Shown: piece by piece, positions 1-64,000 of the stretch | How positions within the stretch are numbered: the first letter of the stretch is position 1 | How the letters are laid out: the number at the start of each line of letters is the position of its first letter | NCBI GenBank assembly: GCA_030704615.1 | Contig: CM060733.1 | Coordinates: 33,046,001-33,110,000, forward strand | Direction of reading: 5' to 3' | DNA length: 64,000 nt | From: Takakia lepidozioides | Taxonomy: Eukaryota; Plantae; Bryophyta | Notes under the pieces: model-generated | What the model saw: the letters and a program-made list of their open reading frames with translations, nothing else | What the model was told of the DNA's origin: nothing | Databases searched by the model: none | Translations under genes and position numbers: made by a program

Positions 1-1624
1 GCTGGAAAAATACATTGTTGCAGCAAAACTTAGGAAAGTACTTCTCCCCTTCCACTACACACGTGAAATGAAAGAAGCCAACCAACAGCATACCAGCCAA
101 GAAAATATGAAACCAGCCACGAAAAGAGCCAATATATGCAGTGAAGGTCGACACTAAATGAAACTTATCCAACACTTACATTAGAGGAGGGAAGCTAAGT
201 CTTACCTCCATAAGCTTGCCCACATCAAATTTGGGAGCTTTTAGAATTTCTCCTTTCCGGTTGAATGAACTTGGCTACAAGATCCTTCAAATCGCAAGTT
301 TGAGCTTCACACACAATGAACTTGCAGGGATTGAGCTTCCAATGCGAACCATGAGTCTTATATTGATAGCATTGTTGTAAAACACATGGACCAACAATGA
401 CAGTCTCTGGAATGACATATAGTACAGTAATGACATATAGTACAGCATGCCGCTTCTAGTTGACCATCTACCCATGTAGGTTTCTTGTACCTATCCTTCC
501 ACAGGGAATCATAGGTAATGTGGAGCTTGAAATCCAGCCCTCTTGGATGAATCTGGACCCACACTCTATCCCTGCTCCTTCAGCTATCCATGCCTCTGAC
601 AACCTACAATTCTACCAGCAAACACCCCAACCATACTGGTGTGGAGTTCTTCCCCAAAACACCCCAACCCTACTTATCACAATCTGAAATGCATCTGCTT
701 CTCTCTGTAGTCCAACAGGCATTCGCCTTTTTGTCTCCATTGTCCCACCATTGGGGTCGGAAAGTGTTCACTCCAAAGCTTCTCCTCACCTCTATCATAT
801 GTTTTTGGATACTTCCCTGCTGCCACACTAGCAGTAACTTGCCAAAGTCACTCCAAACCACCACAGATGTACCCAACGACCTAACTTACAAAATTCAATA
901 TGCATCTTGCGGCCGAGTCTGATGAGAGGGCAACACAGGCTGAAATAGGTTGAAGAAGAAGGTGCCCTACCACATTGTCCTTGACTTGTCCTGACCCATG
1001 GAGGATTTGACCGATGACCTCTTGTGTGTGCTGCTTGTGTCTGTAGTCAGGTAATGTCGGATTGGTCTGTCAGATCGAACCACTATGGCGTAGATGAGTA
1101 GTCAGAGATTGAAACACGCTTGCTAAGACCAAGCTGACTCTCCCAAGAACGGCGAGCTCGCTTGTCCTCGTCTCGTCTCCTCCTCCTCTTCTCCTTCGTG
1201 CATCATTTGCTCAACGCCTCCATCCCACGCCCCTGCATATCCTGCTATCATCGTGTTCCATCCCTCAGCTATGTGGTGTGGCACAGGAGACAAAAAGACG
1301 CCAAGTCCCAGCCCTCCTTTCTGTTCACGATTACACTAATGGGCAACCTTATTAGCAAAAAAATTTAACTTTTTTAAACCTAATGGGCAACCTTATTTGC
1401 ATTATATGTGCCTTCAAAATGACACGTGTAGTGATGTCGTCGTATAAATAGAGCTCTGAAACCATCTTCAGTCATGGAGTCATAAGATTCCATGAAACGT
1501 CGTCCACGTGTAGTCAAACATATCGCACTAGTCATATAAACCATCCCTGTCATCATGGTCAACAATGTTTGACCAATGCTCCCTAACTTTCCGGAGTCAT
1601 GTAGTGATATCCATTACTACAAAG

Positions 1625-1939
1625 TCATAAAACTAAAACTGTAATGCATTTCAGCGCTCCGATGTCCATGTCATGCACAATGGTCTCCGTGGCAGTCTCC
1701 TCCCCTTCCCTTCTTCCCTCCATTTTAGGCTGGCCCGCCTCTGGGATCTGTTCTGATTCGTGGGTTGACGTATCCTGTGCAACCTGCTCATCAGCGTTTT
1801 GCAGATTGCGCAACTTTCTCATTTTGACTCGCGCGTTTTTCCTCTCTCTCGCACTCGTGAAGTAAAGGGACTGCCTTCTACGTCTTCTTACTATGTCTTC
1901 TCTCTCACTCCCGCAGCTCTCCAGCTTGACTAACAACAA
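1625..1939 (-). CDS. Small basic ORF divergent from MULE transposase copy 1 (homolog of 44428-44847)
   Basis: RRRQSLYFTSARERKNARVKM matches KRRKSLYFTSLRERLRSREKM in copy 2. The SLYFTS codons differ only synonymously, and position/orientation relative to the transposase is the same. Confidence 0.55.
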   Translation of the reverse strand: MLLVKLESCGSEREDIVRRRRRQSLYFTSARERKNARVKMRKLRNLQNADEQVAQDTSTHESEQIPEAGQPKMEGRREGEETATETIVHDMDIGALKCITVLVL

Positions 1940-2572
1940 TAGAGAAAGTAAGGAACCCTCTAAAGCCGTCAGTTATGCATGTGGTTAAGGACGTGCGTGT
2001 CTACCTTCTAACCCCCCAAATGGATCGATCTCACTGGCTGCGGTTTATTGGGCGCCCCTAATGCCATCAATAAGGCCGTTTTCTTCAAATGTGGATGTTT
2101 TGTGATTTGGATGAAATATTGCGCACATGAGGCATGCCATCGCCCTATCATACACGGATTTTGCCTTCTTCAAAACGAAAACATACATAACGTCAGGAAC
2201 GCCATGTCCGCGTTCATCCGGCGTCGGATATTTCCTGGGTTCGGCACTCAATGCACTGTTCGGGTTCACGTTGTGAAACGCCGCAAAACGCAAATTGGAT
2301 TGCCATATCCAAGATGGCGCCGTCTTTTCCCGGTGGTGTGACACTGACAAAATAAACAGTTTTGTTCCCTTCTCCATCAATTTGGCAACTGCCAAACTGT
2401 TTTGGCGGTGTGGTTCAATACCCTTGACCGTTATTGGTTAATGTGTGGGGCCAGTTGTACAACTGCCTCTTGTCTTATCAAACACTTTTGGGATTTGGCA
2501 ATCGCCTCTGGAAGGTTTTTACCTGTCCATGTCGCACAGTTGTATTGGTATTCACCATCGTATGTTCACCAC

Positions 2573-5500
2573 ATGGCTTCTCCTAATGACGTGGCCTTCG
2601 CCAAGTTTCAGTATACTGAAGAACCTTGCCCTTTCAGTGCCGCGGTTGAAGATGATGGTTTTGTTGTGGTGGAGGAGCATGTTCTGGCAGCAAGGTTCAA
2701 GCTTGACATTGGTTGTGTTGCTGTCGAGAAAGAGATCTATGACTTAGAGGGAAACGTTCAAAGAACGTTGTTCCAGAAGCCGCACGTTGCACAGAAACAC
2801 AAGGAATGGAGAGTTCTTCCTGGAAAATATCGTGTGTTCCAAAGTGAAAGGAGACAATCCGGTGGCTCCATTGTGACTCCTGGGACAGCTGCCTCTGTCG
2901 TTCAAGGAAAGCGGCATGTGACTGTGAAGCAGGAGGACACCACTTCAACAACATTTGCGACACTGTCGGATTCCTTGGATGATGAATTGGCGGAAATACT
3001 GGCTCCCATGAACAGTCTTCCTGAAGGGGACGTCGATGTTCAGGAAATCATTAGCGTCATCCCACATCTGAAAGCATTGTCAGGAAAACCAGGATCCAAA
3101 AACGACATCGCAGGGATACTGTGGGATTCATTCGCAACAAAAAAGGGTTCCTTTCCTTCCACCTTCCTTCGACGGTGACATCCTCTTTGAACTGAATCCA
3201 CCAACTTGTGTTGGGGGCCTCTCAGGTCTCTTGCAAGGAATGGATAAAAAGCATGACGACCATCCATGGTGCAAAACCAAAACGTCCAATATCCACAACG
3301 ATGTAAACTTGACATTCAGAAGGAGCGTTTGTGTGGGGCATCTAAGATGTGTGAATGCAAGTTGCCTGCGTTTCATGAAGAGCGGTGCTAAAAATGAGAG
3401 TGAGTGGGAAGGACTCTCCGACAATCCTTTTATCCCAGGTTGTGCCCCACCGTCTGCCAGTACATTTGTTTGTAAGTTCTGCAAGGTGGCCCCCTCCTGC
3501 ATTGCACATTGCCCTGCTCCATGTACTACGTTACTCACCGTTGCACAACCATGACTCGAGCCTACATTCATTTTGGGACTCACGACCATCCTGTGTCTCA
3601 CGGCGATTGCAGAGATAGTGTTGTGTTGGCGCGTGGGCTTGTCGTGGAGGAGTTTGCAAAGTCCCCTTCAGTCAAACCATCTGCCATAGTGCTGGCTGCC
3701 AGCAAAAGTTTCCTAGAGAGGCACATTCTGGGGCAAGGAAGCGAATCCAGCTCAAGACTTGAGGGGGCGTCTTTGGATGCAGCGATGGATCACTTCTCCG
3801 TGTTGAGCTCCCCCAACATTAGGAATTAGGTGAATGCATTGAGAGTGCACGGTGGAAACACAGGGTCCATCGACAGCATTATGGAGCTCAAGCGAATAAG
3901 TCAATATGACTTTATCCAATTTAGCGTCTTCCCGGGTCAGGGGTCTTCAAAGGTTTACTTGTTAAAGATGTCTACGGTGGGCGAGGGCAGTGGTGTCAGC
4001 CTGGCCAGACGTATGCAACCAGGGGGGGATCTGGAGAAAGCCTGGATGATGTTCGATCATTGCAAACGAGTGAAAGGGCTGGACAACCATGTCTTGCCAT
4101 GTTTACGACCCGAACTACCAAAGAGTAATGACAATTGCCATCTGTGACATGCAATCTGAAGATACAGAGTCCCAGATGATAATGTGGAATTGTTTGCTTT
4201 CAGTCATGGAGTCCAATGGACATACAGGCATAAATTTCAACGGGTTTATGGCGGATAGTGCACATGCTAACTTCAACGCTGTGCGCCGAGTTTTTGGATC
4301 TGGTGATCCAAAGGTACCCATGCCTAATAGGGAGCGCACATGTCTATTCCACTGGACTCAGTCCCTGCAGAAACATACGAAGAGGTGCATCAGAAGAGAT
4401 CTGCAGGCGGAGCACATGAGGCTCTGCGTCATGTACAAGAACGCGACTACAATGGAAGAGGCTGAGACCATGTACCAGACAGTGAGAGCATGGTGGTTCT
4501 CGTCAGGGGCTACTGATCAGGATGGTGTCAAAGAATTGGAAGACTGGTTGGTCTTCTGGCACTTCAGATACAGGCAATGGGGGGCTTTCATGACTATTAT
4601 AAGCTGCCTTTCACCTCTGCAATCCCTTGTATGTGCCCAGTTTCTTTCCTTGTTCCCAGAACAGTCCGCGCTTGCATGAATGACGCTCTTTCATTTTCCT
4701 TTCACAGGACATGTCCCTTGAGGACATTGCAGACATGCCGTCGTGCAACCTGGCAGAAAGCGTTCACGCCGCCTGGAAGCAGCAATATGGCAAAGCAGGA
4801 AAAATCTGTACATTGCTACAACAAATGATCTGGTACGAGCTCTAACCCAGCAAACAAGATATCGTGACTTCCTCAGGGGGCGATGTGGGGGCAAAGAACC
4901 AGATACAACAGAGTTGATGCTGAGGGTTGCAAGAAGGTCCGGGGATCCAACGAAGATGGCAAAGGCAGTGAACATGTGCACAATGGGCTCGCCTCTCCAA
5001 TCAAGGGAGCCCCATCTGGAAGGAGAGGAAAGGTTTGGGACTTGCAAACGCAAGCTAAATACACCTCCAGGATCAGATGGGGATTCACATCGCCATGACA
5101 GAGACAACTTCTTTGTACCCAAGATTTCTCCACTACAAAGCATGGCATCTAGTAGGAAAGAGGCTACTGGTGCATCCTCTTCCACAGAGACCTGTCCTCT
5201 ACCTGCAACCCCTGTAATTGCGGGTTTCCAGCAGGACCACAGGGGGGCAGTGCACGAGTCACCTTGTGCTGACTCCGAATGGCACATCGAGCGAACTACT
5301 CCAGGGTCTAGAGTTGGCTGCGCTGCAGTGAGGGCCATTAGTTATGAAAAGTGTAAGTCCAGGATAGCCAAAGGCTCAGCGGGTACTCCAGCTCCGACGT
5401 TCACATGTTTCGGCCATATATGTCAAAGGAGTCGAAGACGCACAAATTCTGGTTCTGCCCGGACGATATGGCTCGCTGTGTGAATGGTATCGTCCGCGAC

Positions 5501-6173
5501 TCCTGCATTGCTAAGCCTCCCCCACCCACCATTTGGCCAGTGCGGCTGGGAACCTCCCTAACAACACTGGAGATTGGCAAGTTGGAGGACGTCGGCTTTC
5601 GTTTGCACCGGATCTGTGGCGTCGACTCTTGGTGGCCTTGCTGCTATGGTGCCTCCTCCAGACAATACTTCGCATCCCACGAGAATGAATGGCAAAACAG
5701 TGCATCGGGTGGCTTCGGGGCCTGATCACAATGCGAAGGTGGAATCGGCCAAACTACTTCAGGCTCGGGTAACAGGAACAATGGAAGTACCTTCACTTGG
5801 GTATGGACGGGTTTATACTTTGGTCACATCTGGGTCTGTTTTGCACGACAGGGCCTATCAGGTGACAGTGGGGAATTTTCCGGGGTGTACCTGTCCCGAC
5901 TTCGTGTGCATGCGTGAGGAAGCTCTAGGAAAGAGAGGGAAATGGGTTCCCTGCAAGCATCTTTACTACATCTTTTTGCGCAGGATGTATTGTGATCCCA
6001 AAAGAGACCAAATCATTCACCAGGCGACACTTGGTCCTGGTGAGGTACGGACACTTTTTGCAGCGAGACATTGGCAATATCGAGTAGTGTTGCATATGTT
6101 GCGATTTTTCGCAATGTCGGAAAAGGCTGCCTTGTTTGAAGAACATGTATACTCAGTTCTTAAATCTGGATAA
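2573..6173 (+). pseudogene. Mutator-like (MULE) transposase, copy 1: WRKY/GCM-like Zn DNA-binding domain + DDE + Cys-rich region + SWIM; frameshifted
   Basis: HPWCKTKTSN..RSVCVGHLRC..CKFC..HFGTHDHP (GCM-like); MMFDH, FMADSA, CLFH (CxxH), CNLAESVH (catalytic E); SWIM CTCPDF..WVPCKHLYYIF. Intron ~4599-4707 has a decayed donor. Several frameshifts and a TAG at 3827. Confidence 0.85.
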
Positions 6174-6294
6174 GCAGATGATGTCTCGTTTTGAAAGGTA
6201 GTTTATTTTTTCATCGGGTTTGGTTAACGAGCCTCCAAAATTGAGTGCGTCAACGCACACCACTTCTGCCCCCACCCCCAATATTTCCCCGGGC

Positions 6295-6332
<38 letters not shown>

Positions 6333-6424
6333 TTTTTGGTTCGTGGGCTTGCCAAACATGGACAAGTGTCAGTATGAAAGCTCACTTTATTTTTTGACGG
6401 CCTCTACAGAAGCATTGCGTAAAT

Positions 6425-7860
6425 GAGCTTCATGATGACCATCTGTATTTTTTTTCCACTTCTTCTTGAATAACAAGCACCTGAACAAGTTTCACAATGA
6501 CAGCTCATTTGTTTTCACGTCCTCTATACAAACAAACCCTACATAAGCATTCATGATGACCATATGATTTTTTTTTCACCTCTTCTTCAATAACAAAAAC
6601 CTGAAGAAGTTTGACAATGATAGAGCTCAAGTTTTTTTTTCACCTCTTCTTCACAAACAATCCCTAATTTATTCATGATGACCATCTGATTTTTTTTTCA
6701 CCTCTTTTTCATCAACAGAAACCTGAACAAGATTGACAATGATAGAGCTCAATTTGTTTCACCTCTTCTTCACAAACAAACCCTAAATAAGCATTCATGA
6801 TGACTATCTGGTTTTTTTTCACCTCTTCTTCAAAAACAGAAACCTGAAGAAGTTTGACAATGGTAGAGCTCAAGGTTTTTTTTTTCATGTCTTCTTCACA
6901 AACAACCCCTAATTTATTCCCTAAATAAGCATTCATGATGACCGTCTGGTTTTTTTTTCACCTCTTCTTCAATAACAGAAACCTGAAGAAGTTTGACAAT
7001 GATAGAGCTCAACTTTTTTTTCACCTCTTCTTCACAAACAAACCCTAAATAAGCATTCATGATGACCATCTAATATTTTTTTCACCTCTTCTTCAATAAC
7101 ATAAACCTTAACAAGTTTGAGAATGAGAGCTCAATTTTTTCACCTCTTCTTCACAAACAAACCCTAAATAAATGACCATCTGATTTCTTTTTTCACCTCT
7201 TCTTCAATAACAGAAACCTGAACAAGTTTGACAATGATAGAGCTTAGCTTTTCTTTTCACCTCTTCTTCACAAACAAACCCTATATAAGCATTCATGATG
7301 ACCATCTGATTTTTTTTTCACCTCTTCTTCAATAACATAATCCTAAACAAGTTTCACAAGGATAGCTCAATGTTTTTTTTCACCTCTTCTTCACAAAGAC
7401 ACCCTAAATAAGCAATCACAATGACCATGTGTTTTCTTTTCACCTCATCTTCAATAATACAAACCTGAACAAGTTCCACAATAAACCGCTCATTTTGTTA
7501 CACATCTTCTTCACAAACAAAGCCTAAATAAGCTTGAAGATGGTCATCTGTCAAATTTTCACCTCATCTACATTAATAAAAACCATTGCCTGTTTCACAA
7601 TGAGTGGTCATATTTTGCCCATCCTCATTATTTTAATCCTTTCCTTCAATATTTCATCCATCCATCATCCATCCACCATAGATGAAATACTGGAAACGTC
7701 AAACAGCTTGACAATGAGCATCCAAACTTTTCTTGCCTCTTGTTCATGCAAGAATCCCTAAGTAAGACATGATGACTCACCCAACATTTTTTTTCACCTC
7801 TTCTTCAATAAGAAAACCTCAGTAAGTTTCACAATGACCATGCCATTTTTTCTATACCTC
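6425..7860. repeat. Tandem satellite, ~122-bp unit (two related ~60-bp halves), ~10 copies, most with AAACCCTAAA
   Basis: ATAAGCATTCATGATGACC-like motif recurs at ~6544, 6787, 6925, 7049, 7285, 7408 and 7528; TTCACCTCTTCTTCA occurs twice per unit. Confidence 0.9.
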
Positions 7861-8029
7861 TTTCTTTAAGCACTATAACTGCTTCCACGACAATAGGACC
7901 CTCTCTAAACAAATGACTCGGGTATGGGGCCTGCTTCTTCCTCCACTAAACCCCTGGGCTCACGCTTAGAGGGCAAAGCATGAGCCGAGCTCCTAGGCTC
8001 ACGCGGCTAGGTTCACGCCGTAGCTGCAC

Positions 8030-8565
8030 TCCCCGTGACCCCACTGCAGCTGCATCCAGCAACACTGCTGACCCAAGCCACGACCGGACTTGATGCAAAC
8101 TGGCCATCACCCTGGCCCGAGAATCGCCCATCAGTGGCACATTCTCCAAGATGTATGCTGGAGATACAGCTTGATGAAGCTATAAGTAGCGCAAAACCCA
8201 CACCATCTCCCAAAACAGACCCGACCTCGAGTCTCGCAATCCATTGCCATGCTCGGCTGATGAATGCCCTTGGCAGGGCCAACCTGCCACTACCAAATCA
8301 ATGGAGCCAACCCGCCCCAAATCATGCGCCCCTAGCAAAGAGATGTATGCTAGCAAGGTCTGCTGATTACAAAGGAACCGCAGACACCGGTAACAACTCA
8401 GGGTACTGCTGCACCAACTGAGCAACATGACGAAGTGAGACGCGTCGTGCAGTCTCATCCATCTCCACATACAGATAACGCCGAACTCGTACACCTGCCT
8501 GTAGAACAGCAGCCAATCTGGTGCTGATCCCACCAAACAAGTCCAGAAGGCAAATGCCTTCATCC
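8030..8565 (-). pseudogene. C5-cytosine DNA methyltransferase domain (retrotransposon-borne), truncated and frameshifted
   Basis: Motif I LLDLFGGIS (8527-8547), motif II RRYLYVEMD, motif IV IDLVVAGWPCQG (PCQG region 8266-8284), V GLRDSRSGLF, VI YILENV (8138-8149), then LDAAAVGSR (start of VIII). One frameshift and stops. Confidence 0.88.
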
Positions 8566-8589
8566 GGACACTGTCACATGATCGGTGTG

Positions 8590-10077
8590 GTGTCCAATGG
8601 TGACCTGAGCTGTGGCCATGGCAGCGAGCCTTTGTTCTAGCTGCTAAAGCCGGTTGGCCATGCCTTGGTCAACACCCTGACCTCCGCGTCCTTGGCCATG
8701 TTGAGCTTGCCCTTGGCCTGCACCTCGTGCCTGACCACCTCGTCCTCTCTGGGTTGCTCCACCTCGCCCCCGGCCACCATTGTTCCCTTGGAACTGGCCT
8801 GGGCGCAACTCAGGATGCAAACCATAGCACTAGGTCTCTCCATGCCCGTACTTGCCACAATGCCCACACTGCAACTGTGCAGGCTGTGCCGGTGCCAAAC
8901 CATTGCCTCCCTCTAGGCAATCCTTCTTGACATGGGGTCCTCCAATGTCCAGCACACCACATCCGCCCGTTGTTGGCCAGCAAATGAAGGGAGAGACCCC
9001 TGCATCTGAGGTCCTCTCTGTCCTTCCCTAGGCTTCACCTGAGCCCCCTTGTTGCCTTGAGCACGTTGAGGTAGTGGCTGGCTAGGAACACCACTACTCC
9101 GTGGTGCCTCCTTAGCAAATCCCACCATGACCACTCGTTCCTCCACCATGTTGAGCTCTATCCGCTCTGCCAGCAAAAACACATTTGCTAAGATGGGTTG
9201 GGCAGCAAAAACACGTTTGCTAAGGTGGGTTGGTCCACTTGTAGGAGAGTTGTATCCCGCACCCTTCTCCTCAGCTCCTTGTCCAATATCCCATACCAGA
9301 ATTGGACTGCTTGAGCTTAAGTAATCCCTTGGGTTACATTTATCAATCGCCTCATGCGCGTGTAAGCCTCCCTCAAACTCTCAGTAGGCTTGCGCTGGAA
9401 CTCTTGCAAGCTCCACAATTTCTCCGTCCTTATCCCCTGGTAGTTTCTCCTCAACTCCTCGAAGAACTCCACAACTGGGTTAAAGGTAGGCACGGGTGCT
9501 GGTGCTGCAGCAGGAGCTTGAGTGGATTTCCCAGCTCCATCTTTACTTGTCCCACTACTAGTGCTTGCAGTTGGGATGTTGGTGTAGCTGCTGGTATCGC
9601 CGCTGCCTTTGTGCCTCTAGTGATGGAGACATAGTCAGGTGACCAATATTGTCGCCACTCCTCAATCTCCACCTCATTTCCCCGCCTAAACTCATGGTAG
9701 TCATCCATAGGCGGCCCCTCAAGGTGCTGAAACAGCCCCTTCCACGCCATTAAAGGCGTAAACAGTTGTGGATTACGCATCTGCTGCAAATCACACCAAC
9801 TATCAAACTCATGTATGAAATCATCAAGCTCGATGGTGCCCACAGCTCCTGAGTACCGACGTGGCCCCTTGGTAGCTCCATACATTTCCTCCATCGTATC
9901 CCACAACAATGGCACGGAAATGTCTTGCACCCTCGGCGAGAAATTTCCTAACTCTGAGTCTGAACCTTTCTCAGAAGACACTGAAGGTGAAGGTGGCCTA
10001 AACCGCACACCTCGTTTTGTATACCCACTAGTATCGCTGGTGCTCATACCGGCACTCTCCTCAGCAACTGGTGGCAT
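8590..10077 (-). pseudogene. Retrotransposon Gag (capsid-like region + two CCHC zinc knuckles + Gly/Arg-rich tail)
   Basis: PRRYSG..LDDFIHEFDSWCD..GLFQHLEG; knuckles CWT(C)GGPHVKKDC (frameshifted, ~8915-8955) and CGHCGKYGHGET*C (~8825-8870), followed by LHPELRP and GRGG repeats. Confidence 0.75.
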
Positions 10078-10854
10078 CTCCGTGACGAAAACTCACACTC
10101 AAACCGGCTATCAACTCGTCTCTAATCCTCCTTTCCACAAGGTAAACGGGTAGAGAAACTGTTGCGGTTTATGGTTTGGAATACTAGGTTCTTATTCTGA
10201 ACCTGCACCTACACCTGCATCCACCGCAGGCACTCCTATGGTCTGCTGGTCATCAACCCAGCCTCACTATAAGAGAAACAATGATGGTCTGCTGGTCATC
10301 ACCCCAGCCTCACCACCGATAGCACGCTCTAGGATTGGCCGGCCACAATATTTCCGGCACAACCACCTATAAAAGCAAGCGCCCAAACCAAACTAGCATG
10401 GCGCATAGTCAAGCATGCATGTGTGGGAGGAGGATCCAAACACAGGAAACTTAAACACAACACCTCCCACAGCTTAAATCCATCGATCTCCTTGCGGTTT
10501 CAATAAACCTGCAAGATGGTCAAGTCTCTATCCAAACTAGCTCTGCCTCCGTTTACGGAAAAGTTTTGGCCTACAAGAATGATGGAAGACTATAGAGAAA
10601 GGAAGCTAAAGCAATCTCTAAGCCCAGAATGCTCTCATCCCATTACTCCCTCTATCTTCATACTCACTCTTGCTCAAGCAATAGATCAGACTATCCTTAA
10701 AGGACCTCTCAAATAACTCTCAAGAGCCCTCAAATTATTGCCATGAACTTCTGAAATCTACCCTCAATCAGCCCCTCACATAGACCCACCGAGGTTCAAG
10801 AAGTTTGCAAACTTGGACTCCAAACAGTCCACTAAAAGGCCCTAGGCGCCCGCC

Positions 10855-11300
10855 AATTAATGGCCTTCAAGGTCTCCAACCAGCCCTCACAACGGCTCCA
10901 CAAGCCTGCCCAATATGGCCTCCAAGGACCTGCAACAGTCCTCCAACAGCCCTTAAGAAGCTGCTCAAATCTGCCAAGTATTGGCCTCCAAGGACCTCCA
11001 ACAGTCCTCCAACAACCCTTAAGAAGCACCTCAAATCTGCCAAGTATTGGCCTCCAAGGACCTCCAATAGTCCCCCAACAGCCCCTAAAAAGCCCTTAAG
11101 AAGCTCCTCAAGCCTGCCCAATATGGGCCTCCAAGGATCTCCAATCGTCCTCCAACCAGCCCTCACAATGCTCCACAGGCCTGCCAAACATTGGCCTCAA
11201 GGACCCCAAATAGTCCTTCAAACAGCCCCCAACAGGCTCCACAAGCCTGCAAGATATTGGCTTCAATAGACCCCAAATAGTCCTCAAGCAAGCCCCTAGA
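10855..11300. repeat. Tandem repeat, ~60-63-bp unit, upstream of gag
   Basis: GGCCTCCAAGGACCTCCAACAGTCCTCCAACAGCCC...GCCAAGTATT repeated ~7 times. Confidence 0.85.
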
Positions 11301-11329
11301 AAGCTCCAAAAATATCCACAGTTAGTCGA

Positions 11330-11710
11330 TTTTTCATCCGTCACTGACCGAATTTCATCCAAAACTGCGATTTCTCATCCGGAGGTCCGATACTTCATCC
11401 GCCGCGATAGTTCATCCGTTGCCGCAAATTTTCATCCGATGGCACGATAGTTCATCCGCTGCCACGATTTCATCCGATGACGCAGTTTCATCCGTCGCCA
11501 CGATTTTTCATCCGATAGCGCGATAGTTCATTCGCTGCCGCGATTTCATCCGCTGATGCAGTTTCATCCGTGGCCGCGATGTTTCATCCGATAGCGCGAT
11601 AGTTCATCCGCTGATGAGATTTCATCCGCTGGCGCAGTTTCATCCACTACAACCAATTCTCATCCAGGAGCGCCAATTTTCATCCACTGGCTCAATAGTT
11701 CATCCGATTG
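11330..11710. repeat. Minisatellite of TTCATCCG every ~18-22 bp
   Basis: About 19 TTCATCC(G/A) cores with CpG-rich spacers (GCGCGATAG, GCCGCGAT). Confidence 0.9.
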
Positions 11711-13339
11711 GACAATGGTGGTGCTCCCAACTGTGCGCAGTGTTGTTACGCGTTCCCATACGTTCCCACGAGTTCCCAAGGAGTTTCCAAGCGTTCTCAT
11801 GCGTTTTTTTGAATTCCCAAGGAGTTCACACGCGTTCCCAAGCTAGGGATTGCGCCGCTTTGCCTTTGCGATTGCTGCAACGAGCTATGGCTTCTATGGA
11901 GCAACTAGAGGTGTTGTTCTTGGTTTCTTGAGCATCAATAGACCATCAAGAGTGCCTCTAACTCCTTGAGCAAGCTATTTGTCACACAACAAGCTTTCTT
12001 TCTCTATGGAACTTATTGAAACAAGCATAGAACAAGCTATTGAGCTTCTATGGTATACCCTCTTCTAGCCATCGTATGCACTTATAGTGCTTCCTTCTAT
12101 GGCCATAGTGCACCTCTTAGAGCTCCTAATCCAGCCCTGCACTTGCCACTTCCATAGACATGCTCTTCCCAAGCTTGGGATTGAAACCCCAACTCAAAGC
12201 ATGCTCTACAAATACATTACTCTGCCCCAAAGATAAATCAGATATCTACCTCCACTCATGGCTCTCCTAAGCTTGAAGTTGAAGACTCCCACAAGCTGAA
12301 ACCATGCTCCACATGCACCGCTTGCTTCCTTAACACCCAAGCTCTTCTTGAACTCATCAAACCCTGCAACATTTGCAGAACAAGAGCTTCTTCACAAGCT
12401 CTCAAACTTTTCAACGGGGCTCTCCTTGAAGACCTCATCTTGTACATAAACACCCCAAAGCTTTCTTCTTGCAAACCCTGCAACACCTTGTATCTTAAGA
12501 GCTATCTATCAAGCTCTCTTCCACATACAAGTGCTAACCATGCTAACACCTTGCACTCATAGATGTAAGCAGGTCTTCTTCTAGTGATACGGAAATGGTG
12601 AAAAGAGGATAAACCACTCTATCACGTTATATAAGTCAAGCCAATGGCACCTTTGCTAAATGACTCCACCATATAGACCTCACCCACTCTCCATCTCAAG
12701 AACTAGAGCTATGGCGGCGAGAGGCCTCGGGAGGCTCGACTAGAAGAAGACGAGCTTGCCTACGTCTCACCTGGAGATAACCTCACCACGTCCCAAGTGA
12801 GGTTCGCCACCTCATTTGGCACATGGAACCAAATGAAGTCCCAATGCCAACAAAATACAAATATAAATGTATAATATCCTAATTAGTTAGAAATAACTAT
12901 TTCTAACTAATCACAAACAAAACCATGACACGTTGTTTCGATGCAGCATCCTGCTGTTGTTGCGATATTTCATCGCTATACAATTTCTACTGTAAATTGC
13001 CAAGTGCCCTCACTATGTGATCCTGCTGGATAAGATAAGAGGGGGAATAGACAAATCGCAACCCGTCCTTATAGTCGCCTTCGTACGGTTCAAACGGTTC
13101 CAAGTTGCCGCTAATTGTACCGAATTGGTAGCCTACTACACCACTTTTGTAGCCTCCTACTATCGTTTTGACGCCATAGTACCACTCGATGCTCGTTTCA
13201 GACTTCAACTAAATTCCTAAGTGATTCACCAGCGGTTCCCAACTAACTAACAACTTGTTATGTTTTGGCAGTGCAATGTCGAAACTACCTGGCTAAGGAT
13301 AAAAAAACGATCCGAAAATAAAATTGTACCCATTTATGC

Positions 13340-13560
13340 ATATACAACCACTGTGACCCGGTTCAATGCAATGGGAGTTCCCCCTAAGATCGGAATGAGA
13401 ATGACTGGTCATACCTCGAGAGAGGGTTACATGAGATATGACATAGATTCAGAGGGAATTTACATGCGAGCCTTGCAAAACATTGCTAGCGGCGTTCCTG
13501 GCACGGGAGGTGACATATCCTGGGAGGCTGCCTTGAAGTACGAGCAGAATCGATATCTGG
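13340..13560 (+). pseudogene. Tyrosine-recombinase C-terminal fragment (Crypton/DUF3504-like)
   Basis: TTTVTRFNAMGVPPKIGMRMTGHTSREGYMRYD fits the T..T.L...GV...I...TGH.S....(R)Y signature, with the His and catalytic Tyr present. The upstream HSLR motif is missing. Confidence 0.55.
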
Positions 13561-14322
13561 GAGATGCAAGGAATGTCAGTTCCAAGAGGCACATCTTCTT
13601 CTACCTGCATTGCATCAACTGTTCCATCTATTGGGTCTTCTGAACAACAGATAATACTTGTCACTACTATCTCTACCATTGAACCGGTGCTAGCTTGTTC
13701 TTCCCTTGATTTATGCAAGAAACTCCCGTTATCAGAGGATACTTTTGAGAGCGTGAAGATGTCTTTTCAGAGGTTTTAGATTTGATGCAGCGTGGTGGAG
13801 CACTCCTTCCTCCTCGTCCCGAACCAAAATGTGGACCTGTTTATAGCGTTTCGAATAAGACCTCCACTACATGGAATACCATCTTTCACGGCAATCTTAC
13901 GAACTGCACAATCCAGCTTACCGTGCCTGATGCGGCTTCAGCAGCTTCCTTGCTTGCAATTGTAACGTCAAGTATGAAGAAGAATGTTTTTGACATTCAT
14001 GAGAAGAAATAGTTCATAAAGCAATTCGTTGTAGGATATTCATATACTCCATTGAGCAGATTCAAATGATTTTTACACTCTGCATAAGCTTCATTGAGCT
14101 TTATCATTACATTGCAAGCAATAAAAATTTCATCTCCGGATTTCAAAGATTTTTATCTGGCTCAAGGTTGTGATTGCTACGTTGGATTACTTAAATGTAC
14201 TCGGTGCACTTTTAACTTGTTGGCATAATCTGACGTCACTGTGCATTCTGCAGAAGCACTGTGCATTTTGCTTCTTAAGGCTGCTGTAAATAAGGCAGAA
14301 TCTTCATCAGAAATCGTTAACG

Positions 14323-14428
14323 CCAGTGAAGGCGCCGCTGCGTGCCGATTCTGCTAGTGAGCGGTCATAGGGCTCACCCTATGACCGCTCGCTATGGCAG
14401 AATCGGCACCCAGCGGCGCCTTCACTGG
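14323..14428. repeat. 106-bp near-perfect fold-back (MITE-like hairpin) just upstream of the O-fucosyltransferase gene
   Basis: Arm CCAGTGAAGGCGCCGCTG..GAGCGGTCATAGGG, loop CTCA, arm CCCTATGACCGCTC..CAGCGGCGCCTTCACTGG. Confidence 0.85.
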
Positions 14429-14515
14429 TAGCTTAGTGGATGGAGGAGATTCTCCGTTGACTACTCTACCCCAAACATCCGTCCAATTTTCTTCCATCCG
14501 AGAGTGAGAGAGTTT

Positions 14516-17500
14516 ATGGGAGAATGGCATATTGATTTGAAGAGCAAGGAGCTTGGGGCAAGCAGGAAGGAGATGGGATTAGATGGAAAGGTGGAAGCCG
14601 CCGGCCTCAAGTCTTCCATATTGTTCTGGCGATACATGTGGATTGTCGGGCTTGCTTTGGCAGCTGTAATTGGGTATTGTATGGAGGAGGTACCTGTGCG
14701 CGTGAGCGATGCGATGTGGATCAACCATCTTTTTTCTGTGAGTACAGAAATTGAACTGGTAGTGAAGTGATGATGGTGAACAGATGCTGAAGCGATCGTT
14801 CCAGCCAATCACGCTCGACACAACGTTCTAGGATGTCGTCGATGACTGTTTGCTTTACAAGCATCGGCTTATGTCTGCGTGCCTGTTCCTCAAGATTCTT
14901 GCTGTGCACAAGAACGGAGTCTTACATGATTTCAAAAGGTTTTCCAGGTTGTGGATATTGTCCTCAAAAGCACGTAGTTTATGGTGACGAACAACTAATC
15001 TAACCCAATTTCACAAAGCTTGCTTGGGCAGGAGTACAGACCTCCACGACGTGTGCATATGCATCTACTACACAGACGGAAGTCTGCACTTTTGATGGTA
15101 ATTATCCCCTGGACCCTCGCTCCAACCTTAATCTTTCTCTCTTCGTTTCCCCTCCACAAGGCTACGGTCGACAGGATACAGTCTTATGTGCATTTGTGAG
15201 TTTTTGGCGGGTTGTGTTTCCTCTTCACATATGTTCACAGTAACATCATGATACAAAAAGTGAGGCCACTGGCTACATGGCAATGTCATGTGTAATAATA
15301 GCACAGCGTTACTCATAGGTAATGTGGGATGCTGAGCAACTGAGCCAAAAGAGATGCTGGAACAGTCAGAATGACCATTGCCAACATTAGACAATATCCA
15401 GATCTTAGGACAATTTGGAGCAATGGACACAGGCAAGATCATCTCCAATTTACAGTCAGAAATTCTAACCAGCACCACAAGTTCTAACCCTCAGATTTTG
15501 GCAATGGACTGAGTTTTGTGAGTGCCTACTCAGCTGAGACAGTTTCTTGTATTTGTGGGGGTGATCAGCAGAATTACACGGAGCCAGCAGATTTGTGGGA
15601 CCCTCCTAGTGATAATGGCTGGAAGCCTTGCTTGAAGCACAGTGAAGCCAACCCTGGTATGCGTCTCACCCACACCTCTCTTTGTTCTGCAGGGCTCCAG
15701 CAAGCAGTCATTGCTCTGTTCTCACCTTCTCCCTTCCTTTTACAAATGTGGTTTTATGGTTGATTTTCGAATAACCGCGACGATGACGTGTGCATGTGTT
15801 TATGACTACATGACATATTGAAGTGCGTACATGAATACATGTGGCTTTTGTGGAGAAAAAGAATACTGGCTACAGGACAGAAATAGCATGACCATATTGT
15901 TCTATTGTTGGATGATGTGGGGCTCAGCTTCTGGAGGTGACAATGCAGGCTATTTGCAAATATTTTGCAGTGGCGGCCTTTTCCAGCTTCACATCTGCGT
16001 AAGACTTTCTACCTCCAATTCACAAAGTCATCCTTAGATCTTACTATTCTCAATAACTTAGAATGTGCACAAGATCTTGAATGAGATGAAACATTGGTCT
16101 TATGACTGGATAGTTGCATTAAGAATTTCACCTCTATGGTTCAAGTGCAGAAAGCAGTCAGATTCTGCTAGAGGCCCAATTGCCTGTAATCTTTTCTTCA
16201 GGATTGGGGAAATCAATCACGCCTTCCTTGGTATAGCTGAGCAGAGGAGATTGGTTCTGTGAAGTTGAAATTCTATTTAGCCTTTGCTCATATGGTTTAG
16301 CAGTACTTAATATCAAATGGATCTACCAAAAGGTTAATCAATGCTTGGGGCACTGCTGCTGGAAGTGCCCCTTGGTCCACAAAAGCCTATGTTGTAGGTT
16401 AGCCTCTGCAGTCAACCCGCCTGCATAAACTGGCCACTGACTGGCATTCAGGAAAGATTACCATAGAAAGACATGAAAACTTCAAAGTGATCAGCTCTCA
16501 TAAACAGTCAGGTTGGATCCAATATCACAGTGTTGGTGTGGAAAAGCAAGCACGACTCTCTTCTTTCCATCTTCTTTATCTCTACGAGACAGAATCTCTC
16601 ATATGGAGATGTTGGCTGTAGTAGGTTTGTAATGCGGTGGCTGTTGCTCGGATTCTAAACGCAACGTTGGTCATCCCATTCTTCAAGGAATCCCCCCTTG
16701 TGTGGGATGATCCCAGGTATTTGTACACCCTTTTGAACATGGAAGGCATTGGCATACCTGCATGGATGGATCATAAAAGATGTTTGTGGTCATGAACTAA
16801 AATGTAATGGCAGTTGGTCCATGATTTTGGTGCACAGGTTGACTTGATGTAGAATGAAAATCCAGGATTTGTCGGCTTCCAAATTTTCATAATTCCAAAT
16901 AAGGGAACTTGTTTGTTGTTGCAGTAAATTCCATGACATTTATGACATCGATCACTTCATGTCATACTTCAAGGAGGATGTGCGCATTGTGAGGGAGCTG
17001 CCGTCCATGTACTCATGGAGTACCCCTACCTATTATGACAACCAGTGCCTGGAACGCCCCAATTGCTTAACAAACCTTCCAAAGCATGCTCCGATGAATT
17101 GGTACCTTAGCAATGTGACTCCCATATTGCAAAGGTAATTGATGGATAAAGGGAGTCTTTGATTTATTAGACTCAGCTTGGCTTTAATCTTGTAGCCACC
17201 TTACTTGGACAAGGTGAAAAAGGTGAAGGAGAGCATCTGCTATGGTTTGTTTGTCTGCTCATCTGTTTCTCTCATATTTACTAATCTAATAGGAGGAGAT
17301 TGTGAAAGAAGCCATTGTAACTAGGAACTTCTGATTTATGATTGTGCAGTCATGGAGTGGCAGTCCTAGATAATTTTGACCACAAGCTTAGCTTCGAGGG
17401 TCTCCCGGCTTATATTGCAAATTTACGGTGTCAGGCCAACTTTGAAGGACTGCAGTTCGTAGCTCCCATCCGGGAGCTTGGGAAGAGGTTAGTTGAACGT

Positions 17501-19500
17501 ATGAGAGCAAAGGGAAAACCGCGTCACTCTCTCACTCCTATTCCATCCGATGCTGGGTCCAGGATGGCTCCTCGACCATATTCACTACAGCCATGGTGGG
17601 GGGCAGGCTGGATGACACTTTGGTATGGCAAGGAACAATTCTCAGGTACAAGTGAGAGTGAATAAAGTGCTGCGATGTTACTGAACAACACGGTCATGTC
17701 ATAATCGTGGGTTAGGAAGGTTAGAAGGAGCTAGAACAAGAAATGCTCAAGCCTCTGAGACTAGGTAGGCATCCCCTTCCTTGGGCATTAGGAATAAGTT
17801 TGTCACATACTACTGTATATGCCGGTACTGAAATCTTTGTTTGACTGACTCCATAAAGAGGGACATCTTTCATCACTTTCTTCCACAACTGTGGTCCCAG
17901 GAAAGGTTCAAGAGACTGGGGTTGAAAGAGGGGTACATTATGTTGGTCTCCACATTCGCTTTGAGAAGGACATGGTGGCACATTCAGCCTGTTACTATGG
18001 GGGAGGTCGCGCTGAGAAGCAGGCCCTTGCAGCTTTCCGGGCCAAGGTTTGGAGGTTTGCTCTCTCATGTCTTGTTAGCGTTGGTAGCATTTATTCCTTG
18101 GATGGCCTGTTGCTGTCAGTTTTGAGGCTAGTACAGTGAATGTCTTGGTGAGGTATTGCGATTTCAATGTGCCAATCGCCAGCGTGCAGGAACAAAGTCA
18201 GCAAGGCGATATACAAGCCAGAGTATCTGCGCGCAAATGGGAGCTGCCCTCTCACACCTGAAGAAGTGGGGCTCTTGCTATCCGGGATGGGCTTCGGGAA
18301 CAACGTACCCATTTACATTGCTAGCAAGGTGTATTGTCTGTTACCTCCGTCAATCTAAACCAACAAAGCTAGTGTATCCAATCTACCCCATGTTTGCAAG
18401 AGCCACTTGTGTTTGGGTCGACATTAGTCAATATGCTGATGGACATTCCTCCTAACACTCAGGCTGTAAGTACCATATCTGTAGCTCAACTAACTAGGAT
18501 TTCCTTTATCTGGTTACAGATGTAACTATTTGTGTCAATAGCTTTTACAATAGGTAAGCCCTGACTAGTGTGCTGACAGACTTGGTGTTGGAAAAGTATC
18601 ACATGGAAGACTTCCGTAAATTAGCTAATTGGCTTTTCCATGTAGCTTCAAACTCGTTGTCACAAAGAGGGTGGCATTTTCAGAGGAAAGAAGGACTTGA
18701 TTATGCAGGCTCCTCGCTCTCTGTCTTGTGGGTGGCTCAGGGAGATCTAGCATTGCCAAGCAACATTTCATCATGTATACATCATTGTAGGCGTGGGGCA
18801 TGGTGAATGCATATACCTGTGGGTTCATCTCAACTTGCATGTACATATAGAAAAGTTGAAGATTGTGTCTTTGGCGACCCTCACCAAATTCTTTTAAATG
18901 TTGTTGCTGTAATACAGAGATTGTATGGAGGGCAGGCACGCATCAAGCCATTGAAAGAAATGTTTCCATTACTGGAGAGCAAGTATACTTTGGCTTTCAA
19001 GAAGGAACTTGGGCCTTTTTTGCCTCATGCACACAAACTTGCGGCCCTGGACTTTATTGTCTTGCTCAACAGTGATGTCTTTATGTCCAATGCTGCAGGC
19101 AACTATTCCAATGTCAAAGTTCATACCAGAGGTTCAATGAGTACACTTCTCCCTTTCCTTTTCGTAGCCAGAGGGGGGGAAACTAGCCTCAGAGTTAGTC
19201 CTATTGATCCACAAAGTTTGTATTGAAGTTGTACAGTAAGGTTATTCCTGACTTAACCCCTGTGCCATATGCAGAGTGGACAACGGACCTTTTTTGGACC
19301 CCGAAAGTCAATCCATCCTGACAAAGCCCTTCTGGCCAACGTCTTGCCAACAGCTCAATCAGTGGAAAGAGTTCTCCTCGAGGGTTGTGACTGCACACAA
19401 GAGTCGACTGGGTGCACCTGTGCCCCGGATGCAGAAGTATTCTATTTTCAGATATCCAGCTCCTGACTGTATGTGTCAGCAACTTCCCAAAAGAGAATGA
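14516..19500 (+). CDS. O-fucosyltransferase family (GT106/DUF246) type II membrane glycosyltransferase, ~11-12 exons; last exon frameshifted as assembled
   Basis: N-terminal TM segment; LWDPP..WKPC; GYLQIFCSGGL; VCNAVAVARILNATLVIP; KFHDIYDIDHF; LRCQANFEGLQF; YVGLHIRFEKDMVAHSACYYGGG; GSCPLTPEEVGL; LAALDFIV; YPAPDCMC. Canonical GT-AG introns. Confidence 0.9.
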
Positions 19501-20669
19501 TATCGCAGGCATTCACCCAACTGGGACACATGTTCCTGGGTTTGAGGCATACCTGTGGGAGGCGGGGTTGATGCACATGGTTGTGGTTTGGTGGCATCAC
19601 GTCCAATTTGGAATCAACTTCCTCTCAAATGAAATGCAGTGAGAGGCTCAAGGGTGTCATGGTATTATCTGGGCTTTTGTGCTGAGGCCCTGTTGGGATT
19701 AGGGATTCCATGCTGACCTGACTGTACATTCCCCTGACCAAATGGTTAGGGACCTTGATGATCCTGGTTATGGCTCGATCCCAGACAAAGCTAGGGCAAT
19801 TCATTAAGTTGTCGAAGTCATGTAGAGGGTTGATAATAGCCAGACCAGCATGTGATGATGCAGTGGAATATTTTCAGCTGCATTTTGACAATGCAGTCTT
19901 TCTATGGGCAAATATCTTCTCCTGCTGCAATGTCACTGTATTATAAGTGCTATCCTTGCAGCACTCATTGTTGGGTTCAAAGAACCATATATAAAACATT
20001 CACTTTCACTGACCCTCCTGTGCTCCCTCTGCACCACTCTATTGAGAAGTGGCTGAAGAAATATAAACATGCACTGGAGGCCCCCAGGGAATCGAAGGGA
20101 GGAAAAATAGTTCAATGTTACTATCGATCTGAAGGAAGAATGAAAGATGATTTAGGGGAGGGAGTAACATGGATTATGAGGCTCAGCACAGGCATTTTGT
20201 AGGGACGGATGGGTGAGAGACCAAGTGCCCTTCCTCTTTCCAGTTGGTGCACTGCAATACATTATACTTAACTGGCAAGATGGGTTGTTATGTTCTTCAA
20301 GTCAAGATAATTCTGTTCCCTTTAGTTAACAGCTCACCTTACCCTAAGTTATGTGCAGCTAATGAAACAACACACCCCTGAGGACTGATGGTGCCTTCAG
20401 GCATCAACAATATTGTTGGCCAGATCTAATTCCACCAGTAGCCAAGCTCTCTTGTATCCTTCTAGCAGACCCGCAGGGACCACAATGGGCATCTCTGGGG
20501 GTCCTGCTTTTGATGTTGAAGAGCCATAACTCTTGATGTTGATGAGCCATAACTGACCCAAAAGATTTTTGTGAATGGTTGCTTGAACATGGACTTCTAG
20601 TTGGGGTGGCCAGTGGAGAGACCATTCTAGAATACTCCGTATCTGAGGAGCTATCGGTTTTACAGCATT

Positions 20670-21310
20670 TTATGTGGCAGCGTAGCTGTCATGGAAGATG
20701 GTATGCAGGTTCATGCACACATTATCAGTGCAGGATTTGAAGCAGATATCCGTGTAGGGAGTGTCCTTACTGATATGTATGCCAGATGTTCGCGTTTTGC
20801 CTGAATGAGATGTGGTCCCGTGGAATGCAATGACTACTGGATATCTCAGCATGGCCTCGGGAACGATGACCTGCAACTCTTTGGAAGAATGCAACAGGAG
20901 TGGTGAAGCCTACCAAGGTGGCCTTAATTTGCATGCAGCCACATGGGCCTAGTGGATGAAGGCCATCACTACTTCCTACTTCCGCTCCATGAGTCACGGT
21001 CATGGAATTACATATACCCATGGGGTACTATGGCTGTATGGTTGACCTGCTTGGCCATTCTGGGCATTTATTAAAGATAAGGCAGAGGGCTTCATCAACA
21101 ACATGCCATTCAACCCAGATGGTGGAGTGTGGGGGGCCTTGCTTGGTGCTTGCAAAATTCACGGCAATGTGGAGCTAGCAGAATGTGCTTCCCAAATCAA
21201 ATGCACAAGATCCTGGATTGTATGTGCTCCTGAGAAACATCGATGCTGCGGATTGAGGCAGATGATGGAAGGATATGTGCCAGACACTTGTTTTGTTCTG
21301 CATGGCGTGG
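20670..21310 (+). pseudogene. PLS/E(+)-class pentatricopeptide repeat protein relic
   Basis: GMQVHAHIISAGFEADIRVGSVLTDMYARC; WNAM; CSHMGLVDEG; [12 protein letters not shown]; [27 protein letters not shown]; GYVPDT. Many indels. Confidence 0.85.
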
Positions 21311-21424
21311 ATTGGGGGCTGGACACTAAAGGTGCTTTGGAGAGTTTGGGATGGGAACCATAGGTTGCAAGCATGGAAGGGGTACATCAATCAGGTGGGC
21401 CCTCACAAGGAGTGACATGTGAAT

Positions 21425-21790
21425 TTCTAACCTGTGGTTGCCATCCCACACATGGAACATCTTCCCGAAGGACCCCTTAGTGTCCTTTGGCTGTCCTTTG
21501 GCTCGCTGTAAGATCTCCCTTGAATTCCTCGTCGACCTATCTCTGCAACTGACCTCTGGTATGACCTCACTTGTTTCCCATTGCATGTTTGTTTGAAACA
21601 TAGTACACTTGCGCACCAAGGCGATCTATGCACAAAATCTGCCTCTAACTTCTGAATGTCCAAAGTCAGAGTTGGCCTCGTAGCGAGATCATCTTACATC
21701 GTGGGATATCCAGTCGCGCCCCAGGGACCATCATCTGTCGAATCACCTCCTGAGAGTGCACCTTGGTCGCACAAATGATCTCACTGGATT
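21425..21790 (-). pseudogene. Relic of the ParB-like domain gene (homolog of ~46250-46610)
   Basis: VIRQMMVPGG.LDIP..KMISL, DIQKLEADFVH and [11 protein letters not shown] match VIRDMIISGGRLEIPLCRMISM, DITKLETDFVH and [11 protein letters not shown]. Confidence 0.8.
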
Positions 21791-23929
21791 GAATACATGG
21801 GAATTCTTTTGCTTGTGGCTACTTTTCCTGTCTTAGCCAGGCGGGAAGATTTCACAGCAGATCATACATGAAGCTCCTTTGTGACCATCTAGAGGGTGTG
21901 GAAATGAAGGAATCTCTATCTACGGAGAGGGTGTTTTCCCTTCTTGCACTTGGAAGGGTTTTGGTTGAGCTGGGTTAGGGTGATTAAGCTATGGGAAATT
22001 ACTGGTGGTCTGCTGCAGGAGCACATGATTACAAACCTAATATGTGTCTTTGTGTATGGTTGTGAAGTCTGCAAGACATTTTAATAGAGGGTCTCTTATG
22101 TGGTTGTTCGCTTACATGTGCAGTATAAGGAAAAACTGGAGCAGCAGGTTATTGAGGAGGAGGCCCAGCAGCTTACGGATTGTCATGTCTCTCTCACTCT
22201 GGTCCCCATGACTCTGCGACTCCCCTAGTGCCTGATCCTTACTCAAAGGTTTAGACCACGTATAACCTTCTTTTAAAGGTCTGATTTGCTCTGCCAGCAG
22301 CCGTACCTGGGCACTGATCATGCAGTCATGGGGGACTGGCCTATATTCCTGTTACGCCGGCAGCACCATACCCAATTGTCTTGCTACAAGGTGTTTAGGA
22401 ATGGGTTGTCTGCTTGATCTTGAGGATATACGAACATATCTTGAAAGGGTAAGGTAGGTGAATGTTGGGATCTGGACAGGCAGCAATAGCAAGTAGAACC
22501 ATCACAGCTGAGGAGACAAGATTGATTGGAGAGCCAAGACTAGTCAGTACTGCCAGCAATCCTGAGGAGGTAAGAGTGACCAAGAGGTATCTGCTTACTA
22601 CAGAATGCAAGTAGCTGTTAGTAAGGAGGCTGCTCTGGAGGATAGGCCTCCTGCAATTTGGTTGTCAATCAGTAGATCTGCTAAGTGGGGAGTGACATTG
22701 GAGGTGGGAGCCCTTGGTCATAACTGGAGCCCAGTCTGAAAGAAACGTAAGTGCTGACTATATCATTGGCTTTTGAGTATGTATTTGGTATGTCGAACTG
22801 CTCTCAAGGGGAGAATTTAGTATGCTACGGTATTCTTCCAGACATTTATAAGCGAGAGCTGTTAGTGTGATGAAAAATGACCCCTTGTAGAGTCCAGAAC
22901 AATTGGGTTGATGCTGTTGTGACACAGGCCTGCATAGGTATGAAGTGTAGCCTAAGAGTAGTAGCAACTGACCAATGGATATTGTTAGCATGTATGGCAC
23001 ACACAGGCCGTCATTCCATTATCTGAGAAACATACACTTCATCAAGATCAAGATACAGCCCAAGAAGACAAAGTTGGACACCAAAAAGCTTCACCAACAT
23101 GCCACACAGGCTAAGGAGGTGGCTGCAGTTGGCAGCCAAGCTTTGGGACTCGTGTCCAAGTAGTCAGGCACTGTTTGATTCATCAAAAGTGTGCAAAAAG
23201 TCCTGGAAACTTTGTGTAGTACTGTGGCATCTGATGTCTTGGGGCCTCTACCAACGGAAGATGTCTAAAGTAGGTGGCTACATTGGAAGTTTCATCACAT
23301 CACTACTCTGAAATTTGAGTCATATCAATGTGTGCTGTGCTTGCTGTCTGCACTTCCTCCATTGTAGAAGAAAGGGTACAACGACAGTAGATGTGTGTGC
23401 CAGTGTGAGAAAGGGAAATTCAGAGCAGGAGGTATGAAGTGCTACTTGTTAGGCAGCTCAGCCTCCTTTGCAATATCCACTCTGACCACTTCAATCATGT
23501 GCTGAGGAAGCCATCTATGTCAAGAGCAAGAACTGTCTGGCCACAGTAGGAATGGCACTAGCCTTGCAGCACACCTAAACAGAAGACAATCATGAACTCG
23601 AGAACCTCATATATGTATGTTTCCCTGATGCTTCTGACATTTAGCCATTAGCTGTCACACCACCAGTCTGCCAAGAGCATAGATACTGGTCGATGGCAGT
23701 AATTCGAAATACTCTACTAATACTAATACTGTAAGCCTGCTCAAAGCCGTCCAGTGACTCTCGCTTCGATCATCTCAACGGCCTTGAGTACCTCTGCAAC
23801 TGCATCTTTGTGCAAAATTTCTTTGTAGGTTCTCCCATTCCCATGCTTACCGCTCCACTAACTTCCAGACATCAAACATTCAACTAGTGAAAAATACGGG
23901 GACCATGATACAACCTGAACACTCATCGC

Positions 23930-26900
23930 TCATCTTGTCGCCGTAAGACGTCCATGTCTGCCCCAAAGTTCTTTGCCAGTTCCGTGAACAAGCAACACCC
24001 TCTGCAGCCCATGCGTAAGCTCCTCACAGTACTCCATATAGCATATGGGCTCCATGCCCTTGTAGTGATCAGGTAGATTGAGCAAAACCAATTGGGCATC
24101 CTTCGATTGTTCCAGTATCAATTCGTTCAACTTCTTAGGTGAGTAGGACTGGCTGAACGTCTCCCATGTTCGTCTCATGGGTTCCGGCACTTCATTGTTT
24201 GTCATTTCTGCAGGGGAGCCTGGATAAACTTGGCTAGAACCGTGAGGCTCCATTTGACCCTGCATGAAACGTTTGTTGATATGTGAGTGAGTTAAGAGAG
24301 ACAGACATAAAAGACTTTCAACTAGGCTCCAACCTGTCTAGACTCGTAGACGACTCGTAGAGCCTGCACAATGACGAGAGACACATTCGTATAGGTAGGC
24401 CCAAAGACAGAAGCAATACAACCATAATGGCAAGTGAAGCAACATGACATTGAAAAAGTGATGCAATCATCCAAACACAGATAAGTACTAACCTCAAAAG
24501 TATGAGAATCATCTCCAGCATCTTCGTCAGATCCATTGTCCACAACAATCTCAAATTTACTTGGCCTTCTCTCCAGCTGACGGCCTGCTTCATCAGCCCA
24601 TCCAGCCTTCTCCTTAGAACCCTTCCTATCCCTGATGTCTGCTACTGGTGTGGTGGTTGTTCCGATGATGGTACTGTTGCTAGTGAATTCGTGGTCTCCG
24701 CTAGGAGAGCTTTGGCCCTCACTCTCCCTGGAGTAAGTTGGCGACTCCTCGTGGGATTTCTCCATGATAAGCGGTAAATGAATGCCCGAGGTTCCTGCAT
24801 CCAGTGTTGATCCAATGAGGGTCCAATGCACCACCAAACGGAGGGATAATCTAAGACTTCGTTTCTTCCTTAATGCTTTTTTTTGAATCAGTAACACTTA
24901 ATATCTTCATCCAGGTTGCCACCTGAACAAATCGTAAAACCAGTTTCAAACATCAACTTGTATAACTGTACATGTCTCCAACCTAATCTTAAATTAAATT
25001 CATAGATATGAACATTATTATATAGCAGAATTTGTTGAGTTCAGGACTATAGTCCTAGCAGCTCTTAAGTGCACGGGGGGAGGTCCTAGCACTACTTACC
25101 TGGGAAAAACCTTTGGTCTTGTGATTTTCTGCAGATAATCCATCAATCTTCATTGGAACTTGTGCTTACCATTTCCCCACTGAAACCAGGTTTTATGAGA
25201 AGGATAGGGTGTTGTAGTCTAGATAGGAACACCGACCGAGCAAAAATCTATCTCTAGACTTACCATCAAGAGCAAGGGCTGGCACGGCTTGAGCACCGCG
25301 GTGGCTAAGCAGCTCTCGGCGTACGTGATGGCTGGCCCCTTCCAATTCACCCAGCTGGGAACTCGCTACTCCATAGACTTTATCACCAACCTTTTGGATG
25401 TCCCCATCAATAATATTCGGTTTGCCGGTTGAGGTTGTCTGGTCACCAGGCCTTATTTTGGTAGCCTGTCGATTTGAGTTGTCCGATCCATTATTTTTTC
25501 TGCTCTTCACAACAAAAGTACGAGCAAATCGGTCATGAATCTAAGGAAAAACAATAATAATGTCAGATCATTGAAAACCAGAAATTAAGTACTGCAACAT
25601 TGCTATGGGACTCCTATGGGACAGACATATACTACTGACCTATACTTTGCCACCACCTCTGCAAACGCTCGAGCCTCCTCCATGCGTATAGTGTAGTCAA
25701 ATGTGTAGGGTGCCAACTCTGCAGTATCCAGCTCCAACACTTGAACATCTGCCTCTATTCGGACCTGCCAAGAACAATCGGAAAAATAATCATAGTCAGA
25801 AATGCACCTTACTCTTGTGGTCAGCTCGAGACTCCAAGATCTGGTGTATGGAAAACAACTGCAAGCACCAACCAGATGACTACAATAGACTGATGATGGA
25901 TCATGATGTGCAGCATTACTCCCAGGGAGTCACCCAAGACATATCCTAGAATGAGAATTGGAAACAACGTTCATTTGGTGACATCTGAAACATTTTATGG
26001 GTTAAGGAAATATTACATTAACGTTATAATATCTAGAAGTACGGACGTTATACGGAACCATTCGAAACTAGCTTCCACAAGTTTGTTTTCAGATTGAAGA
26101 GGGGGCAGATCACTTCGTACCTGTTCCAGGAGCTTCTCCAGATTCTTGCCGACTTCTTCAGAATTGTCAAGTTTCTCTGCCACCGTATGCACCCGCAGCC
26201 TACACTTCCGCCAGATTTTATGTTGCTGCAACAGATGAGCTAGAAGCAAGAGCAATCCTCCATCGTGGACAATCCACCACACATCAATCACTCCCTCTTG
26301 CAGGTCTCCACCGCTCGGGAACTTATTCAGATGCATGCAAACAAGTACTGCCTTGTCGACGGCTTTGCATTCAACCAAGGTTTCCAAAAAGACCTAGAGA
26401 CAGTAGATAGCCCACATAGAAAGTCAAACTTTCAACTTTACCTTGCCCATATTGTTCGCACATTCTGTATAGATAGACTTGAAAAATTAGCTGATTGAAT
26501 TGTGAAAGATTGAACTCCTGGATTGAAGCGGTTGGGAAAACATGTTAACCCCTCGTGAACAACACATATACTAGGTTAGTCAGTACTGGGATAACAATAT
26601 TGCAATGACACCCCAGTATCTTGCTTGGTCCCCAGTGTACTGATGGGATCAGTCGAGACACTACAAACCTGAGCAGGAATATCATCGTGTCCTTGCTCGC
26701 GCCATCTCGTAGGCCATCCAAGGACCAAAGTGTTCGGCTCCAAGCTACCAATTCCAGAGGATTGGATAGCATAGGTCTTTCCTTCTCGATACGATGGTGC
26801 AACTAGTACTCTTCCAAACCCAGTAACCTTTGCATCGGACATGCAATTCTCAAGTTCCACCTGCACATGAATGAGAAATCGATTTTTTCTGTTATACAAG

Positions 26901-29900
26901 CTGATCCACATGAAGAGCAATATTTATCAAGTGCCACAGCTCTATTTGTTTTTTCCTTCTTTGAAATATTGGTTGGTGATGCCCACTGTAGGCCCTCTCC
27001 AACGAGTGTAGTTAATAAGACTAAGGAGAACATCAACCGTCACTACACCCTCCAATATGTACAGCAATTGGTTAAATCCATTGCACAATGGAACGGATCG
27101 TGTTAGTTGGCATGTAATACCGAAGGGGCCGGATCCATGATATATCCCCTTAATGAGAGATGCACTTCAACCAGCGTTCACATCTTCAGGAGAGCATGAA
27201 GATATAGACGTATGCAGTTAACTGATCCGGAACATTGACGGTCTCCTGACATCCTAGGTAAGCTTTCTCTCAATATGAGTATCTAATATCCCCAAGGTCA
27301 GAGGAATACTTTTTCAGCCACTATTTGTGCTGGCATCTCCTCCAATTTCCCTTCAAGGATGACTGTCACCACACACAGCCCCTGCCCCTGTTGGCACGCA
27401 TGAAATGGTATCAGATTGAGTGAACCACATTAATAATGTAATGAGAATATAATCCTGCTACTCTTCTTTGATTTCCTTGATGCTCACTTTCACTGAAGCA
27501 TGATATATATGCCTCAATGGAGTGAAACAATTCAGGATCTTCATCCCGTGATGTTACATATGATCCAGACCTGCATTTCACAATACTCTTTCCCAAGTTC
27601 CTTCAAATAATTGTCATAGTTGGATAAAACAATTTAATCTTTCTTACGAAAGTCCAGATATGAGATTTCGACAATAGTAGATGGAAATTTATTTCCAGTA
27701 CTTCATCTAGAGAAGGTGCTGAAGTACATTTTATCCAGCAATGATTCGTGAGCTAACAATTTTTCTGGACAATTCAGAATGACGTTGTATGTGTAGTAAA
27801 AGAGAAAAACAAGTAAGTTTACAAGCTCAGCGGAAATACAAAAGGGATGAGCCAAGATGACAAAGAAGGAATACAGATTGTGAGTTGCAATGCTCCTAAA
27901 CATGAATATTCATGAGTAAGGAGGGCATAAATGGAGCACGTGGAAAAACAAGTATCAGCAAGGGGTGGAACAGCGCCTTCTTAAGTTGTGACGCAAAAGA
28001 AAGGAACTCGTGGCCAGCGTGTCCGTCAGCAGCCCATGAAGAACGGGGCTTGGAAAGGCATAACAACTGTGGACGCCAATTCACAGTGTAGCGTGCCTCA
28101 TCTCCTACTGCAAGAATTCCACTGACTGCTATTTGAAGGAACAGACCTCCTAATCCAGTTCCCCAGTTCACCTCCACCTGGAACATTTTCGGCAGTACTA
28201 TCCATGTAGTTAGCAGTCTCTTCATGCAGGAGTCACGACCCATGTTTAGCTTCTACGTAAAGCATTTCCCTAAATTTTCCTTTGTTAAACCGTATTGTCG
28301 CGCCTGATCCGTGCCAGGGCATCACAGCGGCCGTCCTTAGCCCTAATAACCGCCCTAATCTACCGCCCTCGGCGTCAGGGCCCTTAAATCCGTAATGCCC
28401 TCCAAGCGGGGCTCTACCCTATACAAAACTCCTTTTCAGGTCGAATGTATGATCTTTTCTGTGCTGATATTTTGTCCATGTGCAAACATTTCGATTCGCA
28501 AATATCGCCACTTTACTCTTTCAACCTCAAACATTTGCAACACATGGGAAGAAGAAGGCACGCACACCTGTCTGAAGTCGATGTACCCATAAATGAATAT
28601 CATCAAAACAACTGCCACCACGGCCCAATACCAAAGGATGACAAAATTCATTGCTGCACAAAAGACGAAACCCACCAGCGCAGCGGACCAATGGTAGTAT
28701 TTCCATTTTGGCCTCCAACTGCATACCAAATAGAAATTTGTCAGGTTTGACACATGCAAGTTGAAAAATGCCCTTTTGAAGTACAAATTAAGCCAGGGAC
28801 GCCGAGAAATCTATCTTCCTTCCTTTTGTATGAACCTCTGAACGTGATACCCTAATTGTTGATATCTTTACCAAAAGACATTTACAGAAGTTCTTACCAG
28901 AGTCGCAGTTATACTACTGTATTGCTTCCCTGAGGAACACTATGGACCAAAAACTAGTGATCAGAGGTCCGGTGAAGAAAGTACACAATACTGATGAAAC
29001 TCCCAATAGAACCTAACCTCAAATTCAGTAAACTTTGGATAGTTTGATACCTAGAACATTATAAAGTGGGTTATAAGGATCCTTTATTTGTATAAACCTC
29101 TGAAACTTGGCAAGAGTCCACAACCGGATTGTAAGGAAGATTGTAAGAGAAAACTGTCTTCTACTGAAGACCTTGAGCCCTACAGATTTCCAGGTATATT
29201 CTACTCCGATTCTGTAGCTTGAGCAGGAGCAAAAGAAGATCTAGTGCACATGTATATTGATAAACTATTAATCCTAGATAATTTACCTGGGAGCATTGAC
29301 AATGGAAAGGATGAAGCAAGAGAGGTTGAGAGCGGAATAAGAAGTGAGGAAACAGATTGAGACAAGCGGAGCCACCGCATCCAGACTTCCAATCATGGCG
29401 ACCGCCAAGCATAGGAACGTAGTGAGCATCAAGGCTTTTCGAGGCTCCCCATCTTTTGAGGTTTGTGCAAAATAATCCAAAAAAGGAACTACTCCATCTC
29501 CAGCAATTGCCTGCGCCACTCAATTAAAGGACATGAATTTTTTTTTACATTCGGTCAAGGAGCCTGATCAGATCTAAAGAGAGAAAGAAAAGAGAGAAAA
29601 TTTTGTATGCATTGTCACGGGAAGCTCGAAGAGCAGCTTATGGGATGGTCAAAGAAAGGAGGCCGATACAAGAGGACAGAGGAGGCGCACAGGCCACTTT
29701 CTCATCGCATGGGAAAAAAGATGAGGGGAGTCTCATCCCCTCATTACTCCGTGTTCGTACAGCAGGCACGTACATGAACACCAACCCCTTACTGTCAACA
29801 CTCAATTGATCTCAGTGAAATTATGAAGAGCTACAAGAAGATGCTAGTCTCTGGAAAATTCACAGGACGGCTACTCACTTGAAGCAAGCGAGGTGAGATC

Positions 29901-32900
29901 ATGAGACACTGCATTGCCTGAGCCATTGCTGCAATCATAATTCCAATTTGTGTCAAGATTGGCAACGGAAATGCAACTCTTTTTACAACCATCAGCATTG
30001 CATGCTCTCCTCCAGAGTCTCCCAGAAGGTATTGACGTGTGCCAACAGCTGCCCAGAGACCCATGTAGGAGAGGTACAAAAAGAAGCTGATGACCACAGC
30101 ACCAAGGGTTCCTGCTGGAATCGAATTTTCTGGTTCCCGCAGATTTGTTGCACGATCTGCCCCACTGCGCAACACAATCATTCATTCATGTAAGTAAGCC
30201 TGAGAGTACTCTTCAAGGCTCATCAGATTTCAAACGGTCCCGCTCGAGTAGTTTTCTTTTGGGATGCCAAGCATCTGATCTAGAGATTAGTCGTAGAAAT
30301 CTCACGTTCCATTGCACTATTTCAGCGGTAAAATTCCTTAGAATGCTAACTGCGCAATGAACAATGAAGACAGTATACATCGAAGTTTATGTCGCACTCA
30401 AACGAAACTACATATACGTTGGCCAAGGTGGTGTGACTCAATGTTGTACCTTAGTATTCCCGTAAAACATGGGAAGAAGAGTGACAGTGCACTCGAAAAT
30501 GAATGGCCTTTTATATACGCAGGACTCCAATTGCTTTTGAATGTCGTCCATGATAGTCCAGTTAAAGAGGTTGGTGCCTTCCCTCGAGGTGCCAGACCCA
30601 ATCCTATGTAGTATGACAACATTGTGTAGAGGACAGCTCCGAAAAACATAAGACCCAGCTTTGAGACGAATTTGATCCCAAAGAACACCTGCGAAAGACC
30701 AGCACCAAAACCCTTGAGTGTCAAACGTTGAGAAAACAGTGCTTGTGGATAAGCATGGCATACTGGACGCCTATATAGGAGTTCCCGCCTTTACATATTC
30801 ACAGGTAGACTTGAAGTTGAAGAGTTATGGATAAGAGAAATGAAAAGAAATGGAATGGTACTTTATAACGTACGCGGAAAGCTCATAGAGCTTACGGGAC
30901 AAAATGGAAGGAAACATGAGAGGAAACAAAACCAGAGCCAAAAATAAAAAACTATTGCTCGAGTGAGTGTCTAAGGGTGAAGTTCTCGTGCAGGTAAGCA
31001 GCTGTCAAGCATTTCTGATCCTCATAGTGGAAGAGAGATTGGGTTCCGCGGAATAGACAGTGGAAAGACAGGGAGCCGAGAGAAAGGAGAACTTTGGCAA
31101 TCTAGATTGACATTATTAAAATCTTGGCATGCATGTGAATCGATAACCTCACAAACAAAAGACAAAAAACTATCTACCGTTAGATATGAAACCACCATAG
31201 GTTCCACAAATTGAACATTTGAACTTCGATTCGACCCCATGACAACCACATATCATGTGCAGTGAAATGGAATATCCATGGGTCGGAGCGAGGGTGAGGC
31301 TGCAGGCAGGTGCATTCTATATTGTGAAGTTGGAAAAATGAACTTCTTAGAACATTCAACAATATTTCTCGGGTTCATAGTAGCAGCCTCACCATAATGA
31401 AGAGAACAAGAAGAATCACGGCCCCTATAACCCGATTGGCCGATGGGAAGCCAAGAGCAGGAAATGTGAATGTAATCATCTCCACTGACCCCAGCACCTG
31501 CCAACAGGGGATCCGGAGCATGCACCCATGACACGCTCGACACATTTGGGTTAATACCAACAAGTGGCGCAGAAAACCCTAGAATATCTTAGAATATCGT
31601 GTTCTATGTGTTCTCGTACAAATATTATTTGTGCTCGAATAGGTACTACAGCTCAACTTTAAAATGAAGAATCTAGAACCTGTGCACTTCGGAGTAGATT
31701 ACAGAAAACTACTGTAGTTTGCATGCACCCCTCATCATACGACCAGAGATTCAAATTTCAATTCTGTGAGTCAGGGAGTACGTAGCTGACTGGTAACATT
31801 GTGCACTACTGAAGTATAGGAGGGGACTTCTGTTGGACATAAGGTCAATCGGACGTGAAATATGGTGAAAATTTACCAGGTGTCAAACCACTACACCGAC
31901 CAGAGCATGGATAATACCGACACCTGCCTTCCACAAGGGTGTCTGCCACTCGAGCACCGCTGGGACGGTCCCCTGGAGGCACTAACTTAGGCATGCAAGA
32001 TCTTGCACTTAAGAGTTCTGCATTCCCAACTGGAAGGACGTCGGAATGGAGAGGACATAGCCTTTCAACAATTGGATGGAAAGTCATCCAATATGATGTA
32101 CAGGTCTACACATTCCAAAAAGGTATATCTACTTTGATTCTTTTGATCCGAAGCACCTTGACTCACCTCAAGCACTGAAAGCAGCACCACTCCTAAATAA
32201 TACATACATCCAACCGCACCCCCAATCTTCGGACCAAGCGCTCTCGATATTAGGTAGCTGCCACACAGCGAGAAACTGTGATCGAAGTATCCAAGGTTAT
32301 ATATATCAGCAGATAACTAAGTATAACCGAGCCAGCCAAGACCTGAGTTCTGCACCTCTCAAATATCATATATATACATATCAAGAAGACTATATGTATG
32401 ATCACAATGATACAGAAACAAGACCTCCAACAGAACTGGAGAATTTACCGCAAAACCTATTCCATTTGAAGTTCCACCAGCTGACGAGACTCAGACGTCC
32501 AAGGAGACAGAACACACTTACTAGGTACCTCCGTCCTCAATTGGTCCATTGGTGGCAATTGCGCTCAACGACATGGTTGTTAGGAGGGCACATACGAAGG
32601 AAAGCAACACAATGATCAAGGTTTGCCAGACCCCAGCATTTCCCAAAATGTAAAAGAAGCGCAAAAATATAAGAACGCCTGCAAAAACGTCCAATGTAAT
32701 ACTGAATCAGTTGGGACCAAAGTTTGAGGTCCGACGTTCGGCATGTGCTCTGAATGGCCCGACGTGATTTGAAGATTCAGTGTATTACCCCACATGTTCT
32801 CGCATGTTGGAATGAGCACCCCGCTGTAGGTGCCAAGGCCTCCTCTCCCATTGTGTCGTTTTCGTGGCAAACTGTGCCAGATGTTCTGAAATAATGCACA

Positions 32901-33026
32901 CCTACTGCGTGAAAAATCTGGCTTGGAGCCCTCCAGGGACTCAGACGATGAAGCTCGAGCAGAAATTCTCTTCGGAAAGCAATGCATTTTGCTGGTTTCA
33001 TATACAGCACTAATTAACGAGCTCAT
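23930..33026 (-). CDS. Cation-chloride cotransporter (SLC12), KCC-like/CCC2-type, multi-exon, apparently intact
   Basis: GLGTYSGVLIPTCENMWGVLIFLR; SLSAIATNG..GGTYYLISRALGP; FFPCFTGILSGADRA..SIPAGT; WRPKWKYYHW; NWRPQLL; IDVWWIVHDGGLLLLLAHLLQQHKIWRKC; LVLLNLP..RVLLVHGTGKE. Canonical splice sites; start ATG at 33026 is tentative. Confidence 0.93.
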
Positions 33027-33419
33027 CGCCTCGCCCCTTCGCAAATAAATGACTAACAGGCGAAATGTATATCTACATGCGAGCGCATAACGGAGCAGTG
33101 ATGCATGCAGCAATCGAAGCAGCGAGGGAGAGCAAGAGCAAAACAAGAAAGACGGAGAGGGAGAGGGAAGGTCGGAAGGCGTGGTAAACTGGGCGGCCTT
33201 TATACCTACTGCGCCAGCCGTCCATCGCCATCGTCCGACTCCTACCGGTCCACGTGGCATTCTTTTCTAGGATGCGCAGAAGTAGGTAGGCAAAGGCTGG
33301 AGTAGTAAGTTGTAATCGAGCCCCCGTTACTTACCACGCTTCTTGCATGCACGCCTTTGCTTTCGACATCTGTTCTGGTACCCGCCTTGTCAGTTAACGT
33401 TTCTCTGTTTCACTTGAGC

Positions 33420-33581
33420 AGCTAGCCCAGTGGTTGGCTATTTCTGCCTTGCCTCTGGGTGATCCTGGGTTCAATCCTTCAACATGTGCCTTCAAACCGT
33501 CCATTGGCCCCTTGGACTGTAAAACGTTAAAGAATCTTTATCTTTATCCTATCTGACCAACGATTGAACCCAGGATCACCC
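33420..33581 (+). mobile_element. tRNA-derived SINE-like head with a downstream inverted copy of its B-box region
   Basis: A-box-like TAGCCCAGTGG (33423), B-box GGGTTCAATCC (~33467); ATTGAACCCAGGATCACCC at 33563-33581 is the reverse complement of ~33457-33475. Confidence 0.45.
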
Positions 33582-34086
33582 TGATAATTCCTTTCATTGC
33601 AGTAAAAGATGGATGAATTCGGAATATGTTCGATGTGATGAATGAACCCTTCTACAGACTTTTAAATAGATTCTATCTCTAGTCTCCTTTGTATATATAT
33701 ATATATGTAACTCATATTAGCTTGATAGTTGTACAACGATTGATCAGTCGGTAACTGCGTCAGTTGGATATTGCCACCCCGGTGATTCTGATTCACTTTG
33801 AAACAGGATATTTTCTCTCCCGGGAGATATATATATATACATTACACAGTTATATAAACATATTGGTTTTTTATAGATCTCATCGAACATGAGAACGAAT
33901 GAGCATCAAAATTGTATCCAATTAGGATGAAATATAATGAGTAATAAGGGCTGCAGTAGGCGCATTATATCTTTACGTCAACATCTCGGAGATTCTGACC
34001 ACTAACAGAATCTGTCAGTGGACCCCTGCATCTCAGCCACGTGGCAGATATGGATTTTTCAGGTCCAAATATCTCCAATTGGGTTT

Positions 34087-36922
34087 TTTTTGTTTTTTTT
34101 TTTTTTTTTTTTGGTGAACAGGGGGTGGAGGCCCTGGCCAAGTTTATTGAAAAGAGGGGAAAACAAAAGAGAGTGGAGGAAAAAATAACCTCTAGGGAAG
34201 CCATAAAGGTGTATCACATGGGGAACACCCAGCACTGATAGGAAGGGGGGGGGGAAACAGCAGGAACAAGCCGGATCGTGGCTAAACTATGATGCCTGAG
34301 TGATGATGAAGAAAGAGCCCAAAGTCATGAGATGAGCCAAAAGAAGGAGCTCCAGGACGATGAAGGAGCCCCAAGTCTTGAAAGGAACCAAAAGAAGGGG
34401 CAAAGGGCTGTAGTATGCTACCAATCCTAGGGGAAGGGTAACAGTATAACATGTCCTGAAAACAAAGAGACTATCAACGACCGAAATCTAGGTGCACTTT
34501 AGATTTAGAACTGTGGGTCTTGTTGTGCTTCCAATTGATGTTTGGTGCGTCCGATTCAGCCGGTGACTTGCCAAGAGACGGGGAGGAGGTCGTGCCATGT
34601 AATTCGAGAGTCATCAATTCTGGAGCAGAGGATGTCGTCTTTGGCCCAGGTGGTGTCGAAATCCGCAAGCAGCTGCCGACTCCTGTCTTCATTGCACCTG
34701 CTGATGGTTGTTTGCAAGGACACCCAAGCCTTACGCCCCTCAGTCATTAGATCCGAATACAATTTGCAGAGTATTAGTCTGATGCTGGGGAGTTTTCCCT
34801 CAAAGATCAAAACACATCTGGCCTTCCATATTGCCCATAGCGTGTGTGCTCTAAGACAGGCCCAGATCGGGCATCCATTCCACGCAGCGCTTCTATGTAA
34901 ATTAAGCAACAGGAGAGGAGCTGATAGGGCTGGGAGGGCCTGCCAATGGGAATAGAAGCCTGCCACTATAGTCCAAATCCTAGCAGGAAGCTGGCAGGTG
35001 AGCAAAACATGCTCCATAGTTTCATTGTAACCACAGTTGCACATCAGGTAGGGTCCACAGGGAGGATTTTATTGGCTATCTTCCATAAGAAAGCGCTGAT
35101 TTTGGTAGAACGGTGCTTTGCCCAAATATCCTTCCAGATTTGCTTCCATCCATTTTCCTGCTAGCTGAGGTTCCATTTTCCATTCCACTTAGCCGTGAAA
35201 TTAGCGTTGCCCAGCAACAGCTTATAGCCAATCTTGACTTTATACCCTAGGAGAGGTGTTTTCTTGGCATCCATCCAGGTCCATTCTTCCGGGTCAAGTT
35301 GAAGTTTGCTAAGGGGATAACGCAAGAACCATGTTAAGGGTGTCATTTCGGCCAGTAGAACTCTCCTCCAGGGGGTGGCTTGGGATCTAGTATCCCAGTC
35401 AGAGTTTCTAAAACTCTAATTCTAAAGGCGGATTCCTGGCACATATGCCCTTGCCCAAATATGCAGCAGGGTCCCTTCAGAGTCGACTATAAATCTTAGG
35501 CCTTCCCAATGCAATGCAGAGCTGGAGATAGCTAGTAAGGCAAAGAATCTGCCACCTTCATAATTGCCGAACCAGCAGGGGAGGCTATTCTGCGAGTTGA
35601 CTACCCCGGTCAGTAAAGGCAGAACGTATGACACTCCTTGCTTAATGTGCTCCCATCCGTGTCTGATAGAACTCGCGGAAACGAGCGTGGACAGAATGTT
35701 GGGATGCAGAAAGCCTCCATTTTCCCATATATCGGCTATGTGTGAGAGTCTTTTGGATTCCCAAGTAGCCCATTTTTTGTGAAGAGAGATGAGGGGGGCA
35801 TAGTCCAGATTGTTGTTTCCGAACAACGGCTGGCGAATTGCCTCCTCAAAGCAAAGCGCTCTTCTTTGAAACAAGTGCGGTCTGATCGACAACCATGCAG
35901 CCCAGATAGACCTCCATGCGGCACTCCCCGTGCATCTAGATTTTGCTGATCCATGGGTCAACCACCTCAGAGAAGGAGCCCAAAAGGGGGAGGTAAGACC
36001 ACCAAGTGGGCTCTCACCAAGTTGCACCAGGGACTGTCACCATGCACAAGAGCTCTTGGTATCCATTTGACAATGAGGGCTTTAATCTGTCGGGAGGGAT
36101 CAATGATGCCTAACCCTCCTTCTTTTTTGGGCCTACAAAGCTGCGCCCAGGAGACCAGAGCCCTCTTAGTGGGTGCTTGAGAGGAAGCACCTCAGAGAAA
36201 ATTACGCATCAGTGTTTTAATTTTACTGACCAGCTTACAGCCCGGGGACCAAAGAGAGGTAGAGAACTAGATGGAAGCCAACAAGATTTGATTGAGAACT
36301 AAAGCTCTGCCAGCCAGGGAGAGCATGGCGGAACTCCAAAGGCCAACTTTTTACGCAGCTTTTGTAGAATTGGCTCATACCTTTGATCCTCGGAGAGCCC
36401 GATTCCAACTTGGAATCCCAGGAGAATATGCCCCATGCCTGGTTGGAGCCATTTGAGACCTAGGTCTTGTCCCCAAGGCGCTCCATGGTGTCTTGTGGCA
36501 CTGGGGGGAAGCTCCGTAAGGAGACCCACCGATTTATTCCAATTCACCTTCAGTCCAGAAGCAGAGCAGAATACCTGCAGAGCTTCAACTGCTCTGATAC
36601 TATTGGAGTCATCCTCGTTATTCAGCAAGAAGGTGGTGTCGTCTGCATACATAGACAACTTAACAGGCGGGCCCTGCAGTAGATTCATGCCTATAATATC
36701 TTGCCTAGCAGTTAGGTAATGCCCAAGAGCATCTGCTGCTATCAAAAAGAGGTATGGGGCCAGTGGGCAACCCTGCCTGACGGATCTGTGAAGAGGGAAG
36801 GATTTAGATATGGTGCCATTAATTGTCACTTTGCTAGAGGCAGACGTAAGGAGCAACTTCACCCATCTAGAAAAGGAGGCTGGTAGGCCCATCTTTTCCA
36901 TGACTCTATGTAGGAAGGTCCT
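34087..36922 (-). mobile_element. 5'-truncated L1-like LINE (RT + zf-RVT), poly(A) tail, TSD ATTGGGTTT
   Basis: RSVRQGCPLAPYLF and YADD motifs; C..C..ETMEHVLLTC; WAIWKARC. Poly-T at 34084-34112; ATTGGGTTT at 34078-34086 and 36923-36931. Confidence 0.92.
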
Positions 36923-37050
36923 ATTGGGTTTAGAAACAATATATTTTTAAGAATTCTCCTTTTTCTTTTTCTTTTTTTTAAAAGAAAAGCAAACACGTCG
37001 AAGCGACAGCTCACAAATCAGGCCCCTTGATAGCGAGAGGAGAAAATAAC

Positions 37051-37260
37051 CAGTGTTGTGCGGGTTCTGCCTTTTTAAGGAACCTGCGGGGTCCGGGTGC
37101 AGGTATTTTTTTCGAAGCTAAGTCCGGGTCCGGATCCGGGTTTTTGAAATTTGGAAAATCCGGGTCCGGGTCCGGGTTTGTCAACACGGACTCGGGTTAG
37201 GGTCCGGGTAGTTGTTGGGAAATATTAGCGGGTTCACGGGTTTGGATCCAGGTCCTAATT
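37051..37260. mobile_element. Possible hAT-type terminal fragment with CCGGGT subterminal repeats
   Basis: Starts CAGTGTTG, then multiple (T)CCGGGT/GGATCC repeats; matching end not found. Confidence 0.4.
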
Positions 37261-38027
37261 TATTTATTAACTAAATTAGAAAAATAAGATTAATAAGGGA
37301 TAAAATTATTTTTGGCTGGAAATAACTTTAAATCCTAATAATGAATTTTATTTTAAGAGACATTCCTTCAAAATATACCCTGAATATGAATATGTATACC
37401 AGGAATAAGAGTTAAAATAGAAGTTTGAGTTCCATTTTCCATTTTTCAATATCAATTCTTTAAACATGTTAAGAAAAGTAATATGCCTCAAGGGTAGATC
37501 ACGGCAAGTAATAGAAGAGGCCCTGGAGTTTAATGCGCCATCAGCGGGGCTGGCCCTCCCCTCCCCCCCCCCCCCCCCCCCCCCCGCCTCACCCCATGGC
37601 GGCTCTTGCGTTTGGTCACGGTCGCTGTGACGCGTCGCTCCCCATCCGCCCGCCCGCCTCCCTTGCCGCTTCAAACCCGTCATACATGAATCATGTCACA
37701 CAGCCATGCATGTTGAACATGTTCTATGTCACACAGCCATCATCCCGGAGATGCACATCACTCATGTAACACAGGCATCCATCATCACCAAGATATGACA
37801 CCTCCACATAGATGCATGGATCGTCACACAATGATTCAGAATTCAAATTTGAACTTCTAAATAAATATTTTAATCGATTGCACCGGATGATTACTTTCGT
37901 ACGGGCAATTGTCCACCTGTCTCCATCTTCCTCCTCCTCATCATCGTCCTCAAAATTCTTCGGTCACCATTGTAGCAGCGTTTGACACTCGTGCATGCAG
38001 TGTGAACCCGACTGCTGCTGAAACGAC

Positions 38028-39564
38028 ATGTCTGTACATGACAGAAGTGAAGAGTTTATCCCCCAAGTTGTCCCCCATCTTGTTTCGAATCTTCGAAATC
38101 AAGTGCAATCTCCGAACACAGGTGCTTTCAATCACAATGTCTTACAATGGCATTATCAATGGCATGGTATCCCTCCCGGTAAAGACAACGCTTCAGTGGC
38201 CTACATTCCATGGAGTCGTGTGAATGATTTCATAACTGGGGAATCATCCCGCCCCGATGGGCCATGCACTTTCCGCAAACATCGCCAAAGAGGTTGTCCA
38301 CATGGATCACTCCTCGCTCCACGCACGAATAGTGCCTTAAGTCTAACAAGGTAAAACTATGTGAACTCCATGTAATACAGTACTATTTCGTGTCATCATT
38401 GGGGGCCCCTTGTTGTATGAGTCTTGGAGTTGCTCCATTGCAGTGTGAGTAATGTACCATGGTTTCTTTCGTAGGTATCACTGCTCATATGGGCCAGAGG
38501 ACAAGACGACTATCCTCTTGGAGGTAACCTCCGCCATGGCAGCCAAGAAATGGAAACCACGACCTCCCAAGAAGAAGGGGAGAAAGCCAAGACTTGTGGG
38601 ATCTGCCACCGAGCAAAAACCAAAACAAATGAGGACCACAAAAACGAAATATGGGGAGGGCATAAAGAGGGGATGTGTATGTCGGTTTGTAGTGAAGCAA
38701 TGCTATGTTGACCCTGAATTTGCAGAGTTGGTATATTACGAGAAGAGACACGTCAATGGAGCTGGAGAGATATGTCATGGGCCTGCACATGAAATTGGAC
38801 GTGCTGCATTAGCTTCCCACGTCGGTGAAGACATGAAAGCATGGGTAATGCACAACTTGCGGTTAGGGCGAAGCATCAACAAAATAATGGCGAAGCACAC
38901 GCAGCGGGTAAAGTAGTTGATGGATGCTGGATTGGAGGTCAACTGTGATACTTTCCTCCTTTCATGGGACATCCGGAATATTGCCAACAAATGTGATGAA
39001 GAAACATTCAAAAAACACTCAAATGATGCACGTAGTGTCCGCATGTAGGTGGAGGCCAACCCACATAGTGTTTTCTACTACCAGGAAGAATCGAACCACC
39101 CTGCATAGACTTCCAATGACAGAAAACTCGACCTCCCATTTGTGCTGGGCATACAAACTGAATGGCAGAAAAAACAGATGGTGAACCATGGACATTTGCG
39201 AATAGTGGCGTGCGATGCAACTTTCGGGACAAATGAAAAAAAAGTGAACTTCGTTCTGATGCAATGTGTATTAGAAGACCTGCAAATGCACTTTACATCA
39301 TAACATGTACATTCCATATGCATGAAAGAATTTGTAACATCTATTTTACATGATTGTTGCTGCAGTATCCATTGTACACCATGATGATGTTTAATGAGTG
39401 GCTGAATGGAATTCCAGTCGCGTACATTATCATGGCTAGGTGCAAAACTAAAGATCTGCAACTTTGGATGGAGGCACTGAACGACCAAATGAAAGCCAGG
39501 AAAGTCGACGGCGCCCCAATGCGTTTATTGTCGACAATGCAGATGCAGAAATTGCAGCCATCAG
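38028..39564 (+). pseudogene. MULE transposase of the plant SWIM 'zinc-ion binding' (At1g60560/At4g13970-like) family, 5' part
   Basis: AYIPWSRVNDFITGE; RYHCSYGPED; KRGCVCRFVVK..HVNGAGEICHGP; GIQTEWQ..ACDATFGTN; YPLYTMMMFNEWLNGIPVAY. In-frame TAGs. Confidence 0.82.
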
Positions 39565-40280
39565 GTACCTGCAACTTTACAAAACAATTGCTTGATCATT
39601 GCCAGCGACGCAATGGCGTGAGCCTTGCGCGTGAGCGTGCGAGCGTACGCTCACGTAGGAGTGACGTGGCGTGAACCTGCACCCACGCTGACGTGGCGTG
39701 AGCGTCATGTCAGCAGGCTGATGTGGCGGCATATGATGACATGGCACTGCGCCGTCATCTGCCACGTCAGCATTAACATGCGCCGCCTATAACCGAGGAT
39801 GGTCCTATGACCGTGGGATTAATGCAGGGAATCCTTGGCTGAATACACTCAAGACGACCATGAGGCCTACAATTGTAGCATCCAACATTGTGCAATTACA
39901 AATGTTTGTTTCACTTTTACACTTACGAGGACGAGAAAATATCCTCACAAAGTGTGCGCCATAGAGGCTGCCACAGGAAGACCTTGCTCCCTCCCCACAT
40001 AACAATGAGAGTTATGATCATCTTCAAAAGATGATTGCAGTGCATAGCGACAGGAAGACATGTAGACTTCGAAAGGTGCAATGATGCATGTGCTTTTAAA
40101 AGTTGTCACTCAGAGCTCACTCAGTATAGTTGGAAGCATAATGGAGGGATAAGGGACGCCATATCATTGCACCGCCGACGATGTTGCAAACGAATTGATT
40201 TGAATTGAATTTCCATGACAATGTTGCAAATTGCACATTTCATAGCATGGTCGTCCACATACCACATTGCATAGTTCATG

Positions 40281-43200
40281 CTACCCATGTGTTGTATCCC
40301 GCTGCAGTAGAGTATCGACCTCGTTGAAACTCAGAGTGGCCTGGTGAACAAAGTTGTCACGTTTGGGATCGCAAACCATCATCTTCAAAAATATGAAATA
40401 CAAATGTTTGCAGGGTATGAATTTACCTCTCTTGCCCAAACTGGTTGATAGCATATTCACAAAATCAGGACATGTGCAATTGGGGAAATTGGAAACCGTG
40501 ATGTCGTAGGGCCTATCATGAACAACAGATGTTGAAGTGATCATTGTGTACACCCGACCATATCCTGGATCGGGCACTTCCGTGGTGCTTGCAACACGAG
40601 CTTGGAGCATTCTTGCGGACTCCACTTTGTCAAAGTGTTCAGCGGTTGGAGGGAAACGCCAAACCAACTTTCCATCTCGTTTGGTTGGCCACAAGTGAGG
40701 ATTTGCCGGAGGGACCCGAGAGGACGCAAAAGTAGTAGCACGTGCATGCAGTTGGGGTTGTCTCGCAAGGGAAAAGCCTGCCTCCTCTAGCATTGCAATC
40801 TCTTGACTTGTGAGATGTGTTCCCACCTTGACGGGCCAAACGGTTGGAGGAACTGGCTTCATCACCACGGAAGGATGCACAGTTCCATGCACACATCTAC
40901 CACAATCGTCTGCGCAGAACCAGAACTTGTGGTTCTTGGCTTCTGGTTGACCGTATGGACGCATCAAACCCGTGAAAGTGGGAGCAGGAGTCCGGGCACC
41001 ACCTCTGGATATAGATGAAGTGCACTTCTCAAAATTAGTTGCTTTGATCGCTGTACATTTCACACGAGACCCTGCACTTGTGCGTTCAATGTGCAAACAT
41101 GGTCGGGGCGTGCGGACTCAAACACATCAAGGGGGTTGTTTCTCTTCTGCACCATTTTAGTGGCACAAGCTTGATGCTGGAGCCTGCCGTCGTGTTGGAG
41201 GTTCCTCCAGAATGGAGATTCCGGACATGGATCTGTTATGCAGGGGAACACGAGGCTTCGAGAAGTTATCACGGTCTGCCCTGTGCGAATCGGAATCCGA
41301 ACCAGGTGGAGTGTTCAATTTCTTCTTATACGAGCCGAATCTCTCATCCCCTTGAAGATGTGGAACTCTAGAAACAAGTGGCATTCCCTGGGCACACATG
41401 CTCACCACCCGTGCTATCTTGCTTGGATCCCCAGATCTGTTTGTAGCACGCAACATCAACTCCAATTTGTCCGGACCCTTGCCACGAACCCCACCTCGCA
41501 AGAAATCACGGTATCTGGTTTGTTGTTGCAAGGCATATATCAGATCATCTGTTGTTGCCACATACAAATCCCGATCTTGTTTCCCAGACTGTTGCAACCA
41601 TGCGTTGTGCACAGTCTCTGCCAAATTGCAAGATGGCATGTCCGCCATTTCCTCAATGGACATATTCTGCAAAGTGGAGAACCACACTTCAGAACAATGC
41701 ACAGGGAACAACATAAAGAAAGCAAGTAGTCAAAAATATGGAAAGTAAATGTATGAATAAAGCAAGAAATAGAAGCCTCCCACCATTGTCATGGCTGCTC
41801 CCCACTGTCTGTACCGGAAGTGCCAAAATGCTAGTCAATCTTCCAATGCTCTCATACTCTCAAGCGATGCAGCTCCAGAAGAGAACCACCAGGCACGAAT
41901 TGTCTGGAACAAAACGTCCGCCTCCTTCATTGTTCTAGCATCTTTATACTCTTTGCACAATTTACGGTGCTGTGTCTGCATTTCTGGTTTGATGTCTGAC
42001 TTTGTATGTTTCTCCAGAGATTGTGTCCAATGGAATAGACATGTACGCTCTCTTCCTGGCATTGGCACTTTTGGGTTGCCCGATCCGAAGACAATTCGAA
42101 CAGCATTGAAATTCGCCTGAGCACTATCTGCCATGAAACTTGCGAAATTTGGAGATGGCAGCCCATAACACGTATCATGGAATTCCACATGAGCTTCTGG
42201 GATTCCGTATCCTCGGATTGCATGTCACAAACTGCAATTGTCATAACTCGTTGGTACACTGGATCGTAGACGTGACAAGCCATTGTCGTCCAATCTTTCA
42301 CTCGTTTCACATGATCAAACATATGAAAACAATTCTGCAAGTTCCCAGTCTTCTGCATCCGCTTCACGAGGCTAACCCCACTGCCCTCCCCAACAGTCGA
42401 CATTCTGAAAAGAATACTTTGATGGCACCTTGACCTGGAAAAACATTGTCCTGGATGTAGTCGTACTTGCTCAGTCGTTTCAATTCCAAAATATTGTCTA
42501 TGTAGCCTCTGATCCCAGAGCTCATTCTCAATGCATTGATCTGATGCCGAATGTTAAGTGAACTCAAAGTGGAGAAATGATCCATGACAACGTCCAATGC
42601 TGCACCGTCACCACAGAATCCCCTTCACTCAATATATGGCTTTCCAAGAAGGACTTGCTTGCGCCAAGAGCAATTGCAGATGTTGTTGCGGATGGGTTTC
42701 TCCCGTACTCATGTTTAATCAACCTCGAAACTGTCTCAATACTCTCCCTGTAATCCCCCTTCGAGACAGGATGGTTATGGAAACCAAAATGCACACAAGC
42801 TCTTGTCATTGTTTTCAAACGGTGGACAACATAGTACATTCTTGCTCCACACAGCGTCGGGCAGGATGGTACAAGTTTCCAGAATTTGCAAACGAAAGTG
42901 TTTGCCGGTGGAGGAGCAGTCCCAAGCTTAAATGGATTTTCCGCGAGACCCTCCCACTCGCTTTGATTATGAACCCCAGACTGAAGAAAGTGTCTGCAAT
43001 TCAAATTATCACACCTAAGGTGTTCATTGCAAACTGTTCTCCTGAAAACAAGCTTGTCATCATTTTGAATATTGGATGTTTTTGTTCTGCACCATGGGTG
43101 TCCGTCGTGTTTCTAGTCCATTCCGTGCATCATGCTTGTTATACCTCCAACTCGCGGAGGAGGAGGCAGCTCGAATAGGATATCCCCATCAAAACATTCA

Positions 43201-43774
43201 GGCAGGAACGTCATAGGCACCTGCTTCAAAGTTTCCCAATCAATTCCTCGCAACTCACTTTTGAAACCTGCAATTCCTCCCATCGCCCGTAGTTTTGGAA
43301 TCACACTAGAATGTCTTCTACATCCGCTTCCACAACTACAGTAGGAAGGACCGGAGTCGGAATTTCACTTATGTCATCATCGGACGAATCCGAAAGCTCA
43401 ACGATTGGGGTGGGGGACATCTGTTCTTTTTTCACCACCACCTCCCTCTTGTCTTCAACGACTGAAGCAGCAGTCCCGGGCGTGACATACGATCCAAGGG
43501 ACTTTCGCCATGGCTCCCCAAGCACTCTATATCTACCAGGGCGCACTCTCCACTGGCTGACATGAGCAGTCTCATCACGGTTTTGGAAAGAGTATTTCAA
43601 CAATTTCCCATCCAAATTGTACACTTCTTTCTCCAAGAAGATGGAGCCATTCTGAAGCTCAAACCGGGTAGCCAAGATATGTTCCAGAACAATTGCGAAT
43701 CCATTGTCAAGGGCTTCTTTGGAGAAATGCACTGGTTTGTCGTCAGAAAATAACTCTGCTTCGGAGGAAGTCAT
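40281..43774 (-). pseudogene. MULE transposase, copy 2 (GCM-like + DDE + Cys-rich + SWIM)
   Basis: Collinear with 2573-6173: HFGFHNHP, HMFDHVKRVK, FMADSA, CLFH, CNLAETVH, CTCPDF..IPCKHLYFIF. Same intron position (~41669-41783). Frameshifts. Confidence 0.88.
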
Positions 43775-44427
43775 GTTACGTCCCTGACCGGGGGGTTCTC
43801 TTTCATGAGCTGCTCCTTTGCGAAATCAGATGATTCGGCTTTGCACCACACTGGGTGCACATGAAATGAGGCGGAAAGCAGACGTTCCATGAAGATTGTG
43901 TATATTCTGATATTCCATATAATCATCTGTGAAGTTACGGGGGACGGTTCCTGATAATCCGCCGTCAATTTAACGTATGCAACATACAGTTTGCATTGTC
44001 TTCTGCGCAATGCCGACAGATGATACACCAAGTTATGGGGTCACCGCAAAACAATAAAAACCCGCCGACTTCCTTGAAGAAAGCAACAGGATCCATGAAG
44101 GGATGATGGCAAGATAATTGAAGTACTTAGATGATTTGTTCGGCTATGACTAGATTCACTATGTCTGATCATGTTGATGCTTTCAAGAATATGCATGAAA
44201 TGGCCCAGAACTCTCCATGTACGCATATTACATGAAATCCTAGGTAGGCCTCATACTAACTACTTTGAGAATCCTCATCCATGACGATGTATACTGATAT
44301 TAATGAAGCCGTCACAAAAAAGACACATGTCTATTTTATGTCTGCACACGCCAACAACCCCTAACAGCCGCGTAAATGAACAGCTATCCCAATTAGGTTA
44401 CGTCATTTTCACTGAAAACCTACATTC

Positions 44428-44847
44428 ATGTATCGGACACGCAAGAGGGAATCTGACGGTTCAAGGGACACTCCCAAAACGACGGAACCGCGCAAGAAAG
44501 CGAGTCTGTTCATCTTTCTTGTTTCTGCCCTTAGAGGAAGAGAGGCAGCCAAGCTGGAGAGGGTTCCTTGTTCAGTTTGGAAGAGAAGGAAGTCATTATA
44601 TTTCACATCGCTTAGAGAGAGGCTGAGATCAAGAGAGAAAATGACGAGGCGTCGCATGCAAGAAGGTGTAGCGTTTAGGCAGCATCTGAACTTGCAGGAC
44701 AGAGGTCAAGCAGAAGAGCATGTGGGAAGTGAGAGTGAGGTCGCCGCAGTCGTAGCGATGGCTGGAGCAGTGAGCGTAGGTAACCGAACAATGCCAGCCA
44801 AGTTCATTCCCGAATTCAACTGGTGTTCTGGAAACAGACATTTTTAA
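44428..44847 (+). CDS. Small basic ORF divergent from transposase copy 2
   Basis: Conserved KRRKSLYFTSLRER..KM block shared with 1625-1939. Confidence 0.55.
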   Translation: MYRTRKRESDGSRDTPKTTEPRKKASLFIFLVSALRGREAAKLERVPCSVWKRRKSLYFTSLRERLRSREKMTRRRMQEGVAFRQHLNLQDRGQAEEHVGSESEVAAVVAMAGAVSVGNRTMPAKFIPEFNWCSGNRHF

Positions 44848-44850
44848 ACA

Positions 44851-45771
44851 GTGATGATTGGTACCGACCATCACTTTGTCTCCTAACAAATGACAGTCAA
44901 TGAATAGTGATGATCGGTACCGATCATCACTTTCTGCATTTTCCGAAGAAGACTTCAGACACCCTGATGTCTTTCTAAAAATTCAAGTGATAAGGGGGAT
45001 CGGTGGCGATCGTCAGTACCTGCCATTGAAAATGACACACCCTAAACTTTCAAACCACATTTGGAATGACAAGGATGATGCAAGTGATGATCTATACCGA
45101 TCATCACAACAAGACAGCCTTGGGAGGCACACATCCATGAGGTCTGAATGTGATGGTCGGCACCGATCATCATTTTTTTCCAGAATCCTTGCCATTCAGT
45201 GTATGAGACTTGGAGCAAAGAAATGGACTTGGAAGCGATGATCGACACTAATCATCGCTTTCCGGTCACTACAATTCCAGATTGGGATGGACCTTGTACA
45301 TCGTAAAGCAAAAGGTTGCATCGATACTCTCAATTTGGGGGTAATATCCAGTCATCACAGAAACTGATGGTCGGTGCCGATCATCACCATCAGATTGCCC
45401 TAGGATACACAACCCATGAGGTCTAAATGTGATGGGCGGCACCGACCATCACTTTCCTGAACGACAACGCCATTTCCCCACTTTCTCTGAACAAGAAGGG
45501 AATGGACGTGAAAGCGAAGATCGGCACCGATCATTGCTTTTAGGTCATTTCAAGATGCTACTTAAGTTCCCTGGCACTCTTACATCACCATGAAATTGGC
45601 CTTCTAGGCTTACATAAAGCAATGGCGAAGGTGATGGTCGGTACCGATCATCACATTCCTCGTGAAACGTATACTAGCTTGTCTGCCTGCCTTCCTGAAT
45701 CTACTGCCTGCCCGCCTGGTTGCCTTCCAACTACATTATTCTGTAAAGCGATGATCACCACCGATCATCGC
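44851..45771. repeat. Array of ~11 copies of a 24-bp palindrome GTGATGRTCGGYRCCGATCATCAC
   Basis: Copies at ~44851, 44907 (perfect 26-bp AGTGATGATCGGTACCGATCATCACT), 44996, 45084, 45150, 45235, 45364, 45429, 45514, 45630 and 45748. Confidence 0.92.
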
Positions 45772-47921
45772 TTTTCTTACCTCTGGGGACCATCAGTAAA
45801 GAGGAGGAAGTGCTTGTGAGGCAACTTACGGATCCCTTCGGCTTCTTCGGCTTCTTGGCTGCATCGCTCGGATCGCCCTCTTCTGCTTTCCTCTTCCCTT
45901 TTCCATCGGTCTGAACACAAGATACACCATGTTCTTGAATCCTAGATGGAAGGGAAAACATCCAGAATAATGAAAACAACAGTATGTGGATAAGTAGTGC
46001 TCACCACTTCTGTCTGATGTAGGGTTCACAAATTTCCTCCCTGTATGGCGTCCTCTGCTCCTCCCCCTATTCTCTTGTCTTATTACTATTTTGGGTTTTG
46101 GGTATGCAGAAAAATGTAAAATCTAAGCAGGGAGAAACAGAAGAAAAGGGCTTTGGAGAAGGGGACGACTCCACGAAGAGTTCTGAGAACAGCGAAGACA
46201 CAGACGAGCCTGAATTGCACTACCTTGACAAGGTGAAAGAGCTTATGTCATATCAAAAGGTAAATTCTCAGGAGGTTATTAGGGACATGATCATCTCTGG
46301 AGGACGTCTTGAAATCCCTCTCTGCCGCATGATCTCCATGCCTATGGTTCGTCCTCCACTTTCGCATGACATTACCAAGTTGGAAACAGATTTCGTGCAC
46401 GGGTACAGAATGGGTGCACAAGTATTCTATGTCTCACTGAAGGATATAAATGGTAACAGCACAAAAGTGAGCCCAGAGATAACGGACAACTGGGATGATT
46501 GCTGGAAGGATGTGAATGACGAGTTCGAGGACTCCCTGCTACTTGGACATAACACCCAGCAGTTCTGCAACCACATGTTCTATGTCTGGGACGGGAACCA
46601 TCGCCTTCTGGCTTGAATGGGGTACATTGCGAAACACCATTCAAAAGACAAGGACAAGCATTGTGATGTGGAGGCAATGGTTCTGGATCCTGGGAATGAC
46701 ATCGCAAGACTTCTGACTGCTATGCATGATGTGAACAAGTAGGACATCCTAAAAACCCCATTGCCTTTCAAATTGCATGTTGTGCACATTTCAAGTCCAA
46801 TCGTCAAATCTTTCTTACCTATACAATGTGTATTCTCTGTTTGCAGATCGACAGAGAAATCGCATGTTACTACGAACTTGGTCCACACACTTTTCCGTAT
46901 TCAAAGAATTGGTTTGATGAAGCTTGATGAGTTCCGCACAGTGCTACATCCTGATGTAATCAAGAAGTGCGAAACAGGAAGAGCTGTAGGGACCTGGTAC
47001 TCGTTGACCCGAGATGCATTTCTGGAGTACATGTATGCGGTATGGCCCAACCCACATCTTCCTTTCTTCAAAACATATTTGTAATCCTATGTGTTCTTAT
47101 CCAATCGTTGTTACATGCAGCAAGAACTGGCAGAGGCCGCCGAGAGGGGGAAATCTGAGTACTACCGCACTACAACAAAAGAGTTGAGGACTGCTAAAGG
47201 TGTTGGAGCAGCCATAAAGAAGGAGTACGAGATAAGGAGGACGAAGCTGATGTCCGCCTTCCCGAAGCAATTGAGAATAGTGGATCCCGGACTTGGGGAG
47301 GAGTTCCTTCTCCAAATCAAAGCCCACTATGACAAGCATGTACATCCAGAGATGCAACAGGAGAAATTGCACAGGCTGGCTCTCTCCATGGTCGACCCCA
47401 GACAAAAATTAGATGGCTTCAGATTTGGAACTCGGATCAGACGGTGAAGGATCTGAATCAATTCCCAAAAAGCACAATCCAGCCTGGAACAAAGGTCGAG
47501 TGAATAAGTGACATTGTCTTTGATCAGTGGCTTCACAAGGCCACATTTTGGAGTCAGGTATTTGTGGATTGTGCATATTGTATATGAATTATCCTTTGGC
47601 TTTATCATGGCCAGTTCTGATAGATGTTCCCCCTGCAGTTGGAGAAACGCGCCATTCTTGTCCTGGAGCAGAATCTGACATTGGAGGCGTACATTAGAAA
47701 GTGGAAAGGTCTCACTTGGCGGTACTGTTTCTTCCGGGAGTTCTCCAAGGATGGTAACATATTGAGGTCGAACGATTTCGACAGTCAAGTTGGAGGGGAG
47801 TGGGCGATGATGCGTGTTGTGTACAGGTGCAATATGTAAATCTTATCCATCAAATTCTTTGAAATATTGTAATGCATCATTGGGAAAACTTAATTTTCCT
47901 TCTCTGCTACAGAGCAGTTTG

Positions 47922-48176
47922 GTGATGGTCGGTACCGATCATCACTTCCACTACTTCGATCTTCTCACGTCATCCAAATGAATATTGCAGATCATGTCTA
48001 TTTTTCCATTCTGAATCATGCCTCTGTTCACATAGGCAGTCTGTTTCTGTTGAATGAAGTGATGATCGGTGCCGATCATCACATTTCCCAGTTGTGCAGC
48101 ATAGATAATCACAATGATTTGCCAACCCACGTTGCATTCTCTCATTTGAAAGTGATGACCGCCACCGATCATCACT
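47922..48176. repeat. Three intronic copies of the 24-bp palindrome (a fourth, degenerate, at ~49359)
   Basis: GTGATGGTCGGTACCGATCATCAC (47922), GTGATGATCGGTGCCGATCATCAC (48059), GTGATGACCGCCACCGATCATCAC (48152). Confidence 0.9.
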
Positions 48177-49596
48177 TTCTGCTGCTTTTTAATATCTTGT
48201 TTTTGGGTTGGTGCTTGTTTGAGCATCCGCAGATACACTAAATATGTTCTAATGGAAGGAAAAAACCTGAGTGGAATCCCAGATTACCTGGACATGTGGT
48301 CCGACCCTGCCAACGATCCCACCATGTACACAGCTGGAATCTTGAGGGATTGGAGTCCTGCCCACTTCAGGGACTGTGGATGGTACCTCGACTGCCGTCC
48401 AGAGCACACAGAGTACGAGAGGAACATAGCTTCATTGGCCGCCAAGGAGCCAGACGCGCAGGGAACTCCACAGAAAGGCATGAATGGGGGTCGAAAGGTG
48501 AAAGACAAGGATCCAAAGGCTTCGGAGGGAGTAGCCAAGTCGCCTAGGAAGGCAAAGGAGAAAGAGAAGTCCAAGGAGAAGGAGAAGGAGAAAGAGAAGG
48601 GGAAGGAGAAAGAGAAGGACAAGGAGAAAGGAAAAGAAAAAGATGAGACAACTGGGAGATACACCAGCACTATTGAATGTGTTTTTGATGCCAAGCCACA
48701 CCCTTCCCACGCGGACTTGGCAGGGCAGAGCAAGATTGTCAATGAGGGATGGCTGGCGATGATGGAGACTCGGAGAAAACGGTACTCAGGTGTGCCATCA
48801 CCGACTTGGGATAACATGATTTCTTTTCTTAAAGAATCTTTCTCTTCACATGGGACATTTGAAATTGTCAATGCCAATGTAGATGTTGGTTTCTCTTGGG
48901 ACCCTCATTTTTTCTTGTATTAAAATTGGACCTATATGTTGCAGGTGAGCATTGGACCCTCATTCGTATGCGGTGTTCGAAAAACCTTTGCCGCTGACAT
49001 GGTCATCCTTGACATCCCAGACAGCCAGCCTGTCCGCGACGTTCCTCCAAAGGGAAAGACTCCGTCCTGGAACAGATTCGATGAGAACTACTGGAGTTGG
49101 GTATTCGGATTCTGCAATAATTTCCTTTCAGATGCAGGAATGCTTTTGCTCTTCCAGTCATGTGACAATGATAGTCGTAGGGGACTGGCAATATACCTGA
49201 AGTCGTTTGGGTTCGAAATTCTGAGGGCATGGAATTGTGTGAACATCCTCTACCTTTTGAAAGGTGGTTTCCCTGGACAGCTGGTATGGCACCACCCTCC
49301 TCCGTGCTGTTTTCCATGGCTTCTTGTTATTTCTGCTGGCTTGCTCTACCACCATCTCTGATGATCGGCAACGATCATAACAAATACATTCCGTTTTAGT
49401 TTTCATTTGCAGTCCATGTTTTGTTCCTTCCTGTGCCAGACTTCCTCCAATATTTCCATGTCTCACCCCTATCTTCCATCTTTTCCAAACGAGGATGTTT
49501 GAGGCAATTTGCCTGAGGAGGATTCGCACCTCCAAAACACCATCCTCCGTTCGCAGCTTTGAAATTTCCGATCAGGGGTGTTTCATCAACCCCCCT

Positions 49597-50448
49597 CACT
49601 ACAACAGATCGCGGTATTTATGACTGTATATATGACTATTCTGCAGTCATAAACGGTGCGTATGACTTCTATGACTGTAAGTCGTGCAAACCAAGTCAAT
49701 ACAATGAGTACAGGATGGTACGGTCCGGATGACTAGAGTCATATGAACCAAGTGATATCTCTCACTGCAGTCTTATATACCATACTGCAGCCGCCGCTGC
49801 TGCGCCACGTGGCGAGGCGCAATTGATTTAAAAAATTAAATTAAATTAAATTAAAACTAAAAAATATAAAAACATATGTCAAACGCCGCGTCGCATCGCA
49901 TTGTGCCACGTGGCATAATGCATTTTATAATTTAAAAAAAAACCACGTGGCAGTCCATCTAGGGTACCACGTGCTATCCCTAGCTCGCCTACTAACCCTA
50001 GGGCCATCTTATCCATTTGATTGTACTTAGAGGAGTTTGAACCTACAACCTCTTTACTATAAGAGTTATAGTTCACTACCTGTTAACCAATACACCCATT
50101 AGTCATTTATATGATCATATGGTGTTTTAATTGTATTATACACACCAAATTACAAAATCCCCAGTAGTCATCATGACTAGGTAACCTCATCCATGTACAC
50201 TGTAGTCATGGAAATGACTATGAATGGTGAGCTAAATCTGGTCAATTGCCGTTGACCAGCCTTCCGCCCATTCCGGAGCCATGTAGTCACACAGACGACT
50301 ATTTAGATAGTCGTTCATATGACTACAGTCGTATGAACGACTGCGGGAGGTCAATTTCATATAAAAACATGGTGCACTCATGGTCAAAATCATGAAAACC
50401 ATGACTACCACGGTTTGACAGTCATAACTACCACGATCTGTTGTAGTG
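49597..50448. mobile_element. Non-autonomous CACTA element, complete, TSD CCT
   Basis: TIR CACTACAACAGATCG(C/T)GGTA at both ends; CCT at 49594-49596 and 50449-50451; ATGACT/AGTCAT subterminal repeats. Confidence 0.95.
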
Positions 50449-50470
50449 CCTTATGAACAGCATGGATGAC

Positions 50471-53388
50471 TGTTAGAAGGCAGTCTGGGACTTAGGCATT
50501 TTTATGGGTTCTGTGGAGTCTGGGACTTAGACACTTCTATGGGTTCTGAGGGGTACCCTTAATTTTTTGAGATAGCCCGTCACAACCCGACATAGCCCGA
50601 AACAGTCGTCACAGTCTGACACAGTCGCACAGTCAGTCACAGCTGTCACAGTCGTAGGGAACGGTTATCATGACAGGGAACGACTGTGGGGAACAACATC
50701 TGCCGGGGAACATGTAATTCACGGAGGACGGTTAGTGAAGGGAAACGGTTAGAACAGGGGGGAAGGAGATAAAGCGGGCAGCGGAGACGGGAGATGATCA
50801 CTTTTTGGGGGATGGAGATCACTGCTGGGGGACTTTAGCCACGGAGATCACTCCTGGGGAAGGACTAAGATCGAAGGAAGGGAAGCTGGCGAGGAGGAAG
50901 GAGATTCTATAGGACAGAGTTAGTACGAGATGTAGGATTACTTAGAGGGATAGATTAGAGAAGTTAGGACATCAGCATGTATCCGATTATGATTAGTCTG
51001 ATTCTCATCCGATACAAACACCTTGTGTTGAGAGACTTGAGTGAAGCTGTGTATGAATGAAATCAGGGGGGGCCCAAGAAGCAATCTGACGCTTAAAAAG
51101 ATACCTGGTCATGATAAACAGGGAATATAAACTGATAAGGAATATAATTGGAAACCCAACAATGATTCACTAGCTGCAGGTCATGACTGATTGTTTCATG
51201 CGGGCTGAATGCTTAGAGATATCCAACTCTTCTATCTTGGAGTTTCCCCCTCGGATAGCGAAGGGATGGGTGAGTAAAAGCCGTGTGACATTTGGCGACC
51301 ATACTGGGGAACTGAGTCATGAACAACCAGATGTGACAGGCATCTGGTGGGATCAGTGCAACCCCAGCCAAAAAGAAACAATGATCAAGACCACTATGGT
51401 AGGACAGGTGGTTATAACAATGGCATGGAAAGGAGAGGTAATCCAAGAGGGAATTACCAGGGACATCCCAGGGGTGGCTATCAGGGTAATCCAAGAGGGA
51501 ATTACCAGCCAGGGAATCAGGATTACAGAAATAATCCCAGAACAGACCAAGGGTGAGGACCCAATGGAGAAGAACTGTGTTATTATTGTAATCAGGCAGG
51601 ACATCGTAAGGCGGCTTGTCCATTCTGGATCAGACACCAGAATGAGATGAGAGCTCATGGGAATGAGGGGCCAGTAGTGGCAGCCCACATGGTTAGGCCA
51701 TGTATTGTACCGGAAGTGAGTACAATGATAGTAACAAGAAGCAGAGCCAAATTAGTACCTCCAGTGGAAGATGAAGTTGATGATAATGAAGATGGCAATG
51801 ATGTGCCTGAAGATGATGAGGCTTGGAGAGATGAGAAGGAACTGCACAAGGAAGTGGCAGATACCATACGGGAAATGCAGAAGAGTACTGATATTCCCAT
51901 GGTAGACTCCTCAGACTCTGAAGGAGAAGAAGAAGTCAGTGAGGAAGAAGGAAAGAGGGAAGCCGCATAAGTGCAGGGTAAGGAAGGGACATTGGCTGAA
52001 GTGATATGCCAGTCCAAAGTGGAAATTACCATTGGACAGCTATTAGCTGTGGCACCTTATTGTAGACACAGGCTGTATCAAGCAATCAACAGGATTGCCC
52101 ATTTGACAGAGAACACAGACCTGAACAGCAAGGTGACCAGTTATAATGTGAGGCCAGAAGGGCAAGAAACAATCATGGATTTTGATGATTCTATGCCAGT
52201 TATCCAGTTGAGAATTGGAAGCACAGAGCTGGCAGATGTACTGATAGATGGAGGCTCTGGTGTGAATATCATGACAGACCAATTGAGGCAGAAGCTAGGT
52301 CTAAGCAACATGAAACCAACCCCATTTACAGTAACCATGGCAGACCAAAGGAGTGTACAGCCATTGGGATTGATCAGAGGAGTTAAAATCCAGATTCAAG
52401 AGATGATCTTTAAGATCACAGTAACTGTGTTGAAGATGAATGAAGTCCTAGAAGCTTATTCCTTATTGTTGGGAAGACCATGGCTGAAACAGGCCAAAGT
52501 GTCTCATGATTGGAATTCACAGTTACTGACTGTGCAGGATGGGTTGAACAAGATACAAATCACCACTAAGAAATCTGAAAGACTATCTGCTACAAGAAGA
52601 CCAAGAGGGGTCAGAGAGAGTATGATTGGAAAGAAGGACTGGATGAGGAACAGGAAGCTACTTTGTTCGCTGCACACCCAGAGTAGGAACAGGTTGTAGA
52701 GATGCAATTAGAAGGCCTGAGTTGTTTAAAAAGTATCTATTGTGGTGCAGTGACAACAACCCCAATTGAGGAGGAAATAAATAGTTACCCACCACATTTT
52801 TATGAGGAAAGGGAAGGAGAGATTGATATCCTAGAGGAACCAGCCACTGTAAGTCTACAGGATGAAATAGTAACTGGTTGGACAATCACAGCTGATGAGC
52901 AGGTGAGGGAAGTGAATGTGGGAACTGAGAAGGAACCAAGGATAGTGAAGGTAGGGGCGGATCTAGAGCCAGAATTCTTTGAGGAAGCAAAGAGTCTGTT
53001 CATTAAATACAGAGATGTATTTGCTTGGAGCTATGAGGATCTAAAGGGGATACCACCTGAGATCTGTCAACATAAGATTGAACTGGAACCAGGATCAATA
53101 CCAGTTAAACAGGCGAGATACAGGATGAATCCAACTATGCAGAGAAGGTTGGAGAAGAGATCAAAAAGTTGGCTGAAGCTAAATTTATATACCCGATAGA
53201 GTACACAACTTGGTTGTCACCCATTGTGATAGTCCCCAAGAAAAATGGCAAACTAAGAGTTTGTGTGAACTACAAGAAGCTGAATGCTTGTACGAGGAAG
53301 GATCATTTTCCTCTACCATTCACAGAAGCAGTATTGGACACTGTGGCAGGCCATGAAATGTATTCATTCATGGATGGCTTCAGTGGAG
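50471..53388 (+). mobile_element. Ty3/gypsy LTR retrotransposon, 3'-truncated (LTR, gag, protease, RT N-terminus)
   Basis: TGTTAG start; CYYCNQAGHRKAAC knuckle; protease VLIDGGSGVNIM..LLGRPWL; RT WLSPIVIVPKKNGKLRVCVNY..YSFMDGFSG, then an abrupt break. Confidence 0.92.
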
Positions 53389-55957
53389 GGACCCTATGAC
53401 TTTTTGGGGTACAAAGATGCGGGAAACACCACAAGGACAGGGGAAGCTGCACGCAGATGCAGGCTAAGAGATGGGGCAAACAAGGAATGGGTAAGAAGTA
53501 GGAGGGACTTGAAACCCTTCATACCACCAGTGGGTGATCAGCCAGTGAAGGTGGTCAGTGAGGACCCTGACACTTAAAAAGGGGGACACACTACATATGT
53601 AGTGTGAATGCAGGGGAGTGACATTACATCTTTGTTTTTCCGTTAAGACCTACATCACATAATGGGAGTGCCCGTTATCCCAACTGCAGGAGGGATGTAT
53701 CCCTGCATGCAGGTAATTTCATGGGCACACTGAGCTTATGCTTTGCCAGGAGAAAAAATGGCTAAGTCATGACAGTGCGTATTTTCATCCATGCGATGAA
53801 CGTTTTCATCACTGGTGCCAACACCACTGCTCGCAGCAGCTGCTACGAGTCACCCGTCATCTTCCTCTTTGTTTTTCTCAACCCGTGATTTTAGGCATGT
53901 TGTTGGGAGGTTGTACCTACGCTGGGGGATTTTGCTTGGTTTAGGAAGCGGCATTAAGTGCCTCTGCTTGGTATTCTGTGTAAAGGGAAGCGGTGCCGCC
54001 TCTCTCGGAGTGATGATCAATTCCAGGAGATAGGAGCATGTAAGGAGAGCGGCGCACCACCGCTGCCGCCATTGCCTTGAAGATGACAGTTATGGGCAGA
54101 TGAGCAAGCAAGGAAAACGGCCAACTGCTGGAAGCACAAAGAAGAGAGTCTGGGCACAATCAATGGGGGGGATAAAACATGTGGAGTGCTGGCTGTATGG
54201 CATCTCAGGTTCTCTGTCATCAAGCTTCTAGCTGCTTTTGTGTCTTCTTGTTATAGGACCAGGTCGATTCGTAAGAAGGAATTGCATAGAGCAATTTAGT
54301 GGGCAAGCCACAGGATGTTCCAAGGGATGAAGAGGAGCCATCATGGCATGATAAAGACTGGAATCAAGACAAGGAGAAAAGGTTGAAGTGGCTGCTGACA
54401 GGCGATGGCGAGGTGCCACCTTGACAGGCAGACCCACCGCTTCACTAGAGGATAAAAACAGATAAGTCTGTGGACTGTTGGCCTTTTTTGGGAAAACTTA
54501 GAAATTGCTTTTGGTAGATTTAGGACTGCATCTTGGTAGAAGAGAAAAGGTGGAGACATGTGATAGAGGAAAAGGTTTTTGGAAATGGAATGGATACTCT
54601 GGACTTCAAACCAGAACATGGAAAGGATGGATGCACCTGATGTTGTGGTGTCAGTAAGAGAAATGAGTGAAGAGAGAGAGAGAGAGAGACTGTTTGTCAC
54701 TGAAATCAGAATGGTCACTGTTGTCTTCATTCTTGAATCTTGTTTCAGTGTTATAAACCTACACACAATGCTGCCGTGGGTAGTGATGCACTGAAACCAA
54801 TGTAAATCTAGCTTGTTTGCCTGGAGAGATCAAATGAGGGTTAGCTGGAACTGTTGAAAACATAGAAAGGATAAGGTGATCTAAGTATGGTGTCAGGATA
54901 TGAACAACTGCGTTTCACAGTTGAAGGGAAAAGAGGGATGTTGGGGTATTTGGTTGAAATCTGAAGAAGGGATGAGAGCTGTTTGGGCAATGGGTTCTTT
55001 GGAAAAAGGTAGTGTGAAGGGCTGAACATTGACAGAGAGAGAGAGAGAGAAACAGAGAAGAAGGGACAAGAGGGAGAGAGGGAGAGAGAGAGACTGATGA
55101 AGAGGATGGTTGTGTCTTGAGAGACCGAGGATGACTTCAAGGCTGGCTGCACTGGATGCTTGGCAGAGTGTGCATTTGCATTACATGATAGATGTGCTGC
55201 TGTGAAGAAGTGAGGAGCCTGTAGACATAGACAGAGATAGAGAAACAGACGAAAAAGGGAAGAGAGAGAGAGAGAGAGAGAAAAGGGGATTTGGGAAATG
55301 AGAGAGCTGTTCAGCAAAAGGGCTGATGGGGGGGGGATGGCCAATTTGGGGAGATGAGATGAAGAAAACCTGAACCCTGAATGAAACCAATGCCTCTGCA
55401 GTTCAAGAAGACCTGAGCTGCCTTCTCCTAAATCTGTGTCACCATTACAAAAGGGGATTTCCGACGTGTCACTGCTCAAAGGGGGCTTCACACAAAGGGT
55501 CCTGTTTACCGCTGCCATTGGGCTACTTGCATCATAGAAAAGATCACGCCAACACTGTTGGCGCCGTGATCATAGGGCCAGGCTGTTGTATAGAAGTAGA
55601 ACCGAGAGCAAGAACAATTCAAAAACTCCCCATCCATGTCTTCTCTTCCGCTGCGGCGTGGATGAGGATTCCGTAAACTCTGATCACGAACGAACCTGAA
55701 GGAAAACCCATATAGCCGTGTGACGATGGTTGGACAGAGTAAGAACGCTCATTTCCTTTGCTGGGCACAATCAACTGGGGGGAGGGGAGGACCACAGCTT
55801 TAGGATTAACCAGAAGGGGATTCACGTCCCTTCTTTTCACACTACACTCACACTATCCACATGTTCGTTCAATATTGTTCCCATTTTCGAGTTCATCCAG
55901 TTTGCATCCGATTTGGAATCCTCCACAACATTCTTGATGCTTTTAGAGTCTTGGCAT

Positions 55958-56493
55958 GTGCGACTTATCGTGCTTGCAAGGTTGGCGGGAGAAGCTTTTT
56001 TGGCATGGAGGGCGACCCCGAGCTATTCAAAAGTGTCATCCTCCCTCTTGTGTCTGGCTCTACGTCTGGCACACAGACTGAACAAATTCAAATCAGAAAT
56101 GATGAGGATACCGAGGATAAGCAGATCGACAACGACTTTTCATGTGAGTAAGTCTGTCATGGAACTGTGATTCCAGTTTGGGTGCATGTTCAATTTCGCA
56201 GACATCAAATTTGCAGTAATAACTTTTATCATGTTGTGACTTGCAGGAACGACAGCGATGGATCTTCAGGAGAAAACCCCATTTGTTCCAAGACTGTTTT
56301 CAACAGTCCCCTTTCCACTTTTGTGCTTCCTGTGTATGCCGAAGCAATGACACTTCAAATGGCCGAGGCTCTATCCCCTGACTTCTTATTGCCCGATCGC
56401 AGGAGTAGCCATCGTAGATCCGAAGTTCTTAAATTCTTGGACTTGGATGCAGATGAGACAGGGATAAATTGTACTGACTCTGAGTCAAATTGA
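55958..56493 (+). pseudogene. 3' exons of the ParB-MTase-like gene: SAM-binding (motif I-III) region + acidic tail
   Basis: (G)ATYRACKVGGRSFFGMEGDPELFKSVILPL resembles G.T..AA..LGR.FIGIE.DPEY of beta-class N4/N6 MTases. Donor GTGAGT at ~56144, acceptor at ~56247. Confidence 0.6.
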
Positions 56494-57129
56494 ACTTTGC
56501 ATTTTTAATGTTCTGTTTATATGCTCTTCGGTAATGATTGAGTTCTCTTGCCTCATTGCAATTGTTTCGTCAAAAAAGAAAATGAAACAAACAATCCACT
56601 CGGATTCAAATGTCAATCTTCATGAATCCATCCCACAAACCCCTCACAAAGTGTCTATTATATCCATTGTGCATTCATGTACTGTGTATTCATGCATCCT
56701 CCATTCAAGATTGTTTTCCATTATTCAACATACATTGTACATTCATCCATTGCACTCTCATCCATCCTACATTCATCCATCTGCTTGGATTGTTTCCACA
56801 CATCCATCTATTTCTCATCCACTCTACATTCATCCATGCTGCATTCATCTGTTGCTTTCAGGTGGGAGTGACCACGTCCTTTTATTATTTCGTCCAACCT
56901 TTTTCCGCGGTTGAGGGTGCTCTTCCGCGGAAATACACTCTGCTTCTTTCTTGGCGCGCGTTGACGTGGCGTTTACGGTCGATGACATGGCGTGAGCCCG
57001 GCGACATGGCGTTCAATCCTGGTGACGTGGCGTGAGCGCTGCTGCGCTCACGCCGCAAGGGTCACGCCGAGGCATCCCTAGGTCATTGCTTGCATGTAAA
57101 TGTGTTTTATACTACTTGAACCTTATAAG

Positions 57130-57378
57130 GAACAAATGTGTGTGGGGGGGGTAGTGCAATTTTCCTATGCTTGTGGCATGTGAGGCGAGCTTGGCAAAAG
57201 AATGTAGTCAGCAAGGTCAAAGATGTAGCAGTACGTGAGACTGTGTTACAGGACCTTGCACAAATCATGTATGACAGACAAGACACCTCCGGGGATGCAG
57301 GTGAGGCATGGGCAATATAGAAGATAATTTCATTGCGGGAGAAGTATCCTTCTAAGACTGATTTCTGCAACTATCTTG
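57130..57378 (+). pseudogene. Continuation of the host MULE transposase (CxxH exon) after the 17.5-kb insertion
   Basis: IFLCLWHVRRAWQKNVVSKVKD; AG acceptor at 57128-57129. Confidence 0.8.
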
Positions 57379-58022
57379 GCGGCATTGTGGGGTCCCGCAT
57401 TTCCGTTCTCGAAGCTTTGGTGGACTGGTCACAACCAACAACAGGGGACATTATTCTCAGGGGACACGACTCTGCAGGTAGAGTGGCTTGGTGTGGTTTC
57501 TATGATGAAAGTACTATTGAGTGTTCAAAGCTTCCAAACACGATGGTTCTGAGATCCAGATTCTTGGGTGCCCCCAATGAGGAGTGGGGTCCATATCAAC
57601 TAGGTTTGGATCCAGACAAGGAGAATGAATGCTTTCATGTTCTCACTGTATTCCAGTGGATGGGCGGAGGTTGGGACTCCATCAAGCTGTTTGACGCTCT
57701 TCCCTCCCCTATTTGGAAGATGCTTCAGCAAAGGCATACACCAGATAGGCCATGGACTGCTGCTGGAGACATTTGTGTCACCCTTGAGGGTAACACAATG
57801 CATGTGATTTTTGCATCATATATGCACATGCCAAAGAATGGCTCGTCAGTTTTCCTGCGTGTTGTACCTGACTGGGGGGGCAACCATTTCCATCACTCTG
57901 TTTATTTCTTTCGTTGGGATGGGCGGGTTTGTGTATGGAAGGAGCGAATGGTTAGGCTGCAGGTGGATGTTCCTTCATATGACTGGAACTTCAAGGAGGT
58001 GGACTGGCTAGAGGCAACATGA
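57379..58022 (+). CDS. Unidentified ~214-codon open frame joined to the truncated MULE transposase
   Basis: Stop-free and compositionally protein-like (Trp/Gly/Asp-rich); no motif recognised. Confidence 0.35.
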
Positions 58023-58751
58023 AGGTAAAAGCATTGCAGGACTGGAGTTTGACGTGTTTTGCATTGGCCCCGGGTTTGAAGTAGCACATGTGCATGGCCT
58101 AGGGGTCTGATTTCGGATGTGCATGTGGATTGTCAAGTGTGAATACAAATTCATGTTTAATTTCAGAAGATGAATTGAGGTGTGTAATCTGCATGAAGTT
58201 TTGGTAAACATTGCCTGGCTGTATTTGCATTATCACAGTTTGTTTTTGTCTTCAGTTTCAGTTTCAGTACTGTTAAACTCATGGGTGATACAATGTACCA
58301 CCAACGTGAAAGTGAAAGGCAGTATGTATTTCCATGGTTTGGTTGTGAATATGCATATGGATGAAAACCGCATGTACATGTGAGACAGATGGAAAATGGT
58401 TGGTGACAGTGCCATTATGTAACGCACTTGTAACGCCTACACTGTCGGTGGCATGTCCCCGTCATTGTCTCGCCCAGGTTGTTGTCGCTCTGGCCGAGGG
58501 TTCATGTAACACAGGTCTTGCACACCCGCTTGTGCCATATTGATTTCATTGAGGTCATCCTTGCCATAGTTTTCTTGGGTTTTCTGCCCACATGAGGTCT
58601 TTGTGTTGCAGGTGTTAGGGTCCTCTTGTACATCTCATATTATTAGTTTGCACTCTTGTTACTACTTCTGAATTTAGGTTGAGTTTGTGTTGCAAGTTCA
58701 AGGGTTGTCATCTTTGCAGTTTCCCTCACACTTTGCACAGTTCAGCTTCCA

Positions 58752-59207
58752 TTGTCCATGGATTCCACCCCAACATCCACTTTTCGCGCCAAGGCCTCTG
58801 AAATATTGTACAAAGCCCTCATTGTTGTTTCTGCCATGCCTTCTCACGACATGCAGCTGCACATTCTTCAGAAGATTGAAACCGAAGCGGGGCAGAACAA
58901 AGTCTGGAAGTACCACACTGTGGACTCAGTGTGTTGCATGATAGTTGACTTGGGCGCTTTGGAGTGCGTCTATACTATGGACGAGGAGGAGCAGTCAGGT
59001 GTTTTCCTTTGCCATGTTCTTATGGGATTTGTGGACAAGCTCATTTTCAAGACATTCAGGTACTGCACCTCTCGGTTTGATGGGGAGGCCCCAGTAGATT
59101 GGGGTTATCATATCTCCCTGGATACGGATTGGGTGCAAGACCTGTTGGCACTCATCCCAGCCTCCATGCAAGACATGATAGTTGTGGATCCAAGTTCAGA
59201 TGTGTAG
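58752..59207 (+). CDS. Unidentified 151-aa ORF
   Basis: Stop-free, globular-looking composition; no motif recognised. Confidence 0.3.
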   Translation: MSMDSTPTSTFRAKASEILYKALIVVSAMPSHDMQLHILQKIETEAGQNKVWKYHTVDSVCCMIVDLGALECVYTMDEEEQSGVFLCHVLMGFVDKLIFKTFRYCTSRFDGEAPVDWGYHISLDTDWVQDLLALIPASMQDMIVVDPSSDV

Positions 59208-60227
59208 TGTTTGAATATGCGGCTGTTTTTTTCTAGCAGTTCTAAAGTCAGGCCACATTCTCACACCAATGTGTAGGTGCTGTAGCTATTCTGTAACTCA
59301 GAAATGATGTACAGGTTGTTTTGTCGGTAGAGAATGATTCATGTGGCACCCACTTTTCATTGAGGGTTTTCATATCACGCGCACATGTAATTGACGCTTC
59401 TCATCAGTTTCATACATGCACTTTTATGCTGAAATGATCATTTTCTTCTCACTTGAACATTGAAATACTTAATGAATCCTGGCCACGAATTTGCCCCCAA
59501 GGATTGTTTGTTTACATGCATATGACCCTGTGTCTTTCCATGGCTCAACAAACCATGTACACCTGAAAGGGTGGATTCCAGCAGCGAAGGAAATGGAGAA
59601 GCCATGCAACCTTTGTCCCCTGTGTCTTTGAACTGAAATTGAAATGACTTATCTCTCGTGACTTTCATGTATTGCACATGGTATTACATACTTCTTCTGT
59701 GGCCAGTGCACATGTATAGCAGATGGTCAAGGATTCTAATTCTGGTGCCAGTCCACACCCATCTCGAATTAGAACATTAGGTCATTGCAGTTTCACCAAC
59801 TGTCATGTTTATTACATACCACAGTGACGTATGACGTATCAGCCTGCTGCCCTCTACATTATGGAGAATTGTTTTTTGGCCACATACAGGGATAGCATGA
59901 TGACCACAATATCAGGTGGGATTGATGCCAACACATACAGATGCGAGAGATTTAACACATATCCAGCCTTCCAAATGTTGCTGTTGCTCTTGACTCCCAA
60001 ACATGATGACTTCCACTTTCGTTTTAAAGTCCTTGAAAAAGCAAGTATGAATGGAAAATAAATAAAATAAACTTACGAAGGTAAATATACATAAGTGGAA
60101 GTATTTGGACAACACCGTGGTCTGCTATATGGCCAAGTAGTCTTCCGAATGATACGAAAGTGCTCTCATATGTAATGCAGTGCATAAATCAGTCTGTCAT
60201 ATATATAATTGAAGCACGGGTGACGAG

Positions 60228-60263
60228 CCCTGGTCACACGCGGCCAGGGTGACCGCATACTAG
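60228..60263 (+). mobile_element. Candidate Helitron 3' terminus
   Basis: GC hairpin CCCTGGTC-ACACGC-GGCCAGGG, 10 nt upstream of CTAG (60260-60263). The next base is C, not the usual T. Confidence 0.45.
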
Positions 60264-61426
60264 CCTAGGGGGTCGTGGCAAGTTGCGGTGTAGGTTGGGC
60301 TCAGCGAACCGCCTACCCGGCTACGGTAAGTACAGGGGTCCATGGTAGCTATGGACGGATCTAGATAGTCTAACTTCCTACCGGCAAAGCAAAGCTTAGC
60401 AACTCTACTTCACAGGGCGATTTGCGTTTCCTAGTCCTACGTTTTGTTTATGGGTTTTCTACGTCTTTAATCGTAATTGTCTTCCAAGTCTTTGTTTATT
60501 ACTACTTCCTACATGCCTGGACTCCCAACACGCTTATAGCCGGGACGAACCTTCAAATCCCTTCACAAAACGAATCTCGAGCCCAGGGAGACGGAGATCA
60601 TCTATCTCCCGCCCAATGCCCCCCCCTAAATCCTGAGGTGGCTGAGTGTCCTACCTCCTAGGAAGGGACCGGATCCGCTTTCCCAAGTCAGTCTCTCCTA
60701 CTTAGAGCGATCCAAAATGTCACCTCAATGGCCAGTCCATCGGGTGAATGATAACAATGCCAACCTCTAGGTAATTCCCAAGGTCTAATAACATTGGGTG
60801 TTCCTTGGCCCAATGCCCCCCTAGCGGCCGGGTACTTGACTTCAAATATCCTCGACGAACGGGGGCGATACCACCCTTAAAACTTGCGTTTCGAAGTTAA
60901 GGGGTCCGGATAAAACCCCTTAAAAAAGATGAATTACCCTTGCTAAATAATAAAGACAGATCATTAAAATATTCCTACAAATGCATGAAATTTGTAGAAA
61001 TAGAGAATCATCGCATGATGCTGGAGCTAACTAAATTACCCTCAAGGTACCAGGGAACGCCCTTTTATGCCGGGAGCATTGGGGAACCGCTCTCCACTTG
61101 GGAGCGCCCCTAAATTCCTACACCAAACCACTCAAGAACTCATTTTAACTTAAACCATCACCGGGCCAGGATGAATGAAATCTACCGCCCCACAGTTTCT
61201 CATCTGCTAGCCACCCCCGTGTGTAAACAATGATCAAACATTCAGTGGGTCCCAGGGTCCATTCCTTGCGCCTCTTCCACCTACTTCCAATATAATCTGA
61301 TTAATTTATACAGGCAACACCCCAGAACGAAGTTGAAACATGTCATCTTCTACCTTGTGAAACCCCAGCAGGGATTCTCTCCTTCCTGTCTCTGGGCTCT
61401 CTCTCTCTGCCTGTGGCATCTACCCG

Positions 61427-64000
61427 CACTAGAAGAAAAACGTGGAATAACCACTCTATTAACCACTCATTATGAGTGGTAAAAGACACTAAACCACTAT
61501 GGCCCCAGAGTGATGAAGAACCAGTGGATTAGGACAAGTGAGTGGTAAAAGACATTACGTGGCACTAGTGGTTAAGGACAGTGGTTCAAACCACTCACGT
61601 TCGGGTCCACCTGTTAGCTGATGTGTCACAGTGGTAAATTAACCACTGTGACATGTCAATGACGTGTCACAGAGGTAAACTAACCACTTATGACGTGTCA
61701 CAGTGGTAAACTGACGTGTCATAGTGGTAAAGTAATGACTTCCGTTTTGAAGTGGACACGTATAAGCCGGTGGTCCGTGGATGATATTGGAGATTATGTC
61801 AACACGTGGCGAGACTCTCAGCATGGACACGTGTCGTGTATCAGTGCTACGAAATGGATGGAGTGAAAAATTCAATGACTTCCGAAACCACTCGTTGAGT
61901 GATCACGAAATGACTCATATAGTCATTCTATGAAAATTGAGAATATACAATATCATTCACAGCGTGGTTATGTGAGTGGATGACGTCTCTCAGCAGGTCG
62001 TTGGAATGATTACCCACAAAGTGGTATGTAAGCTGTTTGAGTCATCCATGGTGTCTCTCTGAGTGGGAACTATGGATTGGAGTGATTACTAACAGAGTGA
62101 TGTGTAAGTGATTAGGAATACCACTTGAGGAATCCATACCACTAATACAGTAATATATAGGTGATTACTTATACCACTATACGATTGGTAATGTGGGCAA
62201 TTGTGTGCATTTGGCTACTCCCACAGTTTTAAATTATACCACTATTACAGTGATGTGCAAGTGATTAGGAACATGACTAGAGGAACACATACCACTAGTG
62301 TAGTGAAAGAAGTACCATTGGGGATTCAAGCTCCACAAAATAGAATAGAATCCCAGAGAATAAGTGTTGGAACACTGTCAACAAAATCCAGCCATGATAA
62401 AAGTTTGAGCCTAACTTCTACACGGCGTCTCTGCATGCATGCTAGGAACACTGAACTGCTTTCTTGCCTTCTTCTCACTACCAGCAATGTCTATGCCCGG
62501 GCGAATGAAATTCTAAGCCCTCTTCATGTTCTTCTTTGGCCAAAGACAATTCAGACCGACGACATCCTCCAACATTGGTTGCGGTGGGACCTCTTCCTCG
62601 TTAGGGTGAGGCAAGACACAATTGGCAATATAGATATCATTCACCTCAACCCGCCACAATCCTTCAGGTATAACACGGCGGGCAGTGATATGTGTCTTTG
62701 CAGTGACAATTCCACTAGCAGCCCTGTGTCGTGGTACATGAGGATCATACAGGCTGATTTTGTCCTTCAACTTAAACTGCACACAGCACCCACCATAAAA
62801 CCCACATTAATCAACCCATGAAGACTTACATGTACATTGAAAACTGGATAATGAGGACCGTCCAGTATAAGCAATCACTCAAAGTGTAGAGTACTTTTGG
62901 TAGCATAAGAATATCTGCCATTGCGGCAGGGGGTTGATATTTGGGGGTTGCCTTTGAAGGCGCCGTAGTTGGTGCACTGTTGGTGGCAATATCAAGAGTG
63001 GCTTTCTCAGCCTGCAAACATCACGCCCAACACCCCTTAGCAGTTACATTTAGCAATGCATCTACTAATAGTTTGAAGTACCCAACATGTAAATGGCCAT
63101 ATTGTACAGAACTGATAGCCAACAGGTGCATGCATGCTCACCTCTAGTACGGAAACTGCTGCATAGAGAGGTGCCTCCTAAAGGCCCACCTAACTCTTAC
63201 TCCCGCTAGAACTTGGTGTTATGTCACCATTTGCATCAGTCAAAGGACTTTGTGCCTTTGGCAGCAGTGGCTCTGGTTACACGCTCTCCTTTTCGCATGT
63301 ACTTCTTCTCAGCTCCCTTCACGATGGCTGGGGCAGGGTCCTCCGCAGCCCTTCTGTGCATGCCCCGCAAGCATCGCACTCCACGACACCACATCTCGTT
63401 CAGCCATAGTGTTGAACACTCCCTTGGCATCCTCGATGCACCCACATTTGGCATACATGTCCACCAGGGCAGGGCCGGGGCAGTGTTCAGAATGACATCT
63501 GGTAATCTGACAAACATTCTCCTTTTAGAATTGTTCCAGCAAATGCCCCAACCCTACTTACTTAGAGGCTGTAGTGTCCAAAGCCATGTCCATTTCCAGA
63601 AAATTGTCTGATGAAAATGAAATTAGGCAGAAAACTTCCCTGGACTTGTTTCCAGTCTGTGACATGGGGGAGGACATCATGGATGACCTCAAGGGTCTAC
63701 CCACTCTCGGCACCAGACTGAAATTTAAACTAAGGGCAGGAATCCTACCTTTGAATAGCAAACAAAAGTAGAGAGGAAAGGGAGAGTGCAATTGCACCCC
63801 ACTCAACTTATCACACTAGTTCCTATGGTCAATTGCATATGCTACACTCTGTAATCTGACAGGCATTCACCTTTTTGCCTCGGTTGTCCCACCAGTTACT
63901 GGGGTCAGAAAAGTATTCATCCCACAGCTTCTTCTCATATCTGTTACCTGTTTTTGGATACTTAGGGATGACTCTGATAGCAGGGGAATTCACGGTGAAA
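61427..64000 (-). mobile_element. CACTA element end with TnpA-like gene 3' exons; extends beyond the window
   Basis: CACTAGAAGAAAA terminus at 61427; many AACCACT/AGTGGT subterminal repeats. ORF 62513-62782 (IPEGLWRVEV..LPHP..LEDVVGLNCLWP) resembles the Tnp1/En/Spm C-terminal domain. Confidence 0.8.

Follow-up and report, generated by a model that had tools for sequence, protein, structure and literature searches.

INTRODUCTION

Sequence-specific evasion of DNA-methylation silencing by transposons is understood from very few systems. In the VANDAL elements of Arabidopsis, the VANC protein is described as binding subfamily-specific motifs that are arrayed in non-coding VANDAL DNA (PMC5735166). 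VirB, a member of the ParB family, is likewise described as an anti-silencer, and the ParB CTPase clamp is given the consensus ELxxSIxxxGxxxP for Box I and GERRxRA for Box II (PMC10653881). Methyltransferase folds have also been reported in association with transposons: the N6-methyltransferase domains carried by DIRS1 transposons are described as likely inactive (PMC4738411), and the bdelloid enzyme N4CMT as marking transposons and repeats (PMC8885841).

Here, we analyzed a stretch of 64,000 nucleotides (“the window”) from the moss Takakia lepidozioides (contig CM060733.1, positions 33,046,001 to 33,110,000), in which an initial annotation had described a split gene fusing a ParB/Srx-like part to an amino-methyltransferase-like part. 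The gene is real, and its context, as evidenced by element ends, target duplication, and an empty site, is that of the second gene of a Mutator-like element. The full-text literature searched, mostly open-access main texts, yielded no earlier description of this element or its gene.

RESULTS

A Mutator-like transposon carries the gene

The element and its main parts are as follows.

39603..57080: complete Mutator-like DNA transposon, 17.5 kb, of which 6.4 kb are later insertions
39603..39712, + strand: left terminal inverted repeat of about 110 bp, degenerate and containing GACGTGGCG subrepeats
40284..43825, - strand: broken transposase gene, with opposite-strand upstream homologs in related loci
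56962..57080, - strand: right terminal inverted repeat

The element lies within an intron of a different SWIM/MULE-like transposase gene, whose CxxH-like motif resumes at about 57160, past the element's right end. It is flanked by a 9-bp target duplication (8 of 9 positions identical), which falls within the 9- to 11-bp range of the Mutator/MULE superfamily, and DNA contigs from one sample (X1/X2) provide the empty site by joining 39593 to 57081. The terminal inverted repeats are degenerate (110-130 bp) and were not clearly recovered in five decayed relatives; the inverted match between the element ends is the best among 1,100 windows, with a score of 75 vs 56 for the next best.

Mutator/MULE transposases are recognized by a DDE triad with CxxH and a SWIM finger. 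In the broken transposase, an N-terminal Cys/His region is followed in the right order by motifs identified by eye, D (42322), DxxxA (42134), CxxH (42041), and E (41630), and by a SWIM finger at 40478-40412 (Pfam E = 0.018); the fragments gave no match to Pfam MULE (PF10551). This gene is divergent to the ParB-methyltransferase gene, an arrangement that recurs in relatives: of the 13 distinct loci for which 8 kb or more of upstream DNA is available, a transposase lies upstream on the opposite strand in 7 and downstream in 1 (Fisher p = 0.03). The ParB-methyltransferase gene is cargo of a Mutator-like transposon.

The window copy is a pseudogene broken by insertions

The gene and the DNA inserted into it are laid out as follows.

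46104..46738, + strand: exon 1, acidic N-terminus and predicted ParB/Srx-fold domain, WDGNHRL at 46587
46847..47039, + strand: exon 2, helical region that follows the ParB fold
47121..47557, + strand: exon 3, helical region, frameshift near 47445
47639..47826, + strand: exon 4
48233..48789, + strand: exon 5, conserved W...CGWYLDC segment and Lys/Glu-rich linker
48945..49283, + strand: exon 6, methyltransferase motif IV (DIPD at 49011) through motif VIII
49489..49596, + strand: exon 7, first part, acceptor damaged, cut by insertions
49597..50448: CACTA-type MITE in exon 7, 31-bp terminal inverted repeats, CCT duplication
50470..53390, + strand: remains of a Ty3/Gypsy retrotransposon with gag zinc knuckle, protease, and the beginning of reverse transcriptase, end points approximate
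53391..55950: repetitive AG-rich DNA with two purine tracts
55958..56148, + strand: exon 8, helix following motif I, then motif II (GME) and the last part of the predicted methyltransferase fold, acceptor damaged
56247..56493, + strand: exon 9, acidic tail, by eye resembling the stretch after the gene in locus L007

The four peptides on which the initial annotation was built (WDGNHRL at 46587, ADMVILDIPD at 48993, FLSDAGMLLLF at 49122, and ATYRACKVGGRSFFGMEGDPELF at 55960) are all present on the + strand. An intact-looking gene model of Ceratodon purpureus (KAG0631975.1, 1,147 aa) orders them: because exons 1-5 and the exon at 55960-56100 are collinear on this model, the peptide at 55960 belongs to one gene with the exons at 46-49 kb. 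Exon 8 matches Ceratodon residues 1096-1136 with E = 4e-6, and the DIPD exon matches the same model with a pairwise E of 3e-6. Therefore, the earlier proposal of two halves of one gene holds, with the exons in the same order in intact relatives, and an independent second gene at 56 kb is ruled out by the collinear match and the relatives' layout. The 56-kb peptide, a same-strand part of the gene as claimed, does not contain motif I; it covers the helix after motif I together with motif II. For the truncated exon 7, 9 of the 11 differences in other copies fall at third codon positions (p = 0.001), and its profile score is not significant (E = 1.4). Conserved GT-AG positions, including a first splice donor common to 18 of 20 loci, together with the predicted gene model, suggest that the exons are spliced.

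The window copy itself is a dead, insertion-broken pseudogene. Exon 1 carries a stop at 46614-46616, where contigs of other copies all read a Trp codon, exon 3 has a frameshift and stops, and two splice acceptors (exons 7 and 8) are damaged. Profile searches of 49263-55960 for the motif X/I stretch were negative, and the letters with which other copies read past the exon 7 break were not found after the insertions. Three nested insertions had been proposed; two are verified, namely the MITE and the Ty3/Gypsy remains, but they are neighbors within exon 7, neither inside the other, and 53.4-55.9 kb is repetitive DNA. The Ty3/Gypsy domains (zf-CCHC and aspartyl protease) were found by Pfam search, and the start at about 50470 is set where other copies read on with other letters.

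Searches with the window exons alone against Pfam and PDB sequences gave nothing useful; the domain analyses below use relatives. Exon 1 (P0001) has 42 relatives at E<=1e-3, and the DIPD exon has 71 matches, 3 of which are repeat artefacts; intact relatives of the gene are only about 3.5 kb long. Word-limited searches for a donor gave no match in viral contigs and phage (tblastn) and a sole match, L081, in 185,579 prokaryote genomes. The introns of this match stand where those of the plant loci do, and we interpret it as plant DNA that entered a metagenome bin.

The second domain is predicted to adopt a beta-class methyltransferase fold

Structure models of relatives match beta-class amino-methyltransferases with Z of about 16.5 (16.6 to CcrM and 16.4 to bdelloid N4CMT) and show a permuted Rossmann fold in the order motif IV ... 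X-I-II. The Ceratodon member also matches PF01555 with 30.4 bits vs a cut-off of 26.7. The beta-class motif order read from the window alone is thus borne out on relatives, as is the deviation of motif IV from (D/S/N)PP(Y/F), since DIPD-like forms are family-wide in the relatives inspected.

The aromatic residue of motif IV is needed for catalysis. In a census of 66 relatives seeded with the DIPD query, this fourth position is E in 33, D in 22, K/S/N/T in 10, and F in 1, so that 55 of 66 have D or E there; the first position is D in 53, E in 9, Q in 3, N in 1, and never Ser. The Ceratodon member keeps D-T-P-F, and the ParB tree places it within a group of D-x-P-E members. As for the SAM pocket, the motif I Asp and last Gly are kept in all 12 sequences compared and the motif II Glu is also kept, whereas the Phe of F-x-G-x-G is absent from all 12 and its first Gly from 8 (kept in 4).

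These data bear on whether the product is an active amino-methyltransferase which, with a noncanonical motif IV, writes 4mC or 6mA at the palindromes described below (e.g., at a GGYRCC-type core) and thereby marks self DNA or blocks host 5mC. Activity may persist because the SAM-pocket residues are conserved and the D-T-P-F member is nested among D-x-P-E members; the complete predicted fold, the PF01555 match above cut-off, the 6-bp dyad core shared by palindromes, and the marking of transposons and repeats by bdelloid N4CMT (PMC8885841) as a precedent all point the same way. However, the aromatic residue of motif IV is missing from 65 of 66 relatives and its Asp from 13 of 66, and the F-x-G-x-G losses add to these, and we consider a working enzyme unlikely, if not negligibly so.

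The first domain is predicted to adopt a ParB/Srx fold

For the region around WDGNHRL, the proposed ParB/Srx fold is recovered by structure matches of the relatives' models (VIA Z 5–7.6). All eight chains with Z of at least 5, of 48,161 chains compared, are ParB/Srx-fold proteins, including Atu1540, which we take to have this fold. The domain aligns with PadC at Z 7.6 (rmsd 4.1, 116 aligned) and with KorB at Z 7.5 (rmsd 2.6, 94 aligned), SerK and SbnI also rank high in the fold comparison, and the best Foldseek match has E = 1.3e-3. Consistent with the predicted G-x-x-R motif, G164, R167, and A170 are at least 90% conserved in relatives. The helices that follow the domain in the model align poorly to ParB HTHs.

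The family boxes, L..DF.HGY and GNHRL.A, do not fit the CTPase-clamp consensus; the Box I Ser and Pro are absent. As judged from their residues, the boxes resemble the Srx/SerK type more closely than the CTP-specific type, and therefore CTP is not the obvious ligand.

Palindromes follow the gene subfamilies

The element contains 14 palindromes of 24 bp, all of them in its non-coding DNA.

44851..45771: ten palindromes of 24 bp in the spacer that separates the divergent transposase and ParB-methyltransferase genes
47922..48175: three palindromes in intron 4
49358..49381: one palindrome in intron 6

Palindrome families of at least four members occur at 11 of 48 distinct loci, compared with 0 of 48 shuffles and 0 of 12 outside segments. 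The other 37 loci, many of them short or decayed, have no such family, and neither do the intact-looking L007 and L010 in the DNA examined. Each gene subfamily has its own palindrome set, some with two palindrome types, and close relatives share two types. When all families per locus were compared, relatives shared types, which ruled out that palindrome type is independent of gene relatedness. A GGYRCC-type center recurs in distant subfamilies as a shared 6-bp dyad core. The element therefore carries subfamily-specific motifs in its non-coding DNA, a property of VANC-type anti-silencers.

Covariation between palindrome arms is weak (two pairs), which also fits hairpins, and the transposase could itself be the palindrome binder. 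If the palindromes were hairpin/cruciform or transposase sites, the protein could be captured cargo with another substrate, such as a SerK/SbnI-like kinase or an RNA binder. The Srx/SerK-type Box II (G-N-H-R rather than GERRxRA), the SerK and SbnI fold matches, and the slight covariation agree with this explanation, but the palindrome families track gene subfamilies and lie around and within the gene, and the other domain has a predicted DNA-methyltransferase fold, which makes it highly improbable.

The clustering of the palindromes, which occupy the promoter region common to both genes and introns of the second gene rather than the element ends, also argues against a mudrB-like accessory factor of transposition, i.e., a clamp or bridge of ParB type that would gather the element or aid its insertion or segregation, with no role in silencing. 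The constant linkage to a transposase and the ParB/Srx fold would suit such a factor. The ParB-like part further scores 0.95 against fungal DUF3723 by language-model features, a link without Pfam support; DUF3723 is described as a conserved cargo gene of Starships (bioRxiv 10.1101/2021.12.13.472469). Since, in addition, a second transposase copy in the window (2.3-6.2 kb) has no ParB gene in the 2.4 kb of upstream DNA that lie within the window, we regard this role as improbable.

DISCUSSION

Our preferred reading, to which we assign a probability of roughly 0.5, is that the product recognizes its own element by binding the palindromes, acts against silencing, and is not a working DNA methyltransferase. 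A dimer would load at the dyad sites, and the ParB/Srx domain would bind a nucleotide and thereby gate how the protein loads or spreads on the element. The methyltransferase fold, with its SAM-pocket residues, may serve as a DNA-gripping or methyl-sensing module, and occupancy could shield the divergent promoters from 5mC silencing by the host, in the way that VANC protects VANDAL and VirB counters H-NS.

A bolder version, which we put forward tentatively and consider doubtful, is that bryophyte Mutator-like transposons co-opted a bacterial ParB/parS-like device, in which a nucleotide-gated clamp loads on the element's fast-evolving palindromes, spreads, and drags along a bacterial-type methyltransferase domain able to read or deposit a private mark; each subfamily would thereby recognize itself in the face of host silencing. 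If true, a ParB/parS-type system would operate in the chromatin of eukaryotes, and DUF3723 of fungal Starships might be a parallel case. If the D-x-P-D/E form were active, the known chemistry of amino-methyltransferases would be widened, and plants would have a further source of 4mC/6mA. The window copy is dead, but an intact-looking member exists in the model moss Ceratodon purpureus (KAG0631975.1).

Among known methyltransferases, CcrM, M.MboIIA, and M.PvuII (PF01555) have the same fold and motif order IV...X-I-II. The family here has D-[ILV]-P-[DE] in place of the beta-class (D/S)PP(Y/F) and D-x-x-A-x-T-G in place of DPFxGxG, and, unlike CcrM-type enzymes, it is split by introns and fused to a ParB/Srx domain. 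The same bacterial-type beta-class fold is described in eukaryotes for bdelloid N4CMT (PMC8885841, PMC10406627) and Marchantia MpDN4MT1 (bioRxiv 10.1101/2021.02.12.428880). As compared through these papers' descriptions and, for N4CMT alone, its structure, both are host genes with (T)SPPY and demonstrated 4mC activity, whereas the present family is multi-copy transposon cargo without SPPY.

Eukaryotic N6A-methyltransferase clades are attributed to prokaryotic transfers, some from phage ParB-terminase loci, with a likely inactive methyltransferase in DIRS1 retrotransposons; the ParB-linked family described there, from chlorophytes and chytrids, combines a group-2 Dam-like enzyme with a ParB-type HTH (Iyer et al., PMC4738411). 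Among the families consulted there, none is a Mutator-borne permuted family of bryophytes. ParB, Noc, KorB, and VirB, with their parS-type sites, as well as Srx, SerK, and SbnI, share the nucleotide-binding fold and G-x-x-R-x-x-A, and associated dyad sites are a further likeness; unlike ParB, Noc, and VirB, the family has G-N-H-R rather than GERRxRA in Box II and lacks the Box I Ser/Pro.

A close parallel is VANDAL/VANC, also a Mutator-like element with an accessory gene and subfamily-specific motifs in introns and intergenic DNA, although the VANC motifs are described as non-palindromic tandem arrays of 8-9 bp and those here are dyads of 22-26 bp (PMC5735166). With predicted ParB/Srx and amino-methyltransferase folds, the protein is likened to VANC by element layout, and anti-silencing, demonstrated for VANC (PMC5735166), is proposed here by analogy. 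The family thus offers a second, independently built candidate for such evasion, with recognizable bacterial folds and target sites that are legible for each subfamily.

Window copy of the ParB-methyltransferase-like gene

The four peptides of the initial annotation lie in place at 46587, 48993, 49122 and 55960, all on the forward strand, within nine exons bounded by GT-AG sites (46104-56493, +; for exon 8, the donor following 56148 was identified on the sequence itself). The following features bear on the gene.

39603-57080: element, flanked by a 9-bp duplication and ending in degenerate inverted repeats
37950-39565 and 57140-58020 (+): host gene interrupted by the element, itself a further SWIM/MULE-like transposase gene; the insertion lies in an intron
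40284-43825 (-): broken SWIM-type transposase within the element
46614-46616 (+): in-frame stop, exon 1
exon 3 (+): frameshift and stops
upstream of exons 7 and 8 (+): damaged splice acceptors
49597-50448: CACTA-type MITE with a CCT duplication, interrupting exon 7
from about 20 bp beyond the MITE: Ty3/Gypsy remains, interrupting exon 7

We call the element Mutator-like on the strength of its duplication, its ends and transposase motifs recognised by eye; a Pfam search of its transposase gave no MULE assignment. In DNA contigs of a single sample, 39593 runs directly into 57081 with the element absent, and the interrupted host gene continues beyond the element end. A second broken copy of the element's transposase family lies at 2348-6170 (+; 44-78% identity by segment), with no ParB gene in the 2.4 kb upstream.

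The window copy is dead, given the exon 1 stop (a Trp codon in all aligned contigs of other copies), the lesions in exon 3, the damaged acceptors and the exon 7 insertions. Two more ParB-like exon fragments, each with WDGNHRL, meet tail-to-tail at 21335-21420 (+) and 21830-21424 (-), adjoining a PPR-gene remnant recognised by eye (about 20.6-21.2 kb). Elsewhere, the window holds a tandem array of period ~120 bp (6354-7862), a gag-like region and, next to it, a PCQ-bearing fragment of a C5 DNA methyltransferase that comes after the gag part (8183-10092, -; PF00145, E 1.5e-6), a multi-exon host gene resembling, by eye, a cation-chloride cotransporter (23930-31590, -) and a LINE-like remnant with reverse transcriptase (34559-36946, -; PF00078, E 3.9e-16).

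The two halves belong to one gene

Exon 1 has relatives in 42 of 95 candidates, and a metagenome contig scan gave 106 relatives, from which 80 loci were kept and collapsed to 48 distinct loci. The window is eukaryotic plant DNA, and named relatives in Ceratodon and Riccia point to a bryophyte as its likely host. In three loci (L007, L010 and L081) the whole gene spans ~3.5 kb in the exon order of the window, with the homolog of the 56-kb exon last. Downstream DNA reaches 3 kb or more in 23 distinct loci, and 12 of these carry the methyltransferase part on the same strand.

A long-protein profile search, with 7,986 scored, gave a single match: the 1,147-aa Ceratodon purpureus protein KAG0631975.1, whose PF01555 score exceeds the family cut-off. 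Its residues 220-723 correspond to 46257-48410 and residues 1096-1136 to 55960-56100; the DIPD exon (that of motif IV) matches it at E 3e-6. These compact relatives and the collinear model bear out the proposal that the two halves are one gene. In 18 of the 20 loci that allowed the motif to be placed, the first donor is GT at an identical codon position. From this donor and exon conservation and the Ceratodon gene model, rather than from RNA, we infer that the ParB exon is spliced to the methyltransferase exon. Two near-identical Ceratodon gene models (P0142, P0143) carry locus tags from different chromosomes (1G, 4G), which recent mobility might explain. The copy at L081:1-4691 looks intact, contains introns and has palindromes of its own; its contig is filed in a cyanobacterial genome bin but is probably contaminating plant DNA.

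Exon 7 starts at 49489, and in that frame 9 of 11 differences of other copies fall at third positions; the profile score of its first part is not significant. Other copies read through both insertion points. We searched the window copy for the exon 7 remainder with motifs X and I and did not find it. In all three relatives examined, an intron follows motif I; therefore, the 56-kb peptide, rightly assigned to this gene, is not motif I itself but the part that follows it.

Catalytic motifs and predicted folds

The initial annotation observed that motif IV departs from the catalytic consensus (DIPD here), and we compared this motif across 66 relatives (71 DIPD-exon matches, less three repeat artefacts and three gapped rows, plus the Ceratodon protein). 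Position 4 is E in 33, D in 22, K/S/N/T in 10 and F in one; position 1 is D in 53, E in nine, Q in three and N in one. Since most relatives have D or E at position 4, DIPD is the family state rather than decay, subject to the possible bias of a DIPD-type query. The exception, Ceratodon D-T-P-F, pairs with the D-V-P-E copy L081 (98/98) in a ParB-domain tree of 44 rows, loci with fewer than 100 aligned residues being excluded.

The aromatic residue of motif IV has a catalytic role. In motif I, the Asp and last Gly are kept in 12 of 12, the Phe is lost in 12 of 12 and the first Gly in 8 of 12. These motif states suggest that SAM binding may persist and make canonical catalysis doubtful; an active, non-canonical methyltransferase seems to us rather unlikely.

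Folding was done on relatives, not on the broken window product. The methyltransferase part of one (P0085) matches CcrM, M.MboIIA, M.PvuII and bdelloid N4CMT (Z 16.2-16.6, about 200-230 residues), in line with the fold first proposed. The ParB part of another (P0019; pLDDT 84) was compared with 48,161 chains and gave eight matches at Z of at least 5; every one of these matches has the ParB/Srx fold, including Atu1540, which we take to be such a protein. Foldseek ranked Noc, ParB, KorB and sulfiredoxin at the top (best E 1.3e-3). The Z values are middling, but the unanimous matches and the agreeing motif uphold a predicted ParB/Srx fold. CTP-specific ParB boxes include GERRxRA and the Box I Ser and Pro (passages of PMC10653881, section 8); the family instead has G-N-H-R-L-x-A and neither the Ser nor the Pro. 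As a lead, P0019 language-model features resemble fungal DUF3723 clusters (0.95; 8 of 30 matches), with no Pfam match for this link and no paper found combining both terms; in Starship elements, DUF3723 is conserved as a cargo gene.

Palindromes and proposed role

A 24-bp dyad, searched with a pattern derived from the copies themselves, occurs 14 times. Ten copies sit between the two genes, intron 4 holds three and intron 6 one; the rest of the 64 kb has none. In the DNA up to 4.5 kb from the ParB exon, 11 of 48 distinct loci show families of at least four dyads; none of the 48 shuffles (a single shuffle per locus) and none of 12 outside segments does. No exact match to the window pattern was found in 81 loci. 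Dyad sequences vary among subfamilies and are common to close relatives, with two types in each of two subfamilies; a GGYRCC-type or GG..CC centre recurs in the window family and in families A1-A3, H and J; families B1, B2, D and I lack it. Covariation between the arms is weak. That the gene is unrelated cargo and the palindromes structural strikes us as very improbable beside this distribution.

Counting distinct loci whose flank extends 8 kb or more, 7 of 13 have the transposase upstream on the opposite strand (one further locus has it on the same strand) and 1 of 13 has it downstream (7 against 1, p=0.03). A transposition accessory factor, a reading that this linkage favours, is improbable in our estimate.

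Beyond the observed element anatomy, linkage, motif states and palindrome distribution, we give a probability of about one half to a non-methylating, self-recognition and anti-silencing protein. Such a product would bind the element's palindromes, its action would be gated by a nucleotide, and it would counter silencing of the element.

Comparison with known systems

A full-text literature search found no published description of this system. PMC4738411 treats other ParB-linked eukaryotic methyltransferases, and its main-text passages do not include this family. The catalytic motif sets the family apart from beta-class enzymes, its boxes from CTPase ParBs, and the lack of SPPY from the bdelloid and Marchantia enzymes as presented in passages of PMC8885841, PMC10406627 and bioRxiv 10.1101/2021.02.12.428880. 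In its mode of working, the proposed protein may be likened to VANC of VANDAL elements, as described in passages of PMC5735166, while being built from other folds.
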